From the IMG/VR virus record IMGVR_UViG_3300022752_000016: a stretch of DNA of 64,000 bases; one strand, given 5' to 3'. Positions within the stretch are counted from its first letter, which is position 1, and every line of letters begins with the position of its first letter. The translations under genes were made by a program, and so were the position numbers. This document shows, piece after piece, positions 1-64,000 of this stretch. This DNA comes from a virus. Lineage: Duplodnaviria > Caudoviricetes. The notes below the pieces were generated by a model that worked only from the letters and a program-made list of their open reading frames with translations, ran no database searches and was not told the DNA's origin.

Positions 1-1
1 T

Positions 2-997
2 CTAACCTTAGAGCTAAGACTAAACAAGTATGATAACAAGTTCATAAGTAATTTGGCAATGTTATTGTCTAAAAACAGATATGTAACAACTAATCAAAAC
101 AACCTTTTTAACAAACTACTAGTGAAATACAAAAGACAATTATCCAAACATAAAATTAACGTTGATGAAGTTCTACAATTAGAATGGAATACTAAAGTCA
201 TTGAAAGTTTACCTGAATTTACAGAGGCTCATCTTTCAATCGAGAATGATAAGCTCAAGTTAAGGTTACCCTTTAACAAAAAACTAATTGAAAACTTACG
301 ACAAGTAGAGCCTTATTTTAATATAACTTGGAACGTCACAAAGAAATGTTATTATTCTAATTTCTGTACTGATATACTTAAAATAATTATTAACATAATT
401 CCACATTATTATAAACTTAATCTTTCAGGTGAAATTAAACAATATTTACATGTATTAAATGATTACAATGATTGCAAATATTGGGACCCAACTTTAATTA
501 AGCAACCTTCAGGCTACTATATTGTGGCTGCCAATCAATATTTACTTAATGCTATTGAACATATAACCCTTAATAATGAACCACAAACATTGGTTGAACT
601 AAGCAAACATGCTATAATTATTGCTCCCGAGATAACAACTAATGATGATTTTTTAAAGTTTTGTGCAACATATGATGTTAAAATGGAACTTGACAAGTTA
701 CCATTATTACATGATTATTGTAGTATATTGAAAATTAAAAACATTATTTGTAATTACCGTATTGCAAGAATAAGAGAAGTAAGAAACGAAATCGAAAAAG
801 TGTTTGGTACAACCTATAACATTTACTATGAGAAATCAATCAACAATATTACAATGCCACATAATAAAAAAAGTTACCATGGTAAAACAATTGGTTTATA
901 TTATGGTAGTGCAAATGTAGCTATTGATTTAGTACGGTATTACCCAATTGAAAAAATAATAAACATAGTTAACAATAGACCTGTTAATATTAAATGA
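2..997 (+). CDS. Hypothetical protein upstream of helicase, 5'-truncated by the window edge; possible HARP-like motif
   Basis: The frame of the listed 53..997 ORF stays open back to nt 2, so the true start is probably upstream of the window. LRLPFNKKLIENL...WNVTKKCY resembles HARP-type motifs. The stop overlaps the helicase ATG (ATGA). Confidence 0.6.
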   Translation, partial: LTLELRLNKYDNKFISNLAMLLSKNRYVTTNQNNLFNKLLVKYKRQLSKHKINVDEVLQLEWNTKVIESLPEFTEAHLSIENDKLKLRLPFNKKLIENLRQVEPYFNITWNVTKKCYYSNFCTDILKIIINIIPHYYKLNLSGEIKQYLHVLNDYNDCKYWDPTLIKQPSGYYIVAANQYLLNAIEHITLNNEPQTLVELSKHAIIIAPEITTNDDFLKFCATYDVKMELDKLPLLHDYCSILKIKNIICNYRIARIREVRNEIEKVFGTTYNIYYEKSINNITMPHNKKSYHGKTIGLYYGSANVAIDLVRYYPIEKIINIVNNRPVNIK

Positions 998-2448
998 AAA
1001 AATGTAAAATAATCATCAAGGATGAAGTCAATGCTAAGATACAGGATCTTGAATTAGACACACGGAAATTGCTTGTAAAAAAATTTGAGTTTGAAGTACC
1101 AGGTGCAAGATTTCTTCCTAGTGTAAAACTAGGGCGTTGGAATGGCAAATCAAGTTATTTCAGTATATCAGGTGCTACATACATCAACTTGCTACAAGAC
1201 ATTTTGCCTGTACTTGACCAACATGGATACGATATTGATTTAGAGGATTTACGTACCTACTCAACTAATTTCAAATTTGGTCAAGTGTCCGACAACACGT
1301 TTGCCGATAGAAATTGGCCCAAAGGACATACACAAGAAGGCAACCCTATCGTATTACGTGACTATCAGGTAGAAATTATAAACAACTTTTTACAGAATCC
1401 ACAGGCATTGCAAGAAGTAGCGACCGGGGCAGGCAAAACAATTATGACTGCTGCCTTAAGTAAAACAGTAGAACAATATGGCAGGTCTATTGTTATTGTA
1501 CCCAATAAAAGTTTAGTTACACAAACCGAAGAAGATTACATTAACATGGGATTAGATGCAGGTGTATACTTTGGTGATCGTAAAGAGTTTGGGAAACAGC
1601 ATACCATATGTACTTGGCAAAGCTTAAACAACCTACTTAAAGACACTAAAAATGGAAATGCAGATATTACTATTGCTGAATTTTTAGAAGATGTAATTTG
1701 TGTGATTGTTGATGAGGTGCATATGGCAAAAGCTGATGCCCTAAAACAATTGTTGACTAGTGTGATGAGTCATATTCCTATAAGATGGGGGTTGACAGGT
1801 ACAGTACCAAAAGCAGACCATGATAGATTAAGCATAGTTGTAAGTTTGGGACCTGTTATTAATAAATTAGCAGCTGCCGAGTTACAAGAAAAAGGTGTGT
1901 TGGCACGATGCCATGTTAATATCGTGCAGTTTAAGGATGATGTAGAGTTTAAAAACTACCAAAGTGAATTAAAATATCTATTAGAAAATGAAAAACGATT
2001 AGACACCATAGCAAATTTAGTAAATAAAATAAGTGAATCTGGAAATACATTGGTGTTGGTGGATAGGGTATTACCAGGCAAACAGTTAGTAGAGAAAATT
2101 ACTGACAGTGTGTTTATCAGTGGCGAAACCAAACTTGTAGAAAGGAAAGAAGAATATGACCAAGTGGCGACGGCATCAAATAAAGTTATTGTTGCCACCT
2201 ACGGTGTGGCAGCAGTTGGGATCAATATTCCTCGCATTTTTAATTTGGTTCTTATTGAGCCTGGCAAGTCCTTTGTACGTGTTATACAAAGTATTGGAAG
2301 AGGCATACGTAAAGCGGAAGATAAAGACTTTGTACAAATTTGGGACGTAACCAGTAATTGTAAGTTTAGCAAACGTCATTTAACACAACGTAAAACATTT
2401 TACAATGAAGCCAATTATCCTTTCTCATTGGAAAAATTAAGCTATTGA
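994..2448 (+). CDS. uvsW: Superfamily 2 DNA helicase, UvsW-like
   Basis: Q-motif LRDYQ, Walker A ATGAGKT, DEVH box, motif III GLTGT, ATYGVAAVGINIP and motif VI QSIGRGIR. Confidence 0.88.
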   Translation: MKKCKIIIKDEVNAKIQDLELDTRKLLVKKFEFEVPGARFLPSVKLGRWNGKSSYFSISGATYINLLQDILPVLDQHGYDIDLEDLRTYSTNFKFGQVSDNTFADRNWPKGHTQEGNPIVLRDYQVEIINNFLQNPQALQEVATGAGKTIMTAALSKTVEQYGRSIVIVPNKSLVTQTEEDYINMGLDAGVYFGDRKEFGKQHTICTWQSLNNLLKDTKNGNADITIAEFLEDVICVIVDEVHMAKADALKQLLTSVMSHIPIRWGLTGTVPKADHDRLSIVVSLGPVINKLAAAELQEKGVLARCHVNIVQFKDDVEFKNYQSELKYLLENEKRLDTIANLVNKISESGNTLVLVDRVLPGKQLVEKITDSVFISGETKLVERKEEYDQVATASNKVIVATYGVAAVGINIPRIFNLVLIEPGKSFVRVIQSIGRGIRKAEDKDFVQIWDVTSNCKFSKRHLTQRKTFYNEANYPFSLEKLSY

Positions 2449-2473
2449 CAAACATATACAAACATGTTAATAT
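2445..2473 (+). promoter_or_regulatory. sigma70-type promoter with extended -10; ATG 6 nt downstream
   Basis: TTGACA (2445-50), 17-nt spacer, TG-n-TAATAT (2465-73), then 6 nt to the ATG at 2480. Confidence 0.7.
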
Positions 2474-2479
2474 AATACT

Positions 2480-2980
2480 ATGAGAATACTATTACTTGAT
2501 GACAACAGTTACAACCTAGAAACATTACCAGAAGAAATTGATGACTTACGATTTGCGATATTAGATAATAGCAACCCAAATAATGTTGATTATTACTTTA
2601 TTCCATTAGTATTTTTGGAATCGTTTAACAGTCCTGCATTAGTTCTACAGATTGGTGATCGTACTATAAAAATGCCCGTTGATTGGCAAATATTAATTGG
2701 AGAAAAAGATCATGGTGACTTAGAAACATTACCATTGTCAAGTTTAAATGATCGTGGATTCAGCGCATTTCAATTTAACCCAATAAGCAGTTTTAGCCCA
2801 GGTTTCTTGCCTGTAGAAATCATTGACATTTACAATGATGTTACTTGGTATGCACCTAGGCTACGTAATGGGCAATTTTTAAGCGTACCTATTGAAGATG
2901 GGCCTAAACCCCGATGTATATATTTTGTAAAAGAAATAAGCAGAAATTGTGAAATTGTAGATTATAGTCAAGTGTTTTAA
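2480..2980 (+). CDS. Conserved hypothetical protein, possibly a degenerate Hint-fold
   Basis: Clean 166-aa ORF. The hydrophobic pattern follows intein blocks A/B/F, but catalytic residues are absent (see findings). Confidence 0.6.
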   Translation: MRILLLDDNSYNLETLPEEIDDLRFAILDNSNPNNVDYYFIPLVFLESFNSPALVLQIGDRTIKMPVDWQILIGEKDHGDLETLPLSSLNDRGFSAFQFNPISSFSPGFLPVEIIDIYNDVTWYAPRLRNGQFLSVPIEDGPKPRCIYFVKEISRNCEIVDYSQVF

Positions 2981-3561
2981 TGAAAAAAACAATACCAACT
3001 GATGAAAAGTTAGAGAAACAAGACTTTGACTTGTTTGAAGCTGTTACTGCCATAGATAAAAAAGACTATGGTTATTACGATAGATTGAATGAAGAACAAA
3101 AGAAAAAGTTTGTGCCCTTTATGTTGTTACATTGGATCAGTGCGGTAAAAGGTAATAGAGATTTACAAGGGTATTATTTAATGAGTACCGAGCATCATGC
3201 AAACAAATATCTTTTTAATGAGAACATACAAAAGAACCCAAAATTACAATGGTTGATGCTATGTGCAAGTAGTCCAGGTATTGGAAAACAATTCCATCAA
3301 TATATTCCGCATATTAAAGATCGTGTTGCAAAACTACGTGATATAGCAAAACAAAAAGATATAGAGGAATATTTCAAAAAAATCTACAAAACAGATGATA
3401 ATACGTTAAAAGAAATGTCTGAGTTATATGTACAAAATCAAAAACGTAAGGTTTATTTGGCTAACAAATTTCCTCATCTAAAAATAGATGATATTGATTT
3501 ATTAAATGAACTAATTACAGACAATGAAATAGAGCAGTATGAGCGAGACAGTGGAAATTAA
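2980..3561 (+). CDS. Putative clamp-loader small subunit (T4 gp62-like)
   Basis: KKFVPFMLLHWIS...ANKYLF...KLQWLML resembles the gp62 pattern (xSPFMxNRxLS...MN...QYxxL). It lies in the replication operon, and a gp44-like partner is at 59023. Confidence 0.45.
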   Translation: MKKTIPTDEKLEKQDFDLFEAVTAIDKKDYGYYDRLNEEQKKKFVPFMLLHWISAVKGNRDLQGYYLMSTEHHANKYLFNENIQKNPKLQWLMLCASSPGIGKQFHQYIPHIKDRVAKLRDIAKQKDIEEYFKKIYKTDDNTLKEMSELYVQNQKRKVYLANKFPHLKIDDIDLLNELITDNEIEQYERDSGN

Positions 3562-4231
3562 ATTCGGGTGTGAATTTTGTAATCGTACTTTTTTACGTGA
3601 AAGTACGATTGCCAAACATATCTGTGAATATAAACATCGTTGGCAAGAAAAAGATAAACGAGGTAACCAAATTGGTTTTCAGGGTTGGCTACATTTTTAC
3701 AAAAGAAATACTGCTACAACAAAACAAAGAACCTATTTAGACTTTATTAAAAGCAGTTATTATATTGCATTCGCTAAGTTTGGTAACTATTGCGTTGACG
3801 TAAACGTAATTAATGTACAACGGTATATAGATTGGCTACTAAAAAATAAAATACGTATTGATGTTTGGAACCACGATACCAATTACAGTAAATTTTTAAT
3901 TGAATATTTGCGTAATGAAGATCCATTAGATGCAATACATCGTAGTGTAGAATCTACTATTCTACTAGCAAGTGAAGAAAGGGTATTGCCTAAGGATATA
4001 TTAAGATATGGTAATAAAAATAAAATATGTTATCATGTTACTACAGGAAAGATTAGTCCATGGATGTTATACCAATGTGACAGCGGACTAAAGTTTATAG
4101 ATAGTTTAGATGAATCACAAGTAAAAATGATTATTAACTATATTGATCCTGAAAAATGGGCTATAAAATTTAAAAGAAATTCTGATATTGTAACATCAGT
4201 AAAGGAAATTTTAAATGCAGGGCAGTACTAA
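3539..4231 (+). CDS. Zinc-finger protein, function unknown
   Basis: N-terminal CEFC-x12-H-I-C finger; overlaps both neighbouring genes. Confidence 0.7.
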   Translation: MSETVEIKFGCEFCNRTFLRESTIAKHICEYKHRWQEKDKRGNQIGFQGWLHFYKRNTATTKQRTYLDFIKSSYYIAFAKFGNYCVDVNVINVQRYIDWLLKNKIRIDVWNHDTNYSKFLIEYLRNEDPLDAIHRSVESTILLASEERVLPKDILRYGNKNKICYHVTTGKISPWMLYQCDSGLKFIDSLDESQVKMIINYIDPEKWAIKFKRNSDIVTSVKEILNAGQY

Positions 4232-4427
4232 TAATTTTCCACATACTATAAGATTACATTGGAGACTAGGTGACAAAATAGAAGATTGGGATACTAAGTG
4301 TATTTGGGTAATAGAAACATTTGGCAAACCTGGAGTTAATTATATTACCCACGCAACTGATGATTTTATGGATTTTATGTTTAAATACGAAAAGGATGCT
4401 ATATTTTTTTCGTTAAAATGTTTATAG
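4215..4427 (+). CDS. Small paralogue 1 (W-x3-4-FG...F-x-L-x-W-like family)
   Basis: WVIETFG...FMFKYEKDAIFFSLKC; overlaps its neighbours. Confidence 0.7.
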   Translation: MQGSTNNFPHTIRLHWRLGDKIEDWDTKCIWVIETFGKPGVNYITHATDDFMDFMFKYEKDAIFFSLKCL

Positions 4428-4618
4428 AAAAAGCTAGAGTAAGATTAATTAATCATAATCAATTTACTGAGATAATATTATGGTGTACACAATTTATTGG
4501 CGAAGAAAACACAAACTGGTATTGGACATACGTAAATGATAGTGTATTTGATTCAATGATTGATTTTGTTTTTAGTAAAGAAGAATATGCCAATTTATTT
4601 GCATTAAGATGGCTATGA
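4418..4618 (+). CDS. Small paralogue 2
   Basis: WCTQFIG...W...FVFSKEEYANLFALRW. Confidence 0.7.
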   Translation: MFIEKARVRLINHNQFTEIILWCTQFIGEENTNWYWTYVNDSVFDSMIDFVFSKEEYANLFALRWL

Positions 4619-4866
4619 TGCTACATTACTTTGATTTTAGACGAGGGTTCGACAATGATAAACCAAATTGGTTTATTTGCAACATTGAAAACTACAATAA
4701 TGACATGTTTGAATTTATGGATAGATGTGAGACAATGATAGATTGGGTATATAGTGAGTTAGATATGCCTGAACGTCATTGTCGTTGGACTTGTCACAGT
4801 AATAATTTTACAATAAAGTTTAGATATTTACATCATTTGAATTGGTTTAATTTACGTTGGAAATAA
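4609..4866 (+). CDS. Small paralogue 3
   Basis: DWVYSEL...RW...IKFRYLHHLNWFNLRW. Confidence 0.7.
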   Translation: MAMMLHYFDFRRGFDNDKPNWFICNIENYNNDMFEFMDRCETMIDWVYSELDMPERHCRWTCHSNNFTIKFRYLHHLNWFNLRWK

Positions 4867-5178
4867 ATGAAAAATTTTAAGATAATTAAGTTAGATAAAC
4901 GTTTTAAAGGATATGGTCACTTTAAATACGGTGTGACCACTAATTTCGAGTATACATTCTGTGAAATGCGTGAATGGTGTTGGACTACATTTGGACCAAG
5001 CAAAGAAATTGGGTATTGGCTAGATGATACAGACTTTAGAATTCATTATATGGCTAAACCAAAAACTATAGTACATCATAATGAACATTGGTCTTGGCAC
5101 AGTGAAGATTTAAATTTTAATAAGATTTTTTTACGATCAGAAAAAGAACTTGTATTGTTTAAGCTAAGGTTTGAATAA
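4867..5178 (+). CDS. Small paralogue 4
   Basis: EWCWTTFGP...WSW...IFLRSEKELVLFKLRF. Confidence 0.7.
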   Translation: MKNFKIIKLDKRFKGYGHFKYGVTTNFEYTFCEMREWCWTTFGPSKEIGYWLDDTDFRIHYMAKPKTIVHHNEHWSWHSEDLNFNKIFLRSEKELVLFKLRFE

Positions 5179-5396
5179 TGGTTGATACTTCTTTTAAAAC
5201 AAGAAAAGGCACAGGATATACCTACGATTGCAAAGGTAGAAAAGAAAATCCAACACATATTGTTAAATGGTGTAGAAATAATTTCGGTGAGCGTGGTAAA
5301 GGTTGGGACTTTTACACGGTACAAGGGAATGTCCATATTGAAATTTGGGATAGCAAATATAAAATGATGTATGAACTTTGGAAATATAATGTATAA
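5178..5396 (+). CDS. Small paralogue 5
   Basis: KWCRNNFGE...WDF...IEIWDSKYKMMYELW. Confidence 0.65.
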   Translation: MVDTSFKTRKGTGYTYDCKGRKENPTHIVKWCRNNFGERGKGWDFYTVQGNVHIEIWDSKYKMMYELWKYNV

Positions 5397-5952
5397 TCAT
5401 GTAATGATTGATATGGAAACGTTAAGCACAGATCCAAACTGTGTAATATTAACAATAGGTGCTGTAAAATTTAATCCAAGGAGTACAGGTGTAATTAAAA
5501 AATTAGAATTAAGACCTACTGTTGATGAACAAATTGAAATTCATAATAGGACAATTAACGATGATACTTTACGCTGGTGGTCTGAGCAAAGCCCTGAAGC
5601 ACTTGAAGAAGCATTGGGAGACAGGGGAAGGCAATCATTTAAAGAGTGCATGGATATACTTTACAAGTTTTGTTGGAACTGTGATGCTGTTTGGAGCAAT
5701 GGTGCATCATTTGATATTGTTGTTGCTGAAACCGCATTTAGGCAAACTCTCATTGATCGCCCTAATCCTATTCCTTGGCCTTTTTATGCTATTAGAGATA
5801 CTAGGACTTTATACGAAATTGCGGGAGTCAAACTTAAAGATGGAGGTTACGTTACCACACACAAAGCAGTAGAAGATGCAGAACGTCAAGCAATTGTTGT
5901 ACAACAAGCGTATACTAAGTTAATTAAAGCAGGATTGTATGCGAATAAGTAG
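5389..5952 (+). CDS. DEDDh 3'-5' exonuclease (Rv2179c/DnaQ-like)
   Basis: Exo I MIDMET, Exo II WSNGASFD, RDTRT and Exo III H-KAVED. The ATG at 5389 overlaps the upstream stop and is preferred over 5371. Confidence 0.85.
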   Translation: MYNHVMIDMETLSTDPNCVILTIGAVKFNPRSTGVIKKLELRPTVDEQIEIHNRTINDDTLRWWSEQSPEALEEALGDRGRQSFKECMDILYKFCWNCDAVWSNGASFDIVVAETAFRQTLIDRPNPIPWPFYAIRDTRTLYEIAGVKLKDGGYVTTHKAVEDAERQAIVVQQAYTKLIKAGLYANK

Positions 5953-6523
5953 TGATATTGATATTGATTTGGCAGATCGTGAGTCACTATTAAAATTAAT
6001 AGAACATATTCCTGCATCAATAAGAAAAAACAATACAGTAAAAAAACATCCAACTGGTGTTTATGTAACAGATATACCATATGATCCAATTAACAACATG
6101 TCAGCATTGGATTATGAAATAGCAGAAAATAGAGGATATTTTAAACTTGATTTTTTAAATGTACATGTATATGGAAAAATTAAAGATGAGCAACATTTAA
6201 TAAACTTAATGTGCGAACCTAATTGGACAAATTTGTATAAAAAAGATTTTGTTGAAAAATTAATACATATTAATAATCAATTTGACATATTATTAAAAAT
6301 GCCAGAGCCTATCGATAGTATACCTAAATTAGCTATGTTTTTGGCAATTATTCGACCTGGTAAACGACATTTAATTGGTAAAACATTTGATGTAATTGAA
6401 AAAAGTGTTTGGGATAAAGTAGATGATAGTTATTATTTCAAAAAAAGTCATAGTTACAGTTATGCACAATTAGTTGTTGTGCATATGAATTTGCTTGATG
6501 AATCAAATAACTTTTTTAACTAG
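5939..6523 (+). CDS. dnaE: DNA polymerase III alpha (C-family) catalytic fragment, minimal C-terminal half
   Basis: DIDID, KHPTGVYV, GYFKLDFL, LAIIRPG and YYFKKSHSYSYA match DnaE DFDVD, KHAGGVVI, GLVKFDFL, VALFRPG and YGFNKSHSAAYA in order. Confidence 0.85.
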   Translation: MRISSDIDIDLADRESLLKLIEHIPASIRKNNTVKKHPTGVYVTDIPYDPINNMSALDYEIAENRGYFKLDFLNVHVYGKIKDEQHLINLMCEPNWTNLYKKDFVEKLIHINNQFDILLKMPEPIDSIPKLAMFLAIIRPGKRHLIGKTFDVIEKSVWDKVDDSYYFKKSHSYSYAQLVVVHMNLLDESNNFFN

Positions 6524-6883
6524 TGTTATACTACGCCTTTTTAATCTACGCTTATTTAAATCTTGTAAAGAACAAACAGGACCATGTAAAATAGTAAGAC
6601 TTTTTGTATTAAATGTGCGTAAAAATATTTTAAATGATGTCCATTCATCCTTTAAAAAAAGATTAATTGGTATTAATCTATTACTTTCCCACCACCAAAC
6701 CTCACCTAGCATTAAAAATCTGCTTTTTTCATCTCTATCAATTATTGCACCATAATCATACAATGTAGTCACAATGTCATCACTATTTTGGATTATTCCA
6801 ACATATTCTTGATTTGCATAGGATACAACAGACATAAAAGGGTGTGTATCACTTAATTTTTTTAAAAAATCATTATTAATCAT
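6503..6883 (-). CDS. Conserved hypothetical protein with basic C-terminus
   Basis: Clean 126-aa ORF with WWWESNRLIPINLFL and a KRRLKRR tail; converges on and overlaps the end of the dnaE fragment. Confidence 0.7.
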   Translation of the reverse strand: MINNDFLKKLSDTHPFMSVVSYANQEYVGIIQNSDDIVTTLYDYGAIIDRDEKSRFLMLGEVWWWESNRLIPINLFLKDEWTSFKIFLRTFNTKSLTILHGPVCSLQDLNKRRLKRRSITLVKKVI

Positions 6884-6942
6884 TATTTTATAAGTCCAAA
6901 TATATTTACACCAATTTTACCATATTTTATATTTTGATAATC

Positions 6943-6949
6943 ATAAATA
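6943..6949 (+). promoter_or_regulatory. Putative T4-like late promoter ATAAATA
   Basis: Intergenic; followed by the SD AGGAG and the 6968 gene. Confidence 0.55.
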
Positions 6950-6967
6950 AGTATAGGAGCATTAAAT

Positions 6968-7750
6968 GTGTATTCAACATCTGTTTTTTATTATACTCAA
7001 CGTCAAATCGTTGTTTTATTATCAGGATATTCACCGAGAAGATATATGCCAGTTTATGCCAAACCATTAACCCTTAATAAGGGTGTAGATAATCAAATAC
7101 AATTTCAATTTTTAAATCAAGAACAAAAGCCGATTGATATTACTGGCAAAACAATTACGTGTAGAATATTAAACAATGCTGGAAATAAGGTTTTATTACG
7201 AAAGTCACTTACATTACAATTACCAGCTACAGGTATAGCAGCATTGATGTTAAATGCAGCGGAGCTTGAAAACATCGATGCACAAAAAGGTTATTATAGT
7301 TTGGAAATTCCAGTTGGTGAATTTGATTATCCTGTATTTGTTGATCAAAATGCGGGTGCACGTGGCGATGTGAATATTGTTAATAGTGTATTACCAAATT
7401 TTGTTCCAAGTCAAGAAGTTACAATACCAACTGGTCAACCTTTTCCAAATCTTGATGCCAATAATAGTATAAGTAATGTATTACCAAATGCTAATACATA
7501 TTACAGTAGTATTATTAATACACAGGATAATCCTATACTAACAATTCAAGCAAAATTAACTGAATATAACGGAGATGTTATAATTGAAGGTACTGTAAAT
7601 CAACAAGCCACAGATTGGTATCCAATTACAACATCTGTTTATTCAAATAATTCAAATACACATGGATGGACTATTCATGGATATCACCCATTTGTACGTA
7701 TGGTATTTATCAGCAATACAGGTATTGTTAGCGATATTTTAGCCAGATAA
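6968..7750 (+). CDS. Putative virion structural protein (beta-rich, BppU-N/Ig-like)
   Basis: KGVDNQIQFQFLNQEQKPIDITGKT-type pattern; late promoter and SD upstream. Confidence 0.5.
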   Translation: MYSTSVFYYTQRQIVVLLSGYSPRRYMPVYAKPLTLNKGVDNQIQFQFLNQEQKPIDITGKTITCRILNNAGNKVLLRKSLTLQLPATGIAALMLNAAELENIDAQKGYYSLEIPVGEFDYPVFVDQNAGARGDVNIVNSVLPNFVPSQEVTIPTGQPFPNLDANNSISNVLPNANTYYSSIINTQDNPILTIQAKLTEYNGDVIIEGTVNQQATDWYPITTSVYSNNSNTHGWTIHGYHPFVRMVFISNTGIVSDILAR

Positions 7751-7760
7751 GCCAACTTAG

Positions 7761-7789
7761 TTGTAATTAAGTCATATTTTTGTTAATAT
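7761..7789 (+). promoter_or_regulatory. sigma70-type promoter with extended -10; ATG 6 nt downstream
   Basis: TTGTAA, 17-nt spacer, TG-n-TAATAT (7781-89), then 6 nt to the primase ATG at 7796. Confidence 0.65.
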
Positions 7790-7795
7790 TTTCAG

Positions 7796-8767
7796 ATGTT
7801 TGACATATTATCCTTTATTCCAAGTAAAAAAACGTTAAGTCAAAGTGGCTGGCATAGTTTTAATGCAATATGTTGTCAATATCGTGGACATAGACAAGAT
7901 ACTCGAAAACGCGGAGGCATACGTTTAGCTAATAACAGTTGGCAATATCATTGTTTTAATTGTGGATTTAAAGCTGGTTTCTTTCTAGGTAAAAGCATAA
8001 CAAAAAATGCAAGACAGCTATTTAAATGGTTAAACATTGATGAGCAACAAATAAATCGTTGGAATCTAGAGAGTATACAACATCGAGATTTATTAGAAAT
8101 AATAAAAGTTCGTAAAGAAAATAAAAAAATAAAGTTTAAAGATTATAAAATAGAAGATGGAGAAATTTTAGATATTAAAAATAGTCAACACAAAAAGTAC
8201 ATAGAATATTTAAATAAAAGAGGATTGAAGCATGATTGCTATCCTTTTTTGGTAACTCCAAATTTAATTGGAAGAAAGGCAAATAGAATAATAATTCCTT
8301 TTACCTTTGAAGGAAAAATTGTAGGACAAACGTCAAGATTTTTAGATGATAAAAAACCTAAGTTTATTAATGATCAACAACCTGGTTATGTATTTGGTTA
8401 TGATTTACAAAAACCAAATTGGGAAATTTGTATTTTGTGCGAAGGTATTTTTGACGCATTAAGTATTGACGGGTGTGCCATAACACATAATGTTATAAAT
8501 AATGACCAAGTCGAAATAATTAGTAGATTAAATAGACGAATTATATTTGTTCCAGATCAAGATAAAACAGGATTATCTCTTTGTGATCAAGCACTTGAAT
8601 TAGGATATGAGGTAAGTATACCTGAATGGGATAATAATATCAAAGATATAAATGATGCAGTGGTAAGTTATGGTAAATTTAGTACTTTGCTAAGTATTAT
8701 ACAGGCATCGACAAATAATAAAATAAAAGTTGAGATGAGGAGAAAGGCTATTGCTAAAAGATTATAA
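7796..8767 (+). CDS. dnaG: DNA primase (zinc-binding + TOPRIM; gp61/DnaG-like)
   Basis: N-terminal CC...YHCFNCG zinc module, TOPRIM CEGIFD, PDQD and KDIND; adjacent to DnaB. Confidence 0.88.
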   Translation: MFDILSFIPSKKTLSQSGWHSFNAICCQYRGHRQDTRKRGGIRLANNSWQYHCFNCGFKAGFFLGKSITKNARQLFKWLNIDEQQINRWNLESIQHRDLLEIIKVRKENKKIKFKDYKIEDGEILDIKNSQHKKYIEYLNKRGLKHDCYPFLVTPNLIGRKANRIIIPFTFEGKIVGQTSRFLDDKKPKFINDQQPGYVFGYDLQKPNWEICILCEGIFDALSIDGCAITHNVINNDQVEIISRLNRRIIFVPDQDKTGLSLCDQALELGYEVSIPEWDNNIKDINDAVVSYGKFSTLLSIIQASTNNKIKVEMRRKAIAKRL

Positions 8768-10157
8768 TAATGATGTGCAATTGTTATTTTTGCGTATGAT
8801 GGTAACTAATTCAGAATTATATACAAGAATTATGAATATAATGAATGTAAAAAACTTTAATAAAAATTTGTTGCCTGTAGCAGAATTTATAGTTGAGCAT
8901 AGTAAAAAGTATAATGTAATGCCTGAATCAATACAAATAAAGGCTACTACAGGTATTGAAGTAGAAGTTATACAAGATTTAGATGAAGGACATTATGAAT
9001 GGTTTCTTGAGGAATTTGAAGCATTTACTAAAAGACAAGAACTAGAACGAGCTATCTTAAAAAGTGCTGACCTATTAGAGAAAGGAGAATACGATCCTGT
9101 AGAAAAACTAATTAAAGATGCTGTGCAGATTAGTTTACAGCGTGATATGGGTACAGATTATTTTGCTGACCCAAAAGCTAGATTAATGGCATTAAAATCA
9201 AATAACGGACAAAACAGCACAGGTTGGCCTAGTATGGATCAAAAACTATATGGTGGCTTTAATCGTGGTGAATTACAAATCTTTGCAGGTGGTAGTGGAT
9301 CTGGTAAATCGTTGTTTATGCAAAATCTTGCGGTGAATTGGGCACAAGCAGGACTGTCAGGAGTATATATTACATTAGAACTTAGTGAAGGTTTATGTAG
9401 TATGCGTATTGATAGTATGATGACGGATACAAGTAGCCGTGAAATTTTCAAAGACATTGATAATGTTGAGATGAAGGTTAAAATGGCAGCTAGGAAAGCA
9501 GGAAAATTGCGTATTAAATATATGCCTGCACAATCTACTGTAAATGATATTCGTGCTTATTGTAAAGAATTACAAATACAAACAGGCATAAAGATTGACT
9601 TTTTGTGTGTAGATTACTTAGACTTATTAATGCCCGTCAGTGCTAAGGTTAGCCCTAGTGATTTATTTGTCAAAGACAAATATGTTAGTGAAGAATTACG
9701 TAATTTAAGTAAAGAATTAAATGTATTATTTGTAACTGCAAGTCAACTAAATCGTACAGCGGTAGATGAGATTGAATTTGATCATAGTCATATAAGCGGT
9801 GGTATTAGTAAAATCAACACAGCAGATAATGTATTTGGTATTTTCACAAGTCGTAGTATGAGAGAGCGTGGTCAATATCAGTTACAATTAATGAAAACTA
9901 GGAGTAGCAGTGGTGTAGGACAAAAAATTGAATTAGATTTTAACATTGAAACATTAAGGATAACTGATAGTAATGAAGAAGTAAAACAATATTCACAACC
10001 AAGTCCAACTGAAATTTTAAATAAAATTCGTCCAAACAATACAGTTAATGACGTTATACAGAACACTGTACAGCCTCAAACAGGCAAAGTTGTTGCGGAT
10101 GTTCAGAGTAGCAAACTAAAGTCTTTGTTAAATAGTTTACAGAAACAAAATCAATAA
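8751..10157 (+). CDS. dnaB: Replicative DnaB/gp41-like helicase
   Basis: Walker A GGSGSGKS, ITLELSE, VDYLDL, TASQLNR and QLMKTR; TTG start. Confidence 0.92.
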   Translation: MLKDYNNDVQLLFLRMMVTNSELYTRIMNIMNVKNFNKNLLPVAEFIVEHSKKYNVMPESIQIKATTGIEVEVIQDLDEGHYEWFLEEFEAFTKRQELERAILKSADLLEKGEYDPVEKLIKDAVQISLQRDMGTDYFADPKARLMALKSNNGQNSTGWPSMDQKLYGGFNRGELQIFAGGSGSGKSLFMQNLAVNWAQAGLSGVYITLELSEGLCSMRIDSMMTDTSSREIFKDIDNVEMKVKMAARKAGKLRIKYMPAQSTVNDIRAYCKELQIQTGIKIDFLCVDYLDLLMPVSAKVSPSDLFVKDKYVSEELRNLSKELNVLFVTASQLNRTAVDEIEFDHSHISGGISKINTADNVFGIFTSRSMRERGQYQLQLMKTRSSSGVGQKIELDFNIETLRITDSNEEVKQYSQPSPTEILNKIRPNNTVNDVIQNTVQPQTGKVVADVQSSKLKSLLNSLQKQNQ

Positions 10158-10162
10158 CCCGA

Positions 10163-10169
10163 ATAAATA
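10163..10169 (+). promoter_or_regulatory. Putative late promoter ATAAATA
   Basis: Lies in the 30-nt gap after dnaB, ahead of the 10188-12827 gene run. Confidence 0.55.
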
Positions 10170-10187
10170 CATACGGGAAATAATCTT

Positions 10188-10436
10188 ATGCAAAAGAAAA
10201 CCAAAAGTTTACTAGAAGAATTAGAAGCAATCGGTAATAATAGAGACATGAATCTAGTGATAGAAAATAGAGCGGTAAACATTATAACCAGTGCTATTAA
10301 TTTAATAGAACTTATGAATAGACATTATCAAAAAGATAAGGCTGATGTTTTGGAGCGTAGACTATTAAGTGCTATTAAAAATAAAGATAGAAATAAATTT
10401 TCTAAGTCATTAAGGAAGAAAGATGAAAATAGTTGA
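10188..10436 (+). CDS. Small helical hypothetical protein
   Basis: Clean 82-aa ORF overlapping the next gene. Confidence 0.65.
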   Translation: MQKKTKSLLEELEAIGNNRDMNLVIENRAVNIITSAINLIELMNRHYQKDKADVLERRLLSAIKNKDRNKFSKSLRKKDENS

Positions 10437-11694
10437 ATTTAAGGACATGCAAAAGTTAGACGAGTTACGTTTGGACCAAGTTGTTGGTGATTATGGGGCA
10501 GCGGCCTTAAAACAGTTAGGTAATAGATTGACTGGCAGAGCAGTTGGGCAGGCAAGTGTGGATCAAAGACAATTAATGGACAAATGGATTAATAACTTTG
10601 TAGGAGATGCGGTATTAAATATCAACCAAGCTATTGAAACTGGGTTAGTTGATCCAAACCAAACTACACAAAATACAACTCAAGTAGATCCTAGTCAAGT
10701 TCAACAAACTGCACCTACAACCCAAGCTGTACCTGCAGCAGCAGGACGAGTTAGAGATCCGGATGCAGGCGCTAAAGCACGAGGCAAATATAAAGCACAA
10801 CAAGAAACTAGTCAAAATATTAATAATTATGTAAGACAAATCTCTGCTGAATTAAACGCTACTACTGATAAACGACAGAAAATGGCGTTAACTAAAGAAA
10901 TTGTAAATTTTATGGCAGATAGAAAAAATTACCCTGAGTGGCAAAATGCTGTTGCCACTGTACAACAAGTTATTAAAAAACAAAACCAAGATCCTAATTT
11001 TGCTAACGCGGCTATTGAAAGATTAAAAACAGGCAAAGTAATGGCTGAAGCATGGCAAATTTATTGGATTAACAAATTATTAGAGAGTGTTAATATAAGT
11101 TGGAAAGAGTTAGGATTTGTTGTATTAAAAGAAAATAAGCGTAAAAACTATTATATTGCAGAAACCAAATATAACAAGTTAAACAGTTTATTTGAGGGTT
11201 TGCTTAAAGAAGCACTTAGTATTAGTGATTTTATCAAAACACGTTGGTTACCTGCATATGCAAAAAGAAAAGGTAATTTAGATTATAGTTCAGACATGGC
11301 AAGTGTTGAAAAGGCTGCTGACGAAATACAAGCAAGTTATAGCAAAGATCAAGGACAACAAGCTTTAAGAAAATTAGGTAGTATGATGTTTACAATTGGT
11401 AATTTAGCTGGCACAGGCGGTTCGGCAGGCGGCACTGGTACATCAGGTGCAGGTACCTCTGCACAAGCTTCAGCTACACAACCAAGTTCTACTGCACAAG
11501 CTCCAGCTACACAACCAAGTTCTACTGCACAAGCTCCAGCTACTCAAAGTACTGCACCAGTAACTTCAGCACAAATGTCAAGTATAATTGAAAAATATGC
11601 TGAAAAATTAAAAGCTACTGATGCAGCAATGTATGAAAAATTAATGAAAAAGTTATTAGAAAAGTATAGAATGTGGGATGAATTACAAAGGTGA
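10423..11694 (+). CDS. Hypothetical protein, probable internal head protein
   Basis: Multiple (L/I/M)-x-E motifs (IVEF, MAEA, LLES, LKEA) and Q/T/A-rich linkers. Confidence 0.55.
   Translation: MKIVEFKDMQKLDELRLDQVVGDYGAAALKQLGNRLTGRAVGQASVDQRQLMDKWINNFVGDAVLNINQAIETGLVDPNQTTQNTTQVDPSQVQQTAPTTQAVPAAAGRVRDPDAGAKARGKYKAQQETSQNINNYVRQISAELNATTDKRQKMALTKEIVNFMADRKNYPEWQNAVATVQQVIKKQNQDPNFANAAIERLKTGKVMAEAWQIYWINKLLESVNISWKELGFVVLKENKRKNYYIAETKYNKLNSLFEGLLKEALSISDFIKTRWLPAYAKRKGNLDYSSDMASVEKAADEIQASYSKDQGQQALRKLGSMMFTIGNLAGTGGSAGGTGTSGAGTSAQASATQPSSTAQAPATQPSSTAQAPATQSTAPVTSAQMSSIIEKYAEKLKATDAAMYEKLMKKLLEKYRMWDELQR
11458..11550 (+). repeat. 33-nt tandem repeat, ~3 copies (TAQAPATQPSS)
   Basis: Unit actgcacaagctccagctacacaaccaagttct at 11491-11523, with near-identical flanking copies. 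Confidence 0.9.
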
Positions 11695-12827
11695 ATATAG
11701 CATTATTGCGTGATAAGTTAATAAATTTAACGGTTATTAACGAAGCTAAAGGTCATTTGGATCATCCTGAAGATTTAATATTTCTACAGGGTTCTAGTGG
11801 TGCAAACACTGCGATTAATGCAACACTTGCTACAGCGAAAAATCCTAAAACAGTAACTATTAAATGGGATGGATATCCTGCATTGATATTTGGTAGGGGT
11901 ACTAATAATAAGTTTAGTATAATGGATAAACATATGTTTAATAAACGTGATTTATCTGGTAGACAAGTATATAGTCCTGAACAATTTGTTCAATATGATC
12001 AGGCACGGGGAGTAGACAGATCAGGGTTACATCAATTAATTGCTAATATTTGGCCTGATTTAGAAAAAGCAGACAGAGGTTTAGGTTATTATTGGGGTGA
12101 TGTATTATTTTTTAGTCCATTACAAGAAAAGAATGGCTTATATACATTTAGAGCTAATCCAAATGGTATTACATATACTGTTGAAACTAATAGTGAAATA
12201 GGTAACTTTTTACGTGGCAAAAAAGCAGGAATTGTTGTACATCAATATATTGCACCAAATGCTGAAAGTACAGATGAAGCTACACCATTAAATGGAACTA
12301 TAGGTAAACTTAAAAATAACACAGACGTAGCAATTGTACCTGCTAAAATGCCTATTACCCCTAAGTTAAAGATAGATAATAAATTAATAAGTGCTGCTAA
12401 AAATGAAATAGCAAGATACGGAGAAGATGTTGACAGACTATTAGATACAGCTCCACAAGCAAGAAACACATTTGTACAGCTTTTTACAACATATATTAAT
12501 AAAAAAATTGTTGAAGGAAATTTGTCTAATTTAGTTAAAGGTTTTTATGAATATTTTAATAATAAGCTTATGACAGATCCTATGCGTAAAAAGTTAACTC
12601 AGCATTTCCAAGAGAATCAAAAAGGTGTATTAGGTGCCTTTGCCATATGGATTGCATTATATAATTTAAAAATGAGTTTAGTTACACAATTAAACACTGC
12701 TGCTGAAGCCAGTCCTGTAAAAGGGTATTTACAAACTGGACAACAAACACAAGAAGGCTTTGTTAGTCAAGGGTTAAAATTTGTTGATAGAATGGGTTTT
12801 AGCCGTCAAAATTTAGCTGCTAGATAA
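11691..12827 (+). CDS. Ligase-like covalent nucleotidyltransferase (KxDG), DUF6267-like
   Basis: HLDHPED, motif I KWDG, YWGDVL, and C-terminal EGFV...LKFV; GTG start. Confidence 0.55.
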   Translation: MNIALLRDKLINLTVINEAKGHLDHPEDLIFLQGSSGANTAINATLATAKNPKTVTIKWDGYPALIFGRGTNNKFSIMDKHMFNKRDLSGRQVYSPEQFVQYDQARGVDRSGLHQLIANIWPDLEKADRGLGYYWGDVLFFSPLQEKNGLYTFRANPNGITYTVETNSEIGNFLRGKKAGIVVHQYIAPNAESTDEATPLNGTIGKLKNNTDVAIVPAKMPITPKLKIDNKLISAAKNEIARYGEDVDRLLDTAPQARNTFVQLFTTYINKKIVEGNLSNLVKGFYEYFNNKLMTDPMRKKLTQHFQENQKGVLGAFAIWIALYNLKMSLVTQLNTAAEASPVKGYLQTGQQTQEGFVSQGLKFVDRMGFSRQNLAAR

Positions 12828-12855
12828 CTCAAAACCAAGTTTTTTTGTATTTGGG

Positions 12856-12881
12856 ATAAATAATAGTATGAGCAATGCTCA
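12856..12881 (+). promoter_or_regulatory. Late promoter ATAAATA plus 5' hairpin
   Basis: ATAAATA 12856-62, TGAGC-AAT-GCTCA 12869-81, then SD AAGGA. Confidence 0.6.
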
Positions 12882-12903
12882 ACTAACATAAGGAAATAGA
12901 AAA

Positions 12904-13293
12904 ATGGCACAATTTACAAGAGTCAATGGTGACTTTAAACCAGTAATGAACTATGACCAACCTGCGTATACAAACACAGGCGTTAATGCAGTAACATCAG
13001 GTGAAACAGTTCAACCACAAGGTCCAAAGCTACAATTTGGTACAGTAACATTTACAGGTGCAGCAACACCAAGTGGCACTGATATTTTAACTGCTATAAA
13101 CACAATTCAGCAATTAGCTACTATTTATATGTATGAATTCACAGAAGTTGGTGATAACACAGATACATTAGCAGTTGCAGTTTACCCAGTAAATGCATGG
13201 GACTTTACAAACGCTGGTAACTTAGATGCTGCCTTGACAACAGCATTAGGTTACGCTGTAACGACAGCAGCTACAGCAACATTTACGAACTAA
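12904..13293 (+). CDS. Small, probably abundant virion protein (capsid-decoration-like)
   Basis: Thr/Ala/Gly-rich monocistronic unit with its own promoter, SD and strong terminator. Confidence 0.5.
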   Translation: MAQFTRVNGDFKPVMNYDQPAYTNTGVNAVTSGETVQPQGPKLQFGTVTFTGAATPSGTDILTAINTIQQLATIYMYEFTEVGDNTDTLAVAVYPVNAWDFTNAGNLDAALTTALGYAVTTAATATFTN

Positions 13294-13314
13294 TTAAAGG
13301 TCGTTTAAAAAATG

Positions 13315-13342
13315 AACCCGAGATTTTATTCTCGGGTTTTTT
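13315..13342 (+). terminator. Rho-independent terminator
   Basis: AACCCGAGA / TCTCGGGTT stem, 6-nt loop, T-tract. Confidence 0.88.
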
Positions 13343-13358
13343 ATTGCTTAAATACGAA

Positions 13359-13799
13359 ATGTCACATAAAATTAAATGTTATACTTTGTTTGATATTACA
13401 CAAACAGATATACGACAAAGATCACGTATACCAGAAGGAATAGATTTAGTGAAATATGTATATCAAAGAAATACTCAAAATAATTTAGATACAATATTAC
13501 AAATTATTTCACTTAGATCCCAACCAGAGTTAGTTCAAAGCCCTAAAACATTAAAAATTAATTTAAATGATTCAGATTGGTTTGGTTTTTTATATATGGA
13601 TGAACAAGTAAATGTATGGTCTTTTGAATTTGAGGTTCATCATTCAAATGTCTTTAATGATGGTTACGAAGAATTTGGATATTTATATAGGGATTGTGAT
13701 GGTATTCCAATGATTAAATGTGAAACAGAATATAATCAATTAACCAATTTTTTAGATATAAACCCTGAAACAAAAAATATACATTTTATATTATGTTAA
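13359..13799 (+). CDS. Conserved hypothetical protein
   Basis: ATG at 13359 lies 4 nt after TTAAATA; the listed start at 13344 is less likely. Confidence 0.65.
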   Translation: MSHKIKCYTLFDITQTDIRQRSRIPEGIDLVKYVYQRNTQNNLDTILQIISLRSQPELVQSPKTLKINLNDSDWFGFLYMDEQVNVWSFEFEVHHSNVFNDGYEEFGYLYRDCDGIPMIKCETEYNQLTNFLDINPETKNIHFILC

Positions 13800-14278
13800 A
13801 TACACAAGACAGAATAGATTTATTTATACATAAGGAATACAAAAAAGACCTTATAAATTGTTCAATTATAAAAGAAGGTCGTAGTATTTTACTATTTAAT
13901 AGGTATAAAATTTCACCTACTAATATAGGTTACAAAGTTGATATGTTAAGATCGTCAAGTAATATTACTTTTTTTGATATAAAAAATGCACTTACCTATT
14001 GTATATTTGAAAATTATCAAAATTATTCCGAAGCTAATCATGTAGTAAATTTGGATAGAATAATTAATAATTACGAATTTAATGTTAAGCTACAACAAAA
14101 AATGATTAATAATAAAATTTCTAAAGACCAAAAAACTATTCATTTATCTAAACTTTTAGAGAATTTATCAAAGAAAAAACAGGCAAAAGAACAAATGGAT
14201 AAATTAATAAATATATCAAGAACTTTGCTACTCAATAAATTTAATTCTAGTTTAAAAAGCAAAGATTTTGATAAATAG
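13793..14278 (+). CDS. Hypothetical protein
   Basis: Clean 161-aa ORF overlapping the upstream stop. Confidence 0.65.
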   Translation: MLNTQDRIDLFIHKEYKKDLINCSIIKEGRSILLFNRYKISPTNIGYKVDMLRSSSNITFFDIKNALTYCIFENYQNYSEANHVVNLDRIINNYEFNVKLQQKMINNKISKDQKTIHLSKLLENLSKKKQAKEQMDKLINISRTLLLNKFNSSLKSKDFDK

Positions 14279-14299
14279 TATATAAATTGGAAACAGACC

Positions 14300-15010
14300 A
14301 TGAAACTATATGATTTAGATACAAAAAAATATGCTAGTAAGGCTTTAAAAGAAAATTTTGATTTTGAATTTAATCCATCAAAATTATCAAAAAATGCCAC
14401 GCAAAGTATGCTTGCTAAAGTCAAAAAAATTATAGCTGAAACAAAACAAAATCCTGATTTTAGGAAACAACAACAAAATAAAAGTTATTTAAAATTGTTG
14501 TTTATGGAACAAGCTTTGAAAGACCACTACCGCGAATTATTAAGTAAATACAAATCACGTATTGTATTTGAAAATGAAGAAGTTGAAAAGTCTCAAGTTA
14601 TTTTAGCTGCCCAAGATATGGTTGACAGTATACAAAAGATGCTTGAAGATGTTGGACAAATGCAAGTTAAAGAATTACCTGCATTAGTTTCAAGTATTGA
14701 AAGTGAAATGGATGCACAAAAAGCACAGACCTTTAATGATAGTGTAAGCCAACAATTAACAACATTAAGTGAAGCGTTAAAGGCTAGCTATGATGGTGTT
14801 AAAGGTTCGTTAAATGCATTGACTGGCATGGGCGGTGATGCAATGGCTGCGTTTGATACAGGCGCAGATGCAGCAGCAGACCTAGGTGCAGAAGCAGGAG
14901 CTGAGATGGGAACAGACATGGCATCAGGCGTAGACGCTATGGCACCTGTGACACCCGAGGAAGAACCTGAGCAAATGCCTGTGGCAGGAGCCGGTAGACC
15001 TAAGAGATAA
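14300..15010 (+). CDS. Helical head-assembly/scaffold-like protein (tentative)
   Basis: Coiled-coil-rich with an acidic tail; ATAAATA at 14271-77 upstream. Confidence 0.4.
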   Translation: MKLYDLDTKKYASKALKENFDFEFNPSKLSKNATQSMLAKVKKIIAETKQNPDFRKQQQNKSYLKLLFMEQALKDHYRELLSKYKSRIVFENEEVEKSQVILAAQDMVDSIQKMLEDVGQMQVKELPALVSSIESEMDAQKAQTFNDSVSQQLTTLSEALKASYDGVKGSLNALTGMGGDAMAAFDTGADAAADLGAEAGAEMGTDMASGVDAMAPVTPEEEPEQMPVAGAGRPKR

Positions 15011-15012
15011 TT

Positions 15013-15330
15013 ATGCTCTTATGGGAATTTGAAGATGCGTTGGTTACTAAAATTGTAACAGTTAGTGACCAACTCAAATCTGATTTAGAAAGTGGTAAAA
15101 TTCAGGGTAATTGGACATTGGATCAATTATTGAATTATTTTCAAGATTATGATATTATCTTAGATCCTGATGATTTATATAATATGATACAAAAAGAACC
15201 ACTTAAAAAAGTAATTGCTAATATTCAAGGTGATGAAGTTGTTTGGAAAGGTACTGAAACTCCTGAGACACCAACAGATCAAAATCAAAAGGTTGTAAAA
15301 CAAATGGCTCAACGGGCAACAGACATATGA
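15013..15330 (+). CDS. Acidic hypothetical protein
   Basis: Clean 105-aa ORF beginning MLLWEF. Confidence 0.6.
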   Translation: MLLWEFEDALVTKIVTVSDQLKSDLESGKIQGNWTLDQLLNYFQDYDIILDPDDLYNMIQKEPLKKVIANIQGDEVVWKGTETPETPTDQNQKVVKQMAQRATDI

Positions 15331-15647
15331 TAAGTTTAACTGAAAGAGCAGTAGATTCTATTAGACACAAAATTGAAAAAAGAGGTAAAGGTAAAGGAAT
15401 TAGAATTAGTGTAAAAACCACTGGTTGTTCTGGCTTAGCATATGTATTAGAATTTGTAGATAATCCATATATTGATGACCAAATAGTAGATTGCAATGGT
15501 TGTTTAGTTTATGTGGATCAAAAAAGCTGTCCATATTTGCAGGGTATGACAATTGATTATGTTAAAAAAGGATTAAATGAAGGATTTGAATTTATCAACC
15601 CAAACGAAAAAAATCGCTGCGGATGTGGCGAAAGTTTTAATGTATAA
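15327..15647 (+). CDS. iscA: A-type Fe-S carrier protein IscA/HesB
   Basis: TTGCSGLAY and C-terminal CGCGESF signatures. Confidence 0.95.
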   Translation: MISLTERAVDSIRHKIEKRGKGKGIRISVKTTGCSGLAYVLEFVDNPYIDDQIVDCNGCLVYVDQKSCPYLQGMTIDYVKKGLNEGFEFINPNEKNRCGCGESFNV

Positions 15648-16326
15648 CCCACATAAGTTTCAATATACAAAAATAAATAAAATAGATACTATAAATGGTA
15701 GACGTTATGCGACTCCAGATGGACACAAGTTGCCTAGTGTTACAACTATTTTAGATGCTACAAAACCAGAAGAAGCCAAGAAAGCATTACAAGAATGGCG
15801 AAAACGCATAGGTCCTGAAAAAGCACAACAAATTACTACAGAAGCAGCAGGTCGTGGTACTAGAATGCATAAGTGGCTTGAGAATTATGTTAAGACTGGA
15901 GAGGCAGGGGAACCTGGTAGTAATCCATATAGTCAACAAAGTCATAAAATGGCAAAGACTATTATCAATGAAGGGTTAAGTAAATGTAATGAATTTTGGG
16001 GTACAGAAATCTCATTATATTTTCCTAAAATTTATGCAGGCACAACTGATTTGGTCGGGATACATAATGGCAGTGAAGCTATTATGGATCACAAACAATC
16101 AAACAAAATTAAAAAACGTGAATGGATAGAAGATTATTTTTTACAACTTGTAGCATATGCATTAGCTCACAATGAAATTTATAATACAAAAATTAACAAG
16201 GGAGTAATTTTTATGTGTACTTCTGACAATGTTTACCAAGAATTTATTATAGAAAATAAAGAATTTAAAGAATATGAACAAAAATGGTACACAAGGTTAG
16301 AGGAGTACTATACCAAGTTCATTTAA
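15640..16326 (+). CDS. PD-(D/E)XK exonuclease (MGME1/RecB-like)
   Basis: LPSVTTIL, RGTRMH, E...YAGTTDL...MDHKQS and YFLQLVAY; ATG at 15640 overlaps the iscA stop. Confidence 0.82.
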   Translation: MYNPHKFQYTKINKIDTINGRRYATPDGHKLPSVTTILDATKPEEAKKALQEWRKRIGPEKAQQITTEAAGRGTRMHKWLENYVKTGEAGEPGSNPYSQQSHKMAKTIINEGLSKCNEFWGTEISLYFPKIYAGTTDLVGIHNGSEAIMDHKQSNKIKKREWIEDYFLQLVAYALAHNEIYNTKINKGVIFMCTSDNVYQEFIIENKEFKEYEQKWYTRLEEYYTKFI

Positions 16327-16332
16327 TAATAG

Positions 16333-16362
16333 ATAAATAGTTATATTAAATTTAATTAAATA
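16333..16362 (+). promoter_or_regulatory. Tandem late-promoter motifs
   Basis: ATAAATA 16333-39 and TTAAATA 16356-62, the latter 5 nt from the ATG at 16368; no SD. Confidence 0.5.
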
Positions 16363-16367
16363 CATCT

Positions 16368-19300
16368 ATGGCTATTATTCAAATTTCCAAAATTCAACAA
16401 CGTACAGGTAATCTTATCGATTTACCTCAGTTAGATGAAGCTGAGTTCGGTTGGGCAAGTGATGAAAAAAAGTTATTTATAGGAAAAACCACTCCCAATG
16501 AAAACATTGAAATACTGACTTCGTATTCTACTGTAAATTTTGATGCTATTGCAGGAAGTTATGGAAATTTAAATATAAACCCGAACACTGTTGGTAATGG
16601 ACAAATTTTAACCTTTAATGGTGTAAATTGGGTAAATAGAGGTGGAAATGCAGGGGGAATAATAAATTTAGGTGATGTAGCTAATTTAAAAATATTAGGT
16701 GGCGGTATAGGCTACATCTTAGAAACTGACGGAACAGGAAATCTTTCATGGACTCCTAAAGGAACATTGATTGCTTTTATTGAAAATGCAACTCCAAGTA
16801 AAGTTCCTTTAAATCAAACTGTAGCCACAACTTCTTATGCATCAAATGGTAATATATTAATAGCCAATACATCAGGTTATTTGCAAGATACACCTATTGT
16901 GTTTACTGGAACAGGATTTGGTAACATTTCTACAAATACATTGTATTACGTAAATTCAGTAAGTTCTGGGGATAGTACAATAAAAATTACAGATGTATTA
17001 GGCGGAAGTGCAATAAGTTTAACTGACGCCAATGGTAATCTAGGCTTAAACATTGTAGGCACCATTGTCACTACAGTAGCAAATAATTTTTTTACTCAAG
17101 GTACGGAAATAACTGTAACCGATGCTGCTGGAATGGTACAGCTTAATGGAAATACATTTTTTATAGATGTAATTACAGCTAACACGTTTGCACTTTATAC
17201 TAACCCAGCACTTACGGATCCTGTTTATTCTAATAATTATAATAGTTATGCATACACAAGTGTTACTGCAACTGACTCAGCAACTAGCACTATTACAGTA
17301 GGAAATTCTTCTGAATTTACCTTGAATGCGCCTGTTATGTTTAAAGGAGATTTGGGAAATAGTGACCTGATTGATGGAGAAACTTATTATGTTAACAATA
17401 TTGTTTCAGGAACAGAAATTAAAGTAAGTAGTTTTTTATTTCCAAATGGCATTGCAGGTAATACGTTCCCTGTAGATACAGATTTAACAATTTTTAATAG
17501 TATTGTATTTCAACAAGGTGGTAGAATAATTTCCTCGATAGGTGGTTCAACTAGTACACAAGCATCTGGATCAAATACTACAATACAATTTAATAATAAT
17601 AATATTTTAGACGGTGACCCTGATTTTACTTTTGATTTTGGTACTACACCAAAACTGGTTACATTAAATGGTAATGCAAATGTCGGTAATCTTGTCGCAA
17701 ACGGTATAGTAAGTGGAACGCAATTAATTTCAAACATTCCAACTTTATCAGGACCTCCGTTAATAGTGACCTCTACTCTAAGAGTAAGTAATTTAAACGT
17801 AAACTATGCTAATGTAAGTGATTTCAGTAATGTAGTGTCTGAAACAACAGGAAATACATACTTAATACTTGCAAATAATAGTACAAGTGGTAATTACCAA
17901 TTAAGATCAAATTCTAATTTAAGTTTTAATGTAAGTACAGGTAACTTAATTGCCTCAATATTAACAGCTACAGGAAATATTAATGGTAATAATTTAATAA
18001 TTTCTAATCAGTCAACAACTGGTAATTTAATCGTTACAGGTAATTTATCATCTAATAATTGGGCAGCTAATGGTATAGCCTTTAGAACGACACCTCAAAC
18101 TTACACAGATTCTAACACTCCAGGTAATGCTATATTGTCTAGTACACATATAAGTGCTTTGTCTGCAAGTAATATTGATACAGCTAATGGCAATGTCACA
18201 ATAAGTAATGCTGCAACTTTGTATATTGCAGGTGCACCTTCTAACGCTAGTACAAATCTTACCATAACAAATACATATGCCTTGATGATAAATTCTGGTA
18301 ATGTTTTGATAGCAGGAAATGCAAATATAGGAAATATTTTAACAAATGTTGCCAACATTACAACTATCAATAGTGGTTTATTACAGAACGGTAATAGTAA
18401 TGTAACTATTGCAGCCAACGGAAATATTACACTAAATGCCAATGGTGGCGCAAGAATAATAGCTACCTCTACTGGTGCGAATGTATCGGGTACATTGGCA
18501 GTTTCTGGTAACGCAAATACCGCAAATTTAGGAACAACAAACTTATTTGCTAATAATTTATCATTATCAGGTACATCAAATGGTAACATAAATGTTGCTA
18601 CCATAGCTAATTCATTAGGTTTCAGAATAATCCCATCAACATATACAGATAATTTATCTGCACCATCATCTAATGTAAATGTTGCTGCCATTCATGCTAT
18701 AGGAAGACCAACTGTAACAGCTTCAAATACAGCTATTACAGCAAATAATTTAGCAACCTTTTATATAGAAAATGCTCCTAATGCAAGTACTAATATGGCT
18801 ATAACTAGTCCATGGGCCTTATACATTGCTAACGGAAATAGTTTCTTCGGACAAGGTATAATGTTTGGAGATGGAAGTGGTATAGGGAACGTAAGAACAA
18901 TTTCATTTGGAACCAGTAATGTAAGAGTTTATCAAAATGCAAATGTTGAGGTAAGTATAAATGGCATTTCAAATTTAGCTACATTCTTTTCTACTGGATT
19001 TAAGGTAGCAGGAACAATTGAAACTACTAATGGTAATATTCAAGCAAATGGCAACATAATTGCTAATGGAAATATTTCTGGCGGCAATGCATTTTTTACA
19101 GGTAATGCAAACGCAGCCTTAGTTGGAACAGCACAAATAACATCTCCAACAGGAAATTTAACAATCAGTGCATCAGGAAGTAATCAATCAATATTTTTAG
19201 TTCCTTCAGGTACAGGCACGGTAGACGTTGCAGGTAAAAGATTATCCCAAATTGGTTCAGTCATAAATCCAAATGACGCTACAAACAAGGAATATGTTGA

Positions 19301-21335
19301 TGCTCTTTCAGGTACAGGGTTAACAATTCATAGCCCTGCAAATGTAGCACAGACTACTAATTTAGCTGGCTCATATACTATTGGAGGCACAACACCCACA
19401 GTTACAACCATATCAGGCAATAATACAATTACATTTAATGCTACTCATGGACTATCAGTAAATGACGGAATCGTATTTACCAATACCTTTAACGGAATAG
19501 TAGGCGGAGAAGGGTATTGGGTGTCAAATATACCATCTGCTACACAAATTACAATAAAAAATGCATTTTTTGGTTCAGAAATTACAACATTAACAAATGC
19601 TACTGGATTAACTCAACCGGCTAGAGCCAATCCAGGCGTAGGTGCTACTTTAACTAATTCAGGACCTAATGCAGCTTTAGTAATAGATGGTATTACCTTA
19701 AGCGCCTCACAAAGAGTTTTACTTGTAGGGCAAACAACTGGTGGACAAAACGGTGTTTATGTTGTAACTAACCCTGGAAATGTAAGTGCAGCATGGGTTC
19801 TTACACGCTCTTCTGATATGAATAAGTATATACCAGGATCCGCATCTGGAATCGGCGCTGGAGATTATTTATTTGTTACACAAGGCTTAAATAATGCTGG
19901 TACAAGTTGGGTTTTATCGAATCCAACAGGTGAAATTATAATCGGTACTACAGCCATATCATTTAGTCAATTCAGTTCCGCAGGAGCCTATACAGCAGGA
20001 AATGGTATCACAATTACTGGCACTGTAATTACTGCTAATACAGATGGGGTTACGACTTCTATTGTTGGGGGTAATATAGTTGTTAAAACAAGTGCAAATT
20101 TGACCACACCAAATATTGGAGCAGCGTCAGGTACAAGTTTAACCGTATCAGGAAATATCACTGCTAATAATTTAAGCATAGGTAATTTAGCAAACATAGG
20201 CGGCAACATTACTACAGGTGGAAATTTATTTGCTAATTATAATATTCAGGCAAATGGAAATATTACAGCAAACAATGCTAATATTACTAACATATGTATT
20301 GCAAATATTTTCCAAGGAACATTTGCTAATGGAAATAGTTATATTTCTATTCCGACTGCCGGCGGTAGTATTGTTATGTATGTTAATGGTAATTCTAATG
20401 TAAGATTAAGTACTAATACATTAGGGGTAAATGTAAACCCAACCTTAACATTAGAAGGCGGTACTACAGCTTTGGGTTGGGGAAATGCTGGAATAGGTTT
20501 TAAAGTCTTAGCTGCTACATATACTGCAAATGGATATACTGGTAATAGTGTACAGAGCGAAAATCATATTCACGCTATTGCACAACCAACTATTGCCTCA
20601 AGCAATAGTAATGTAACTATTCAAAATTCATCAACATTTTATATTGCAGATAGACCTGCTGCAGGGACAAATATTACAATAGGCAATGCATATGCTTTGT
20701 ATGTTGCACAAGGTAATTCATATTTTGGTGGAAATTTAACTACTATAGGAAATATTACAGCAGGTAATTTTGTTGGAGCAGGTAATGGAGCACCTGCTAT
20801 TACAAGTAATAATACTTTAACTATTTCTGCTTCAAATGCACTTACAATTATTGGCAATAGCCTTGCATTAAGTAATGTAAATTCAATAAGTGCTGGGGCA
20901 AACACATCAAATTGCACATTAACTGGTAATTTTATATTGAGTGCAGGATCAAGGTTACAAGCTACTTATGCGGACTTAGCAGAATTTTATGAATCAGATT
21001 TTTTCTATGAACCTGGCACAGTGCTTGAATTTGGTGGTGACAAAGAGGTAACGATTGCGAAAAATGAAACCAACAAAGTTGCAGGAGTTGTAACCTCAAA
21101 TCCTGCATACATTATGAATGCAAATTGTTTAGGTATTGCTGTAGCAGTTGCACTACAAGGTAGAGTACCAGTTAAAGTAGAAGGAAATATCATAAAAGGA
21201 GATTTAATGGTTTCAAGTGGTAATGGATACGCTAAAGCATCATCAAGTCCTATTATAGGATCTGTATTAGGAAAAGCTCTTCAAAATTTTAAAGGAGCGA
21301 AAGGTATTATTGAAATAGCTATAGGAAGATTATAA
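16368..21335 (+). CDS. Long tail fibre / virion protein with Mtd-N-like N-terminus and C-terminal peptidase G2-type intramolecular chaperone
   Basis: IQQRTG...LPQLDEAEFGW N-terminus, Gly/Asn beta repeats, C-terminal ADLAEFY...PGTV...GVVTSNPAY...VALQGRVPVKV. Confidence 0.75.
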   Translation: MAIIQISKIQQRTGNLIDLPQLDEAEFGWASDEKKLFIGKTTPNENIEILTSYSTVNFDAIAGSYGNLNINPNTVGNGQILTFNGVNWVNRGGNAGGIINLGDVANLKILGGGIGYILETDGTGNLSWTPKGTLIAFIENATPSKVPLNQTVATTSYASNGNILIANTSGYLQDTPIVFTGTGFGNISTNTLYYVNSVSSGDSTIKITDVLGGSAISLTDANGNLGLNIVGTIVTTVANNFFTQGTEITVTDAAGMVQLNGNTFFIDVITANTFALYTNPALTDPVYSNNYNSYAYTSVTATDSATSTITVGNSSEFTLNAPVMFKGDLGNSDLIDGETYYVNNIVSGTEIKVSSFLFPNGIAGNTFPVDTDLTIFNSIVFQQGGRIISSIGGSTSTQASGSNTTIQFNNNNILDGDPDFTFDFGTTPKLVTLNGNANVGNLVANGIVSGTQLISNIPTLSGPPLIVTSTLRVSNLNVNYANVSDFSNVVSETTGNTYLILANNSTSGNYQLRSNSNLSFNVSTGNLIASILTATGNINGNNLIISNQSTTGNLIVTGNLSSNNWAANGIAFRTTPQTYTDSNTPGNAILSSTHISALSASNIDTANGNVTISNAATLYIAGAPSNASTNLTITNTYALMINSGNVLIAGNANIGNILTNVANITTINSGLLQNGNSNVTIAANGNITLNANGGARIIATSTGANVSGTLAVSGNANTANLGTTNLFANNLSLSGTSNGNINVATIANSLGFRIIPSTYTDNLSAPSSNVNVAAIHAIGRPTVTASNTAITANNLATFYIENAPNASTNMAITSPWALYIANGNSFFGQGIMFGDGSGIGNVRTISFGTSNVRVYQNANVEVSINGISNLATFFSTGFKVAGTIETTNGNIQANGNIIANGNISGGNAFFTGNANAALVGTAQITSPTGNLTISASGSNQSIFLVPSGTGTVDVAGKRLSQIGSVINPNDATNKEYVDALSGTGLTIHSPANVAQTTNLAGSYTIGGTTPTVTTISGNNTITFNATHGLSVNDGIVFTNTFNGIVGGEGYWVSNIPSATQITIKNAFFGSEITTLTNATGLTQPARANPGVGATLTNSGPNAALVIDGITLSASQRVLLVGQTTGGQNGVYVVTNPGNVSAAWVLTRSSDMNKYIPGSASGIGAGDYLFVTQGLNNAGTSWVLSNPTGEIIIGTTAISFSQFSSAGAYTAGNGITITGTVITANTDGVTTSIVGGNIVVKTSANLTTPNIGAASGTSLTVSGNITANNLSIGNLANIGGNITTGGNLFANYNIQANGNITANNANITNICIANIFQGTFANGNSYISIPTAGGSIVMYVNGNSNVRLSTNTLGVNVNPTLTLEGGTTALGWGNAGIGFKVLAATYTANGYTGNSVQSENHIHAIAQPTIASSNSNVTIQNSSTFYIADRPAAGTNITIGNAYALYVAQGNSYFGGNLTTIGNITAGNFVGAGNGAPAITSNNTLTISASNALTIIGNSLALSNVNSISAGANTSNCTLTGNFILSAGSRLQATYADLAEFYESDFFYEPGTVLEFGGDKEVTIAKNETNKVAGVVTSNPAYIMNANCLGIAVAVALQGRVPVKVEGNIIKGDLMVSSGNGYAKASSSPIIGSVLGKALQNFKGAKGIIEIAIGRL

Positions 21336-23344
21336 TGCTGGAGAAAAAATATTATGTTATTGGCACTACTAATGAGCAAGCATGGGATTACGTTCATAGC
21401 GTATTGACTGAAGATGGAAGTTTAGACGATAATATTCCAACTAGAAAAATTGAATGCACAGATTTAATTGAACACAGTCCTACAAGATCAGTTTATTTAA
21501 TGACAGATGAAGAGGCTAAAAAATTAAGCAAACATCCTAATATTATATTTGTACATATAAATCCAGAAAATCATCCAGAATTATTTCCAACAAATGTGGC
21601 AGATGATTTACATTGTAATACAGAAAGTTATAGATATGATAATTCAGTAAAAAATTATATGAATTTTGCTAATAGTCTTCCTGCAACTCCTACTTCAACA
21701 GATCTGAATAGAACAGGATATCAATTATTACGTCCTGCACAGTTTCAAAATCCATGGCAAGATTATGCTACAACTACAATTATAATGAGCAGGATTCCAA
21801 ATTCATTTACAGGTCGTAATGTAGATTTAGTAGTGGGAGATGATGGTTGTTGGATAGGTCACGTTGAATTTCAAAGTAATCCTATTGCCACTGATGGGAC
21901 TACTATACCTAAGCCTAGAGATTATTTACCTGGTAATGTTTTAAATAGAAATGCTACTTGCAATATCTTAGATATGGTTCTTGATGGTCCATATTATATT
22001 GATCCTAACTATTTTAATCAATCCCCATCAACAAGACTTATTACAAGATGGGACGGAACATTAGTACCTGAAGAAAATACCGCACGAAATTGGTGGGGGT
22101 TCGGATCTAATAGATCACCACAATTCGCTAACATAGGTACAGTGTCTATTCCTTCAAGTTATACTCGACTTAATACCGGTGGGTCAAATATTGCTATGCC
22201 AGCTGGGAGTGACGGAACGCATGGTACTCCTTGTGCAGGACTGTCATATGGTAGGACAATGGGGATAGCGTATAATGCAAACAAATGGTTTATCGATGCA
22301 TATGGATTGTACTCATTTTGGCCTAGTATAGACAGATATTTTAATATAATGAAAATTTTTCATTTGAACAAACCAATAAATCCTTTATATGGAACTAGAG
22401 ATCCTACTGTTTCTAGTAATAGTTGGGGATTCAGAGCAACATTGTCTGTAACGTCAGGTCAATATTTTTTTCGACAAGGAACATCAGGAACAGGTGGAGT
22501 ATTTTATAATAGTACGTCTATACCTGCCTTTATTCAAAATTTAGGAACTCAAGGCGATGCTAATCGGTTTAAAGGTGAAATGGCTCCGAATACTTTTACA
22601 ACTGCAGGAGATGAATTAATTAATAGTGGTGTTATATTTGTTGTAGCAGCAGGGAATAGTAATCAACAACAGGTAGGATCTGATCATCCAAATTATGATA
22701 ATTACTATTCCTTTGGTCCTAATCCATTAGTAAGCTCAACACACACAGAATTTAACGTAACTTGTTATAATACCACAAGTAGGCGTGGTTTTCCACAACA
22801 ATTAGGAAAAAGAATAGAAAATGGACAAGTAGTATATCCAGCAATTAATATTGGGGCACTAGATGATAATTATTCGTTAAATGGACAAGAACAAAAAGTT
22901 AATTATAGCGACATGGGAACAGAAATTGATATGTATTTGCCTGCGGATGGTACACTAACCCCAAACGCTAAGTACACTCCTCAATATTTGAGATATGATA
23001 AGTTAAATAATGGTATGGCTAATTATTATGATTGCCGTTTTTCTGGGACAAGTGCTGCCTGTCCTGTAGCTGCAGGTTTAATTGCTGCTATGATGGAAAA
23101 TAATCGTTCATGGACTTGGAAAGAAGTACGTGATTGGATAAGATCATTACAATTACAACCAAGTTCTACCTTTTATATAGGACCTAATCCAAACACAGCC
23201 ACTACTAATGAATGGTTTGATTATAATAGTTTACGAGGCGGACCAAGTCGTGTTGGTTATATAACTGCTAGTGTCACGCCCTCATCTATTGGCATTTCGG
23301 GAAGTTTAAACATCTCTGGTGATGGATTAAAAATTAATTTTTAA
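21335..23344 (+). CDS. Subtilisin-like S8 peptidase 1
   Basis: Triad DLVVGDDG / HGTPCAG / SGTSAACP, oxyanion AAGNS, N-terminal prodomain. Confidence 0.85.
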   Translation: MLEKKYYVIGTTNEQAWDYVHSVLTEDGSLDDNIPTRKIECTDLIEHSPTRSVYLMTDEEAKKLSKHPNIIFVHINPENHPELFPTNVADDLHCNTESYRYDNSVKNYMNFANSLPATPTSTDLNRTGYQLLRPAQFQNPWQDYATTTIIMSRIPNSFTGRNVDLVVGDDGCWIGHVEFQSNPIATDGTTIPKPRDYLPGNVLNRNATCNILDMVLDGPYYIDPNYFNQSPSTRLITRWDGTLVPEENTARNWWGFGSNRSPQFANIGTVSIPSSYTRLNTGGSNIAMPAGSDGTHGTPCAGLSYGRTMGIAYNANKWFIDAYGLYSFWPSIDRYFNIMKIFHLNKPINPLYGTRDPTVSSNSWGFRATLSVTSGQYFFRQGTSGTGGVFYNSTSIPAFIQNLGTQGDANRFKGEMAPNTFTTAGDELINSGVIFVVAAGNSNQQQVGSDHPNYDNYYSFGPNPLVSSTHTEFNVTCYNTTSRRGFPQQLGKRIENGQVVYPAINIGALDDNYSLNGQEQKVNYSDMGTEIDMYLPADGTLTPNAKYTPQYLRYDKLNNGMANYYDCRFSGTSAACPVAAGLIAAMMENNRSWTWKEVRDWIRSLQLQPSSTFYIGPNPNTATTNEWFDYNSLRGGPSRVGYITASVTPSSIGISGSLNISGDGLKINF

Positions 23345-23360
23345 ATATAGGAAATAAAAA

Positions 23361-23636
23361 ATGGCATCATATATCTATACGGCTACAGGATCAAGTCAAT
23401 TAAGTGATCAAATTGATACTGATAAAGTAAGAATATCAACTTCAAGTTCTGCCATAGCTATTGCTATTGGCAATGCAAATGTTACAGCAAATTTAACAGG
23501 GTGTGAGATAGTGCCTGCATTTACTGTCATGAATAGTGTAATAGTTGGTGAAGGAAATTATATAGCATATATAAATGTAGGAGGGGTGGCAAGTGCATTT
23601 AGTGTTACTGAGTTAGGCATGCCAATTGGTGTATAA
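23361..23636 (+). CDS. Small beta-rich protein, probably virion-associated
   Basis: TTAAATA at 23341 and SD AGGA upstream; 91 aa. Confidence 0.55.
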   Translation: MASYIYTATGSSQLSDQIDTDKVRISTSSSAIAIAIGNANVTANLTGCEIVPAFTVMNSVIVGEGNYIAYINVGGVASAFSVTELGMPIGV

Positions 23637-23640
23637 TTAA

Positions 23641-26166
23641 ATGTCAGAAAAAAAGATATATCAAATTTGCTGTCATACTGAACAAGATTGGGACTTTATA
23701 CATGAGGTTTTGACAAAAGATGGCACATTAGAAGATAATATACCAACTAGGGCAGTTGAACTAGTTGATTACAAAGAACATAGTTCTACTAGATCCACTT
23801 ATCTTTTAAGCGATGACGAAGCCCAAGAACTTCAAAAAAATTCAAGAATAAAGTTTGTAAATATTGACTACGCAAGTTATCCTGAGTATAAACCGCCTAA
23901 AGATGAATTACACGCAGCTTTTTATAGATATCCCACTGATATTAAATGTTATAGAAATTTTTCAAATCCAAATATTATGCCAACAGATTTTACTGAGGCC
24001 GACAACAATCGTAGCGGATATCAATTATTACGTGTTACTCAAAAATTAGATCCATGGTATGGTGCAAGTAGTCAAACTGTTCTTGTAAATCGAATTGATA
24101 TGTCTGGTACAGGAAAAGATGTAGATGTGATTGTAGGCGATGAGGGTTGTGCTTTTGGGCATTGTGAATTTCAAACAAATACAGGATCAGGCCCAACCAG
24201 TTTAATTGGCGGTAATCCTCTTTCAACAACAGGTACGTGTATGTTGTTAGATTTAGTGCTTGAGGGTCCATATTACATTGATCCTGCTTATTTTAATGCA
24301 GAACCCTTATCCAGATTAACAACTAGATGGGACGGTACAACAGTTCCTGTCGAAACTGTAGCAAGAAATTGGTGGGGCAATAGTGCAGCTAGATCAAGTC
24401 AATTTAGTTCAATAGGTACTGTTACTATAACTTCATCTTATACTAGGGACAATTGTAACGGTGATAATCAATATTTTCCAAACGAAGGAGATCATGGTAC
24501 GTGTTGTGCAGCACTAACATATGGCAGAACACAAGGTTGGGCTTACAATGCTAATAAATGGTTCATTGATGCATATGGTTCTTACGGTGTTGGTTTAGAG
24601 CAATATTTTGACATTATGAAAATATTTCATTTAAATAAACCTATTAATTCAAAATATGGTACACGTAATCCTACTATTTCAAGTAACAGTTGGGGATATC
24701 GTGCTACATTGCCTATTTCAAGTGGTGCTTATTATTTTAGACAAGGTACTACTGGATCAGGCGGGGTGTCTTTTACAAGTAGTACTAAGCCTGAATTTAT
24801 GAAATATTTAGGAACAACAGGAGATGCTAATAGGTTCAAAGGTGAAATGTTAGATAATAGTTATACTGAAGCAGGCAATGAACTTATTGCATCAGGTGTA
24901 ATTTTTATAGCAGCAGCAGGGAATAGTAATCAACAACAGGTAGGATCTGATCAACCAGATTATAATAATTATTGGGCAACTGGTTTAAATGTAGCCCTTG
25001 CTAATGCAACACATTCAGAATTTGGATTAACATGTTATAATACTACAAGTAGACGTGGTTTCCCACAACAATTAGGTAAATATTTTGAGAATGGACAAGT
25101 AGTGTATCCAGCAATTAATATTGGTGCATTGGATGATCAATACATGTCTGATGGAAAAGAACGAAAAGTTAACTATAGTGATATGGGAAATCAAATTGAT
25201 GTTTATGCTCCAGCAGATGGTACAATGGCTGCAAATAGGAATTACAGTCCACAATATTTAAGACCTGACAGCTATCCAGGATCGGGGGTGCCAGAAGGAT
25301 TCGTTGGACTGTGTAATGCAGTTGCGTATTTAAATGGTACGTCAAGTTTTGATCCAGAACCAAATACAGGTTGGAGGTTAGTCACTAGTAATCAATCATC
25401 TGCGACATTGACTCCTATTCCCAGTGATTTAAAAGGAACTACAGGTTTAAGTTTATTATCACTGACAGGTGGAGACAATGATGATGGATATTATGGAGTT
25501 AATATATCAGGTGGCGGAGGATTTACAATTACCTTTGCAGGTACAACTTTTGGTAATGTCTACATAAACACCAATAGTTTAGTTACTTTTACAAGTGCAT
25601 ATATTCAACTTGTGTTTAATGTATCTACTCCAAATATGCGTAAAATTTGTATAAATGCAGACGATAATAGTTGCCAAAGATGTTGGGGTGGATTTGAAGG
25701 AACTGCTCCTAATAGAAGAATAAGATTTAGATATGAAGGTACTAATGATATAAGCGGAGTAGTTGGTAGTCCAAATATGGTTTGGGAATTAACCTTATAC
25801 GAAAATGCTAGAAACCAATTTGATATACAAATAGGTGTTAATGCTAGACAAACTTCACTATTTTATGATGCAGCATTTGGAGGCACTAGTGCTGCATGTC
25901 CTGTTGCTACTGGTTTTATTGCAACTGTTTTACAATATAATAGGAATTGGACTTGGAAAGAAGTGCGACAATATTTACAAAATTTAGAAGTACAAGATAC
26001 GACAAGGTTCTACCAAGGACCTACACCTGAAACTGCAAATAGTGTTTCTTGGGCAGATTTAAATAGTTTAATGGGGGGAGATAGACGAGTATTATATAAT
26101 AAGACAGATTATGTAAATATGTCAGGGAACAATTTGTCAATTACAGGAAGTAATTTTAGCTCCTAA
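23641..26166 (+). CDS. Subtilisin-like S8 peptidase 2 with inserted beta domain
   Basis: DVIVGDEG / HGTCCAA / GGTSAACP and AAGNS; ~200 extra residues before the catalytic Ser relative to paralogue 1. Confidence 0.85.
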   Translation: MSEKKIYQICCHTEQDWDFIHEVLTKDGTLEDNIPTRAVELVDYKEHSSTRSTYLLSDDEAQELQKNSRIKFVNIDYASYPEYKPPKDELHAAFYRYPTDIKCYRNFSNPNIMPTDFTEADNNRSGYQLLRVTQKLDPWYGASSQTVLVNRIDMSGTGKDVDVIVGDEGCAFGHCEFQTNTGSGPTSLIGGNPLSTTGTCMLLDLVLEGPYYIDPAYFNAEPLSRLTTRWDGTTVPVETVARNWWGNSAARSSQFSSIGTVTITSSYTRDNCNGDNQYFPNEGDHGTCCAALTYGRTQGWAYNANKWFIDAYGSYGVGLEQYFDIMKIFHLNKPINSKYGTRNPTISSNSWGYRATLPISSGAYYFRQGTTGSGGVSFTSSTKPEFMKYLGTTGDANRFKGEMLDNSYTEAGNELIASGVIFIAAAGNSNQQQVGSDQPDYNNYWATGLNVALANATHSEFGLTCYNTTSRRGFPQQLGKYFENGQVVYPAINIGALDDQYMSDGKERKVNYSDMGNQIDVYAPADGTMAANRNYSPQYLRPDSYPGSGVPEGFVGLCNAVAYLNGTSSFDPEPNTGWRLVTSNQSSATLTPIPSDLKGTTGLSLLSLTGGDNDDGYYGVNISGGGGFTITFAGTTFGNVYINTNSLVTFTSAYIQLVFNVSTPNMRKICINADDNSCQRCWGGFEGTAPNRRIRFRYEGTNDISGVVGSPNMVWELTLYENARNQFDIQIGVNARQTSLFYDAAFGGTSAACPVATGFIATVLQYNRNWTWKEVRQYLQNLEVQDTTRFYQGPTPETANSVSWADLNSLMGGDRRVLYNKTDYVNMSGNNLSITGSNFSS

Positions 26167-26182
26167 AAAATCTAAAAAATTA

Positions 26183-26256
26183 ATAAATACTTTATCATTT
26201 TATGATTTATGCGGTTCCCGCCGCGTAGTGGAATAGAACCCACATATTATAAGGAG
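26183..26256 (+). promoter_or_regulatory. Late promoter plus structured 5' leader (three hairpins)
   Basis: ATAAATA 26183-89; stems at 26194-206, 26208-27 and 26228-43; SD AAGGAG. Confidence 0.7.
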
Positions 26257-26263
26257 AAAACAA

Positions 26264-27493
26264 ATGGGCCGCCCTTTAAAAATTGCCAAAGCGCAAGCAA
26301 TTCTAACAATTACAGATACTACAGCAGCAACAGATTATGTAACAGTTAGTCAAAGTTTAACAAATTTAGGTGTAATTGCTGGTATGCCTTTTGTTACTGC
26401 AAGTTCAACAGGTGGATTAACAGCAGGTACAACATATTACATTTTGCAAGTAATTAATGCTAACAATTTTACAGTATCAGCAACTCAACTCAGTGCTAAT
26501 CCAACTTATGCTGTAGTTGCATTAAGTGATACATCAGGTACTACAGTAAGTGCAACAGTAGGTGTTGTTGATAGTGGATTTAACAATCCAGAAGGCACAG
26601 CAAATACATATGGCGTAGTTGGTGGTAATACTGCTATTATTGGAAAACAAGTTTTATGCCGTGTTGCGATAGGTGTAACTGGGACTGGCAATATATATAC
26701 TTCAAATGCAAGTGATATTGTAGTAGGACAAGGTACTGATTTTGGTAATGTAGCAGATTTAGCAGCAGGATCAGCAATTCAAGTTATTAACAGTCAAACA
26801 GGTGCTGTAACAAATATTGGATTTGTAAATGCTGTTGCAGCTATTACAGAGGCAGTAACTGATACAGTGGCTACAGGATCTTTTGTTGTAACAAGTGGTA
26901 ATGCTCAAAACTTTCTGCCAAATGCACCATTAACATTTGATGCAAACATTGGTGGTTTAACAACAGGCACAACATATTACATTAAAACAGTTGCAAACGC
27001 TACACACTTTACAGTTTCTACAACACAAGGTGGTGTAGCAGTTGCAGTTACAAATGATACTGATACAGCTAATGCAACACAAGATGCGTTTACATTAACT
27101 GCTAATTCCGTTGTTTCTACAAGTAATAGTGCATGGATTTACGCAAATGATGAAGCAGGGTTTATTGTTCGTCAAAAAGGTAAACAAAAATATCTAGTAA
27201 CAGGTGCTACAAGTGGTTTGACAGCACAATGTTACACAGCAAATTTGGCAAACACAGCATTAATACCTAACTCAATGAGTATACTTGCTACATATGCTAA
27301 TACAACAACTCAGCGTGTTCAAAGCTTAAGTGATATTAATTCTGAATTGTTTACAGCAACATCAGGACCAATTGCAACAGGTAATATTGTACTAGCAAAT
27401 GCGACTCCAGTATATGGAACATTTAACAGTGCAGTAGCAGCTAACACAGCAAATGGTTTAATTTACCCATTAGTACAAATTGCATCAGCATAA
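26264..27493 (+). CDS. Virion structural protein (MGRPLK-type N-terminus)
   Basis: Thr/Ala/Gly/Val-rich with two GGLxxGTTYYI modules; strong expression signals. Confidence 0.65.
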   Translation: MGRPLKIAKAQAILTITDTTAATDYVTVSQSLTNLGVIAGMPFVTASSTGGLTAGTTYYILQVINANNFTVSATQLSANPTYAVVALSDTSGTTVSATVGVVDSGFNNPEGTANTYGVVGGNTAIIGKQVLCRVAIGVTGTGNIYTSNASDIVVGQGTDFGNVADLAAGSAIQVINSQTGAVTNIGFVNAVAAITEAVTDTVATGSFVVTSGNAQNFLPNAPLTFDANIGGLTTGTTYYIKTVANATHFTVSTTQGGVAVAVTNDTDTANATQDAFTLTANSVVSTSNSAWIYANDEAGFIVRQKGKQKYLVTGATSGLTAQCYTANLANTALIPNSMSILATYANTTTQRVQSLSDINSELFTATSGPIATGNIVLANATPVYGTFNSAVAANTANGLIYPLVQIASA

Positions 27494-27497
27494 TATC

Positions 27498-27803
27498 ATG
27501 GCACAACCATTACAAGTTCATACAGAAACCGAGGTAGCTATCCTTCAAGTTCAATATAAAAATCTTGATGAAAAAGTCGATGATTTAAAAGTTGAAGTTA
27601 AAGATATGCGTGTATCTTTAGAAAGGCATTCCAAAGAACACACGGAAATGATGAAGTCTATGGAAGTTTCAGCATCCAATGCACATTCTGAGTTAAGTAA
27701 GAAAATTTCAGCTTTAGAAAAATGGCGTTGGATGTTAATGGGTGCAGGTGTAGTTATCGGAGCTTTAGGTTGGCCTACAATAGGTAAATTATTAGGTAAC
27801 TGA
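27498..27803 (+). CDS. Coiled-coil protein with C-terminal TM helix (XhlA/holin-like)
   Basis: Heptad region followed by KWRWMLMGAGVVIGALGW; ATG at 27498 preferred. Confidence 0.55.
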   Translation: MAQPLQVHTETEVAILQVQYKNLDEKVDDLKVEVKDMRVSLERHSKEHTEMMKSMEVSASNAHSELSKKISALEKWRWMLMGAGVVIGALGWPTIGKLLGN

Positions 27804-28217
27804 TAAAGTTGAGGGAATGTTTCCCTCAACTAATTTTAATTTTTCTTGTACTAATTCAAAATTAATTGTAGAAAATAAACCAGGATGTAGGGGTTTGGGA
27901 TATTGATCTTTCATTACCCAAGCATATCCACAATGTTCATTGTTTAAAATAGGAATAAATTCTATTCCTACATCACAAAAAAATGTATGATAAACAAAAG
28001 TTTTATTAACAAATTTTTGAATAGGAATTAATTTATATAAGGTTATATCGAAATTTATTTCTTCTAAACATTCTCTTTTTAAACCAGTAAACAGTGTTTC
28101 ATTTTTTTCAATTTTGCCACCTGGAATACCCCAAGACGCATTTTTGTCTGTTCTTAATAAAAAAAGATATCGATTTGTTGATTTACTGTAAAAAAAAATA
28201 CCTGCTGAATTACTCAT
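27792..28217 (-). CDS. NUDIX hydrolase
   Basis: Nudix box GGKIEKNETLFTGLKRECLEEINF. Confidence 0.9.
   Translation of the reverse strand: MSNSAGIFFYSKSTNRYLFLLRTDKNASWGIPGGKIEKNETLFTGLKRECLEEINFDITLYKLIPIQKFVNKTFVYHTFFCDVGIEFIPILNNEHCGYAWVMKDQYPKPLHPGLFSTINFELVQEKLKLVEGNIPSTLSVT
27807..27831. terminator. Hairpin at a convergent junction, probable bidirectional terminator
   Basis: AGTTGAGGGAA-TGT-TTCCCTCAACT, 11-bp stem. Confidence 0.7.
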
Positions 28218-28235
28218 ATTAATAATTTATCTAAA

Positions 28236-29606
28236 TTAAATTACAATAGAATAATCTCCTTCACCATACCATCCTTCATAAGATTTATACCAGGCATTAT
28301 CATTAAAGCGATATTGCACATTATTAGTTAAATTTGTTACATATTCTATTGTAGTTGCAGTGTTTGAATTAAAAACAACGTTCCAAAGGCCAGTAGTCGA
28401 ATTATACTGTATTATATCATTTGCATTTGCAACAAGAGTTCCCCAGCCTTGTGTAGTTTCTCCAATACTTCCAATTTCTTCAACAAGTAAGTATCTTGTA
28501 TTATTAATAGGTCCTGGTAATCCAAAATTAGGTGACATTAATCTAGGATTTATAATTTTATTAACTGGCAGTAACGTATTTTGTGGCAGTGTGTCAGGGT
28601 CAATATTATACAATAAAATCCTATCATCTAAAGGATCAGGTACAATTGTTCCAACAATATCTTCATCCATATATGGATTTTCTAACCAAATTTGACTTAT
28701 ACCTGGTTTAAATTCGCCATAAACATTTAAAAAACTACTCCAGTATAATGAACTATTCGGTGGGATAGGTAATTCTATTTCTGTATTTGGTGGATAAAAT
28801 GGTTGATTTGCAGGCAATAGTTGTAAAGTATTATTAATTAACAAAATTTTATAACCAAATGGTGTAATTTTCTGTCTTGTCCCTAATAGTAAATCATCGT
28901 CTTGCATATCTTCTAAGGCTTTGCCTTGAAAAATACTTGTTATAATTTTATAAATTACTCCTGCCTTTTTAAGTTTACTAGAATTACTTAACCAAATAGG
29001 CATATAAAACTTCCATGTAAGTACATCAATAGGATTATTAGTACCTTGAGGAATTGAACGAGATGAAAAAGTAAGTCCATCCTGATATACAACAGATAGC
29101 GAAGTCCAATCTACGAAGTTATCAGTACTTTGTATCTCCAAACTTGGATTAAATAGTGTTCCCAGTTGTTCTATTAATTCTAATTTTTGATTATAATTTG
29201 TTGTCCAAAAGTCTACTGTAACTCTTAGAGTATATGGGACAGGCATAAGTCTTTCTATTGTAAATGCTTGTCCTTGGGTCTGCATGTATGACTCAGTTTG
29301 TTGATCATAAGTTCTTTGTCTTACATTAAGTTTATCAACATAATAAGGTTCTTGTGTTCTACTTTGATCATATTCCAATCCACTTATATAATATGTAATT
29401 AAAGGAGCACTGGGTAAATTACTACTTGAATTTTTTGCAATTATAGTTGCAGCTTGTCTACTACTATCTCCATACATTATAGGCACTCTAACTAATATAT
29501 TATGACCATTGGGATCTTTACCTTTGGTTACATACCAATTGCTAAAAATTTTAGCGAATTGTAACAAAAAACGTCTTATTTGTTGATCGTAAAAAAATTG
29601 TGCCAT
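28236..29606 (-). CDS. gp15: Tail terminator / sheath stabiliser (T4 gp15-like) with C-terminal extension
   Basis: FFYDQQIRRFLLQFAKIFSN...VPIMYG N-terminus and PVPYTLRVTVDFWT. Confidence 0.7.
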   Translation of the reverse strand: MAQFFYDQQIRRFLLQFAKIFSNWYVTKGKDPNGHNILVRVPIMYGDSSRQAATIIAKNSSSNLPSAPLITYYISGLEYDQSRTQEPYYVDKLNVRQRTYDQQTESYMQTQGQAFTIERLMPVPYTLRVTVDFWTTNYNQKLELIEQLGTLFNPSLEIQSTDNFVDWTSLSVVYQDGLTFSSRSIPQGTNNPIDVLTWKFYMPIWLSNSSKLKKAGVIYKIITSIFQGKALEDMQDDDLLLGTRQKITPFGYKILLINNTLQLLPANQPFYPPNTEIELPIPPNSSLYWSSFLNVYGEFKPGISQIWLENPYMDEDIVGTIVPDPLDDRILLYNIDPDTLPQNTLLPVNKIINPRLMSPNFGLPGPINNTRYLLVEEIGSIGETTQGWGTLVANANDIIQYNSTTGLWNVVFNSNTATTIEYVTNLTNNVQYRFNDNAWYKSYEGWYGEGDYSIVI

Positions 29607-29609
29607 AAT

Positions 29610-31328
29610 TTAAGGTTTAGGTGGTAAATCAGGAAAAGGTAAATCAAGTATAGAAGATAAAGGTTGTGCACTAGGAATATAAGTTTGTGTTTGTTGGGTA
29701 AATATAACTTCTTTGTTATTTATAAAAGATGAACGTAAAGATTTATCTTCATCTGTAAATCCTGTTTCAGTACGAACTTTTTTAGAAATTCTAACCCAAA
29801 TTTTACCGTCCCATCTATATAAAATTTGCGGTAAATAATCAATTCGTAAAAAATAATCACCTACCTGAGGATTTTTAGGAAAACTTATGCCTGCACCTGA
29901 AGGTAACCCGTTAGGTGGTAGTCCTGTACCAGTCATATACCCTATGGCATAACCATAACTTCTAGGAGTAGCCCTCGCAATATATTGAAATCTAGGATCA
30001 GCGTCCGCACGATAATCCATTTGCTGGGTAACTGTTCCAGTAAATCCTGGTTCTACGGGGTTTTGATCGGCTGTAGCATAAGTATTGTCTGCTGTACCAT
30101 AAGGTCCAGTTACTGGTCCCATTGAACGCACCACTAGTACTTTTTCTCCAGAGACTTGTCCTGAACCAGTATCTAGTTTTTCTAAAGCTACTGTTTGAAC
30201 TTCTAAACTTGTCTGTACAAACTTATCTAGCTTATCCGCTAAATGATCCATGTCTACAGTCATGTCCCAAAAATTGCTTAATTCGGCATTGTTTAGTTTA
30301 ATCACAGGACTTGCATTTTTATATTTAGGATTTCTAACCATAGCAACTGTACCTGTTACAGTTGTAATAGGTGGCCCATTATTTGTATTAACATTAATAG
30401 GAGGAGCAGGCTGCCCAACTTTATGTGAAAGAACATTATTTTCTTCGTATTCACCATAAGTTGGCAAAACATAAAGTCGAGAATCATCATATCCCGCTAA
30501 AGGTAAAATACGTTTTGCTTCATCAAGGACAGCATTATTAATTTCAATGTTTTTATTATAGGTAGCAAGTATATCTTTAAGGTCTTCTGCTGTATCGATT
30601 TCCCAATATGTACTATTTGGCGGAGTTATACCTGCAGGTACTTCAATTTTAGATTTATAATTTTTATTACCAAAACTTACAACATATCCTGCAGGATAAA
30701 CTTTTGTATTATCGTAAATTCCTAAATAGGTATCATTATTAATTGGTTCTTGAAGTATTTGACTAAATTCCTGACTATCAATTAAAGGTTCACATTTAAT
30801 GCGCCAAAGATGTGGATACCATGTTTGACTGAAACCTTCACTCGCAAAGTTTGAATCAGTAATTTGATAAAATCTTTTAAGTGCAACTGGAATAGTTTCA
30901 GGCAACGGATTGTAATCAAGCAAATGTGGGAGTTCTAAAACATCTCCTACCATAAGTTTTCTACCAATTATATCAATCATATCATTATAATGTACAGTTA
31001 CAAATATTATGTCATTATTTAAAAATAAACCGAATTGACTTAAATCAAAATCAAGATTTTGTACATTATAATGACCACGCAACCTATATATGTTTGGATC
31101 GTAACTACGGTCTCTATTTTCTAAAAATAATAGGTCCTGAATATTATTAGGGTTAAGATTACTGTACTCAGGTAAGGTATAATCTTCGCTAGCACCTTGA
31201 TTAGTTGGCCCTAAATACTTGTGAATGTATAAATCAGTGCCACCAACCGTAAGCATCTCCGATATTGTCTTATCGAAAAACCTGTAGTCATTTTGTTTAT
31301 TTGGTCTATAAAGAGATAATTTTGGCAT
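29610..31328 (-). CDS. gp14: Neck protein (T4 gp14-like) with inserted aromatic carbohydrate-binding-like module
   Basis: GGTDLYIHKY, IQDLLFLENRDR, FGLFL, GDVLELP; insertion YDNTKVYPAG...STYWE. Confidence 0.6.
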   Translation of the reverse strand: MPKLSLYRPNKQNDYRFFDKTISEMLTVGGTDLYIHKYLGPTNQGASEDYTLPEYSNLNPNNIQDLLFLENRDRSYDPNIYRLRGHYNVQNLDFDLSQFGLFLNNDIIFVTVHYNDMIDIIGRKLMVGDVLELPHLLDYNPLPETIPVALKRFYQITDSNFASEGFSQTWYPHLWRIKCEPLIDSQEFSQILQEPINNDTYLGIYDNTKVYPAGYVVSFGNKNYKSKIEVPAGITPPNSTYWEIDTAEDLKDILATYNKNIEINNAVLDEAKRILPLAGYDDSRLYVLPTYGEYEENNVLSHKVGQPAPPINVNTNNGPPITTVTGTVAMVRNPKYKNASPVIKLNNAELSNFWDMTVDMDHLADKLDKFVQTSLEVQTVALEKLDTGSGQVSGEKVLVVRSMGPVTGPYGTADNTYATADQNPVEPGFTGTVTQQMDYRADADPRFQYIARATPRSYGYAIGYMTGTGLPPNGLPSGAGISFPKNPQVGDYFLRIDYLPQILYRWDGKIWVRISKKVRTETGFTDEDKSLRSSFINNKEVIFTQQTQTYIPSAQPLSSILDLPFPDLPPKP

Positions 31329-31332
31329 ATAG

Positions 31333-31339
31333 TATTTAT
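31333..31339 (-). promoter_or_regulatory. Late promoter ATAAATA, 4 nt from the gp14-like ATG
   Basis: The reverse strand reads gATAAATActatATG; no SD. Confidence 0.6.
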
Positions 31340-31349
31340 CGGATCAGGC

Positions 31350-31378
31350 TTGACAATAAATGGGCTTTATCGTATAAT
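31350..31378 (+). promoter_or_regulatory. Perfect-consensus sigma70 promoter
   Basis: TTGACA (31350-55), 17 nt, TATAAT (31373-78). Confidence 0.88.
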
Positions 31379-31407
31379 AGTAAATACTGTAAATTTTGGA
31401 GAATTAC

Positions 31408-32637
31408 ATGGCACGAAAGGCAAAAGCAGCACCAGTCGAACCTAAACAAAAGACAATTAAAAAGGTCACAAAGTCAGCGACTTCGTTAGTACTAATAAAA
31501 TCACTTGATCCTAAAGATCCTGATACCAAATATTTCGGTAATGAACCTGAATTTACTGTACAACCTGAAAATCGTTTTACAGCATTGGCAAAAGCTTTTA
31601 CTTGGTACAATAGATTTTATACAAGAAAAGATGCTAAGGAAGCACTTGCACAATATCTAGACCAAAGTGACAGGGCAGTAGATGCGAAGATTATTAGGAA
31701 AGTAGATGACAATGAATTGATTCCCACTATTTGTTGGTTGAGTCGAATGAAATTACGTGGCTTAGAACTAAACGAACAGGAACAAGCTACATTGGACAAA
31801 GAAATTTCACGTTTAATAAAGGCTGTTCATAAGCCTGAATTAAGAATTTCAGCTACTGGTAAAAATTCAATTTTTAAAAAAGAATCTCTTAAACCAAATG
31901 TTCAAGATATCATGCGTCAACGTACCCGAGAGGCAGGTGGTGAACTAGAGGGTTTGTTTGATGATTTTATTACTGAAGGTGCAAGTGCTAAGTTTGCTAT
32001 AAAAGTAATAGATGAGGTTCAAAGAAAAAACATACTACCACAGCATATTTCCATACTTACTGAAGTATGGAAGAAAAAACAAGACGAGTTTACAACTTTG
32101 CTTAAAGGTAAAGATGGCCAATTAAATGAAGGCTATAGACATTTAACTAAAGTACAAATTAAAAATATTATCAAGTTTATTGAACAAGTCATTAGTGACC
32201 TTAACAGCTATGTTAGTGTAAAAAAGGCTGCTAAGACTCCTAGGGCACGTAAGGCAATTCCTGTAGAAAAGCAAGTTGCTAAATTAAAATTTTTAAAAGA
32301 ATACAAAGACCCTGCAATAAAACTAGACTTATTAAGTTTACATCCAGTAAAATTGCATGGAGCAACTGAGGCTTGGGTGTATGATACAGCAAAACGTAAA
32401 TTACATCATTATGTAGCAGATGAATATAGTAAAACATTTAGTGTAAAGGGCAATACATTATTGGGCTTTTGTTCCAAACAAAGTGAAGTTAAAACTTTAC
32501 GTAAACCTGCTGAACAAATTAAAGAAATTGTAGGTAGCAAGCCTGCCGCTAGAAAGTATTTTAAAGAAATTAAAGCAGTTAGTATTACTCCAAATGGAAG
32601 ATTTAATGAAGCAATGGTAATTCTTAAAGCTTTTTGA
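31408..32637 (+). CDS. Conserved basic hypothetical protein, probably early
   Basis: SD GGAG before the ATG at 31408; Lys-rich; consensus sigma70 promoter. Confidence 0.7.
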   Translation: MARKAKAAPVEPKQKTIKKVTKSATSLVLIKSLDPKDPDTKYFGNEPEFTVQPENRFTALAKAFTWYNRFYTRKDAKEALAQYLDQSDRAVDAKIIRKVDDNELIPTICWLSRMKLRGLELNEQEQATLDKEISRLIKAVHKPELRISATGKNSIFKKESLKPNVQDIMRQRTREAGGELEGLFDDFITEGASAKFAIKVIDEVQRKNILPQHISILTEVWKKKQDEFTTLLKGKDGQLNEGYRHLTKVQIKNIIKFIEQVISDLNSYVSVKKAAKTPRARKAIPVEKQVAKLKFLKEYKDPAIKLDLLSLHPVKLHGATEAWVYDTAKRKLHHYVADEYSKTFSVKGNTLLGFCSKQSEVKTLRKPAEQIKEIVGSKPAARKYFKEIKAVSITPNGRFNEAMVILKAF

Positions 32638-32675
32638 CTAATGCAGCCTGATAAATACTCTAAAAGAGGATTATC

Positions 32676-33461
32676 ATGGCTGCTGATCTATTATCTACCC
32701 CAACTAATTTAAATTTACAAGAACTCAAACAAGCTATTTTTGAAAATTGTAGACTTCGTTTAGGTGGTGATATAATTGATTTAGAGTTAGATCCGCAACA
32801 TTATGAAGCGGCTTACAATTATACTATTAAGGTCTATAGACAGAGAGCACAAAATGCCACAATAGAATCATATACTTTAATGACCGTAATAAAAAACATT
32901 GACACCTATACATTACCTAGTGAGTTTATAAATGTTCGTTCACTATTTCGTAGAACAGTTGGATTAGAAACAGGACCAAGTTCTACTGCATTCGACCCCT
33001 TTAGTAGTGCTATATTAAACACTTATTTGCTAAACTACAATTATACTGGTGGTATGGCAACTTATGATTTTTATGCAGGATATGTCGAATTGGCTGCACG
33101 TATGTTTGGAGGTTACGTAACTTATACTTTTAACCCTGTTACCAAAGTGCTAAGAGTTGTTAGAGATTTTAAAGGTACAGGAGAACGTATTTTAATATGG
33201 GCTGATGTTCAACGACCTGAAATTGAACTTTTACAAGATCCAGGAGCTGGAGTATGGATCGGTGATTTCATTTTATCACAACTTAAAATGATTATTGGCG
33301 AAGCAAGAGAAAAATTTGGTACGATTGCAGGTCCAAGTGGTGGCACCTCATTAAATGGAGCTGCTATGAAAGCAGAAGCTAAAGAAGCACAAACAGCATT
33401 ATTAGATCAACTTAAGAATTATGTTGATTACAGTCAACCTTTAACTTGGATACAAGGGTAA
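32676..33461 (+). CDS. gp13: Neck protein (T4 gp13-like)
   Basis: ELKQAIFENCRLRLGGDIIDLELD N-terminus, GTSLNG C-terminal motif; ATAAATA at 32651 and SD GAGG. Confidence 0.75.
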   Translation: MAADLLSTPTNLNLQELKQAIFENCRLRLGGDIIDLELDPQHYEAAYNYTIKVYRQRAQNATIESYTLMTVIKNIDTYTLPSEFINVRSLFRRTVGLETGPSSTAFDPFSSAILNTYLLNYNYTGGMATYDFYAGYVELAARMFGGYVTYTFNPVTKVLRVVRDFKGTGERILIWADVQRPEIELLQDPGAGVWIGDFILSQLKMIIGEAREKFGTIAGPSGGTSLNGAAMKAEAKEAQTALLDQLKNYVDYSQPLTWIQG

Positions 33462-33469
33462 ACTAGTAC

Positions 33470-33497
33470 TTGACTTTTTTCTGTAATATATTACACT
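33470..33497 (+). promoter_or_regulatory. Possible sigma70 promoter for dNMP kinase
   Basis: TTGACT, 16 nt, TACACT; SD GAGGGG. Confidence 0.45.
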
Positions 33498-33518
33498 AAT
33501 ATAAAAGAGGGGTTACTA

Positions 33519-34151
33519 ATGATTATTGGTGTTACTGGTCTTATCGGTAGTGGCAAAGATACTGTAGCAGATTATCTTTGCACGTTTCATGGGTTCAAAC
33601 GATTGAGTTTCGCAGCAAGTTTAAAGGATGCTATTTGTAGCGTATTTGGTTGGGATCGTGAAATGATAGAAGGAACAACAAAAACAAGTCGTGAATGGCG
33701 TGAAAAAGTTGATACATGGTGGGCAGAAAGATTAAATATGCCTCAACTTACTCCAAGATGGGTAATGCAATATTGGGGCACTGAAGTATGCAGAGAAGGA
33801 TTTCATCCTGACATTTGGGTAGCAAGCGTAGAGAATAAGTTAAGAAGTACAAAAGATAATATTGTGATTACTGATTGTAGGTTTATAAATGAAGTTACTG
33901 CAATTAAGAATGCAGGCGGTATTACTTGTAGAATAGAAAGAGGTAAGCGTCCTGATTGGTATGAATATGCAGAACAATACAATCTTGGGCCTTCGAAAAT
34001 AGGTTGGGCACTTGGGAAAAGTGAGCTTGTTAAACGTGGCATACATGCCAGTGAATATAGCAGCGTGGGGTTACACTATGATTTTACTATTGACAACAAC
34101 GGCTCAATTGATGACTTACATGAAAAAATAAAGTCAATAATCAACCTGTAA
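33519..34151 (+). CDS. gp1: Deoxynucleoside monophosphate kinase (T4 gp1-like)
   Basis: IIGVTGLIGSGKDT, FAASLKD, PRWVMQYWGTE, ITDCRF. Confidence 0.9.
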   Translation: MIIGVTGLIGSGKDTVADYLCTFHGFKRLSFAASLKDAICSVFGWDREMIEGTTKTSREWREKVDTWWAERLNMPQLTPRWVMQYWGTEVCREGFHPDIWVASVENKLRSTKDNIVITDCRFINEVTAIKNAGGITCRIERGKRPDWYEYAEQYNLGPSKIGWALGKSELVKRGIHASEYSSVGLHYDFTIDNNGSIDDLHEKIKSIINL

Positions 34152-34481
34152 GTCTCCTTTTATCCATGTTACATTTCTTTTTTTAACTACCTCTACACAG
34201 TTTAAACAAATTGAACGCAAGTTTATAAATTCAACATTTTTTAAATTACCATCTATATGGTATACAATAATTTGTGTAGCATAGCTTGCTTTAAAACCAC
34301 ATAAATCACATGTGGTTTTCTTTTTATATCCAGCTTTATCCCAGTTATATAGTCTGGGTTTAAGCTTTAATTTTTTTCTACCACAAGAATCACAAATAGA
34401 CCGAAAATGCTTAATTTGATTTTTAATATAATTAATAGCACAATAATTTTTATTGCAAGTTTTACATATAGGTCTTTTCAT
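34134..34481 (-). CDS. Zinc-binding HNH-like endonuclease
   Basis: CxxC pairs plus HIDGNLKN...NLRSICLNC; TATAAATA (34494-87) lies 5 nt upstream. Confidence 0.7.
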   Translation of the reverse strand: MKRPICKTCNKNYCAINYIKNQIKHFRSICDSCGRKKLKLKPRLYNWDKAGYKKKTTCDLCGFKASYATQIIVYHIDGNLKNVEFINLRSICLNCVEVVKKRNVTWIKGDLQVDY

Positions 34482-34541
34482 TGTATTATTTATAAAAAAA
34501 CCTTCGAAGGCATAATGTAAGTGCTTTTTTTAACCTTTTAG

Positions 34542-34581
34542 CTAAATAATATTATGCGGTTAAGGTCGTAAACCTCATAAT
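34542..34581 (+). promoter_or_regulatory. Late promoter CTAAATA plus structured leader of the sheath gene
   Basis: CTAAATA 34542-48; ATTATG/CATAAT outer stem containing TTATGCGGTT. Confidence 0.6.
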
Positions 34582-34601
34582 TTTACATAAAGGAAAAAGC
34601 A

Positions 34602-37600
34602 ATGGCACTATTATCACCAGGTGTAGAAGTAACTATTATTGATGAATCTCAGTACGCTCCTGCTTCTGCAGGAACAATACCTTTCTTTTTAATTGCAACA
34701 GCGCAGAACAAAGCACAACCTAATGGTGTAACTGTAGCCTCTGCAACAACTTTAGCTAATGCTAACAAGTTATATGCTGTTACAAGTCAACGTGACCTTG
34801 TAACATTGTATGGAACACCATTTTTCTATACAACAGTAGCAGGAACTCCTATACAGGGTTATGAACTTAATGAATACGGATTATTAGCAGCCTATTCTGC
34901 TTTGGGACTATGTAATAGAATTTATGTTTTAAGAGCAGATGTTAATTTGGCAAGTTTGATAGGACAGGCAGGGAGACCATCAGGAGCTCCTACAGATGGA
35001 TCATATTGGTTAAATACTACCTCAACCACATGGGGAATTTATGAATGGAATGCTACGACAGGTAAATTTACGCAAAAAACTCCTATTGTCATAGTAGATA
35101 GTGATAATCTTATTGGTGGATACCCCTCACCAACTTTGGGAAGCGTAGGAAGTTATGCAGTAAATGCTATTCCATCTGTGCCAAATAATACACCCTCTTT
35201 AACGCCTGTTCAATGGTTTTATAAAAATTCTTCAAATATTTGGACAGCTATTGGAGCATCAGACTGGGCTAATAGTTGGCCAATCGTTCAAGGAACGGCT
35301 ACGTTACCTACATTTACGAATGGAGATTCAATTACTATAAATCTAAATAATAAGTTTAGTAAAACATTTACAGCAGGAGCTTCTCCTAATAACAATATTC
35401 AATGGCTTACAACACAAATTAATAATTTAGGACTATCAAGCTTGATTGCAAATAGTATTAATGGAAAATTTGTATTATATTCAGCCCAAATTGAAAGTAC
35501 TAACAAAAACAGTTTCGTAGGGATTACAGGCACAGGAACGTTTTTGGCAGATTTAGGAGTATCAACAGGAAATTATTTTGTTCCAACTATATTTGCAGGC
35601 CCAAGTTCAAAACAACCATTATGGGCATCCAGTCAGACCACACCAAGACCTACAGGATCTGTATGGTTAAAAACAAGTAGCTCAGGAAACGGCTTTACTC
35701 CAGAATTTTATAGATATAATGCAATAACAAGAAGTTGGGAACCTAAAATTGTAAATTCAGTAACAAGTTTTCAAAATGCGACAGAGACATTAGCTGCAGG
35801 TGGTTTAGCGAGTGGTATTCCACAAGGTACCATTGCTTCTATATATAATTTTGTTTCTGTCCCAAATAATTATCAAACTTATAACTCTCCGTACTTTTTT
35901 ATTGAAAGATCAACTACAGGAGCAACAATTGTAACAGGATCTGTCTCAAATCCAAGTTTTACTACAGGCCCGTACGAAATAACTGTTGTGCCAACAGATG
36001 AAAATAATCAATACAGTGCATCTTACACAATTAATTTAGCAGATAATACTTTTGCAGAAGATTTTGTTGATGCATGGGTAGCAGCCGCTATTCCATATAC
36101 AACTGCCTCGGTTGACACAACAGGAAATATTGTAATCACACACACATTAGGAGGTGATATATTACTTAATGATATATTTACCACTGGTCCAAGTGTAGGA
36201 AATTCTAGTGGGTTTTTGAGTATAGCAGGATTTATACCTCAATCTACAGAATATGTTAGTTTAGGTTCGCTATATCCACAAGAATTTGTAGTTACTCAAT
36301 CTACAACTTCTGGAGTAGGCATTGACCTCTCTCTAACTATTTCAACTATGAACGGTACATATCTTTTAGGACCACAGGGTGATAATCCTTATTTAATTTC
36401 TTCGGGTTCAGGATATGCAGTTAATGATACGATTACATTTAATGGTTCGAAATTTGGTGGTTCAGTAGGTAATAATTTAATACTAAAAGTTATTAGCGTA
36501 GGTATTGGAGGATCTGTTACTGGGCTTGGGATAGTATCAGGCACAGCTCCTGCTTCTTATAACACAATTTTAAGCAATTGGGTTTTTGCAACATATGAAG
36601 CAAATGAAGGAGCTCCTGTAGCTAATCCAAGTGATGGAACTAATTGGTATTACAGTGTAGAGGACCAAGTCGATATAATGGTAAATTACAACGGAGCTTG
36701 GAAAGGATATAAAAATCAAAATTATGATATAAATGGTTTTCCAACACCATCAGGGTCAAATAGTACAGACCCAAATGGTCCAATTATTTCAGCCAGTGAA
36801 CCAACTGTACAAACCGATGGTACTCCTTTAGTATATGGAGATATATGGATAGATACTAGTGATTTAGAAAATTATCCTATTATAAGTAGATATCAGTTAG
36901 TGGATAGTGAGGATAAATGGGTATTAATTGATAATACTGATCAAACAAGTGGATCAGGAGTTTTATTTGCAGATGCTAGATGGGCAACAAATGGAACAAC
37001 AAATCCAGTAAATGATCCATTACCCACTATTAAAAGTTTGTTAACTAGTAATTATTTGGATTTAGACGCTCCCAGTAGCGAATCTTATCCTGTTGGTATG
37101 TTGTTATTTAATACTAGACGTTCTGGTTTTAACGTAAAACAATTTAAAGTAAATTATTTTAATAATACACGCTTCCCAGATCAAATATTACCAACACAAA
37201 AAGATGCATGGGTTACTATAAGTGGAAATCAAACCAATGGTGCTGCTTATATGGGTAGAAAAGCACAACGTGCAGTAGTTGTTCAATCTTTAAGGAGCGC
37301 TATTGATACAAACTTTGATGTTAGAGATGAAAGTTTCCCATTTACTTTGATGGCCACTCCTAACTACCCAGAATTACAACAAAACATGATTGTACTAAAT
37401 GCCGATAGAGGAGATACAGCCTTTATAGTAGGTGATACTCCAATGAGATTAAGTGATAGTGCAACTGCAATTTCAAGTTGGGCAATCAACTTAGCAGGAG
37501 CATCATCAACAGGTGAAGACGGTTTGGTTAATAGAAGCACTTACATGGGCTTATTTTATCCAAGTGGTTTAGCACCTGACTTTGAAGGTAATTTAGTTGC

Positions 37601-38201
37601 TGTTCCCCCTTCACATATGATGATGAGAACAATTATACGGAGCGACCAACTATCTTATCCTTGGTTCGCTCCTGCAGGTACAAGAAGGGGATTAATTGAT
37701 AACGCTACAGCATTGGGATATGTAAGTCCTGAAACAGGCGAATTCGTAACTGTAAGAACAAGAGTTGGTATCAGAGATGTTTTGTATGAAAATTCAATTA
37801 ATCCTTTAGTATTCTTTTCAGGTCAAGGTTTACTAAATTTTGGAAATAAAGCAAGTTTTGCTTCACAAAGTGCACTTGATAGAGTTAATGTAGCACGTTT
37901 AATTAATTATGTTAGAAGACAACTGGTATTATTATGTAGACCCTTTATTTTTGAACCAAATGATGCATTTACAAGATCACAGGTTCAAAATACAATAAGC
38001 GGATTAATGAATGAATTAGTAAGTTTACGAGGTATATATGATTATAGCGTAATATGTGATGATTCAAATAATACTCCTACAAGAATTGATAGGAATGAAT
38101 TATGGGTAGATGTAGCTTTACAACCTGTAAAAGCTATAGAATTCATATATGTTCCTGTAAGGATTTTGAATACAGGAGAAACGGTAACAAGTAATGTTTA
38201 A
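34602..38201 (+). CDS. gp18: Contractile tail sheath protein with large insertions
   Basis: LLSPGVEVTIIDES N-terminus; C-terminal PWFAPAG.RRG, INP, DRVNVARL, FIFEPND, ICDDSNNT. Confidence 0.92.
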   Translation: MALLSPGVEVTIIDESQYAPASAGTIPFFLIATAQNKAQPNGVTVASATTLANANKLYAVTSQRDLVTLYGTPFFYTTVAGTPIQGYELNEYGLLAAYSALGLCNRIYVLRADVNLASLIGQAGRPSGAPTDGSYWLNTTSTTWGIYEWNATTGKFTQKTPIVIVDSDNLIGGYPSPTLGSVGSYAVNAIPSVPNNTPSLTPVQWFYKNSSNIWTAIGASDWANSWPIVQGTATLPTFTNGDSITINLNNKFSKTFTAGASPNNNIQWLTTQINNLGLSSLIANSINGKFVLYSAQIESTNKNSFVGITGTGTFLADLGVSTGNYFVPTIFAGPSSKQPLWASSQTTPRPTGSVWLKTSSSGNGFTPEFYRYNAITRSWEPKIVNSVTSFQNATETLAAGGLASGIPQGTIASIYNFVSVPNNYQTYNSPYFFIERSTTGATIVTGSVSNPSFTTGPYEITVVPTDENNQYSASYTINLADNTFAEDFVDAWVAAAIPYTTASVDTTGNIVITHTLGGDILLNDIFTTGPSVGNSSGFLSIAGFIPQSTEYVSLGSLYPQEFVVTQSTTSGVGIDLSLTISTMNGTYLLGPQGDNPYLISSGSGYAVNDTITFNGSKFGGSVGNNLILKVISVGIGGSVTGLGIVSGTAPASYNTILSNWVFATYEANEGAPVANPSDGTNWYYSVEDQVDIMVNYNGAWKGYKNQNYDINGFPTPSGSNSTDPNGPIISASEPTVQTDGTPLVYGDIWIDTSDLENYPIISRYQLVDSEDKWVLIDNTDQTSGSGVLFADARWATNGTTNPVNDPLPTIKSLLTSNYLDLDAPSSESYPVGMLLFNTRRSGFNVKQFKVNYFNNTRFPDQILPTQKDAWVTISGNQTNGAAYMGRKAQRAVVVQSLRSAIDTNFDVRDESFPFTLMATPNYPELQQNMIVLNADRGDTAFIVGDTPMRLSDSATAISSWAINLAGASSTGEDGLVNRSTYMGLFYPSGLAPDFEGNLVAVPPSHMMMRTIIRSDQLSYPWFAPAGTRRGLIDNATALGYVSPETGEFVTVRTRVGIRDVLYENSINPLVFFSGQGLLNFGNKASFASQSALDRVNVARLINYVRRQLVLLCRPFIFEPNDAFTRSQVQNTISGLMNELVSLRGIYDYSVICDDSNNTPTRIDRNELWVDVALQPVKAIEFIYVPVRILNTGETVTSNV

Positions 38202-38230
38202 AAATATGGGCTTATGCCCATATTTTTAAA
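38197..38230. terminator. 15-bp perfect hairpin between sheath and tube genes
   Basis: TTTAAAAATATGGGC-TTAT-GCCCATATTTTTAAA, directly followed by TATAAATA (38234-41). Confidence 0.75.
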
Positions 38231-38261
38231 ATATATAAATATAAAATCAGGAGAATTTTTC

Positions 38262-38888
38262 ATGGCAATATCAACATTAAACAATCTGTCAGTATATGGG
38301 TCAGATGGAGGAACAGGAAATCAAACTTTATTGATGCCAAAACTTCAATACAGGTTTAGAGTAGAATTTTTAAATTTTGGATTTTTAACAGATAGTTCAG
38401 GTTCTTTGGCACTTACAAGACAGGTAATGGATGTTAGTAGACCACAAGTACAATTTGACGATATTACATTAAATGTATATAATTCAAGAATTTACTTGGC
38501 AGGTAAGCATACATGGCAACCATTAACTATTAATGTTAGAGACGATAATGCTGGGCAAGTTCAAAGAACTGTTGGTCAGCAATTGCAAAAGCAAATTGAT
38601 TTTAATAATCAAGCATCAGCAGCGGCAGGGGGAGATTATAAGTTTACTACAATAATAGATATTCTTGATGGTGGAAATGCACTTGCTGCCCCAGTAATTT
38701 TAGAATCATGGGAACTGTATGGTTGCTATATACAACAAGCAAACTATCAAACTTTGAATTATGCAACAAGTGATGCGGTTACAATCGCACTTACTTTAAG
38801 ATATGATAATGCTCTACAAGTACCAGAAAATTCAGGAGTTGGACAACCAGTAGCAAGAGCAAGAGGCGATTTAGCTACAAATGGCTAA
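38262..38888 (+). CDS. gp19: Tail tube protein (T4 gp19-like)
   Basis: LMPKLQYRFRV, YLAGKHTWQPLTINVRDD, WELYGC, LRYDNA; SD AGGAG favours the ATG at 38262. Confidence 0.85.
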   Translation: MAISTLNNLSVYGSDGGTGNQTLLMPKLQYRFRVEFLNFGFLTDSSGSLALTRQVMDVSRPQVQFDDITLNVYNSRIYLAGKHTWQPLTINVRDDNAGQVQRTVGQQLQKQIDFNNQASAAAGGDYKFTTIIDILDGGNALAAPVILESWELYGCYIQQANYQTLNYATSDAVTIALTLRYDNALQVPENSGVGQPVARARGDLATNG

Positions 38889-39696
38889 TATTACTCTTAG
38901 AGATTATCAACACGCAGGTATTATATTTAGGAGTAATTTATATAAAAATGCTCCTAAATATAAATTTTTGTTTCATGTTTATTTTGAAATTAATTCTGAG
39001 GCATACAACAAAAATTTAAACACAGGAGATAACTACGGATTATTTGTAAAAAATATAAAACTTCCAAGTTATACATTTAAAACATCAGTTATGAACCAGT
39101 ATAATAGAAAAAGAATTATACAAACAAAAATTAATTATGAGCCTGTAACAATAACCTTTCATGATGATAATTTTAGTAGAGTAACTAAAATGTGGGAAGC
39201 TTACTACAAATACTATTATGCTGATGGCTTGCAACCTCAAGTTAAAATTGGAACAGGTGTAGCAAGTAATTCAAATTCTATTAATGGTGCAGGTGGTACT
39301 ACTACTACAAATGGAGTAGCTGACTATAATAAAAGAACTCAATATTTAGATTCTATAACAGGACAAGTTAACTGGGGATATTCAGGAGAGGCAAATTTAG
39401 GAATTAAAGTACCTTTTTTTAAGAATATTACAGTGTTTGGTTTTTTTATGGATAATTACACAGCTTACACTTTAATAAACCCTTTAATAACTAATTTTCA
39501 ACATGATCAGTACAATTATGATGAAGGAAACGGTACGATGACTAATACAATGACCTTAGATTATGAAACTGTAGTATATAACTATGGTAGTTTACAAGGA
39601 AAAACTGCTAGTGACATTATAACAGGATTTGGATTAACTGGATCCTATGATACTACAAAAAAACAAAATTACACTACAAGAACTGCTGCAAGATGA
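38881..39696 (+). CDS. Tube-fold paralogue (baseplate tube initiator, gp54-like)
   Basis: LPSYTF...YEPVTITFHDD...MTLDYE repeats the tube-protein pattern. Confidence 0.6.
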   Translation: MANITLRDYQHAGIIFRSNLYKNAPKYKFLFHVYFEINSEAYNKNLNTGDNYGLFVKNIKLPSYTFKTSVMNQYNRKRIIQTKINYEPVTITFHDDNFSRVTKMWEAYYKYYYADGLQPQVKIGTGVASNSNSINGAGGTTTTNGVADYNKRTQYLDSITGQVNWGYSGEANLGIKVPFFKNITVFGFFMDNYTAYTLINPLITNFQHDQYNYDEGNGTMTNTMTLDYETVVYNYGSLQGKTASDIITGFGLTGSYDTTKKQNYTTRTAAR

Positions 39697-39962
39697 ATAT
39701 TGAAAATTCAACAAATTTAAATGCCTCAAATGCCATTAATAATCAAATTGCATTTTATGATCGTACTACTAATTTAGTAAACAGAAAATTTGAATTTCCA
39801 ACAGTAAATTTATTATTTGCAGAATCTATGTTAATAAGTAATAATGTATCAAGGGCAAATTTTTTTGAAATACCTGGTCCTTGGGGCAGTACTCCAAGTT
39901 TTTCAGGTATAGCAGGTTCGCCTACTGTAGGCGTAATTCAAAATCCTCAAAAAATTGGATAA
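39693..39962 (+). CDS. Hypothetical protein
   Basis: 89-aa ORF coupled to the upstream gene by ATGA overlap. Confidence 0.45.
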   Translation: MNIENSTNLNASNAINNQIAFYDRTTNLVNRKFEFPTVNLLFAESMLISNNVSRANFFEIPGPWGSTPSFSGIAGSPTVGVIQNPQKIG

Positions 39963-39966
39963 ATAA

Positions 39967-40329
39967 ATGGCAACTATTATTGATAGAAGAAACATTGATA
40001 GAACGATTGCAATTTATGACAGTTTTTATGCTGTATCTTTCACAGTTGAGGCAAATAAATTTGATGTAGTTTTTAGTTTTTTTTATGAAACCAGTAAAAA
40101 TAAAGAAATAGCGGGTAATTTTACTGTAGTTTTATTAAGAATAGCAGAATTTACAAATATTGATGTATTAACTCTTTTAAACCAAATTAAGGGAGTAGCT
40201 TCGGAAAAGTTGGCTATTACTAAGCAATTAGCCTATTATTTAAATAGTTTTAAATCAAAGACATCTTTATATGGTGTTGGAAGAATAGTTTCCCCTAACA
40301 TCCCTGTTTCACGAAATATAGTTATTTAA
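39967..40329 (+). CDS. Hypothetical protein in the tail/head cluster
   Basis: Clean 120-aa ORF. Confidence 0.65.
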   Translation: MATIIDRRNIDRTIAIYDSFYAVSFTVEANKFDVVFSFFYETSKNKEIAGNFTVVLLRIAEFTNIDVLTLLNQIKGVASEKLAITKQLAYYLNSFKSKTSLYGVGRIVSPNIPVSRNIVI

Positions 40330-40331
40330 GT

Positions 40332-40766
40332 ATGGGCAAATGGGCACAAGGTACATATAAGCCTAAAAATCCTTCCAAATATATAGGTAAGCATGATCCA
40401 AAATATCGTAGCGGTTGGGAACTTACATTTATGACATTTTGCGATACAAATAAAAATGTTTTATATTGGGCAAGTGAGGCACTTATTATTCCTTATGTGA
40501 ATCCAGTGACTGGTAAAAAAACAAATTATATACCTGATTTTTTTGTTGTGTATGAAAATAAATATGGAAAAAAACTTGCAGAAGTTGTCGAAATAAAGCC
40601 AAAAAAGCAAAGTTTAATAGAAAGCAAGGTAAGTAGTGCTAAAGATAGGGCTGTTGTAGCTATTAATCATGCTAAATGGGCAGCAGCAATGGGATACTGT
40701 AAAAGTCAAGGGTATTCTTTTAGAGTAATTACTGAATACGATTTGTTCAGGAACGGAAAGGCATAA
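40332..40766 (+). CDS. gp4: Head completion nuclease (T4 gp4 / TnsA-like)
   Basis: KNPSKYIG, YRSGWE, WASE...IPY, YIPDFFV, EIKP. Confidence 0.85.
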   Translation: MGKWAQGTYKPKNPSKYIGKHDPKYRSGWELTFMTFCDTNKNVLYWASEALIIPYVNPVTGKKTNYIPDFFVVYENKYGKKLAEVVEIKPKKQSLIESKVSSAKDRAVVAINHAKWAAAMGYCKSQGYSFRVITEYDLFRNGKA

Positions 40767-40836
40767 TTAAAAGTGGTGTGTCTTCGGAGAAAGTAAAATA
40801 CATATTGTATAATATAGACCGAATAAATAATTATAA

Positions 40837-41319
40837 ATGACAAAAAAATTAGAAGAATTATTTGAATTAGCCACTTCCGAAAAAAATGATTTGGTGGAAC
40901 CTTTGCCTCAACAGACGGCTGAAATAACACAGTCTGCGTTAGATAGTTTACAAAAAATAGAAACTGCTTTGCCTCAAGTTCGTGGTTTAGAAACTGCGGA
41001 TGTAGAAATGGATGAGTTAGTAGAATTAGCTAAAGATAGTTATAAAGACCTGATGGATCTCGGGATGCAAGTTGATAGCAGATTTAGTGCAGAAATCTTT
41101 GGGGTAGCTGGTACAATGTTAGGACATGCAATAACTGCTAAAACAGCTAAAGTAAATAAAAAACTTAAAATGATTGAATTGCAACTTAAAAAAGCAGCAC
41201 TTGACGCTAAATTAAACCCTGTTGAAAAAGATATTTCTAATGTTCCATTAGGTAATGGGCAAGCCTTAGACCGTAACGAATTGTTAAAAATTCTAAACGG
41301 AAAAAATAACCTTAATTGA
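40837..41319 (+). CDS. Helical hypothetical protein, possibly terminase small subunit
   Basis: All-helical 160 aa next to gp4, with ATAAATA at 40823. The small-terminase assignment rests on size and context only. Confidence 0.3.
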   Translation: MTKKLEELFELATSEKNDLVEPLPQQTAEITQSALDSLQKIETALPQVRGLETADVEMDELVELAKDSYKDLMDLGMQVDSRFSAEIFGVAGTMLGHAITAKTAKVNKKLKMIELQLKKAALDAKLNPVEKDISNVPLGNGQALDRNELLKILNGKNNLN

Positions 41320-41343
41320 TAAATATAATATAGGGACCTGAAT

Positions 41344-41967
41344 ATGAAAAGTTTGAAACAATATATTGCGGAAAGTGTACATACTTACAACTATACTATA
41401 AAGATAGCTGGTGAGGTGGATAAGAACTTTTTAGATTTGTTCAAATATAACTTAGGAAAATTTGATCCAATAAAAATAAGTGATCCAGTAAGCACACCGA
41501 TACAAAAATCCCCATATGGCTTTCCTGGGGTGCAAAACCAACCTATCCATATTATGAGATGTGAGTTTCGTTATCCAGCAACAGAACCAATGATACAACA
41601 AATAGCACAATTATGTGGATATAATGTTGATTTGGTGCGTGTTGTAGGTACATCATATGATGATAGTATTAATAGTGAAGCAGATGCTTATGCAAATGAG
41701 ATGCGTGAAGATCCATTATTATTAACACCTGAAATGGGTTCAGCACCTGGAGCAAAAGAAGCTAGTAAGGCATATGGTGATAGTTATTTACAAAGTATGA
41801 AAGACCAAGCTAAAGGAAACAAGATTGATATTCCATATGCTGGGAAAAAAACACCTAATGCATTTGATCCGTTCAAACCATATTTAGCAGATGATCCAAG
41901 AGGCATTAATAGCCCAATGAGTAAAATTACAAGACCGCCTAAGCCAAAGACTGGCGCAATGGCTTAA
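41344..41967 (+). CDS. Hypothetical head-associated protein
   Basis: N-terminal YIAES motif; ATAAATA at 41319. Confidence 0.5.
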   Translation: MKSLKQYIAESVHTYNYTIKIAGEVDKNFLDLFKYNLGKFDPIKISDPVSTPIQKSPYGFPGVQNQPIHIMRCEFRYPATEPMIQQIAQLCGYNVDLVRVVGTSYDDSINSEADAYANEMREDPLLLTPEMGSAPGAKEASKAYGDSYLQSMKDQAKGNKIDIPYAGKKTPNAFDPFKPYLADDPRGINSPMSKITRPPKPKTGAMA

Positions 41968-41983
41968 TTACGAGGATTAAAAA

Positions 41984-44320
41984 ATGAATTTAAAAGATAT
42001 GTTAGACAAATTAACAGTGCTTAGTGAAGCTACAAAGGAAACACCAACAGGTCGTGTACATAAAGCTGAGCCAGGCGGCTATGGTCGTAAATATGACACC
42101 GATGAAGAAGGTGATGAAAAAGATGGCGAAAAGGATGCAAAGAAGCCTGCTGAAAAGCGTGGTCGTGGTCGACCAACAAAGACAGGAACTCATGTAAGTA
42201 AGCCTGAAGATAAAAAGAAACAAAAAGAAAAAGAAGAAGCTGGTAAAAATCTTCAAAGTTTTATAAGTGGAAAACCTAAGAAAAGCAAAGAACTTGAAAA
42301 ACTTCCAAAGAAAAAGCATAGTTTGAAAGAGTTTTTTGATCAAATAGATAATGAAAGACTGCTAAGAGAAGCAGAGCAAGTTACCATTGAGCCTGCAAAA
42401 CAAAGTACACAACTCATTAAGCAAGGACAAAAAACACTTGGTACCGTCAGTAATCCAGGATTAGCATCACAAATAAAATCAGCTATTGGTAAAGGTGAAA
42501 TGGCATTAGCCGGTGATGAATTAGGGGAAGAGGCAAGAAATCCATATGCTATTGGTATGGCAGCAGCTAAAAAGAAATTTGGATATGGGACAAAGCCTGC
42601 AACTAATTTACCAAAGAAAGTAATTAAGAAAGGTCATGAAATTGCCAAAAAGGTAGATGAAGTTGAACAACCAACAATAGATAATATGACTGCAATGGGT
42701 GCAGGATTAGGTGCTGGACGCAGTAATAATGCATTAGAGGAAGCAAAGAAAACTGCTAAACGTGATGACAAAGCAGAAAAAGCAGGCAAGAAAGTTGCAA
42801 AAAATATTGAATATGATGAAAAAGTAAAAGATAAGATTCACGGCAAGAAGCGTCATGCTGAAGATGAGAAAGCAGAAAAAGCAGGTAAGAAAGTTGCAAA
42901 AGATATTGAGTATGATGAAAAGAAAAAGAAACAGGTAAAAGAAGCAGCTAAACCTGATTTTCCTGATATTGATAATGATAAAAATACAGAAGAACCTATT
43001 TCAAAAGCAGCGAAAGATGCTAAGAAAAAGAAAATGAACGAAAGCGGGCATAGACATTCAGCAGCAAGATTGATGGGTAAAGCCCATGCACTTGCAAAAG
43101 AAGGGTACAATTGTAAGTACGAGGATATGGAAGAAGCTAAAATGTATCACGAAGGATACAAAGAAGGCTTAGATGAGTGTTATGGATTGATGCCAATGCG
43201 TGGTGTAGTAGTTGGGGAGACCCCGGCTGCAACAGTTCCAGGTATGGCAAGCCAAGCAATGCCAGCAATGGAAGATGACATGGAAGAAGGAAATGCATTT
43301 ACAAAAGCATTGAGAGACACTCCAAAAGGTGGTAAGTTTTCTGTAGGTGGCAAAACATTCACAGATACAAGTAATTATGAAGAATCAATGGCATTTGAAA
43401 GTTTGGATCAACAATTAAATGACTTATTAGTTGAAGGTGAAAAAGTTGAAGAAGGCATGAGTGTTTCTATCAGTAAGGGACAACAAGGAGCACCAGATAG
43501 TGTTACTGTGTCTGCACAAGATGCTGAAGCAGAAAAGCTATTAAGTTTTATAAAACAAGCAGGATTAGGATTGTTTGCTGATGATAAAGCTATGGATTAC
43601 ACATCAGCAGGAGACGGAGATCCAACACATGCACACGGTGATATTTCTGTTGTTGATGATCATGATGGCATGATGAGCATTATGAAGAAAATGGCAGGTA
43701 TGGATCAAGGTGGTGATGATTACCGTGATGAAGAACATAATAACCAAGAAGATTGTGAAGTATGCGGAGAATCAGCATGTCAATGCCATGAAGAATCGCA
43801 GATGGTAGATGAAGTTGAAACATATGACCAAGAGGAAGAAGAAGTAGCAGAAACAGATGAATTAGACGAGCTAAAAAGATTAGCAGGTCATAATACAGCA
43901 CAACCTGCTAGTGATAGTAAGCGTGGTATGCAAGAAGATAATCCACCTGACAGCGGTGAAGCTGAATCAACCGCAGATGAAGATGCTGAAGCTGCCGAAG
44001 ATAAAGCATTAGCATTAAAGAGTGTTAATGAAGGCGGTGACGGTGGTGAGGCTTCAGAGGAATATTCAGAGGAACCAGAAGATATGTCAGAGTCAGAGGA
44101 AGATGACAAAGAAAAATTAGATGAGTGGGCCAATGATGCAGGTAAACGTGGCACAGAAACAACGTTTGTTACAGATGAAGATTACATGATTAACACTATT
44201 AGTTCAGGGTTAAACAAGCGTAAATCAACTGGTCAAACAACTATTCCAGTTATTCCAGGACAAAAAGAAAGAATGGGCGTTGATAATTTAAGAGAATGGA
44301 AGAGGTTAGCAGGAATTTAG
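41984..44320 (+). CDS. Large charged low-complexity protein, probable internal head protein
   Basis: Many (L/V/M)-x-E motifs, AT-hook-like RGRGRP, duplicated KAEKAGKKVAKxIEYDEK, acidic C-terminal half. Confidence 0.6.
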   Translation: MNLKDMLDKLTVLSEATKETPTGRVHKAEPGGYGRKYDTDEEGDEKDGEKDAKKPAEKRGRGRPTKTGTHVSKPEDKKKQKEKEEAGKNLQSFISGKPKKSKELEKLPKKKHSLKEFFDQIDNERLLREAEQVTIEPAKQSTQLIKQGQKTLGTVSNPGLASQIKSAIGKGEMALAGDELGEEARNPYAIGMAAAKKKFGYGTKPATNLPKKVIKKGHEIAKKVDEVEQPTIDNMTAMGAGLGAGRSNNALEEAKKTAKRDDKAEKAGKKVAKNIEYDEKVKDKIHGKKRHAEDEKAEKAGKKVAKDIEYDEKKKKQVKEAAKPDFPDIDNDKNTEEPISKAAKDAKKKKMNESGHRHSAARLMGKAHALAKEGYNCKYEDMEEAKMYHEGYKEGLDECYGLMPMRGVVVGETPAATVPGMASQAMPAMEDDMEEGNAFTKALRDTPKGGKFSVGGKTFTDTSNYEESMAFESLDQQLNDLLVEGEKVEEGMSVSISKGQQGAPDSVTVSAQDAEAEKLLSFIKQAGLGLFADDKAMDYTSAGDGDPTHAHGDISVVDDHDGMMSIMKKMAGMDQGGDDYRDEEHNNQEDCEVCGESACQCHEESQMVDEVETYDQEEEEVAETDELDELKRLAGHNTAQPASDSKRGMQEDNPPDSGEAESTADEDAEAAEDKALALKSVNEGGDGGEASEEYSEEPEDMSESEEDDKEKLDEWANDAGKRGTETTFVTDEDYMINTISSGLNKRKSTGQTTIPVIPGQKERMGVDNLREWKRLAGI

Positions 44321-44333
44321 AATTGATGATTTT

Positions 44334-44363
44334 AAATAGCCCGGTTCGCCGGGCTATTTTTTT
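44334..44363 (+). terminator. Rho-independent terminator with UUCG loop
   Basis: AAATAGCCCGG-TTCG-CCGGGCTATTT followed by a T-run. Confidence 0.92.
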
Positions 44364-44412
44364 GGTAATTATGTAATTTGCAAAACGATAAATACATAAT
44401 AAGGTACAAAAT

Positions 44413-47400
44413 ATGGCACAACGTAATATAGATTTTGGAACATTTCCTGATGATCCAAATGCAGACGCTATTAGAACTGCATTTCAAAAAGTACAGGAAA
44501 ACTTTAACGAGTTATTTTCTATTACCACAAGTCAGGCTGTAATATCAATTAATAGAACACCTGGTGCAGGTATTACAGTAAATTCTCCAATAGGTAATGT
44601 CGTTATTACTGCAAATATTTCGAATGTACAAATAAGCACAAGCACTTTAAGTATAGGTAGGAATTTCGTTAACAGAGGAGCTTCTGGTGGTAATGCAAAT
44701 ATTGTAAATTCAAGTCAAGTTTTAGTAATTGATTTACCAAATACTATTGATAATGTATCAAATGTAAACTTAAGTGCAAATTTAAGTGCAAATTTTGTAA
44801 AAGCCAACACATCAATAATTTCTAACACAATTTTTGCAAATTCAACAATAACAGCAAATAACATTAATGTAAATGTTTCAATAGATACATCAAACATTAA
44901 TTCAACAAACGCAAATATTTCTTCAAATTTATTAGCAGGAAATGCATCTATTTCAGGCAATCTGGTTACAAATGATTTAAGTGTCACTGGTAATGTTACA
45001 ACAAACTTATTACCAAATGCAAACATAGCATACAATTTAGGTTCAAATACTCAAAGATGGAAAGACTTATACCTATCAGGAAACACTTTATACATAGGTA
45101 ATGCGACTATTTCAGTCAGCGGTAATAATTTAGTATTAACCAATCCCATAGGAGGTAATTTTGTTATTACTGGCAATACAACGGTTGCACAGGGTATTCA
45201 AGGAATACAAGGAATATTTGGGTTACAAGGACAACAAGGACTAAGCGGTGAGTACGCAGCTCAAGGAATACAAGGAAGGCAAGGACTACAAGGTTTACAA
45301 GGACTACAAGGACTACAAGGACTACAAGGAATAAGTGGGGAGTACGCAGGACAGGGAGTACAGGGCCTACAAGGATTTTTCGGAATACAAGGTAGACAAG
45401 GTGTCCAAGGGTTACAGGGACTATTTGTTCAAGGATCAACTGGTTCCCAGGGTTTAGATGGCATGCAAGGATCCCAAGGACGACAAGGGATACAAGGTTT
45501 AACGGGTGCTTTTGCAGGTCAAGGTATTCAAGGAAACCAAGGTGTTCAGGGTAGGCAAGGATTACAAGGCTTGGATGGATTTGCAGTTGCTCAAGGTATG
45601 CAAGGAGCACAAGGTACACAAGGTAGACAAGGATTATTTGGAACACAAGGATTTCAAGGATTACAGGGACTGCAAGGATTACAGGGACTGCAAGGATTAC
45701 AGGGTTTACAAGGCGTACAAGGGACACAAGGCGTACAAGGATTACAGGGCACACAAGGTGTACAAGGATTACAGGGCACACAAGGTGTACAAGGACTACA
45801 AGGTTTACAAGGTGTACAAGGCACACAAGGCAGACAAGGAGTACAAGGCACACAAGGCAGACAAGGAGTACAAGGTTTACAAGGTGTACAAGGCACACAA
45901 GGTTTACAAGGTGTACAAGGTACACAAGGAAGACAAGGTGTTCAGGGTACACAAGGTACACAAGGACTACAAGGTGTACAAGGCACACAAGGTTTACAAG
46001 GTGTACAAGGCACACAAGGAAGACAAGGTGTTCAGGGTACACAAGGTACACAAGGACTACAAGGACTACAAGGTTTACAAGGTGTACAAGGCAGACAAGG
46101 AGTACAAGGTACACAAGGTACACAAGGTACACAAGGCCTACAAGGTTTACAAGGTGTACAAGGCACACAAGGAAGACAAGGTGTTCAGGGTACACAAGGT
46201 ACACAAGGACTACAAGGACTACAAGGACTACAAGGTGTACAAGGCACACAAGGCAGACAAGGAGTACAAGGTACACAAGGTACACAAGGTACACAAGGTT
46301 TACAAGGTTTACAAGGCACACAAGGAAGACAAGGTGTTCAGGGTACACAAGGTACACAAGGACTACAAGGACTACAAGGACTACAAGGTGTACAAGGCAC
46401 ACAAGGCAGACAAGGAGTACAAGGTACACAAGGTACACAAGGCCTACAAGGTTTACAAGGTGTACAAGGCACACAAGGAAGACAAGGTGTTCAGGGTACA
46501 CAAGGTACACAAGGACTACAAGGACTACAAGGACTACAAGGGGTACAAGGCAGACAAGGTGTTCAGGGGACACAAGGACTACAAGGAGTACAGGGAACAC
46601 AAGGACTACAAGGAGTACAGGGAACACAAGGCAGACAAGGAGTACAAGGAACACAAGGTACACAAGGTGTTCAAGGACTACAAGGCGTTCAAGGTACTCA
46701 AGGTAGACAAGGAACACAAGGAACACAAGGAGCACAAGGAACACAAGGGTTACAGGGAGTTCAAGGCACACAAGGCAGACAAGGAGTACAAGGTACACAA
46801 GGTACACAAGGTACACAAGGCCTACAAGGTGTACAAGGCCTACAAGGTTTACAAGGTGTACAAGGCACACAAGGAAGACAAGGACTACAAGGACTACAAG
46901 GTTTACAAGGTGTACAAGGCACACAAGGAAGACAAGGAGTACAAGGTACACAAGGACTACAAGGACTACAAGGACTACAAGGTGTACAAGGACCACAAAG
47001 TATACAAGGACCACAAGGTACACAAGGACTACAAGGACTACAAGGACTACAAGGTTTGCAAGGGGTACAAGGACCACAAAGTATACAAGGACCACAAGGT
47101 ACACAAGGACTACAAGGACTACAAGGACTACAAGGGGTACAAGGACCACAAAGTATACAAGGACCACAAGGTTTACAAGGACCACAAGGCGTTCAGGGTG
47201 TACAGGGTTTACAAGGACCACAAAGTATACAAGGACCACAAGGTTTACAAGGACCACAAGGTTTTCAAGGAATACAAGGAATACAAGGACCACAAAGTAT
47301 TCAAGGCGTACAAGGCACACAAGGAACACAGGGTGTTCAGGGTTTACAAGGTGTACAAGGCACACAAGGAAGACAAGGTGTTCAGGGTACACAAGGTACA

Positions 47401-50010
47401 CAAGGTACACAAGGCAGACAAGGAGTACAGGGTACACAAGGTGTACAAGGACTACAAGGACTACAAGGAGTACAAGGCACACAAGGCAGACAAGGTGTAC
47501 AAGGTACACAAGGTGTTCAAGGTTTACAGGGAATACAAGGTATTCAAGGTATTCAAGGTACTCAAGGAACTCAGGGAGTGCAGGGGCTTGATGGGTTCGC
47601 AGTAGCCCAAGGAATGCAAGGGACACAAGGCATACAAGGTGTTCAAGGATTACAAGGTAACCAAGGAGTAGCAGGAATACCACAATCTTGGACATTAATA
47701 ACTTCGAGTCAACTCGCAGGGAGTGATACCAGATATATAGCAAATACAAGTGGAGGACCGTTCACATTAACTTTACCAGCCAGTCCAGTTTTAGGACAGG
47801 TAGTTATTGTAACAGATGGAAATAATTGGGCAGCAAATAATTTAACAATTGCAGGTAACGGATCTACAATTCAAGGATCCTATACTGACCTTATTTTAAA
47901 TATACAAGATATTACAGTAGAACTTGTCTATGACGGTACTACATGGTTAGTAACAGCAACATTGGGTCAACGAGGAGTTCAAGGACAAAGTGGAATACAA
48001 GGACTAGATGGTTTTCAAGGTGCACAAGGAACGCAAGGCATACAAGGCAGACAAGGCTTACAAGGTCCTACTGCTGCACAAGGTGCACAAGGAACACAAG
48101 GAGTTCAAGGAACACAGGGCAGACAAGGCTTACAAGGTCCTACTGCTGCACAAGGTGCACAAGGAACACAAGGAGTTCAAGGTACACAAGGTGTACAAGG
48201 CAGGCAAGGCATACAAGGCAGACAAGGATTACAAGGGCCTACAGCATCACAAGGAACACAAGGAACACAAGGAACACAAGGAACACAAGGGTTACAAGGC
48301 AGGCAAGGATTACAAGGGCCTACAGCATCACAAGGAACACAAGGAACACAAGGAACACAAGGGTTACAAGGGCTACAAGGCAGGCAAGGATTACAAGGAC
48401 CTACAGCATCACAAGGAACACAAGGGTTATACGGCATTCAAGGAAATCAAGGTATTCAAGGTATTCCTGGCACAGTAGCAGCACAGGGTATGCAGGGTCT
48501 TCAAGGACTACAAGGAGTTCAGGGAACGCAAGGAACACAAGGATTACAAGGACCTACTGCTGCACAGGGCGCACAGGGAACACAGGGACTACAAGGTAAT
48601 CAGGGGGTACAGGGCAGGCAGGGATTACAAGGTCCAACTGCTGCACAGGGCGCACAGGGAACACAGGGACTACAAGGTAATCAGGGGGTACAGGGCAGAC
48701 AGGGATTACAAGGTCCAACTGCTGCACAAGGTGCACAAGGAACACAGGGATTACAAGGGTTACAAGGTTTGCAAGGATTACAAGGTCGGCAAGGTTTACA
48801 AGGCCCAACTGCTTCACAAGGAACACAAGGTATACAGGGACTTAATGGATTATTTTCAGCACAGGGTACACAAGGATTACAGGGATCAGCAGGAGCAGGT
48901 GGCGGTGGTAACATAAGTGGTCCAGCAAGTGCTAGTGGTAGGGAAATAGCATACTTTACAAGTTCTACAACAATTGACACAGTACCAACTTTAACTTATG
49001 ATCAACCTAATGGTTATATTCAGGTAAAATCGAAGGATTCATTTGATGGCGGTGTGATACAGTTTTACAGTACTGGCAATACAAATTATACAATTTTTGG
49101 GCGTAAAGATACTGGTAGCAATGTAAGTCTTTGGTTACCCAACACAGTAGGCACTACTGGACAAGTATTATCTATTACTTTAAATTCTGGTCCAAGTGAA
49201 GCTCAATTGGGTTGGTCAACTGCGGCAACATACTTTAACACAGGAAATTATAGAATTCCTATTTATGATCCTGATAATTCAAGTTTAAGATTTTATGGAC
49301 CTACCATAGATAGTGATAACGTTATTACAACACGTAATTTTTGGGCTTCAAATACTATAGGTGGGGCAGATAATCCTTACTTAAGAGTTTCTGCACCATC
49401 TGCAAGGACTTATACACAATTTCAAAGAGCCGCAGGTGGCGCAAATACTACACTGTATTTACCGACAGCCAGCGCAAATTCTAGTTACGGTAGCTATTTG
49501 GGTGCAATTGATAGTCAAAATCAACTACAATGGATGTATGGTTTATGGGGCGATGCTGTACGAAGCGATACTACAAGTGCTGACTTTTATTATCCAACTT
49601 GGGTTAGAGACTATTTTAACGGCGCAAATAATATTGTATATATTTCTTCAAGCACTAGTAAGTTTGGTTATAGGCCAAGCTCAGGTACATTACAAGTTAC
49701 TGTATTAACTCAAACTTCTACTATACAAGATAAAGAAAATCTAAGACCTATTACAAATGCACTCTCAACTTTAAATCAATTTAGTACATATTTATATGAC
49801 AGAAAAGATGGGTCAGCCTCAAACGTTCCTGGTGTAATTGCAGAAGAAGTAGCTAATATCTTTCCTGAACTAGTTACTTATACAAGTAATAACATACCAA
49901 CAGGGGTTAACTATACACAATTTATTCCGTTATTAATTGAAGGAATTAAAAATCTAACAGAAAAAGTTGAGTTATTGGAAACTGAAATTAATAATCTTAA
50001 AAATCAGTAA
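44413..50010 (+). CDS. Collagen-like tail fibre with C-terminal peptidase S74-type chaperone
   Basis: N-terminal [26 protein letters not shown] attachment motif, long Gly-X-Gln tracts, C-terminal GVIAEEV...FPELV...[15 protein letters not shown]; ATAAATA at 44388. Confidence 0.88.
45190..47685 (+). repeat. 9-nt periodic collagen repeat, segment 1 (~830 aa)
   Basis: CAAGG recurs every 9 nt; triplets are G-[L/V/T/R/I]-Q. Confidence 0.95.
47965..48885 (+). repeat. 9-nt periodic collagen repeat, segment 2 (~305 aa) with regular GPTA(A/S)Q interruptions
   Basis: Same periodicity, punctuated by recurring ggtcctactgctgcacaa-like units. Confidence 0.93.
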
Positions 50011-50019
50011 GGATAATAA

Positions 50020-50637
50020 ATGATAACATTAGAATTACTTCAATCAGTATGTACAAAAACAAAAGCAAGTGTATTAGAACCTTATGTTAACCCACTAATA
50101 AAAGTAACTGAACACTATGATATGATTGAGAACCCAAAACGAGTAGCTGCCTTTTTAGCTCAAGTAGCGCATGAAAGTGGTGGGTTCACTGCTGTTAAAG
50201 AAAATTTAAATTATGGTGCTAAAGGATTAATGACAACTTTTAAAAAATATTTTCCTAACGAAGAACTAGCCAAACAATATGAACGTAAACCTGAAAAAAT
50301 TGCAAATCGTGTGTATGCTAATCGTATGAAAAATGGCGACGAAGCAAGTGGTGATGGATTTAAATTTCGTGGTAGGGGTTTAATTCAACTCACAGGCCGT
50401 GATAATTATACTAGATTTGCAAAAAGTATAGGTAAGTCATTAGATGATACTGTTCTTTTTTTAGAAACACCTGAAGGCGCTGTTACAAGTGCTGGTTGGT
50501 TTTGGGATACAAATAAATTAAACATTTACTGTGATAAGGATGATTTTTTAGGACTAACCAAACGTATTAATGGTGGCACGATTGGATTAATTGATAGACA
50601 ACACCATTATGAAATAGCTTTAAAGGCACTTACATAA
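50020..50637 (+). CDS. Glycoside hydrolase family 19 endolysin/lysozyme
   Basis: AAFLAQVAHESGGF...ENLNY, RGRGLIQLTGRDNY, KRINGG. Confidence 0.92.
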   Translation: MITLELLQSVCTKTKASVLEPYVNPLIKVTEHYDMIENPKRVAAFLAQVAHESGGFTAVKENLNYGAKGLMTTFKKYFPNEELAKQYERKPEKIANRVYANRMKNGDEASGDGFKFRGRGLIQLTGRDNYTRFAKSIGKSLDDTVLFLETPEGAVTSAGWFWDTNKLNIYCDKDDFLGLTKRINGGTIGLIDRQHHYEIALKALT

Positions 50638-50640
50638 TAT

Positions 50641-53232
50641 ATGGCTCAACCGATTTGGAATATTCAAAAAGGATCTATAGGAACATTTCCTGCAAATATA
50701 CCCTTTACTAAGTTAATTACTGCAAAACCTGTGCTTCCTGCAACTACAGTTACATATGTTAAAATAGCAGGTAGTTTACCTGATGGGGTACAATTTAATT
50801 CTGATGGGTTATTGTATGGTACACCAACCACAGTAGGACTTGATACTACTTTTACGTTTGTGATTCGTGCTGTTGATAATCAAAATAATTTATCTGATAG
50901 AACTTTTACAATTACAGTTTCTGGTAGTGCTATACCAAAAATATTAACACCTTCTGGAATTTTCCTGACTGTAAATGATAGTACATGGGTAGAAAATTTT
51001 ATAGAATATTCAAATCCACTTCCTTCAAATGTTGTAAGTTTTAAAATTATTCAAGGAACCTTACCTCCTGGATTACAAATGAATGAATATGGATTAATTA
51101 GAGGGTACGCAGAACCAGTATATTTAAATTTAAATTTAGAAGAGGCTAGTACTTCAGTAGTTAGGTGTGAAGAAAATATTTTTACAGCATTGACTACAGC
51201 TAATTTTGTTGAAAACAGGCCAATTGTGTTTTCAGGCAGTATAATAGGCGGAGTAGTTGCAGGAAGAATTTATTATGTAAAAAATATTTTAAATAATACT
51301 CAATTTACTGTATCTACCACTGTAGATGGTAATCAATTAGAATTATCTGATGAAACCGGGTATATGGATACAACATTACCTGCAACAGGTTTACAAAGAC
51401 CTACTATTAAAAGTTTTAGTTTTACAGTTTCTTTGGAAAGTAATTTGGGTAATGACATACAAACATTTGAAATTGTAGTAGTAAATCAAAATTTGCCTAT
51501 TAGTCAAGGAGGATCGGGTTTACCGCCTAATACTAGAGTACCTACAATTTACAATATAAGACCTCCTATTTTTGATTATAATTTATTACCATCTTCAGGT
51601 TTTTACATAGTTCCTAAGGATTTAAAGGGAATAACATACACAACAAAAGATTTTGCCTTTATTGGAGATTTTGCTAGTGGTAATTATTTTTCATTTGAAA
51701 TAATAGGTCACGATTTTGATGGAAACCAACTTCAATATAATTTTGTAAATTTACCATTAGGGTTAGTTGGCAATACACAAACTGGATGGATCACTGGGAC
51801 TCCTGTTTTAAATAACATAGGAGTTAATGAATTTAATTTTAGTGTGTTTGTAAGCAAATTACAGAATCCGCAAATTGTAAGTAAAGCATTTAATTTTTCT
51901 TTCAAATTATCAAATTCTATTACATCCAATATAACTTGGCTTACACCAAATAACTTAGGAATAATTTCAAATGGTTCAACTAGTGTATTTAAAGTAGAGG
52001 CTATTGCAGATGTTATTTTAAAATATAGACTTATTCAAGGGACATTACCTCCCAATTTAAAATTACTTGATAATGGAGAATTAACAGGACAAACTGCATG
52101 GCAACCAACTACTCAAGTAGTTGAACCAGGAACAAACACACTATTTACTTTTACTATCGAAGCTTTTTCTGAAGAATTCTATATAATTAAAAGTTCAAAA
52201 ACATTTTATATTAATGTTATTCAAGAATATGCGTATCCGTCAGAATCTTTATATATTAAGGCAACTCCTAGTTTAGAAAATAGAAATCTTTTACGAACTT
52301 TATTATTAAATGAAGAAATTATACCAACAAACTATTTGTATAGACCTAGTGATCCTAGATTTGGTAAGGCAACTGATGTAATTTATGCACATGCATTTGG
52401 AATTGATAGCAGTTCTTTTGACAAATACATAGAGGCTGTAACTAAAAATCATTATTGGAGAAACATAATTTTAGGAAGCATATCTACTGCTGTTGCTAAA
52501 AATAATGATGGAGAAATTATATACGAAGTTGTTTATAGTAATGTGATTGATAATTTAGTAAATATTAAAAATGAAAGTGTTCCTGAAGAAATTATTTGGC
52601 CTAGAAAAGTTAATTTATTTGAAGGCCCATGGTATACCAGCATTACAGACATTTATACAAGCTATATATTTCAAAACGAAAGTGAAAGTCAGTTTTTAGA
52701 AACTGAAAATAATTTATTACTTAGTACAGAAAATGCACAATTACTGTCTACTGAACTTGGTCAACCTACCTATTTCACTAGTTTAACACCTGGATATGCA
52801 AGAATATTTTACCCCAATAGTTTGCCCAATATGAGAAATCGTATTGCACAGGTTTTAGGACAACAAGCAAATTATAAATTATTGCCTAAATGGATGACAA
52901 GTCAACAACCTAATGGCAGCACTTTGGGATATGTTCCAGCTTGGGTAATTTGTTATACTAAACCAGGATTCAGTGAAATAATTAAAAATAATATTGAAAA
53001 CAATTGGAAAAACGAATTAGGGCAACATAATGTACTTAATCAAATCAATTTTAAAATTGATCGATTTATTGTTGATAAAAGCACTACTTTTAATTATAAT
53101 GATAGAACAAGCCCGCCTGCATGGTTGAGTTTACCTAGTGGGAATCCTGAACCTGTACCTATAGATAGTAAAGATTTTTATGTGTTGTTCCCACGTAAAA
53201 CTATTTTACCGAACACACCTCAATATAGCTAA
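50641..53232 (+). CDS. Virion structural protein with repeated Ig-like (He_PIG-type) domains
   Basis: Repeated GSLPDG/GTLPPG...G.L.GTP motifs. Confidence 0.7.
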   Translation: MAQPIWNIQKGSIGTFPANIPFTKLITAKPVLPATTVTYVKIAGSLPDGVQFNSDGLLYGTPTTVGLDTTFTFVIRAVDNQNNLSDRTFTITVSGSAIPKILTPSGIFLTVNDSTWVENFIEYSNPLPSNVVSFKIIQGTLPPGLQMNEYGLIRGYAEPVYLNLNLEEASTSVVRCEENIFTALTTANFVENRPIVFSGSIIGGVVAGRIYYVKNILNNTQFTVSTTVDGNQLELSDETGYMDTTLPATGLQRPTIKSFSFTVSLESNLGNDIQTFEIVVVNQNLPISQGGSGLPPNTRVPTIYNIRPPIFDYNLLPSSGFYIVPKDLKGITYTTKDFAFIGDFASGNYFSFEIIGHDFDGNQLQYNFVNLPLGLVGNTQTGWITGTPVLNNIGVNEFNFSVFVSKLQNPQIVSKAFNFSFKLSNSITSNITWLTPNNLGIISNGSTSVFKVEAIADVILKYRLIQGTLPPNLKLLDNGELTGQTAWQPTTQVVEPGTNTLFTFTIEAFSEEFYIIKSSKTFYINVIQEYAYPSESLYIKATPSLENRNLLRTLLLNEEIIPTNYLYRPSDPRFGKATDVIYAHAFGIDSSSFDKYIEAVTKNHYWRNIILGSISTAVAKNNDGEIIYEVVYSNVIDNLVNIKNESVPEEIIWPRKVNLFEGPWYTSITDIYTSYIFQNESESQFLETENNLLLSTENAQLLSTELGQPTYFTSLTPGYARIFYPNSLPNMRNRIAQVLGQQANYKLLPKWMTSQQPNGSTLGYVPAWVICYTKPGFSEIIKNNIENNWKNELGQHNVLNQINFKIDRFIVDKSTTFNYNDRTSPPAWLSLPSGNPEPVPIDSKDFYVLFPRKTILPNTPQYS

Positions 53233-53253
53233 ATATATTAAGGAATAACAAAA

Positions 53254-55584
53254 ATGAGTTCAATAAACACAAATGCACTTGACGTAAATTATCCTGTACC
53301 AGGTGTCAATAACAATTCACAGGGATTTAGAAATAATTTTGCTGCAATTAAAACTAACTTAGATTTTGCAGGTAATGAAATTACGGAGTTACAAAATAAA
53401 AGTGTTCTTAAGTCTGCATTAGCTAATTCAATTGTAAACAATGATATGGCAAATACACTTATAAGTAATGCAAGTACACGTAGTTTTAGGTCTACTACTT
53501 ATAATTTAGGTAACGCACTATCAGGTACAGTTGTTGTAAATGCTTCACTTGGAGATGTACAATATGGAAATATTGCAGGAGACATAATCTTACAATTTGG
53601 ATATTGGGCTCCAGTTGGGACAATGCAAAAAATATCCTTACAGCTAGGTTTCGGTAATCGTGAAGCAAGTGTTGCTTTTCCTATAGAAGTTGTTGCAAAT
53701 GATACATTTGGATTGACTCTTGTAGAAAACTATGAATCTAATAATAGTATTTCTTATGTCACTGTCCCATCAGGGACAGATCAATTAAATTTTGATCTTT
53801 ACACGCTTGATTGCGGAAATACTATTTACATTACTCCTACCAATAGAAGTTTTAAATCTACTCAAATAAAAACTAAAATACCCCCAAGCACTGGAGTATT
53901 AGGAGATATGACAGGAGATGTGTCAATTACTCCAAATCTATCTCAATTAACTATTTCATCGACGGAACATACAGTAGCTAACATTTATCCTGCAGTAACT
54001 ATAATGCCAACAAGTTCTATTACAGGTAATTTATTAACTGTTGGTAGTATAGAATCAGTACAAATTTTAAACGGAGGTATTACAGGAAATACTTTACAAC
54101 TTGGAAATATTCAATCAGGCAACATAAAGGTTGGTATGCAATTATCAGGAAATGGTGTTACTGTAGGTACATATATTGTAAAAAATTTAGGTAATGGAGT
54201 AGGAAATGGAAGCACTTGGCAACTTAGTAACACAAGCACTGTAAGTAATGCTAATGCAGTTACTACAGGGTCTATAATAGATGCAGACGATGGTACACGT
54301 TGGGTTCAAACAGGAAGTATTTCAGGAACAACTTTGACACTAACAGGGTCACCTGGAACAGGTATCGTTGCAGCAAATCAAATAATTACAGGCACAGGTA
54401 TAACTACAGGCACAGGTATTGTAAGTGGTTCAGGTACGACTTGGACAATTTCCCCTAGTCAAACAGTTGCAAGCACCACAATAAGTGGTGGTAATATTGG
54501 TACAACATTAACAGTTGGTACTTTATCTTCAGGAACTATTAAAATAGGTATGTTACTTTCTGGAGGAAATATAAACGCAAATACTTTTATTTCAAATAAT
54601 ATAAGCGGATCAGGAAGTGGAAGTAAGTGGCAAGTATCAAATTCACAATTTCAATCTAGTGTTAATATTACAGGAAGACCTTATATAAGCGGGTCTGCCT
54701 CTATTGTACCTGGTATGATTCTTTCAGGTCATGCTAATTTAACAGCTAATACTTATTATATAACCCAAGAAGTTACTCCTAATAGTTTATATTATATAAA
54801 TAGTTCAGTTACTGTTCCAAGTTCAACAATTATAGGTACCACTGGTATAGCAAATACAACTTTAACAGTAGGAAGTTTTGAAGGTGAGGTAGTAGATGGA
54901 CAAGTTCTATCAGGAACTGGTGTAGCTTCTGGTACCTATATAAAAAATAACATTTCAGGACTTGGTCAATTTAGCACATGGGAAGTAAGTAAAAATCAAA
55001 TTGTGGCAACTTCACAAATTGATGCGGAGGTAAATGCCTTAACGTGCGAGGATACTTCACAATTATACACAGATTTGCCAATCATATTTACAGGTAATAC
55101 TTACGGTGGTGTAAATAAAGGAAACACTTATTATGTAAATCAGGTAGTAAATGAAACACAATTTACTTTAGTTTCAAATGTTGGTAATACAACGGATATT
55201 ACATTAAGTAATGTAAGTGCAACTATGTATGGAAATCCTGTCAGTTATCTTTATTTAGCGACTGATGATTATGATTCTGTTGCAGTAGAAAGTACAATTG
55301 TTGCAACTTTTGATAATGGAAATATAACTTGTAATAATACCTCAAGTTTATCCAATAATGCTCCAATTATTTTTTCGGGAAATGTTTTTGGAGGTATAGT
55401 TGCTAATGAAGTTTATTATATAAAATCTGTAAATACAGGCACAGGTAACATAAGTATTAGTAAAACTAGAACCGATGGTATAGCAGGTACAATGATTTCT
55501 TTGGAAGCAAATACAGGAAGTTTTACATCTAATACATACATTGGAAAGGATATTTGGCGTAGAATTTCTGTCACTCCATTTTAA
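53254..55584 (+). CDS. Tail fibre/virion protein with internal beta repeats
   Basis: N-terminal NNSQGFRNNFAAIK coiled coil; repeated TLTVG..SG....GM.LSG...TYI units; CTAAATA and SD upstream. Confidence 0.65.
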   Translation: MSSINTNALDVNYPVPGVNNNSQGFRNNFAAIKTNLDFAGNEITELQNKSVLKSALANSIVNNDMANTLISNASTRSFRSTTYNLGNALSGTVVVNASLGDVQYGNIAGDIILQFGYWAPVGTMQKISLQLGFGNREASVAFPIEVVANDTFGLTLVENYESNNSISYVTVPSGTDQLNFDLYTLDCGNTIYITPTNRSFKSTQIKTKIPPSTGVLGDMTGDVSITPNLSQLTISSTEHTVANIYPAVTIMPTSSITGNLLTVGSIESVQILNGGITGNTLQLGNIQSGNIKVGMQLSGNGVTVGTYIVKNLGNGVGNGSTWQLSNTSTVSNANAVTTGSIIDADDGTRWVQTGSISGTTLTLTGSPGTGIVAANQIITGTGITTGTGIVSGSGTTWTISPSQTVASTTISGGNIGTTLTVGTLSSGTIKIGMLLSGGNINANTFISNNISGSGSGSKWQVSNSQFQSSVNITGRPYISGSASIVPGMILSGHANLTANTYYITQEVTPNSLYYINSSVTVPSSTIIGTTGIANTTLTVGSFEGEVVDGQVLSGTGVASGTYIKNNISGLGQFSTWEVSKNQIVATSQIDAEVNALTCEDTSQLYTDLPIIFTGNTYGGVNKGNTYYVNQVVNETQFTLVSNVGNTTDITLSNVSATMYGNPVSYLYLATDDYDSVAVESTIVATFDNGNITCNNTSSLSNNAPIIFSGNVFGGIVANEVYYIKSVNTGTGNISISKTRTDGIAGTMISLEANTGSFTSNTYIGKDIWRRISVTPF

Positions 55585-55585
55585 T

Positions 55586-55819
55586 ATGCAACATCCTTTC
55601 ATAAACGATTTGTCAAACTTGACGATGGAAGAATTACAACAAAAAATTACTGAATTAAATAATAAACTTAATTTTGCTTATAGATCAGGAAAAGGTCCAT
55701 TAATACATCAATTACAAATGGTTATTGAAAGTTACAAAACAGAATATAATAAAAAAATTGCTGAAATGGTAAATAAACAAAATTTAAAATCGCAAATTAA
55801 TGTGGAAAAGACAAAATGA
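55586..55819 (+). CDS. Small coiled-coil protein
   Basis: ATG at 55586 follows the upstream stop directly (MQHPFINDLSNL...). Confidence 0.6.
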   Translation: MQHPFINDLSNLTMEELQQKITELNNKLNFAYRSGKGPLIHQLQMVIESYKTEYNKKIAEMVNKQNLKSQINVEKTK

Positions 55820-56376
55820 CTACTAGAATAGAAAAAAATTGGAATTTTAATGCAGGCGTACATTTTTCAGATAAATTGTTGTTAAATAATTATATCATAA
55901 CATTGTCTATGGTAGTTGAAACGGAACAGGTACGTGAACAAAATATTGCAATGGAAAGGTTACATTATTTTATAAATGAAGTCCTAGATAATAGTATTTT
56001 TTTTGATCTAAATGATAAAAAAATAGAAGCTTTTAAAAATCTAAATTTAAAAATATGTTCGCTTCCTGAAGAACCATTTGATCAAATAATTGGAATCATT
56101 TTACTAATGAAATTTAATTCTATTCTTGAAAACAAATTAGTAGTCACAGATTTGTTTATAGAATCAAAACTAGGAGATTATGTTAAGTTTCATATTGTTC
56201 AAGAAATAGCCGAAAGTTTTTTTACAGGAAATAATTGGTGGAATAATGCATCCGCAAATATTTCAAATAATGAAAAAAATTCGGGAAAAAAAACTAAAAT
56301 AGTTAAATTATTTGATGATGATTGGTTAGGTTTAGGTTTGTCTTGGAAAGATCCTAAAGTTTGCCAAAAAAGTTGA
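55816..56376 (+). CDS. Hypothetical protein, possibly a degenerate QueD/PTPS T-fold
   Basis: FNAGVH...NNYIITLSM...EVLDNSIF...EEPFDQII resembles QueD strand spacing, without the His/Cys ligands. Confidence 0.35.
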   Translation: MTTRIEKNWNFNAGVHFSDKLLLNNYIITLSMVVETEQVREQNIAMERLHYFINEVLDNSIFFDLNDKKIEAFKNLNLKICSLPEEPFDQIIGIILLMKFNSILENKLVVTDLFIESKLGDYVKFHIVQEIAESFFTGNNWWNNASANISNNEKNSGKKTKIVKLFDDDWLGLGLSWKDPKVCQKS

Positions 56377-56400
56377 CTTATATATAAACTATGTTAAAAT
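56373..56400 (+). promoter_or_regulatory. sigma70-type promoter with extended -10; ATG 6 nt downstream
   Basis: TTGACT (56373-78), 16 nt, TG-n-TAAAAT (56392-400), then 6 nt to the ATG at 56407. Confidence 0.7.
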
Positions 56401-56406
56401 TGTTCT

Positions 56407-56916
56407 ATGAAGGTAGATAAATATGGTCAAGTTATACTAAATGAAGAGGACTTGTGTGAAGTATTATATACAAATCCAAACCATACTTTTGTAAAAGTTT
56501 TTACAGAAACTTTAATAAAAATTCCTAATTTCGTACATACTGGTAGTTTTATACCTTCTATAAATAACGATAATACAATAGAAGAATTTGATTATAAATT
56601 ACAAAAAAATTATTATATACCAGAAAAATATAAAAATTTTGATATTAAAAACCATATCAAAAATTTATGTAACAACAATTTAGAATTACATAGGGTAGAA
56701 TTAGAATTAAAGTTGTTTGAAAAATATGATATGATTAATTTGTTAATTTATTTAAAATACTTAGTAGATATTACAAAACTTCACAATATTGTTTTGGGTG
56801 TAGGCAGAGGCAGTAGTGTTGCTAGTTTTGTATTATACTTGCTAGGAATTCATAAAATAAATTCATTAAAATATAATTTATCAATAAATGAATTTTTTAA
56901 AGGAGAAAATTTATGA
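56407..56916 (+). CDS. dnaE: DNA polymerase III alpha (C-family) N-terminal palm fragment
   Basis: RVELELKLF...LIYLKYLVD...GVGRGSSVASFVLYLLGIHKINSLKYNLSINEFF matches DnaE RLETELQVI...[34 protein letters not shown]. Confidence 0.85.
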   Translation: MKVDKYGQVILNEEDLCEVLYTNPNHTFVKVFTETLIKIPNFVHTGSFIPSINNDNTIEEFDYKLQKNYYIPEKYKNFDIKNHIKNLCNNNLELHRVELELKLFEKYDMINLLIYLKYLVDITKLHNIVLGVGRGSSVASFVLYLLGIHKINSLKYNLSINEFFKGENL

Positions 56917-57296
56917 AGGTTAAAACTGCACAAGGAAAAACTTTGGATATGGGTGCACTAATCGCTAAAAATGAAAAAGCCAGAGCCGTAGGAAACATGA
57001 AGGTTAATGCAAGAGGAGATACAATTGATTCACATAATAATATTATCAAATCTGTAAATGAAAAAACAGCTAGTGGATATGCAAAAACAGTTGGAAATAA
57101 ATCAGGCCAAATTGTTCGTCAAACTCCTTTAAGTAATAATCAAAGTACTATGCACACCATTAATCAACTGCCTGTAAAACCAATTAATGATGAAGAACAA
57201 AATTTATTACAAGATTTACAAGAATTTATAGAGGATGATAAAGACCTTAAAAAAGAAACAAATGAAAAGGAAAAAAATGATAGTAAGGAAATTTAA
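56913..57296 (+). CDS. Hypothetical protein
   Basis: SD AGGAG; conserved-looking N-terminus RAVGNMKVNARGD. Confidence 0.65.
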   Translation: MKVKTAQGKTLDMGALIAKNEKARAVGNMKVNARGDTIDSHNNIIKSVNEKTASGYAKTVGNKSGQIVRQTPLSNNQSTMHTINQLPVKPINDEEQNLLQDLQEFIEDDKDLKKETNEKEKNDSKEI

Positions 57297-57624
57297 AAAA
57301 ATCCTACCACTTTATGATTCAGTAATTGTAAGTGATATGATGTTTGAAGAAAGAGTCAGTCAAGGAGGTATAATAATTCCAAATGATGATATGAAAGATT
57401 CTGGAATAAGACCAAGATGGGCAAAAGTCTATGCTATAGGTCCTGATCAAAAAGACATAAAGGTCGGGCAATATATTTTAATAAGTCATGGTCGTTGGAC
57501 TAGAGGTATTAAAATTGATGATGGTGATAGTATAAAAACTATCCGTAAAGTGGATAACAATGATATATTAATGGTGAGTGATGAACCTGTACATGATCAA
57601 ACAATGAGTGACAAGGTAGTTTAA
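57277..57624 (+). CDS. groES: Co-chaperonin GroES
   Basis: ILPLYDSVIV, mobile loop SQGGIIIP, VYAIGP...IKVGQ, C-terminal NDIL; ATG at 57277. Confidence 0.85.
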   Translation: MIVRKFKKILPLYDSVIVSDMMFEERVSQGGIIIPNDDMKDSGIRPRWAKVYAIGPDQKDIKVGQYILISHGRWTRGIKIDDGDSIKTIRKVDNNDILMVSDEPVHDQTMSDKVV

Positions 57625-58064
57625 TGGCTAAATGGCATGTAAGTACTGAGGATAAAAAGTCTGTTGAAGAACACGAATTTTGGGAAAAAGATGGAATGAC
57701 CATTATTCGTATTACAGGTTATCGTTGGGGTAGTTGGATTGTTACGACAACAAATGATGACGAACCTAATTTTTCTAGAATTAAAAATCCGTTAGGGGAT
57801 GAAAAAGAAGATAGTATTGACATGAACAATTGTTATGAAAATAACATTGAGGATGTTGAATTAGAATCACTAGATGATGGTTGGTTTAGTGATATTATGT
57901 ATCCTGATGATTTTTTGGATGAAGAACATATGAATGAAATTTGGGATGAAGATTCATATGAGGGATGGGAAAGAGAAGGTTGGATACAGACAGAAACAGA
58001 GTGTTGGATAAGTTGTAATTTAATTTGTGAAAAAATTGAGGACAAAAATGAAGTGGTTTTATAA
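57624..58064 (+). CDS. Highly acidic, Trp-rich hypothetical protein
   Basis: D/E-dense C-terminal half. Confidence 0.65.
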   Translation: MAKWHVSTEDKKSVEEHEFWEKDGMTIIRITGYRWGSWIVTTTNDDEPNFSRIKNPLGDEKEDSIDMNNCYENNIEDVELESLDDGWFSDIMYPDDFLDEEHMNEIWDEDSYEGWEREGWIQTETECWISCNLICEKIEDKNEVVL

Positions 58065-58329
58065 TTGGTTAGGTAAAAAATGCCAAAAAGCAATAGAAGA
58101 AAATCAAAAAGAAGTAGTATTAGCATCAGACTCTACTAGAGGTATTGACATACGTAGTCGTGGGATGAATTTTACAGTATATCGTGCTAATGGAGGTCAT
58201 GTTATTGAAACTAAAAAATATGATAGAAAATGTGATCATATTGATCATGCGTTACATATTATAACAGATGATAAGGATTTGGGTGAAGAAATTGGAAGAA
58301 TTATTACTTTTGAACATTTAAGGAGCTAA
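58048..58329 (+). CDS. Hypothetical protein
   Basis: ATG at 58048 (MKWFYNW) overlaps the upstream gene. Confidence 0.6.
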   Translation: MKWFYNWLGKKCQKAIEENQKEVVLASDSTRGIDIRSRGMNFTVYRANGGHVIETKKYDRKCDHIDHALHIITDDKDLGEEIGRIITFEHLRS

Positions 58330-58333
58330 AATT

Positions 58334-59026
58334 ATGTTTACAATGAGTGAATCTTTTAACCCTGTTTATAGAACTGCTGAAGAAATAAACACAGCTATGG
58401 CAGGCGTTTATAAATGGATGTTTTTAGCAATTAGTGTAAGTATGGGTATTGCGTTTGGAGTTGGTAGTAATCCTGATTTACTAAATTTCTTTTTTACAGG
58501 TCTATTAAAATGGGTCGTAATTTTTGCCCCATTAGTTGCAGTATTCGCAATTTCAATGGCATTAAATGCTAATCCTCCTAAGGAACTAGCAGTGCTAATG
58601 TTAATAGGGTTTTCAGCATTAATGGGATTAAGCTTTTCTACAATTTTTGCAATTTATAAATTGGGAAGTATTTTTACTGCATTCATGGGTGCAGGTATTT
58701 TATTTGGAGTAATGAGTTTTTATGGATATTTTACAAAAAAGAGCTTGGATAGTGTCGGAAAGTTTATGTTTGTTGGCCTTATCGCTATTATTCTTGCCAG
58801 TATTGTCAACATTTTCATCGGTAGTAGTTTATTCAGCATGGTTATTAGCAGTATTGCTATCATTGTATTTTTGGGATTGACTGCATATGATACACAAAAA
58901 ATCCGTGAAATGATTAGTTATGAAACATCTGGAAACATGGAAGTTCAAGGAGCATTGACATTATACATGAATTTCATTAATATATTTCTATCTTTACTAC
59001 AATTATTCGGTGAAAAGAAAGAATGA
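58334..59026 (+). CDS. Bax inhibitor-1 / YccA (TMBIM) family membrane protein
   Basis: About seven hydrophobic helices; GLTAYDTQKI and GALTLYMNFINIFLSLL signatures. Confidence 0.9.
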   Translation: MFTMSESFNPVYRTAEEINTAMAGVYKWMFLAISVSMGIAFGVGSNPDLLNFFFTGLLKWVVIFAPLVAVFAISMALNANPPKELAVLMLIGFSALMGLSFSTIFAIYKLGSIFTAFMGAGILFGVMSFYGYFTKKSLDSVGKFMFVGLIAIILASIVNIFIGSSLFSMVISSIAIIVFLGLTAYDTQKIREMISYETSGNMEVQGALTLYMNFINIFLSLLQLFGEKKE

Positions 59027-59949
59027 AAAATAAATTATGGGTTGAAAAATATCGTCCTGTTACAGTAGATGAGTATGTTTTTACTGATGAAAAAACTAAA
59101 CAACTAGTTACAGGTTGGATTAAAGAAGAAACTATTCCACATCTACTGTTATCAGGTGATCCTGGCACAGGTAAAACTACCTTGGCAAAAGTTCTTATAC
59201 ATGAACTTGGTATTGAAGAATATGATATTCTTGAAATTAATGCTAGTCGTGAAAATGGTATTGATACATTACGTGAAAAAATTAATGGTTTCGTACAAAC
59301 AATGCCATTTGGTAAATTTAAAGTAGTATTATTAGACGAGGCAGATTATTTAACACAACCAAGTCAGGCTGCTTTACGTAGTGATATGGAAACATATCAT
59401 ATGACTGTGCGTTATATTTTGACATGTAACTACGAGCATAAAATTATCCCTGCATTACGTGAAAGTCGTTGTCATAAAATACATATAGCTAAACCTGATA
59501 TGACAGAGTTTACTGCAAGAGCTGCAACTGTTCTGGTTACTGAAAATATTGATTTTGATTTAGATGTATTGGATACGTTTATAAGAGCAACATATCCTGA
59601 TTTGCGTAAATGTCTAAATCAATTACAAATTAATTCAAGTACAGGAAAATTAGTAAGTCCAAATAATGATGCTCCAACAGAAAACGAATTGTTACTAGCC
59701 GCTACAAATTTAATTAAGAGTGGTAAAATATTAGAGGGTAGACAGCAATTAATGCAATACATTGCTATGTATCCTACAAGAATAGAAGAAATTTATCGTT
59801 GGATGTACGATAATCTTGACTTATGGGGAAGCACAAATGAAAAACGGGACGCAAGTATAATAATTATAAGAAATGGTCTTGCAAATCTACCGTTAGTTGG
59901 TATACCTGAAATTAGTTTAGCGGCTACTCTTGTTGAGCTTACAACATAA
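59023..59949 (+). CDS. gp44: Clamp loader AAA+ subunit (T4 gp44 / RFC-like)
   Basis: LWVEKYRP, GDPGTGKTT, INAS, DEAD, YILTCN. Confidence 0.92.
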   Translation: MKNKLWVEKYRPVTVDEYVFTDEKTKQLVTGWIKEETIPHLLLSGDPGTGKTTLAKVLIHELGIEEYDILEINASRENGIDTLREKINGFVQTMPFGKFKVVLLDEADYLTQPSQAALRSDMETYHMTVRYILTCNYEHKIIPALRESRCHKIHIAKPDMTEFTARAATVLVTENIDFDLDVLDTFIRATYPDLRKCLNQLQINSSTGKLVSPNNDAPTENELLLAATNLIKSGKILEGRQQLMQYIAMYPTRIEEIYRWMYDNLDLWGSTNEKRDASIIIIRNGLANLPLVGIPEISLAATLVELTT

Positions 59950-59970
59950 ATAGTTTATAGGAGTAAATTA

Positions 59971-60387
59971 ATGGCTTGGCAAGCAAAAATAATACTTAAA
60001 AATTTTATACTATATAATATGGATATTATCCATAATGGTAACAAAATTGCTACTGTTCCAGAAATGTCTGAGTATACTTTTTTTTCAGAAATACAAAATA
60101 ACGAAATGTTTCTGAAATTTTGGACTGAACCCAACGTTTATTTTTTAGAAACTATATTTAATTTTACTGAAGGTGGACCTGGCTATATAAATAGAGGAAT
60201 ATTACAAGGACAAACCGAGGATATTAAGTTAACATTAATATCAAATAGTGAAATTATTTTTGAGCAAACTAATGACACTGGAGGAATGAACTTTTTATCT
60301 GATCTTTTTGCTAATGGAAATGCAGTTACGTTAGAGTATACACGAGTAACTGTTGCATTAGAACAAAACTTAACATTGGATTCTTAG
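59971..60387 (+). CDS. Hypothetical beta-rich protein, paralogue A
   Basis: ATAAATA at 59946, SD AGGAG; similar to 60672..61052. Confidence 0.6.
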   Translation: MAWQAKIILKNFILYNMDIIHNGNKIATVPEMSEYTFFSEIQNNEMFLKFWTEPNVYFLETIFNFTEGGPGYINRGILQGQTEDIKLTLISNSEIIFEQTNDTGGMNFLSDLFANGNAVTLEYTRVTVALEQNLTLDS

Positions 60388-60389
60388 TA

Positions 60390-60656
60390 ATGAGATATTT
60401 ACTTATAACATTTTTGCGAAAGAAAGATGGTCAAATTGATGAAATGGTAAGAATTTCAAAAAAAACAAAACAGGCTGATGTTCAAGTTTGTAATGTTATA
60501 TTAGATTATGCTGAAAAAAAGATTGACAAATGTGTAATAGAAGGTAAAAAACTGGATACAAATTGGGATAAATTAAATGAATATTATAAAAAAATTTATC
60601 CTCAGTTAATTGAGCAACTTGAAAAAGAGGCAAAAATTACAGCAATGGAAAAATAA
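60390..60656 (+). CDS. Hypothetical protein
   Basis: Clean 88-aa ORF. Confidence 0.65.
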   Translation: MRYLLITFLRKKDGQIDEMVRISKKTKQADVQVCNVILDYAEKKIDKCVIEGKKLDTNWDKLNEYYKKIYPQLIEQLEKEAKITAMEK

Positions 60657-60671
60657 AATATTGGAGATTAT

Positions 60672-61052
60672 ATGAGTTGGCAATCGTTATTAGTAATAAA
60701 AAACAAGACACAGCATAACATTACTTTGGCTAATGCCTTAGGCGATATTACAACGGTCTTACCTTCTAGTAATTATAAACATCTAATAAATGAACAAACT
60801 ACATTAATTATGTTTAAGTTTTGGGAACAAGAAAATAATTTTTTTATGTTAGGCACATTAAATATAAGTTCGGAATTAGGTGTATATATTGATAGAGGTG
60901 ATTTACCTTTAAATATGCAAAATATAATACTACGAGCAGATATTAATGGTATAGATTATATTCAAAAAACCAATCTTGGTAGTAAAGTAATGGAATATAA
61001 TCAGTTTCCTAATGGAGGGTCAATTATTTTAAGATTTGAAAACGGGGCTTAA
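60672..61052 (+). CDS. Hypothetical beta-rich protein, paralogue B
   Basis: SD GGAG; shares MxWQ, KFW, YIxRG and FxNG with paralogue A. Confidence 0.6.
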   Translation: MSWQSLLVIKNKTQHNITLANALGDITTVLPSSNYKHLINEQTTLIMFKFWEQENNFFMLGTLNISSELGVYIDRGDLPLNMQNIILRADINGIDYIQKTNLGSKVMEYNQFPNGGSIILRFENGA

Positions 61053-61065
61053 GCCCCGTTTTTTT
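61039..61065. terminator. Bidirectional terminator at a convergent junction
   Basis: AAAACGGGGC-TTAA-GCCCCGTTTT (a perfect 24-bp palindrome) plus a T-run. Confidence 0.85.
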
Positions 61066-61846
61066 AACCATATAATTTTAAAATATGTTCAATAATACGG
61101 TGTCTACGAATATCTTCTACTTTAAATTCACAAGTTATAAGACCATCGACTTTACACAATTTAAGTTTGTTTTTTAAATCTAATAAACCATTTTCCGTAT
61201 TTTTTCTATCAGTTTGTTCAATATCTCCTGTAATAATTATTTTACTATTTTTTCCTATACGTGTCATAAGCATTTTTAGTTGACTTGGTGTAGCATTTTG
61301 GGCTTCATCTAAAATAATCCAGCTATAGTTGAAATTCCTACCACGGCAAAATGCCAATGGCGTAATTTCAATTATTTGTTCATCTAACATATGTTTTATA
61401 TCTTTAGCCGAATAATATTCACGTAAAATATCAATCAAAGGTCTTACCCATGGTTCCATTTTTTGATTTAAATCGCCTGGTAAAAATCCATGTTTTTCGT
61501 CATCAACAGTTACAGCTGGTCTAGTTAAAATTATTTTTTCACATTCTTTTTCTCTCAATGCTTTTATAGCAGTTAACATAGCTAAATAAGTTTTTCCTGT
61601 ACCAGCAGGTCCCGAAACAACAACGATATCTGTGGTTGGATCATTCAAGAAGTCCAAATAAATTTTTTGATTTTCGCTTTGAGCTTTTATAACAACAGAT
61701 TTCCTATTTTTAAAAGCGTAATTTGCTTGGTTAAAATCTATTGTTTTTGATTGATTCATATAAAATGTGTTTGATTCATCTAGACTGGTAATGTAGTTTT
61801 GTTTGCTATCTTGTTTTCTTAGGGCTCCAGTTTTTCTTTTAGCCAA
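61064..61846 (-). CDS. phoH: PhoH-family ATPase
   Basis: GPAGTGKT, LTRP, GFLPGDL, RGRNF, DEAQN, GDIEQ; TTG start with SD AGGAG. Confidence 0.95.
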   Translation of the reverse strand: MAKRKTGALRKQDSKQNYITSLDESNTFYMNQSKTIDFNQANYAFKNRKSVVIKAQSENQKIYLDFLNDPTTDIVVVSGPAGTGKTYLAMLTAIKALREKECEKIILTRPAVTVDDEKHGFLPGDLNQKMEPWVRPLIDILREYYSAKDIKHMLDEQIIEITPLAFCRGRNFNYSWIILDEAQNATPSQLKMLMTRIGKNSKIIITGDIEQTDRKNTENGLLDLKNKLKLCKVDGLITCEFKVEDIRRHRIIEHILKLYG

Positions 61847-61866
61847 ATTGAATTCTCCTGTAATTT

Positions 61867-61884
61867 TTGTGAACTAGTTCACAA
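61867..61884. promoter_or_regulatory. 18-bp perfect palindrome matching the CRP core consensus
   Basis: TTGTGA-ACTAGT-TCACAA, 7 nt upstream of the phoH SD. Confidence 0.5.
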
Positions 61885-61992
61885 CAGTATTTACATTGTT
61901 AGATATGTAAAAGATTATACAGTTAAAACACTTTTATTTCAGATAAATAATAGGTTAAGGTTTAATCTTATTTATGATTTGATAAATACTTT

Positions 61993-62610
61993 ATGGGAAT
62001 AAAAAGAGCAGATAATTTTTTTAATGATGTTGATTTTATCAGCATTGTAAACAATGTAAAGGGTATATTTACCAGTGATGGAATTATGTCCACGTTACTT
62101 GATTTTGAAAGAGTATTGGATGAAGCTGATTTATATGCATTTAGAAATTGGATTATAGGTGAATTAGTTGACGGGCCCAACGTAGGTCGTTATAATGTAA
62201 AATGTACATTTATGTGGCCTAAAAACTTAATGCCTGATCCAAGGGGGGCTAAAAGATTATTAGCTATTGGTTGCAAACTTACATTTGCTAAATCTAAAAT
62301 AAAAGTACCTATAGAAATTAAAGATTATGAAGATTTTGTACCTGGTACAAAGTACCCTAAAATGGTAGAAAAATTAGTTTGGTTCGTAGAAATTGAGATC
62401 CCATTAGAATTAATGGATGATATTAAAGAGGGTTCTATTGATATTGCAGACCAAACTATTGACTTAGATGAAATAGAAGATGCTTACAACAAAGATTTAG
62501 ATAAAGAAGGTGCCACTCAAGAAAATAAACAGGAAAATCCCCAAAATTTAAATCCTGAAGAACAAGATATGGCAAACCCAACCATGTCTATACCTACACA
62601 AGGAAAGTAA
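61993..62610 (+). CDS. Conserved hypothetical protein
   Basis: ATAAATA (61982-88) 4 nt before the ATG; acidic C-terminus. Confidence 0.7.
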   Translation: MGIKRADNFFNDVDFISIVNNVKGIFTSDGIMSTLLDFERVLDEADLYAFRNWIIGELVDGPNVGRYNVKCTFMWPKNLMPDPRGAKRLLAIGCKLTFAKSKIKVPIEIKDYEDFVPGTKYPKMVEKLVWFVEIEIPLELMDDIKEGSIDIADQTIDLDEIEDAYNKDLDKEGATQENKQENPQNLNPEEQDMANPTMSIPTQGK

Positions 62611-62611
62611 T

Positions 62612-63157
62612 ATGAAGGAAAAATTATTACTAGAAGGTCTTGATTACCATGATATGATGGGACAGATAGAACCAAAAATTACAGTGGATGAATATGCTGC
62701 AAAAATGGGTAAAGATAGTGATATTGTTACTATAACATTTACAGTAAATAGTAAATTAGCGGGAGATGATTTAGTTGGTTGGCTTGAGCGTGGATATGAT
62801 TATATACTAGATGCAAGTATTAGCGATGGTGAAATTGAACCTGGCAAATATTTAGTATTTGCAGAAATGAATCGTAGAACAACAGTTCCTGAGCGTATTA
62901 TAACTATACTTGACGATTTACAAACATTAACAGATTTAAAGTTAACTGATTGGATTGTAAGTGTAGAGGAAGAAGAACATGATGCTGACAGTGAATTATT
63001 AAAACAAGTAATAGTACTATCTCCACATGAATATAAAAAAGAAAAAGAAAAAGAAGAAGAATTAAATGAATATCGTGAATTGTCAGGACTAAATGTTAAA
63101 AAACTGTATGAAGATGATGAGTATATAAAAAGAATAAAATCAATGGCTGGAATGTAA
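62612..63157 (+). CDS. Acidic hypothetical protein, possibly head-associated
   Basis: N-terminal LLLEG and C-terminal LNEY...IKSMAGM, similar to the LREWKRLAGI terminus of 41984. Confidence 0.55.
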   Translation: MKEKLLLEGLDYHDMMGQIEPKITVDEYAAKMGKDSDIVTITFTVNSKLAGDDLVGWLERGYDYILDASISDGEIEPGKYLVFAEMNRRTTVPERIITILDDLQTLTDLKLTDWIVSVEEEEHDADSELLKQVIVLSPHEYKKEKEKEEELNEYRELSGLNVKKLYEDDEYIKRIKSMAGM

Positions 63158-63158
63158 A

Positions 63159-63668
63159 ATGTATTTACCAAAGCGTTACACTGAAGAAGAAATGCTAGTA
63201 ATTACACGTAATGATGAGCATTATGAGGCCATTTGCTCAGATAAGGAGTTTTACGATAAAATGCAACAATATAATCAAATGGCTAACCAGCAATTAAACT
63301 TAACACAATCTGGAAATAATGCAGCACAAAACGCAGAGGTTTTGGTAAAAAATAGTAAAGAAAGTGAAGATTGGATAAATAAAAAATGGCGTCCAAGTAT
63401 GGGTTGGATGTATATGGCAGTTTGTATTACTGATTTTATTTTATTTCCAATATTATGGTCATTGTTACAAGCATTAAGCAAAGGGCAGGTCACTAGCCAA
63501 TGGCAACCATTAACATTAATGGGAGCAGGTCTTTTTCATATAAGTATGGGGGCGATACTTGGAATAGCTGTATATGGCAGGACTAAAGAAAAAATTGAAA
63601 ATGCTACCAATATGTCTACTAACCTAAATTTTCCAAACAATAACCAAGGATCAAATTTATCTAAATAA
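63159..63668 (+). CDS. Holin-like membrane protein (GTA 3-TM holin type)
   Basis: KWRPSMGW followed by hydrophobic segments and LGIAVYGRTKEK. Confidence 0.65.
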   Translation: MYLPKRYTEEEMLVITRNDEHYEAICSDKEFYDKMQQYNQMANQQLNLTQSGNNAAQNAEVLVKNSKESEDWINKKWRPSMGWMYMAVCITDFILFPILWSLLQALSKGQVTSQWQPLTLMGAGLFHISMGAILGIAVYGRTKEKIENATNMSTNLNFPNNNQGSNLSK

Positions 63669-63669
63669 A

Positions 63670-63678
63670 TGTTATACT
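63670..63678 (+). promoter_or_regulatory. Extended -10 element TG-n-TATACT, 5 nt before the dnaJ ATG
   Basis: Same geometry as the promoters at 2465, 7781 and 56392; no clear -35. Confidence 0.5.
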
Positions 63679-63683
63679 AGGTA

Positions 63684-64000
63684 ATGAATTATTATAATAT
63701 ATTAGGCATAGACAAAAAAGCTACGCCTGATGACATAAAAAAAGCATATAGAAGATTAGCTAGCCAGCATCATCCTGATAAAGGAGGAGATACTTCCAAA
63801 TTTCAAGAAATACAAACAGCATATGAAACTTTATGCGATCCTGTTAAAAAACAACAATATGATAATCCTGTGCATATAAGAGGACAAAATGGATTTGAAT
63901 TTAATTTTAATCCAGACAATATAAATGATATTTTGCATCAATTTGGTGGAATACATAATATTTTTAATCAAAATAGAGGGCTGCAAACTTTTAGAACTAT
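63684..64000 (+). CDS. dnaJ: DnaJ (J-domain) chaperone, 3'-truncated by the window edge; absent from the ORF track
   Basis: Manual translation MNYYNILGIDKKATPDDIKKAYRRLASQHHPDKGGDTSKFQEIQTAYETL contains the HPD motif. Confidence 0.93.
   Translation, partial: MNYYNILGIDKKATPDDIKKAYRRLASQHHPDKGGDTSKFQEIQTAYETLCDPVKKQQYDNPVHIRGQNGFEFNFNPDNINDILHQFGGIHNIFNQNRGLQTFRT

Follow-up and report, generated by a model that had tools for sequence, protein, structure and literature searches.

Leaderless expression occurs in many bacteria and has been described for a few phages. The lambda cI gene is reportedly expressed from PRM by the host sigma-70 polymerase as a leaderless message with a 5'-terminal AUG, an observation ascribed to Shean and Gottesman (1992); this is a like case to the one described here, but lambda is temperate and has this form of expression at one regulatory gene, not as a recurring first-cistron design in early and late units. 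The closest precedent is the Thermus thermophilus phage phiYS40, also a large phage that depends on the RNA polymerase of its host for transcription. Many of its genes are reportedly leaderless (Sevostyanova et al. 2007, J Mol Biol 366:420, as cited in PMC3594737 and PMC4842269); these belong to the middle and late classes, and a shift in host IF2 and IF3 is reported alongside them. A dRNA-seq study of Bradyrhizobium japonicum places a TGnTA extended -10 on leaderless genes and, with reference to phiYS40, points out that leaderless genes of phages have a similar motif (PMC4842269).

The Pseudomonas phage PA5oct carries 32 sigma-70-type promoters (TTGAC / TATAATA) and relies on the host polymerase, being rifampicin-sensitive, according to its description, in which leaderless transcripts are not mentioned (PMC7318152). 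For the mapped giant phage phiKZ, no leaderless transcript is reported (PMC8244752), and for AR9 the 5' UTRs measure 26-491 nt (PMC5312081).

The stretch of DNA analysed here (the window, 64,000 nt) belongs to a large clade of giant phages from fresh water whose relatives include PA5oct, Atu_ph07 and Rak2; no near-identical cultured phage was found for it. The window phage differs from phiYS40 in lineage (PA5oct/Rak2-like giant phages), host phylum and habitat, in its clear -35 at 17 nt and in a putative second leaderless class that uses T4-type late boxes. It shares the TGnTA extension with B. japonicum (PMC4842269) and, with Deinococcus-Thermus (PMC12340547), B. japonicum (PMC4842269) and Lactococcus cremoris (PMC10986495), a -10 that keeps a constant short spacing to the start codon, the lack of a Shine-Dalgarno (SD) sequence and two leader classes; in those bacteria the genes are cellular and the 5' ends have been mapped, whereas the phage clade was studied by sequence comparison. 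phiKZ and AR9 both use polymerases of their own, and the clade would be the opposite case.

Inspection of the window revealed all four arrangements that the original prediction had described, in which an extended -10 is followed, after a short gap, by an ATG.

2445..2473, + strand: site 1, sigma-70-type promoter with -35 TTGACA (2445-2450), 17-nt spacer and extended -10 TGT-TAATAT (2465-2473); 6-nt gap (aatact) to the ATG at 2480
7761..7789, + strand: site 2, promoter with weak -35 TTGTAA (7761-7766), 17-nt spacer and extended -10 TGT-TAATAT (7781-7789); 6-nt gap (tttcag) to the ATG at 7796
56373..56400, + strand: site 3, promoter with -35 TTGACT (56373-56378), 16-nt spacer and extended -10 TGT-TAAAAT (56392-56400); 6-nt gap (tgttct) to the ATG at 56407
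63670..63678, + strand: site 4, extended -10 TGT-TATACT; 5-nt gap (aggta) to the dnaJ ATG at 63684

The positions originally given for the four ATGs (2465, 7781, 56392 and 63670) are in fact the first bases of the TGT motifs. The TGT precedes the hexamer at every site and places a TG at -15/-14, as defines a sigma-70 extended -10, and the three predicted -35 boxes, which are optional in this promoter class, lie at 17 ± 1 nt at sites 1-3. No credible -35 was found upstream of TGT-TATACT at site 4, where a CTAAATA late-type box is also present 16 nt upstream of the dnaJ ATG. The lack of an SD claimed for the first three sites is borne out, and site 4 has none either: the anti-SD duplex energies are +1.5, +1.5, +1.5 and -1.8 kcal/mol at sites 1-4, compared with -4 to -9.4 kcal/mol where genes in the window are SD-led. 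The -35 box overlaps the end of the gene before it at two sites, including at site 1 the TGA stop codon of a UvsW-like helicase gene and at site 3 that of the upstream gene. The upstream genes end 31, 45, 30 and 15 nt away with no terminator in between; read-through transcripts carrying the four ATGs internally must also exist. Weak structure at the 5' end (-0.5 to -2.7 kcal/mol over the first 40 nt) was dropped as evidence for leaderless messages because the non-leaderless helicase control is equally weakly folded and the property does not discriminate.

The genes behind these sites, together with the helicase gene that follows the primase, are the following.

2480..2980, + strand: 166-aa conserved protein of the function-unknown family phrog_11279; ATG 6 nt past the -10
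7796..8767, + strand: DNA primase (Toprim/DNAG_N matches); ATG 6 nt past the -10, no SD
8751-10157: DnaB-like helicase, next after the primase; strong SD
56407..56916, + strand: 169-aa DNA polymerase III alpha (DnaE) fragment (DNA_pol3_alpha; phrog_11127); ATG 6 nt past the -10, no SD
63684..63998, + strand: DnaJ-domain protein; the gene extends beyond the window end

The gene at 2480 opens a series of overlapping genes, most of them without an SD, that extends to 6523. It had been labelled Hint-like, a name that does not hold: the 166-aa protein has no Pfam or PDB match and hence no recognisable Hint domain, its sole match being phrog_11279, and its AlphaFold2 model is unusable (mean pLDDT of 44, from a shallow 13-sequence alignment). 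An in-frame TAA (2468-2470) lies inside the -10 of this gene, and in-frame stops directly upstream of the ATG were seen both at site 1 and in the DnaE-fragment comparison. Coding begins at the noted ATG of the 166-aa gene, as synonymous variation sets in at codon 2, and PA5oct gp267 aligns with the protein from residue 1.

Promoter-like hexamers are as common in this AT-rich DNA as in its shuffles, and the window by itself therefore proves little. The pattern TGNTANNNT-N6-ATG occurred 5 times compared with 6.2 ± 2.4 in shuffles, and two scans for sigma-70-like consensus matches returned 82 versus 68 ± 9 and 59 versus 62 ± 8; since neither kind of count is enriched, we dropped the argument from an enriched motif. 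Three of the five pattern matches are nevertheless located at gene starts, in short gaps lacking an SD. Across 69 gene starts, the motif was found three times at a spacing of 6, once each at spacings of 5 and 3, and once at each of four other scattered spacings, where 164 motifs per strand lead to an expectation of ~0.18 per spacing; by our own arithmetic, the Poisson probability of at least three cases at spacing 6 is ~8e-4. This evidence from one AT-rich window is modest, and comparison with relatives is stronger. Enrichment over AT-rich background, whose absence the original prediction named as a refuting observation, is not supported for the bare pattern.

For the 166-aa gene, viral contigs supplied 62 distinct upstream regions (proteins 77-100% identical). 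The gap between the -10 and the start codon measures 6 nt in 54 of them, 5 nt in 4 and 7 nt in 1, and it is filled by 26 different 6-nt sequences. A 17-nt spacer separates the -10 from a TTGAC-like -35 in 59/60; 49/60 have the TG, and 60/62 begin with ATG. A separate metagenome set yielded the same picture (60 of 68 distinct upstream regions at 6 nt; ATG in 66/68). For the primase (25 distinct upstream regions, 54-100% identity), the gap is 6 nt in 18, 7 nt in 4 and 5 nt in 1, so that TGnTAnnnT followed by 5-7 nt and a start is kept in 23/25, with TG in 22/25 and ATG in 23/25. The 6-nt gap recurs in all three DnaE-fragment regions compared, with relatives L021 and L022 among them (protein identity of 49% and 42%, respectively), and the dnaJ gene of L021 is preceded by TTGACA-17-TGTTACACT-6-ATG. 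A 345-aa gene of unknown function just left of the window has a gap of 5-6 nt in 15/15 cases, one of them L037, a relative with 96% identity to the window. By comparison, a -10 at 6 nt was found in only 3/53 regions of the helicase-gene control at the same loci. The spacing thus recurs in far more than a hundred different upstream sequences and in several gene families, which supports the view that the promoter-to-ATG distance is under selection, with 6 nt (rarely 5 or 7) retained while the intervening bases vary. A scan of the metagenome for transcript-derived contigs found contig ends scattered 17-56 nt upstream and none beginning at the ATG; the ends look random.

Promoter-to-ATG distances are bimodal, at 5-7 nt without an SD and ~29-36 nt with one. 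In a histogram anchored on the -35 and covering 1.28 Mb of loci, 83 cases fall at 5-7 nt, 73 of them at 6 nt, a second mode of 65 lies at 29-36 nt and the range 9-16 nt contains a single case; the mean anti-SD energy is -0.3 kcal/mol in the short class versus -5.4 kcal/mol in the long class. A similar gap in leader lengths is reported for the mapped 5' ends of L. cremoris (PMC10986495). Two promoters of the window provide a contrast to the four sites.

31350..31410, + strand: consensus TTGACA-17-TATAAT promoter without TG extension, 29 nt to the ATG at 31408, GGAG 6 nt before the ATG
33470..33521, + strand: TTGACT-16-TACACT promoter, 21 nt to the ATG at 33519 (dNMP kinase), SD agagggg

The promoter at 31350 is host-type, leadered and SD-led.

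T4 late promoters (TATAAATA) are gp55-dependent. The window phage has in common with T4 an NTAAATA box ahead of late genes, at a fixed distance of 18 nt from SD-led starts. Unlike in T4, the boxes are split by their distance to the ATG, and a second set lies 4-5 nt from the ATG of five SD-less genes.

31326..31339, - strand: box ATAAATA (31333-31339), 4 nt, ATG (31326-31328) of a 572-aa virion structural protein, no SD
61982..61995, + strand: box ATAAATA, 4 nt, ATG at 61993 of a virion structural protein (phrog_12928), no SD
16356..16370, + strand: box TTAAATA, 5 nt, ATG at 16368 of a 1655-aa protein with head-decoration/tail-fibre-like parts, no SD
13348..13361, + strand: box TTAAATA, 4 nt, ATG at 13359 of a 146-aa protein without family match, no SD
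34479..34493, - strand: box ATAAATA (34487-34493), 5 nt, ATG (34479-34481) of a 115-aa protein without family match, no SD

Three of the five match virion-protein families, and one arrangement is confirmed across relatives: the late box stands 4 or 5 nt before the ATG of the 572-aa virion gene in 48 of 53 distinct upstream regions.

Fixed spacing, the absence of an SD, a near-exclusive ATG and the short leader mode make up the accepted sequence signature of leaderless genes, by which the genes described here would qualify as leaderless. From this anatomy, its strict conservation across the clade and the two distance classes, we infer both the position of the transcription start and the mode of translation; the leaderless part of the original prediction is upheld to this extent, the RNA start staying an inference. 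We consider it likely that, in this phage and in hundreds of relatives, these first cistrons are made as leaderless mRNAs from sigma-70-type, mostly TG-extended -10 promoters. The host RNA polymerase would start at the A of the ATG or within one nucleotide of it, and ribosomes would recognise the 5'-terminal AUG together with initiator tRNA without SD pairing. T4-type late promoters would use the same design, as NTAAATA, 4-5 nt and ATG. The original prediction had restricted the design to replication genes, whereas it is also found at the conserved 166-aa gene, the 345-aa gene, the DnaJ gene and the five late-promoter genes; it is therefore not specific to replication but a general second expression route of the clade, beside that of the SD-led genes. 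Most probably, the reason for it would be a host that is good at leaderless translation and/or a fixed, lower translation rate for proteins of which little is needed.

A wider scheme, which we regard as doubtful when all of its parts are taken jointly, holds that this widespread clade has rebuilt the expression of whole units. The first cistron would be leaderless, and a ribosome loaded at the 5' end might serve the entire unit, in which the later cistrons overlap one another and few have an SD. The leaderless state would have arisen from SD-led ancestors, the 166-aa gene being SD-led in 121Q, XbC2, Atu_ph07 and Phosso, whereas PA5oct has a leader at this gene. The cause could be either a host with a high leaderless capacity, perhaps a streamlined alphaproteobacterium, or an initiation machinery altered by the phage.

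The missing terminators and the gaps of only 15 to 45 nt would also suit an explanation in which the promoters are real but translation proceeds mostly from read-through mRNAs, the A/U-rich -10 acting as an SD-independent landing site (S1-type or standby) or the ribosomes re-initiating after the upstream gene, and the fixed spacing stemming from a role of the RNA or from tight packing. As many downstream cistrons are SD-less and overlapping, SD-independent internal initiation must work in these phages anyway. The conserved parts are, however, those of a DNA promoter, namely a -35 at exactly 17 nt (59/60) and the TG at -15/-14, which an RNA site does not need, and the near absence of distances of 9-16 nt fits a split between leaderless and leadered genes better than packing; we hold this explanation to be unlikely. 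It is highly improbable that the noted ATGs are not true starts and that ribosomes initiate farther downstream, at a codon that has a ribosome-binding site to itself, behind a short 5' UTR that begins with AUG by chance. PA5oct does have three consensus promoters at which a +1 ATG opens a mini-ORF of 3-7 codons before an SD-led gene or a non-coding RNA, so that an ATG at +1 is not always a real gene start. In the window clade, by contrast, the ATG opens the whole conserved ORF, variation follows codon position from codon 2, and the homologues of PA5oct, 121Q, XbC2, Atu_ph07 and Phosso start at the homologous codon behind an SD of their own.

Chance, by which four of the many -10-like motifs of AT-rich DNA would happen to lie near ATGs, accords with the shuffle-level counts in the window, but not with the three matches on gene starts or with a spacing that relatives conserve and the helicase control does not; the comparative data effectively refute it. 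We also find it very unlikely that, as originally proposed, leaderless mRNAs let replication genes evade a host or phage shut-off of SD-dependent translation through 70S or stress ribosomes. In favour of the idea, phiYS40 reportedly pairs leaderless middle and late mRNAs with increased IF2 and decreased IF3 (PMC3594737), and a table in the same review names IF1-3 among the targets of T7 gp0.7. Nothing in the window phage points to either an escape from shut-off or stress ribosomes: strong SDs are found on its late genes and on several early genes, so that the phage is unlikely to disable SD-led initiation, the leaderless candidates extend beyond replication functions, and no ribosome-modifying, 16S-modifying or translation-factor gene was seen in the 64-kb window.

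PA5oct resembles the window phage in its promoter type and in having a promoter at the homologous position before both the 166-aa gene and the primase. Its promoters differ in that they are mostly followed by leaders of 20-40 nt with an SD; at the homologue of the 166-aa gene, the promoter is 26 nt from a TTG start codon that is preceded by an SD, and the primase has TATAAT, 6 nt and GTG, a poor leaderless start codon. PA5oct was rejected as an experimental proxy because its consensus promoters are mostly leadered. The cultured phages PA5oct, Atu_ph07 and 121Q all have SD leaders at the 166-aa gene, and no existing experimental system therefore confirms the leaderless arrangement.

Systematic leaderless messages would be new for this phage group and would make these abundant, uncultured giant phages of lakes the first members of the PA5oct/Rak2-like lineage known to use them. 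Gene callers built on an SD model would then misplace starts in these genomes, and the primase start of PA5oct, annotated at 145884 directly against the -10 and just ahead of the GTG at 145890, may be an example. The fixed -10-to-ATG distance would lead to single-base predictions of transcription starts that are testable in lake metatranscriptomes, and the SD-led, leadered and putatively leaderless versions of one orthologous gene would offer a natural experiment on how translation initiation adapts to hosts.

The reading assumes a host capable of leaderless translation. The BI-1 gene has one match of 64% on a 24-kb contig binned as Crocinitomicaceae, which may be mis-binned phage DNA. Otherwise the genomes with the closest relatives of this gene are for the most part those of Alphaproteobacteria, Pelagibacteraceae among them (38-48%), which is a hint on the host only.

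Four extended -10 motifs in the window stand directly before start codons.

ATG 2480, plus strand: site 1, TTGACA, 17 nt, TGT-TAATAT, 6 nt, ATG; gene for a 166-aa conserved protein
ATG 7796, plus strand: site 2, TTGTAA, 17 nt, TGT-TAATAT, 6 nt, ATG; primase gene
ATG 56407, plus strand: site 3, TTGACT, 16 nt, TGT-TAAAAT, 6 nt, ATG; gene for a 169-aa DNA polymerase III alpha (DnaE) fragment
ATG 63684, plus strand: site 4, TGT-TATACT, 5 nt, ATG, without a usable -35; DnaJ gene

All four arrangements of the original prediction are present in the sequence; the positions it gave as ATGs mark where the TGT-extended -10 motifs begin. Each of the -35 boxes it named at sites 1–3 was found (spacers of 17, 17 and 16 nt), and the absence of a Shine-Dalgarno sequence (SD) that it described at these three sites holds for all four, with energies of the duplex with the 16S end (anti-SD energies) of +1.5, +1.5, +1.5 and -1.8 kcal/mol for sites 1–4; many other window genes carry clear SDs (-4 to -9.4 kcal/mol). 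The -35 hexamers of sites 1 (2445-2450, TTGACA) and 3 (56373-56378, TTGACT) each contain the stop codon, TGA, of the upstream gene, so that the ~30-nt gap is the promoter and nothing else.

The window by itself lends modest support only to a non-chance pattern. Set against random AT-rich sequence, the bare motif count TGNTANNNT-N6-ATG is not enriched (5 in the window vs 6.2 +/- 2.4 in shuffles) and sigma-70-like consensus matches in the window are as frequent as in shuffles, but placement at gene starts is non-random: across 69 gene starts the motif occurs three times at spacing 6, once each at spacings 5 and 3, and otherwise at only four scattered spacings. Since ~0.18 cases are expected per spacing (164 motifs per strand), we calculate P(>=3) at ~8e-4. 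It is comparison with relatives that settles whether the pattern exceeds chance.

The 166-aa gene has more than 590 relatives in IMG/VR, the best 80 of which are 81-98% identical over the best aligned segment. Among 62 distinct upstream sequences, the distance from the end of the -10 to the start is 6 nt in 54, 5 nt in four and 7 nt in one, the start codon is ATG in 60, and the six intervening bases take 26 different forms; a TTGAC-type -35 at a 17-nt spacer is found in 59 of 60 and TG before the hexamer in 49 of 60. Metagenome contigs give 6 nt in 60 of 68 distinct upstream regions, 40 of them new. For the primase, 25 distinct upstream regions with protein identity down to 54% show 6 nt in 18, 7 nt in four and 5 nt in one, and the bases between -10 and start are unrelated to one another. 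The two DnaE-fragment relatives with a match over the full length retain the layout at 49% (TTGACA-17-TATCAT-6-ATG) and 42% identity (TTGACG-17-TAAAAT-6-ATG); in more distant ones the gene overlaps its upstream neighbour instead. The dnaJ of one fetched locus (L021) reads TTGACA-17-TGTTACACT-6-ATG. A 345-aa gene starting 42 nt left of the window reads CTTGCA-17-TGATACAAT-6-ATG in a locus 96% identical to the window (L037), with a like layout at 5-6 nt in 15/15 relatives. For the UvsW-like helicase gene of these loci, taken as a control, just 3/53 show a -10 at this 6-nt distance. In the window, TGTTAATAT lies just 3 nt before the helicase ATG 994 (982-996), within the end of the upstream gene, and two relatives (L044, L097) carry a proper promoter, TTG..-TGATAGAAT-6-ATG; the junction seems to be one where promoters come and go.

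We compiled -10-to-ATG distances over 1.28 Mb of related loci. The sole site criteria were a TTGA -35 and a TAnnnT hexamer separated by 16-18 nt, and each distance ran to the initial ATG of an ORF with 80 or more codons. The histogram has 73 cases at 6 nt, six at 5 nt, four at 7 nt, one at 9-16 nt and another peak, of 65 cases, at 29-36 nt; these counts are phylogenetically non-independent, and the families through which the loci were fetched are over-represented in them. The short class lacks SDs and the long class has them (mean anti-SD energy -0.3 vs -5.4 kcal/mol), and the TG extension is commoner in the short class (71% vs 32%). Both classes occur inside the window, where the leadered promoters include the following.

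31350, plus strand: consensus promoter, 29 nt to ATG 31408, GGAG before the ATG, without TG extension
33470, plus strand: consensus promoter, 21 nt to the start of the dNMP kinase gene, which has an SD, without TG extension

A similar division was found for T4-type late boxes (NTAAATA), whose distance to gene starts was measured across the window. Six genes have the box at exactly 18 nt, every one with an SD (SD-led set: 6943, 10163, 32651, 41319, 44388, 53229, 59946), and five have it at 4-5 nt, all without an SD.

13348-13361, plus strand: short-class late box, ATG 13359
16356-16370, plus strand: short-class late box, ATG 16368
61982-61995, plus strand: short-class late box, ATG 61993
31326-31339, minus strand: short-class late box, ATG 31328
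34479-34493, minus strand: short-class late box, ATG 34481

Three of these five genes match virion-protein families and two have no family match. For the 572-aa virion protein, a distance of 4 or 5 nt between box and ATG is kept in 48 of 53 distinct upstream regions from relatives, the bases in between taking 18 different forms. In the window (31329-31407), the minus-strand late box of this gene lies 10 nt from, and back-to-back with, the plus-strand consensus promoter (TTGACA-17-TATAAT) of a 409-aa gene with an SD (phrog_11903, of unknown function). The original prediction held that key replication genes in particular are leaderless, their mRNAs beginning at the start AUG: the leaderless reading is a likely one, well supported by the conserved promoter–ATG spacing, but its restriction to replication genes is not borne out. 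Given the short-class late-box genes, the leaderless design would be a general second expression mode of the phage, in early and late units alike.

Several observations place the start of translation at these ATGs: synonymous variation is seen from codon 2 onward, in-frame stops lie directly upstream of the ATGs, and the 166-aa protein aligns with gp267 of the giant phage PA5oct from residue 1. At the homologous place PA5oct has TTGACA-16-TGC-TATAAT, then 26 nt with an SD (aaaggtg) and a TTG start (L001 4240-4320); in Phosso, Atu_ph07, 121Q and XbC2 (L212-L215) the orthologue lies in an operon, with an SD behind the upstream gene and no adjacent promoter. The orthologue thus occurs in three versions, SD-led, leadered-promoter and promoter-abutting, and the last is specific to the freshwater clade to which the window phage belongs. 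Most PA5oct consensus promoters have leaders of 20-40 nt. Its primase has TGC-TATAAT, 6 nt and a GTG, at the expected +1 position and in frame with the annotated GTG that touches the -10 (record 145878-145892; L001 7947-7961); perhaps the start is misannotated, or else the gene could be GTG-leaderless. Three further PA5oct promoters, TTGAC-17-TATAAT/TATACT at ~12831, 65629 and 248668 (L117, L120, L129), have an ATG exactly 6 nt after the -10, opening mini-ORFs of 3-7 codons only, with an SD-led gene next in one case.

In line with the original prediction, host RNA polymerase as a rule initiates ~7 nt past the final base of the -10, so that +1 would coincide with the A of the ATG. Immediately before the ATG, 56 of 83 cases have a pyrimidine and just three have G, consistent with the usual pyrimidine-purine start preference. 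Such a message would open directly with AUG and be translated by ribosomes recognising an AUG at the 5' end, and the near-exclusive ATG start codons agree with this. The ten cistrons downstream of the 2480 gene (2980-6523) overlap or touch one another, with gaps of 0 to -26 nt, and in nine the SD is weak or absent (above -5 kcal/mol); SD pairing seems to play no part in translating the unit as a whole and, because of this layout, coupling or re-initiation probably carries translation along it.

The suggestion that leaderless messages escape translational shut-off is unsupported: many of the phage's genes carry strong SDs, which speaks against SD-led initiation being shut off. A host well able to handle leaderless mRNA is a plausible reason for the design. 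The window's BI-1 gene has mainly alphaproteobacterial relatives, and in the alphaproteobacterium Bradyrhizobium japonicum 192 transcription start sites coincide precisely with start codons and have TGnTA extended -10 promoters upstream (PMC4842269). Another simple explanation would be a translation rate fixed at a low level for low-copy proteins.

Leaderless phage genes are already known, lambda cI among them. Thermus phage phiYS40 is reported to have them as a regulon (PMC3594737; PMC4842269), placement of the -10 next to ORFs has been described for Deinococcus-Thermus (PMC12340547), and leader lengths in L. cremoris fall into two classes with a gap between (PMC10986495). By contrast, no leaderless transcripts were detected in phiKZ (PMC8244752) and AR9 has UTRs of 26-491 nt (PMC5312081). 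The PA5oct paper (PMC7318152) does not mention leaderless transcripts, and in searchable papers we found no description of the promoter-abutting-ATG design in PA5oct/Rak2-like giant phages.

The window (64 kb, GC 30-36%, nearly all genes on the plus strand) has no DNA-level match among cultured phages; the giant phages PA5oct, Atu_ph07, Phosso and XaC1 carry the closest counterparts of its DnaB-like helicase and of one virion protein. It also carries a BI-1/YccA-like membrane protein (58334-59026, L132; Bax1-I match, 4e-52), whose genomic relatives are mainly from Alphaproteobacteria, many Pelagibacteraceae among them (38-48%); one 64% match lies on a 24-kb contig binned as Crocinitomicaceae, which may itself be phage DNA. 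This gene and a Cpn10/GroES-like gene (57235-57624) are host-like helpers in the unit of the DnaE-fragment promoter, ahead of the clamp-loader ATPase, and DnaJ (63684-63998) lies further downstream in a separate unit.

Follow-up and report, generated by a model that had tools for sequence, protein, structure and literature searches.

A predicted split minimal DNA polymerase III alpha in an uncultured AT-rich phage, and its rare single-chain relatives

Introduction

A phage-specific, minimal form of the DNA polymerase III alpha subunit (Pol III alpha) that is split into two proteins was described from group 2.2 (Rak2-like) jumbo phages by Iyer, Anantharaman, Krishnan, Burroughs and Aravind (Iyer et al. 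2021; Viruses 13:63; PMC7824862). In that description, one protein represents the N-terminal part and binds NTP, the other represents the C-terminal part and binds Mg and template, their genes are distant from one another, the minimal Pol III alpha accompanies a family B polymerase, and its suggested role is one-strand synthesis or repair (PMC7824862). When the literature was searched for experiments on the split minimal Pol III alpha, only this 2021 paper was returned.

The window analyzed here is a stretch of 64,000 nucleotides from an uncultured virus (IMG/VR record IMGVR_UViG_3300022752_000016). A sequence-only reading of the window had left it open whether the split family C polymerase encoded within it had been described before. 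As the split form was published in 2021 (PMC7824862), any implied novelty fails; the split minimal Pol III alpha has been known since then as a sequence-based prediction, and the present finding repeats it. Added by the present analysis are rare single-chain forms, a controlled co-fold, and a clade-limited link to an exonuclease. The homology of the two genes to family C polymerases, the complementarity of the halves they encode, their conservation, their co-occurrence and their predicted interface are established below. It is probable that the gene referred to here as the C-half (Table 1) encodes the C-terminal subunit of a split minimal Pol III alpha, which, together with the product of a distant gene, the N-half, would form an active templated accessory polymerase.

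Table 1. Features of the window and of single-chain relatives. Nucleotide positions are those of the window unless a locus is named; motifs are numbered by residue and paired with their counterparts in E. coli DnaE.
Feature	Position	Strand	Description
Rv2179c-like DEDDh 3'-5' exonuclease	5371..5952	+	PF16473, E 3.9e-32; candidate partner only
C-half of split minimal Pol III alpha	5939..6523	+	194 aa, begins MRISSDIDID; all three catalytic Asp (D6, D8, D71) lie in its palm strands; KH 36-37
C-half reduced fingers core			RPG 139-141, FKKSH 167-171
Motif DIDID	C-half 6-10		DnaE PDFDVD 400-405
Motif KKHPTG	C-half 35-40		DnaE GKHAGG 509-514
Motif KLDFLN	C-half 69-74		DnaE KFDFLG 553-558
Motif IRPGK	C-half 138-142		DnaE FRPGP 638-642
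Motif FKKSH	C-half 167-171		DnaE FNKSH 756-760
Conserved 126-aa ORF, function unassigned	6503..6883	-	phrog_11637, E 1.2e-31
N-half of split minimal Pol III alpha	56407..56916	+	169 aa, NTP-binding part of palm
Fused minimal Pol III alpha P0286, P0392, P0393	L016:1066-2193; L023:519-1649		375-376 aa, three separate assemblies

Catalytic motifs of the C-half

The sequence-only reading had listed a series of DnaE motifs in the C-half, and all five were mapped in order to E. coli DnaE, for which the NC_000913.3 copy was used as the reference (Table 1). From this equivalence, the three aspartates of the C-half correspond to the catalytic D401, D403 and D555 of the E. coli enzyme. The spacing of the motifs is strongly reduced. 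Only 29 residues lie between D8 and H37 as compared to 108 between D403 and H511, and thus 79 residues are gone from the C-half; by its size and place, the missing segment is the thumb, in good agreement with the loss of about 80 thumb residues noted earlier. Likewise, R139 and K169 are separated by 30 residues as compared to 119 in E. coli DnaE, leaving ~89 residues absent between RPG and FKKSH, and the protein ends 23 residues past FKKSH. In 26 homologues (62-85% identity), D6, D8, D10, K36, H37, G40 and D71 are invariant, as are R139, P140, K142, F167, K168 and H171. The resemblance to DnaE is beyond chance.

The C-half belongs to phrog_11778, 'DNA polymerase' (E 1.3e-55), and both halves are labelled DNA polymerase in PHROGs and RefSeq. 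A Pfam search of the C-half alone yielded nothing but a chance match to PRP38, and a C-half profile reached no polymerase chains when searched against PDB sequences. Using hhalign, residues 34-78 of the C-half were placed weakly on DnaE 508-562 (E 9e-4, probability 23%); in these comparisons, which set narrow profiles against the single sequence of E. coli DnaE, the matches of both halves are local and weak, but correctly placed.

Some C-half homologues (P0003, P0005, P0011, P0031 and P0109 in alignment A1) carry a short extra C-terminal tail with endings such as (L/F)(D/N)S(S/T)(F/L)(I/V), loosely like the clamp-binding tails of T4-type polymerases. This tail is absent from the window's own C-half.

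The complementary N-half gene

The segment that precedes the DxD in DnaE, carrying the GRGS motif, had been assigned to a separate gene ~50 kb away, and this assignment is borne out by a match of the N-half to Pfam PF07733 (positions 23-95 of 260, E 2.4e-12). The two half-genes are always far from one another, the distance being 50.5 kb in the window and 34-182 kb in cultured phages. The N-half contains GVGRGSS at residues 131-137 (GRGS 133-136), which is invariant in the homologue alignment, belongs to phrog_11127 (E 1.3e-35) and, when its profile was searched against PDB sequences, matched the Pol III alpha chains of Taq and E. coli. On DnaE, the end of the N-half and the start of the C-half meet at residues 396-397, with 4 + 5 residues at the split point in the window proteins, where E. 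coli DnaE has 8 and the fused form described below has ~10.

Preceding the region that resembles family C polymerases, residues 1-65 of the N-half (56407-56601) make up a conserved extension with invariant M1, D4, G7, Q8 and E13. No match to this extension was found among family C polymerase structures. In the predicted complex it packs against the C-half, and it might act as a stand-in for a missing domain.

Pfam searches of both halves gave no match beyond PF07733 in the N-half, with the PHP, OB and clamp-binding domains all absent, and a search of both halves for intein or Hint families at E<=1 gave no match either, in keeping with the earlier description of the split as intein-free. The sequence-only reading had also held that most of the fingers were lost along with the PHP, clamp-binding, HhH and OB domains. 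While the absence of these four domains stands, the fingers are reduced as opposed to nearly gone, as ~124 residues superpose on E. coli alpha 557-781.

Fold and predicted association of the halves

AlphaFold models of both halves were compared with known structures using VIA-align, as the sequence-only reading had suggested, and only C-family polymerases scored well above unrelated chains, with Z values that are moderate only. For residues 66-192 of the C-half, the top seven chains were all seven of the family C representatives (Z 8.3-5.8), led by M. tuberculosis DnaE1 (Z 8.3, rmsd 3.2, 124 residues aligned) and including PolC (Z 7.8), E. coli alpha 557-781 (Z 7.6) and Taq alpha (Z 7.6), as compared to a Z of 3.8 for the best unrelated chain. 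The model of N-half residues 66-169 likewise placed the same seven representatives on top (Z 7.0-4.1; next chain 3.5) and superposes on E. coli alpha 277-397. A Foldseek search of either isolated half against the PDB returned nothing at E<=0.001.

When the C-half was folded alone, residues 1-72, which contain the palm strands, were predicted to be disordered (pLDDT <50), whereas the pLDDT of the C-half rose to 90 in a co-fold with the N-half. Three co-folds of the pair scored 0.90, 0.90 and 0.91 as compared to 0.00 for the best of three controls, with a contact agreement of at least 94% between runs, a partner pLDDT of at least 89, and 172-178 contacts, among them contacts of the C-half DxD strand with an N-half strand and the GRGS loop. 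The mark applied to such co-folds was passed by 58 of 80 solved complexes and by two of 110 mismatched pairs, a calibration that is only rough because the analysts' own alignments were used, and the score itself may partly reflect memory of intact DnaE structures. Read in this way, the models support the binding of the N-half and C-half as a heterodimer.

Rare single-chain relatives

A profile search with the C-half across 1.84 billion representatives yielded 473 clusters at 50% identity, nearly all of which are 190-200 residues long. One further member, P0286, is a protein of 375 residues that resembles the N-half over residues 14-180 (36% identity, E 1e-21) and the C-half over residues 190-370 (41% identity, E 5e-42). 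Other assemblies yielded two further fused proteins, P0392, which is 81% identical to P0286, and P0393, which is 78% identical to it. The alignment of P0286 with E. coli alpha 319-417 (E 3.5e-6) runs without a break through the GRGS motif, the split point and the DxD, and P0286 also aligns with positions 12-121 of PF07733 (E 4.8e-16). These bridging proteins are the strongest link between the C-half and family C.

The fused form is rare, with three clusters as compared to thousands of split ones, and its genes, all from metagenomes, occupy a C-half-type locus and are followed by the small convergent ORF that also accompanies the split C-half. In a FastTree phylogeny of 104 C-halves, the fused clade is nested within a well-supported clade of standalone proteins, which suggests a secondary fusion under midpoint rooting; the tree has no outgroup, and a root on the fused branch is possible. 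Among the closest split relatives of the fused clade, no N-half was found within ~5 kb upstream of the C-half.

In its place, these relatives carry an ORF directly upstream of the C-half (L112:3993-4991 and L113:4089-4991) that starts like a GIY-YIG endonuclease and continues as many tandem repeats of ~14 residues (NKTK..LL.NWI). This ORF is possibly a mobile endonuclease beside the split gene.

Taken with the way in which the halves abut on DnaE, their co-fold and their co-occurrence in relatives, these natural fusions uphold the proposal of a two-subunit enzyme of ~360 residues with a Pol-beta fold.

Distribution and gene neighborhoods

Searches by tblastn returned 95 phage records for the C-half and 102 for the N-half, with almost identical organism lists. 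These phages make up the Rak2-like group, including 121Q, GAP32, CBB, PA5oct, Atu_ph07, SCTP-2, RsoM2USA and Phosso. The window's copy is at most 47% identical to cultured members, with identities to Atu_ph07 of 46.7% for the C-half and 37% for the N-half. In metagenomes, each half is represented by ~8000 clusters at 90% identity, nearly all members of which are ~190 residues (C-half) or ~168 residues (N-half) long. The survey of relatives called for by the sequence-only reading also showed the halves to co-occur with one another and with a second polymerase. Seven of nine large IMG/VR relatives encode the N-half, at 43-53 kb from the C-half, and the two without it are estimated to be 54-58% complete; each of the nine has at most one PF07733 match, which is the N-half. 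All four cultured relatives examined contain a single PF07733 match and a family B polymerase, and the latter is also present in both complete IMG/VR relatives. Of the window's ORFs that were scanned, none was recognized as a PolB-sized gene.

Synteny of both loci is shared by the phage studied here and by phages of Pseudomonas, Agrobacterium and enterobacteria. The C-half locus comprises a UvsW-like helicase, small ORFs, the C-half, a convergent ORF of ~120 residues, a virion protein, a primase and DnaB, and the N-half locus comprises the N-half, a small ORF, GroES, a gp44-type clamp loader and PhoH. This conservation bears on the possibility that the two ORFs have no function and are merely what is left of a phage DnaE gene that was formerly whole. 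A distance of 50 kb between the pieces and the loss of most DnaE domains would fit such decay, but both ORFs are intact, their catalytic residues are invariant across hundreds of divergent clusters, their surroundings are syntenic from phage to phage, and identical copies are present in several independent metagenomes, making decay barely credible.

The conserved 126-aa ORF (Table 1) is a convergent gene that shares 21 nt with the 3' end of the C-half. It adjoins the C-half in the same position and orientation in PA5oct, Atu_ph07, GAP32 and Phosso and lies no more than ~1.3 kb from the C-half in two metagenome relatives. Pfam and Atlas searches with this ORF gave no functional lead.

Between the helicase and the C-half are three further ORFs on the plus strand (2480-2980, 2980-3561 and 3539-4231; phrog_11279, 11758 and 11058). 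PA5oct and GAP32 contain matches to all three, and Atu_ph07 and Phosso to two each. These ORFs belong to the same conserved replication module. Around the N-half, minus-strand genes of the window at 57235-57624, 58334-59026 and 61064-61846 encode GroES (Cpn10), a Bax1-I family membrane protein and PhoH, and a region just past the window (L014:10526-13578) encodes DnaJ and a ClpB-like AAA+ chaperone.

A clade-limited exonuclease neighbor

The sequence-only reading had pointed to an overlapping DEDDh exonuclease as a potential proofreader acting in trans. The overlap is real, as the last 14 nt of the exonuclease gene cover the start of the C-half, and adjacency extends to the clade, the exonuclease lying 0-1.3 kb upstream of the C-half in eight of nine large IMG/VR relatives and three more metagenome contigs. 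The link does not extend to PA5oct, Atu_ph07, GAP32 or Phosso, however, where the exonuclease is absent from the C-half locus. A PF16473 search gave no match in PA5oct or Atu_ph07, and the copies in GAP32 and Phosso are all distant from the C-half. The closest phage homologues of the window's exonuclease come from unrelated small phages. The coupling is therefore a trait of this environmental clade as opposed to the system. Within this clade, the two halves and the translationally coupled exonuclease could constitute a three-protein minimal proofreading family C polymerase, a stripped-down analogue of alpha-epsilon that would extend or process DnaG-made RNA primers before hand-off to a T4-type family B replicase; we regard this elaboration as doubtful.

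The same neighborhood could be read to mean that the C-half acts alone or with a partner other than the N-half, such as the exonuclease, which is translationally coupled to it here and adjacent to it in the clade, or the convergent 126-aa ORF, which neighbors it in every relative examined. While all three aspartates reside in the C-half, the GRGS triphosphate-binding loop is found only in the N-half, and the palm part of the C-half is not predicted to fold by itself. Furthermore, the natural fusions join the C-half to the N-half and to no other protein, and PF16473 finds no exonuclease in PA5oct and Atu_ph07. A different partner, or none, is accordingly very improbable.

Discussion

In the mechanism proposed here for the split minimal Pol III alpha, the C-half would contribute a reduced fingers module and the three aspartates that bind metal, and the N-half would complete the Pol-beta-like palm with its GRGS part, which binds the nucleotide triphosphate. 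The halves would associate non-covalently, without an intein, and rebuild a single catalytic domain of ~360 residues. The resulting heterodimer is expected to be an active templated nucleotidyltransferase, which may work at the fork alongside the T4-type family B replicase as an accessory polymerase of the distributive, short-patch kind, with extension of DnaG-type RNA primers, gap filling and DNA repair as possible jobs. Judged from gene context alone, such accessory, distributive synthesis at the fork is the likeliest role.

The Pol-beta fold superfamily has many non-templated transferases, and the heterodimer could be another one, such as a terminal transferase, a maker of nucleotide signals or primers, or a modifier of DNA ends that reuses the Pol III palm. 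Consistent with this idea, the thumb that grips the primer-template duplex is gone, along with the residues lost between RPG and FKKSH, the superfamily offers precedent, and the relatives already own a family B replicase. On the other hand, the fingers core that has been kept superposes on the fingers of DnaE and PolC, the invariance of RPG and FKKSH is hard to explain without a DnaE-type site for the template or the incoming dNTP, and both genes lie in replication modules. Non-templated transfer thus appears improbable, and templated synthesis by the heterodimer remains the preferred reading.

If active, the pair would be smaller than any other known family C polymerase core, with two proteins dividing one active site, and would reveal which parts are the minimum for Pol III-type catalysis. 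An active pair would further show how a bacterial-type polymerase operates alongside an archaeo-eukaryotic-type family B replicase in one replisome. As the halves form thousands of clusters in environmental jumbo phages, one biochemical test would annotate a large gene set.

Relation to described polymerases

The window proteins share with DnaE and PolC a Pol-beta-like palm with a GS loop, the DxD and a third aspartate, as well as fingers with RPG and F(N/K)KSH. They differ in comprising 363 residues in two chains as compared to ~1160 in the one chain of DnaE, and in having no PHP domain, thumb, distal fingers, clamp-binding motif, HhH, OB or tau-binding part.

Cyanobacterial DnaE is encoded by two genes that carry split-intein pieces, and its parts are joined covalently by trans-splicing into a full-size enzyme. 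The system described here is similar in that a family C polymerase arises from two distant genes, but its halves lie flush on DnaE with no extra junction residues, and the break divides the palm itself, separating the GRGS loop from the DxD. The single-chain proteins P0286, P0392 and P0393 have the same N-part and C-part, the same reduced architecture and the same small convergent ORF after them, and differ from the split form in that a linker of ~10 residues replaces the split and makes them one polypeptide.

The closest system is the split Pol III alpha of the group 2.2 phages, to which the halves of Atu_ph07, PA5oct, GAP32, 121Q and others belong and with which the window halves are orthologous. 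Both have two standalone halves encoded by distant genes in a T4-like jumbo context, and other Pol III domains were found in neither. There is no difference in kind between them; the phage with the present copy is uncultured and AT-rich, and an Rv2179c-like exonuclease precedes the C-half in its clade.

Follow-up and report, generated by a model that had tools for sequence, protein, structure and literature searches.

A new copy of the orphan freshwater-2 RNA in the long late leader of an uncultured T4-like giant myophage, with a possible pairing between an RNA loop and the start codon

The locus and its genomic setting

The window, that is, the whole 64,000-nucleotide stretch of viral DNA analysed in this work (IMG/VR virus record IMGVR_UViG_3300022752_000016), belongs to an uncultured T4-like giant myophage. 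Among the proteins encoded in it are one helicase similar to UvsW and another similar to DnaB, a sheath stabiliser of the T4 gp15 type, a tail sheath protein of 1199 aa, two tube proteins, a head-tail adaptor, and a collagen-like fibre of 1865 aa. The 409-aa protein considered below is on record on a 205-kb contig, and its relatives are found on contigs as long as 370 kb. Among cultured phages, the helicase is closest to those of jumbo phages, for example, Sinorhizobium phage Phosso and Agrobacterium phage Atu_ph07 (50 to 55% identity).

The gene of the 409-aa protein starts at ATG 26264 and is preceded by a gap that begins at the stop codon (26166) of an upstream 841-aa gene. The features of the gap and of the gene that follows it are listed here, with positions of the window.

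26182 to 26189, + strand: late-promoter-like motif AATAAATA of the T4 type; ATAAATA stands at the same alignment position in most of 67 leaders
26194 to 26206, + strand: hairpin P1, with arms ATCAT (26194-26198) and ATGAT (26202-26206) and loop TTT; weak in the window copy
26208 to 26227, + strand: hairpin P2, with arms TATGCGG (26208-26214) and CCGCGTA (26221-26227) and loop TTCCCG; 7 bp, including one U.G pair (T26210 with G26225)
26217 to 26220, + strand: CCCG of the P2 loop, proposed as the 5' side of a pseudoknot stem
26228 to 26243, + strand: hairpin P3, with arms GTGG (26228-26231) and CCAC (26240-26243) and loop AATAGAAC; no spacer after P2
26244 to 26263, + strand: AU-rich linker (7 nt, the distance from the end of P3 to the SD), SD AAGGAG (26251-26256), and A-rich spacer AAAACAA (26257-26263)
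26264 to 27493, + strand: gene of the 409-aa protein, starting MGRPLKIAKAQ; T26265 to G26268 are proposed as the 3' side of that stem
27807 to 27831, + strand: terminator-like hairpin with a T-run, directly after a small ORF (27480-27803)

A single T separates P1 from P2. The hairpins had been noticed in an earlier sequence-only reading of this DNA, and each string quoted there was recovered at its place; the leader also lies where that reading had put it, right after a late promoter and before the SD, since it adjoins both the T4-type late-promoter-like motif and the SD. The hairpin at 27807-27831 probably ends the transcription unit.

The T4 late-promoter consensus is TATAAATA. In the window, RATAAATA or CTAAATA was found 25 to 36 nt before at least seven other ORF starts of the + strand. 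The distance is 25 to 26 nt for the ORFs starting at 10162, 32650, 41318, 44387, and 53229, and it is 30 and 36 nt for those starting at 14270 and 16332, respectively. The total number of RATAAATA copies is not above chance (20 versus 26 expected), and 17 of the 20 are on the gene strand. This set of candidate motifs fits T4-type late promoters with short leaders. At the gene of the 409-aa protein, the distance between motif and ATG is 82 nt, as opposed to 25 to 36 nt at most other late-type leaders, and it is this exceptional leader that is filled by the RNA described below.

Two further observations concern the flanking genes. Just upstream, within the region of virion genes, lie two large proteins in tandem (21335-23344 and 23641-26166, + strand) that contain a Peptidase_S8 (subtilase) domain and both correspond to phrog_9158. 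Downstream, the ORF at 27480-27803 (+ strand), which starts with TTG and overlaps the 409-aa gene at its end, encodes a coiled-coil-like protein of 107 aa; its match to DUF1515 (22.9 bits) is barely over the family cut-off of 22.2. This ORF may be co-transcribed with the gene of the 409-aa protein.

Identity of the leader RNA

A scan of the whole 64-kb window against Rfam 15 identified RF02980, freshwater-2 RNA, at 26193-26266 of the + strand. The match has a score of 58.3 bits, compared to a gathering score of 49.9, with an E-value of 2.7e-6, and covers positions 1 to 84 of the 84 model positions. It was the sole Rfam match above the gathering score in the whole window. For the region 26100-26350, no Rfam family besides freshwater-2 was found at E <= 1, riboswitch classes included, and ARAGORN detected no tRNA or tmRNA in the window. 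In the alignment to the consensus, the three hairpins, the strings UAUGCGG/CCGCGUAG and UAGAAC, and the tail AAGGAGAAAACAAAUG were all matched. The freshwater-2 strings UAUGCNG/CNGCGUAG and the loop UAGAAC are present within 26194-26243, where P2 and P3 abut. The 3' end of the model falls on ATG 26264-26266, and both the SD and the AUG are inside the model.

With hardly any room for doubt, the element is a member of the freshwater-2 family, RF02980. The window copy is structurally the same as the family, being a full-length match with the same three hairpins and the same tail, and it differs by an unusually short P1 composed of AU pairs only, by a P3 loop of 8 nt (AAUAGAAC), and by a score at the low end of the family. 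The sequence-only reading had not recognised a named Rfam family and had proposed a search with Infernal against Rfam; the Rfam scan above supplied the name. The RNA family is therefore already catalogued, and the window holds a new copy of a known orphan family. RF02980 is typed Cis-reg in Rfam. Its structure line is without a pseudoknot, and the pairing of loop and start codon discussed below is an addition from the present analysis.

To our knowledge, freshwater-2 is an orphan motif to which no organism, gene function, or mechanism has been attached. The family is described as occurring only in environmental, mainly freshwater, sequence and is not known from classified organisms. The family reportedly originates from the 224-motif comparative screen of Weinberg et al. 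in 2017. A full-text literature search with the name 'freshwater-2' returned no relevant paper, and the main text of the motif-screen paper (PMC5737381) does not mention it. No freshwater-2 match above the cut-off was detected in five related cultured jumbo phages. Likewise, neither the protein nor the leader DNA was matched in 50,697 GenBank phage records, and the GTDB representative genomes contained no match for the protein. The element was thus found in no cultured phage of the collections searched.

Folding of the window sequence and conservation of the hairpins

In the window sequence, the predicted folding energy is -9.7 kcal/mol for P2 (z = -3.15) and -3.6 kcal/mol for P3 (z = -3.46), and P1 is marginal in this copy (-0.3 kcal/mol). 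The 50-nt core at 26194-26243 folds with -14.9 kcal/mol (z = -2.97), and none of 200 shuffled sequences folded equally well. The fold of the whole 104-nt gap is unexceptional (z = -1.31), so that the case for structure rests on comparison. The minimum-free-energy fold of the window also contains an outer stem of UCAUUUUAUGAU with AUAUUAUAAGGAGA, which replaces P1 and covers part of the SD. This stem was not taken as a family feature, because it depends on the AU-only P1 of the window and has no counterpart in L001, the leader of a close relative, or in other clades.

For the comparison, relatives were chosen by the similarity of the downstream protein only, and not by their RNA, which provided 7 IMG/VR loci and 80 metagenome loci at 49 to 83% amino-acid identity. 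RF02980 was identified directly before the gene in all six IMG/VR loci with upstream sequence (6/6). A covariance model built from the collected leaders, termed R1, found the element before the gene, in the same placement, in 83 of the 83 loci having upstream sequence, with no second copy in the 1.5- to 3-kb flanks of these loci. The window also has one copy only, and the next best R1 match in it, located before the sheath gene, has only 19.5 bits (E = 0.12). The leader of the tail sheath gene (34541-34607, + strand) is itself longer, with CTAAATA 60 nt before the ATG, and contains a hairpin AUUAUG..CAUAAU (-7.0 kcal/mol, z = -2.45) that starts with UUAUGCGG, the same string as in the 5' arm of P2.

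The covariation test was done on a structure-blind MAFFT alignment of 64 distinct leaders. In this alignment, 91.4% of the cells pair and two-sided changes are present in 13 of the 17 base pairs, values that were reached by none of 500 shuffles; when the registers were shifted by 1 to 3 columns, pairing was 30 to 54%. The corresponding values for the model-fitted alignment, which is biased towards the structure, are 96.8% and 16 of 17. P1 has 6 bp and more G+C in the relatives, and all six of its pairs show two-sided changes, its sequence varying freely with pairing kept. In P2, one pair switches from A-U to G-C in 25 of the 64 leaders, and the U.G pair is retained in 55. P3 pairs in 100% of the cells, with two-sided changes in 4/4 pairs. 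Outside the stems, the core TAGAAC of the P3 loop is near-invariant, with invariant alignment columns T61, A64, A65, and C66, and so is the spacer before the start codon (A85, A86, C88, and A89 to A91) across the family; the other late-type leaders of the window have unrelated spacers. The covariation of P1, P2, and P3 indicates that these three hairpins are a real RNA structure. The sequence-only reading had proposed collecting the leaders of homologues and had taken a lack of conservation or covariation as an argument against its inference; the leaders proved both conserved and covarying.

Candidate pairings of the P2 loop and the initiation region

The sequence-only reading had also seen pseudoknot potential in the leader and had paired GGTTC (26213-26217) with GAACC (26236-26240) as a loop-loop or alternative interaction. 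The two strings are complementary in the window, and this pairing was rejected because its 5 bp can form in only 1 of the 64 distinct leaders. It requires U26216, a column in which every other leader has A or C; L001, for which the protein is 97% identical, reads GGUCC. In addition, G26213 and G26214 are already used by the covarying P2 stem. Three other candidates were also discarded. The UAGAA of the P3 loop is complementary to UUCUA in codons 13 and 14 (26301-26305), but the CTA leucine codon needed for this match is present only in the window, L001, and L063, most relatives having GTC TTA, and the match was rejected as chance. A role of the 5' arm of P1 as an anti-SD, or of its 3' arm (GGAGAG) as an SD mimic, can be drawn for some clades only and is absent from that of the window. 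Finally, the third positions of a GGACGUCC palindrome over codons 2 to 4 are without covariation.

A different partner emerged for the P2 loop. In the window, C26217, C26218, and C26219 can pair with G26268, G26267, and G26266, respectively, and G26220 can form a wobble with U26265. Among the 64 leaders, 94.5% of the cells pair between the CCC[A/G] of the loop and the UGGG at 26265-26268. The only changes are one-sided and keep the pairing, with G.U replacing A-U in 19 leaders and U.G replacing C-G in 7. The UGGG strand is invariant because it encodes Met-Gly, so that the gene family of the window alone cannot prove the pairing; it contains no two-sided change at these positions, and the covariation between loop and start codon comes, therefore, from paralogues.

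These paralogues were collected by IMG/VR scans in which only the 3' arm of P2 and P3 were fixed and both the loop and the gene were left free. A total of 84 distinct combinations of P2 and initiation region were compared, 14 with AUG-GCA and 70 with AUG-GGN. The AUG-GCA paralogues carry a C instead of a G at +5. The loops found with each start are given below.

Loop CCC[A/G]: 0/14 with AUG-GCA, 49/70 with AUG-GGN (Fisher p = 7e-7)
Loop GCC: 6/14 with AUG-GCA, 1/70 with AUG-GGN (Fisher p = 4.7e-5)
Exact complement GCC[A/G]: 4/14 with AUG-GCA, 0/70 with AUG-GGN (Fisher p = 5e-4)

When GCC was counted by N-terminal lineage groups, a crude grouping that is the only control for phylogeny in these Fisher tests, the values were 6/9 versus 1/26 (p = 3e-4). 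According to BLAST among the proteins, compensated cases occur in at least four separate protein lineages, as follows.

L214, a Met-Ala member of the MxRPLKIAKAQ family of the window, with loop UAAGCCA
L237
the L226 group
the L122/L210 group
L209

Two AUG-GCA lineages are uncompensated, namely, MARSLNK, with loop UCCA, and most of MARALKIQK, including one loop without any CC. L042 is also without a CCC loop. When the best duplex partner of the loop was searched from the end of P3 to +9, it covered the AUG in 71 of the 84 leaders. The 4-bp stem is weak: the duplex of loop and initiation region in the window has -4.5 kcal/mol, which is matched by 34% of the shuffles of the window's own loop, and U26215.G26220 can extend P2 there, competing for G26220. 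Taking this evidence together, the P2 loop probably pairs with the start codon. The geometry, with 1 to 3 nt before the CCC and 0 to 1 nt between the stems, would fit an H-type knot with coaxially stacked stems. Of the pseudoknot foreseen by the sequence-only reading, the existence seems to stand and the partner does not, since the 94.5% pairing involves the start codon and not the P3 loop. Its wider proposal of a cis-regulatory leader holds in so far as a conserved, structured 5' leader RNA precedes a gene in a virion neighbourhood; it needed amending as to the named Rfam family and the pseudoknot partner.

In a clade with a different P2 (L025, L026, L048, L049, and L071), a CCCAU in the linker and AUGGG make up an ordinary hairpin, and the AUG is predicted to be unpaired with a probability of 0.03 to 0.08. 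It was also observed that in L025, L026, L028, L048, L049, L059, L060, and L071, P2 is replaced by another AU-rich stem with CUCAU in the loop. In its CUCAU, this loop resembles the anticodon loop of the initiator tRNA, and the linker of these leaders likewise has a CCCAU able to pair with AUGGG.

The downstream protein and its superfamily

More than 1,900 homologues of the 409-aa protein are on record, each annotated as 'hypothetical', and the protein matched no Pfam or PHROG family. Its AlphaFold model is all-beta, with a mean pLDDT of 66.6. A Foldseek search of this model against the PDB returned nothing at E <= 0.001, BFVD provided only low-TM matches to uncharacterised fibre-like phage proteins, and the ESM Atlas only unnamed viral clusters. 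VIA-align picked out two small beta-barrels that are similar to each other (residues 10-102 and 192-273); these predicted barrels resemble inserts in phage tail and fibre proteins at Z <= 7.8, a likeness that is not decisive. There is also an internal repeat at residues of about 33-72 and 215-252 (..GGLTAGTTY..FTVSAT..), which matches the two predicted barrels. Paralogues have weak PHROG matches to fibre, head-closure, and baseplate domains.

The predicted all-beta model is unlike an HK97 capsid protein, and none of these searches confirmed a capsid identity. The sequence-only reading had described the product as an abundant virion protein; neither the lack of a Pfam or PHROG family nor the shape of the model lends support to this description; the gene neighbourhood and the strong SD make it plausible.

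The leader precedes not a single family but a gene superfamily of 117 to 470 aa (IMG/VR loci L088 to L246), with N-termini of the types MGRP[L/I/V]K/N..., MGNAL..., and MAR[P/A/S/L].... The synonymous sites of codons 3 to 7 vary freely, which argues that the MGRPLKI peptide is conserved as protein and not as RNA.

Discussion

The evidence leans slightly towards a mechanism in which a short H-type pseudoknot of the leader hides the start codon and thereby brakes or gates the translation of a late gene. The freshwater-2 RNA would make up nearly all of the 5' untranslated region of a late mRNA. The probable transcription start is a few bases downstream of AATAAATA, which would place P1, P2, and P3 at the extreme 5' end of the transcript, with P2 and P3 stacked end to end. 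The CCCG of the P2 loop (26217-26220) would then pair with UGGG (26265-26268), that is, with the U and G of the start codon and the first two bases of the glycine codon, to give the H-type pseudoknot, and the SD and the A-rich spacer would be in its long connecting strand. The 30S subunit would dock on the strong SD, and the 4-bp stem would have to open before the start codon could be used, so that the knot may act as a brake or gate on initiation for a family of virion-type proteins. The invariant UAGAAC of the P3 loop and the U.G pair of P2 are likely contacts for a putative factor that sets the balance, and the 5' hairpins probably protect the message too. A more specific version, in which a factor encoded by the phage or the host recognises the invariant P3 loop together with the U.G pair of P2 and so opens or locks the knot, such that this start-codon-masking operator times or doses the MGRP-type virion superfamily, can be offered only tentatively. 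We know of no post-transcriptional control of late structural genes that has been described for T4-like phages.

Several other explanations have been weighed against this mechanism. The hairpins might serve only as a 5' stabiliser that shields a long-lived late message from 5'-end-dependent decay, the match between loop and start codon being functionless. Only a few bases probably separate the likely transcription start from the hairpins, and P1 is free in sequence with its pairing kept, as expected of a purely structural cap. A stabiliser would, however, leave the invariant P3 loop, the conserved P2 sequence with its U.G wobble, and the conserved spacer unexplained, together with the switch of the P2 loop from C to G in step with +5, and other late-type genes of the same phage do without such a leader; this explanation is considered rather improbable. 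Much the same low probability is given to an operator without a pseudoknot, at which a phage or host protein would recognise P2 and P3 (the UAGAAC loop, the U.G wobble, and a CCA-like loop) and repress or activate translation. T4 gp43, gp32, and RegA and the coat proteins of RNA phages act on translational operators. Invariant loop and junction nucleotides beside freely covarying stems are typical of protein-binding sites, and the presence of one leader on many paralogous genes would suit a shared trans-acting factor, but a protein operator on its own does not predict that the P2 loop tracks the identity of +5. Such an operator is compatible with the start-codon pseudoknot and may be part of it.

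A small-molecule riboswitch, in the form of a compact pseudoknot aptamer of the preQ1 or SAM-II type that senses a host metabolite, appears very unlikely. It would agree with the small size, the conserved unpaired nucleotides, an H-type knot that may form with a 3' strand rich in A, and the Cis-reg type in Rfam; against it, no riboswitch family matched even at E <= 1, the genes are late virion-type genes with no metabolic link, and apart from its 4 bp, the putative knot offers no evident pocket for a ligand. Lastly, a kiss between the GGUUC of P2 and the GAACC of the P3 loop, whether as a loop-loop pseudoknot or as a switch to an alternative fold, can hardly be correct: its 5-nt complementarity is present in the window, and its occurrence in a single distinct leader refutes it as a family feature. 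The favoured reading remains the masking of the start codon by the P2 loop.

In T4, RNA structures at the 5' ends of messages are well known to control initiation, and the translational operators of this phage include the gene 32 pseudoknot, the gp43 hairpin operator, and the RegA sites. The phage of the window has a structural module of the T4 type and a candidate late motif similar to TATAAATA; in contrast, T4-type late leaders are short, and no T4 operator shares the freshwater-2 fold. The nearest mechanistic analogue is the leader of Escherichia coli rpsO, encoding S15, which, as set out in one study (PMC3985624), folds into hairpins or into a pseudoknot involving the ribosome-binding region, the pseudoknot being the regulatory form. 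What rpsO has in common with the mechanism proposed here is a pseudoknot that involves the initiation region, and it is an analogue, not a relative. Whereas the rpsO gene product binds its own knot and represses translation, freshwater-2 precedes diverse paralogous products, and there is no sequence or Rfam relationship between the two.

As a discovery, this work is modest, since the family was already known. It sets a copy of freshwater-2 in a defined context, namely, before a conserved virion-type gene in a giant freshwater myophage (about 205 kb), where this leader is the one long member of the T4-type late set. What is added here is the setting of the family, with its giant T4-like phage, late leader, and MGRP superfamily, and the covariation between loop and start codon. 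The 4-bp pseudoknot over the start codon is a concrete hypothesis that is testable by mutation. If it is true, giant aquatic phages would regulate some of their late structural proteins at translation initiation, and freshwater-2 would receive a functional annotation in Rfam.

Follow-up and report, generated by a model that had tools for sequence, protein, structure and literature searches.

The window, as we call the whole 64,000-nucleotide stretch of viral DNA analysed here (Duplodnaviria; Caudoviricetes; IMG/VR record IMGVR_UViG_3300022752_000016), contains a short gene whose predicted product resembles a part of DnaE, the α subunit of bacterial DNA polymerase III (Pol III), and ends at a point from which the product of a second short gene, 50.5 kb away on the same strand, appears to continue. 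This raises the question of whether the two genes specify one enzyme in two pieces and, if so, of what kind this enzyme could be and how the supply of its two parts could be arranged. The two genes are as follows.

56407..56916, + strand: N-half of a split minimal Pol III α, 169 aa, assigned by PF07733, phrog_11127 and alignments with DnaE; its predicted parts are a family-specific N-terminal module (residues 1–68) and the first part of a Pol-β-like palm with the GS nucleotide-binding motif (residues 69–169)
5939..6523, + strand: C-half of a split minimal Pol III α, 194 aa, assigned by phrog_11778, motif order and VIA-align

The two genes and their relation to DnaE

The N-half carries the sequence GVGRGSSVAS at residues 131–140 and has the C-terminal end ...NLSINEFFKGENL. 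It matched PF07733 (DNA_pol3_alpha) in Pfam with an E-value of 2.4e-12 and a score of 47.5 bits against a cut-off of 23.9, residues 93–165 corresponding to positions 23–95 of the 260 in the profile, and it matched phrog_11127 (“DNA polymerase”) over its full length with an E-value of 1.3e-35. PF07733 was also above the cut-off on the N-half alone in four complete relatives and in GAP32. In a phmmer search against the PDB, residues 94–167 were aligned with residues 384–457 of Thermus Pol III α (E 3.3e-4) and residues 11–167 with residues 241–395 of E. coli DnaE (E 0.02), and both alignments had their end point in the F-E-R-F-L-N-P-E of DnaE. The structural model of the N-half alone had a pLDDT of 77.7. 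Foldseek gave no significant match in the PDB for the N-half alone or for the C-half alone, and C-family polymerases were recovered for each half only by an exhaustive search with VIA-align. In that search, the top seven matches of the N-half model were all C-family polymerases (Z 3.9–7.0, rmsd 2.9–3.8 Å, 89–99 residues aligned), with residues 69–169 mapping to E. coli 280–398, and the start of the N-half was placed after the PHP region of DnaE by both the PDB alignment and VIA-align. The GVGRGSS segment was invariant in the family alignment. The original prediction, which had described a 169-aa open reading frame (ORF) with GVGRGSSVAS that ends at a break within DnaE, was thus borne out by the ORF, PF07733 and the PDB alignments, and the product of 56407..56916, confirmed as an ORF and as a family match, is on this sequence evidence the nucleotide-binding half of a two-piece miniaturised Pol III α.

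The N-terminus of about 70 residues had been described as unique, and this also held: VIA-align, hhalign and Atlas searches linked residues 1–68 to no structure or profile beyond the family, and within the family they are conserved, with M1, D4, G7, Q8 and E13 invariant. When, for this module, the N-half profile was compared by hhalign with a PHP-containing DnaE fragment, residues 109–167 alone were aligned, so that homology of the module to the linker between PHP and palm was unsupported. Flavodoxin-like look-alikes of residues 1–68 were returned by the Atlas search and were set aside as weak (TM 0.41–0.46). At its other end, the N-half of the window has four additional residues, GENL (56901–56916), past the usual family end ...EFLK, and a similar C-terminal extension is present in P0005, its closest relative.

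The C-half begins with MRISSDIDID and matched phrog_11778 with an E-value of 1.3e-55. DnaE was not found for it by HMMER against the PDB, with either the single sequence or a 34-sequence profile. In the family alignment, its motifs stand in the order of DnaE: D-x-D-x-D at residues 6–10, KH-x-x-G at 36–40, K-x-D at 69–71, RP at 139–140 and KK-x-H at 168–171. Among 34 close homologues, D6, D8, D10, K69, D71, R139, P140, K168 and H171 were invariant, and R139 was replaced in the divergent member P0367. The predicted metal-binding Asp triad is D6, D8 and D71. The top seven matches of the C-half model in VIA-align were, again, all C-family polymerases (Z 5.3–8.1, rmsd 3.0–5.0 Å, 117–124 residues aligned), and the next unrelated match had a Z of 3.6. 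The assignment of the C-half to DnaE is based on motif order, the PHROG annotation and moderate structural Z-scores of 5–8. In the model, residues 66–192 map to E. coli 561–781 (fingers), and one VIA-align alignment spread residues 11–192 across E. coli 408–781 with just 119 residues aligned. Because of these spans, we read the C-half as having no thumb and fingers of about half size, with the RPG and KKSH motifs kept.

A further feature concerns the Arg of the FERF of DnaE (E. coli R390), which we take to be a triphosphate-binding residue. It aligns with Glu162 of the N-half. This replacement had already been noted for the window copy, with the suggestion that it may alter the handling of nucleotides, and turned out to be family-wide: Glu162 is at least 90% conserved among close N-half homologues, and Glu is also found at this position in PA5oct, GAP32 and the fused forms described below, with Arg in a bona fide DnaE fragment. 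As judged from these alignments, Glu at the R390 position is a family signature.

Known relatives and the probable kind of enzyme

An enzyme of this design has been described. Iyer et al. (2021; Viruses 13:63; PMC7824862, section 3.4.1 and Fig. 3b) reported a phage-specific minimal Pol III α in group 2.2 (Rak2-like) jumbo phages, which is split into an N-terminal protein that binds NTP and a C-terminal one that binds Mg and the template, their genes being far from each other, in addition to a family B polymerase; they read the enzyme as a polymerase and put it forward as a model for the ancestral form. By tblastn, we located both halves in PA5oct-like phages, GAP32, 121Q, CBB, BF, Atu_ph07, SCTP-2 and Phosso; in each case, a distance of tens to hundreds of kb separated the two genes. 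The window has in common with that system a stand-alone N-terminal NTP-binding protein with a GS motif, a separate C-terminal protein with Mg-binding aspartates and a template-binding part, the distance between the genes and the lack of other Pol III domains (Pfam recognised PF07733 only, and the protein lengths leave no room for more). The replication setting of the relatives is T4-like, with a family B polymerase, which was present in all five of five genomes with the split enzyme and was not seen within the window. It follows from the comparison of sequences that the window pair corresponds to the split minimal Pol III α described in 2021 for group 2.2 jumbo phages and that the window is a freshwater member, from an uncultured phage whose copy is 37–47% identical to those of cultured members. 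The window had no near match among sequenced phages, and sequence of its type recurs in lake and freshwater metagenomes.

As the enzyme itself was already described, the value of the present finding lies in confirmation and in added details. Those that, as far as we searched, go beyond PMC7824862 are the fused forms, the family-wide Glu, a conserved leaderless-type promoter and a clade-specific coupling with an exonuclease; the leaderless-type sigma70 promoter of the N-half and the coupling of the C-half to a DEDD exonuclease gene belong to the window clade, and neither is in that report. In the literature on the split enzyme after Iyer et al. (2021), we found no biochemical work.

Compared with DnaE and PolC of known structure (PDB 2HNH, 2HPI, 3F2B and 5FKU), the pair has the GS motif, the Asp triad, KxD, RPG and (N/K)KSH in the same order, and likewise a palm and fingers. 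However, DnaE/PolC comprises about 1160 aa in one chain, whereas the split pair comprises about 363 aa in two and is without PHP, thumb, clamp-binding, OB and tau-binding domains; it also has Glu for Arg390, and the 68 N-terminal residues of the N-half are without a counterpart. Among the known relatives of the bacterial replicase, the split mini Pol III is the smallest. Its occurrence in environmental giant phages is very frequent, each half being represented by at least about 8,000 sequence clusters. For further study, the window offers as handles a modelled heterodimer interface, single-chain fused forms, the Arg-to-Glu signature and a candidate exonuclease partner.

We judge it quite probable that the pair is a two-subunit mini C-family enzyme with an accessory polymerase role. 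In this proposal, the N-half would be the nucleotide-binding part and the C-half the metal-binding part of a two-subunit C-family (Pol III α/DnaE-like) nucleotidyltransferase, and the two proteins would most likely fold jointly into one Pol-β-like palm and a reduced fingers domain. The N-half would contribute the GS-motif helix-loop that holds the triphosphate, and the C-half the catalytic Asp triad together with the RPG and KKSH motifs of the fingers, in a heterodimer without the PHP domain, thumb, clamp-binding segment and OB domain. Catalytic activity is predicted from these motifs, and the most likely biological role would be that of a short-patch or accessory DNA polymerase, for gap filling, primer handling or repair, and not that of the main replicase.

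Because a thumb and a clamp-binding element are absent and Glu takes the place of DnaE Arg390, the predicted enzyme may be something other than a conventional templated DNA polymerase. The alternative that arises from this is an active nucleotidyltransferase that is, for example, terminal or primer-independent, adds ribonucleotides or uses unusual nucleotides, and whose different chemistry would be reflected in the Arg-to-Glu change and the missing thumb. Such an enzyme would be in keeping with the presence of Glu in at least 90% of the family and also in distant members, with the deleted thumb and halved fingers, and with the lack of a clamp-binding or OB region as judged from protein lengths and Pfam; moreover, enzymes with the Pol-β fold include many non-polymerase transferases. 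Nevertheless, the RPG and KKSH fingers motifs are strictly kept, and in DnaE these contact the incoming nucleotide and the template. Furthermore, both genes are located in replication modules beside a primase, helicases and a clamp loader, and the enzyme was read as a polymerase by Iyer et al. (PMC7824862). On balance, we consider the non-templated transferase unlikely and retain the accessory polymerase as the preferred reading.

Conservation, co-occurrence and pairing of the halves

The split had been predicted to be stable and selected, and to gain evidence on this point we determined NG86 dN/dS values for pairs of IMG/VR homologues that were at least 80% identical in protein sequence and had a dS of 0.05–2. 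Over 31 pairs of the N-half, the median was 0.084, and over 135 pairs of the C-half, it was 0.072; these values are rough, as the pairs are non-independent and dS is near 1, yet they are far from 1. For the C-half of the window and its closest relative, dN was 0.093 and dS 0.687. Relaxed selection was thus looked for and not found on either half. The absence of the partner half was likewise looked for: both halves were present on 9 of 10 long IMG/VR contigs, including all four complete ones. The N-half was found on four of five contigs picked for the C-half and the C-half on all five picked for the N-half, and the sole contig without the partner is a 54%-complete fragment, past the end of which the N-half is expected by arithmetic. 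On the IMG/VR contigs with both, the two genes are on the same strand, with the C-half gene 37–120 kb upstream of the N-half; in relatives, the distance was 34–120 kb. At 90% identity, at least 7,982 clusters of the N-half (~168 aa) and at least 7,991 of the C-half (~193 aa) were obtained, stand-alone among the matches listed. Taken together, the dN/dS values, the co-occurrence and the thousands of stand-alone clusters bear out the prediction, and the comparison of sequences supports a split that is stable and under purifying selection, equally strong on both halves.

The break itself had been claimed to show essentially no gap or overlap and no intein signatures. From the FF of the N-half to the DID of the C-half, there are 10 intervening residues, and natural fused forms have 11 at this place, in agreement with the first claim; in DnaE, the corresponding number is about 8. 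As to the second, direct reading revealed no intein halves at the break: both proteins end or begin at the junction, and no Cys/Ser+1 nucleophile or His-Asn is present.

The fused forms emerged from a filter-free profile search with the C-half, which returned 475 clusters at 50% identity, among them one 375-aa protein with the match at residues 190–371. Its first 182 residues were matched to the N-half profile with 99.4% probability, and PF07733 continues across its junction. With two more fused proteins from other samples, which are 78–81% identical to the 375-aa one, three fused clusters were found (P0288, P0393 and P0394; 375–376 aa), in which the N-half is followed by the C-half, as in DnaE, with the two joined at the break; their source is three short metagenome contigs from different samples. 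The positions of two of the genes are as follows.

L010:1066-2193: fused N-half/C-half gene, in a C-half-type locus with the small antisense ORF next to it
L011:519-1649: fused N-half/C-half gene, in the same type of locus, again with the small antisense ORF next to it

Like the split pair, the fused single-chain mini Pol III has the two modules in DnaE order, the motifs including Glu and an antisense ORF after the gene; it differs in being one chain of 375–376 aa with an 11-residue joint. Because these rare natural fusions are in DnaE order and exactly at the break, they may be taken as evidence, independent of the selection and co-occurrence data, that the halves act as one unit.

Structure prediction points in the same direction. 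When the C-half was modelled alone, residues 1–72, which include the catalytic strands, had a pLDDT below 50, and the mean was 69.7; in the complex model with the N-half, the pLDDT of the C-half rose to 89. The complex model had a score of 0.89, against 0.00 for the best of three controls. In the calibration set, 58 of 80 solved complexes attained this mark, as did 2 of 110 mismatched pairs, although with custom alignments these counts hold only roughly. Three runs gave at least 92% contact agreement and a partner pLDDT of at least 89. In the modelled interface, residues 1–11, 27–32 and 58–71 of the N-half contact residues 43–51 and 65–68 of the C-half. The complex model supports binding, but because the halves belong to a protein with solved single-chain relatives, likeness to those DnaE structures may explain the score. 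From the model, we infer that the halves form a heterodimer, in which the first 68 residues of the N-half would pack on the palm strands of the C-half and be part of the interface. The suggestion that the N-terminus serves as a dimerisation module is, therefore, retained in the model with respect to an interface role, but the partner is the C-half and not a second copy of the N-half.

It might be argued that the N-half works alone or with a partner other than the product of the gene at 5939, for example as a nucleotide-binding regulator, and that the complementarity of the halves is a relic of an old gene break, since the genes are 50 kb apart in different transcription units and the stand-alone model of the N-half is fair. 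However, we regard this as very unlikely in view of the co-occurrence of the halves on 9 of 10 long contigs, the natural fusions joined at the break, the ordering of the C-half catalytic strands only in the complex model and the equally strong purifying selection on both halves. A decaying fragment of a captured host dnaE, or one half of a trans-spliced, intein-split DnaE, can practically be dismissed: only a 75-residue stretch of the N-half is detectably DnaE-like by sequence and intein-joined split DnaE genes are well known in cyanobacteria, but pseudogene decay and intein trans-splicing are both rejected by the N-half dN/dS of 0.084, by thousands of full-length stand-alone homologues of equal size and by a break that leaves no room for intein halves and has no intein signature (Cys/Ser+1 or His-Asn). 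The cyanobacterial system (DnaE-n and DnaE-c) resembles the phage pair in that a C-family polymerase is derived from two distant genes; its break is at a different site. As the phage halves have no intein halves, they would not undergo trans-splicing and, as parts of the proposed two-subunit polymerase, would work as a non-covalent pair.

Expression units and neighbouring genes

The following features bear on the expression of the two halves and on their surroundings.

56373..56400, + strand: sigma70-type promoter, TTGACT-16-TAAAAT with TG-n before the -10 box, ending 6 nt before the ATG of the N-half
2465..2482, + strand: second extended -10 promoter of this type, separated by 6 nt from an ATG and located where the run of genes leading to the exonuclease and the C-half begins
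5371..5952, + strand: Rv2179c-like DEDD 3'-5' exonuclease gene (PF16473, E 3.9e-32), with a 14-nt overlap with the start of the C-half
6503-6883, - strand: small antisense ORF, 126 aa, directly after the C-half
56913..57296, + strand: small gene, 127 aa, whose ATG overlaps the stop codon of the N-half (ATGA)
44413-50010: 1865-aa ORF, probably a fibre protein, with long stretches of collagen triple-helix repeats (PF01391, E 2e-160) and, at its C-terminus, an endosialidase-chaperone domain
21335-23344 and 23641-26166: two adjacent large ORFs with a subtilase (Peptidase_S8) domain, in a structural gene block

The N-half had been predicted to have its own sigma70 promoter. Within the window alone, such promoter sites were not above chance (17 against 21.2 expected), and it is the conservation in the loci of relatives that bears the prediction out. 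A -35 box, a spacer of 16–18 nt and a -10 box were present in 45 of 71 unique regions upstream of N-half homologues, compared with 38 of 1420 random ATGs in N-half loci; the conserved -10 box ends 5–8 nt before the ATG, and exactly 6 nt before it in 39 of the 45, and the sequence around the promoter is otherwise diverged. The usual distance from the -10 box to the start site puts the start of transcription at or next to the A of the N-half ATG. With the -10 box only 6 nt before the ATG, the mRNA of the N-half would thus be leaderless or nearly so.

The pattern TGTTAWWMT-N6-ATG occurred three times in the window (at 2465, 7781 and 56392) against 0.49 expected, each time at a real gene start, although the pattern was derived from these same sites. 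At 2465-2482, 7781-7798 and 56392-56409, an extended -10 box (TGTTAAnAT), itself preceded by a -35 box, lies 6 nt before the start of a replication-module gene, and a Shine-Dalgarno sequence is absent. This arrangement implies leaderless mRNAs for three replication-module genes (starts at 2480, 7796 and 56407).

The promoter at 2465..2482 is likely the start of an operon that includes the exonuclease and the C-half, and transcription of the C-half would proceed from it. A promoter-like site before the exonuclease gene at 5371 was present in only 2 of 49 relatives and was not counted as real, which indicates that the C-half is normally internal to an operon. The N-half, therefore, heads its own unit, and the C-half is 50 kb away inside an operon. 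Separately controlled expression of the halves had been proposed. The part of this claim that stands is the N-half's own unit, with its promoter conserved in 45 of 71 loci; the promoter architecture at 2480, the start of the operon, is, however, like that of the N-half, which argues for co-regulation. We accordingly favour co-regulation of the N-half and C-half over separate control, as the shared architecture suggests.

In 72 of the 80 closest IMG/VR loci, the 3 kb upstream of the C-half contained a homologue of the exonuclease, encoded on the strand of the C-half; many of these homologues abut the C-half, and some of the loci are cut by contig ends. In PA5oct, GAP32, Phosso and one complete IMG/VR genome, the exonuclease is elsewhere or absent. 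The exonuclease may be regarded as a candidate accessory (proofreading) partner, in the environmental clade only. One could go further and suppose that the family Glu and the loss of the thumb mark a changed substrate or reaction, that is, a ribonucleotide- or modified-nucleotide-adding or primer-independent transferase, which in the environmental clade would act together with the translationally coupled DEDD exonuclease as a machine of three parts, produced from leaderless early transcripts. We put this forward as an unlikely proposal; if it is true, the pair would represent a minimal C-family enzyme whose task differs from replication.

The replication genes of the window are a helicase, a primase, a DnaB-like helicase and a clamp loader. 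The order at the C-half locus is helicase, three small conserved genes, C-half, small antisense ORF, virion protein, primase and DnaB-like helicase, and that at the N-half locus is N-half, small ORF, GroES/gp31-like gene and then clamp loader. The small gene at 56913..57296 is followed by the GroES/gp31-like gene and, farther on, by the clamp-loader gene (matches to phrog_14844, phrog_931/3188 and phrog_168). PA5oct, GAP32 and Phosso share the arrangement of genes around both halves, and the order of N-half, small ORF and chaperonin-like gene in particular is also found in PA5oct and GAP32. A counterpart of the antisense ORF at 6503-6883 occupies the equivalent position in PA5oct, GAP32, Phosso and a fused-form contig. 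Elsewhere in the window, G+C is raised to 0.38–0.45 around the ORF at 44413-50010, compared with about 0.31 in the remainder.
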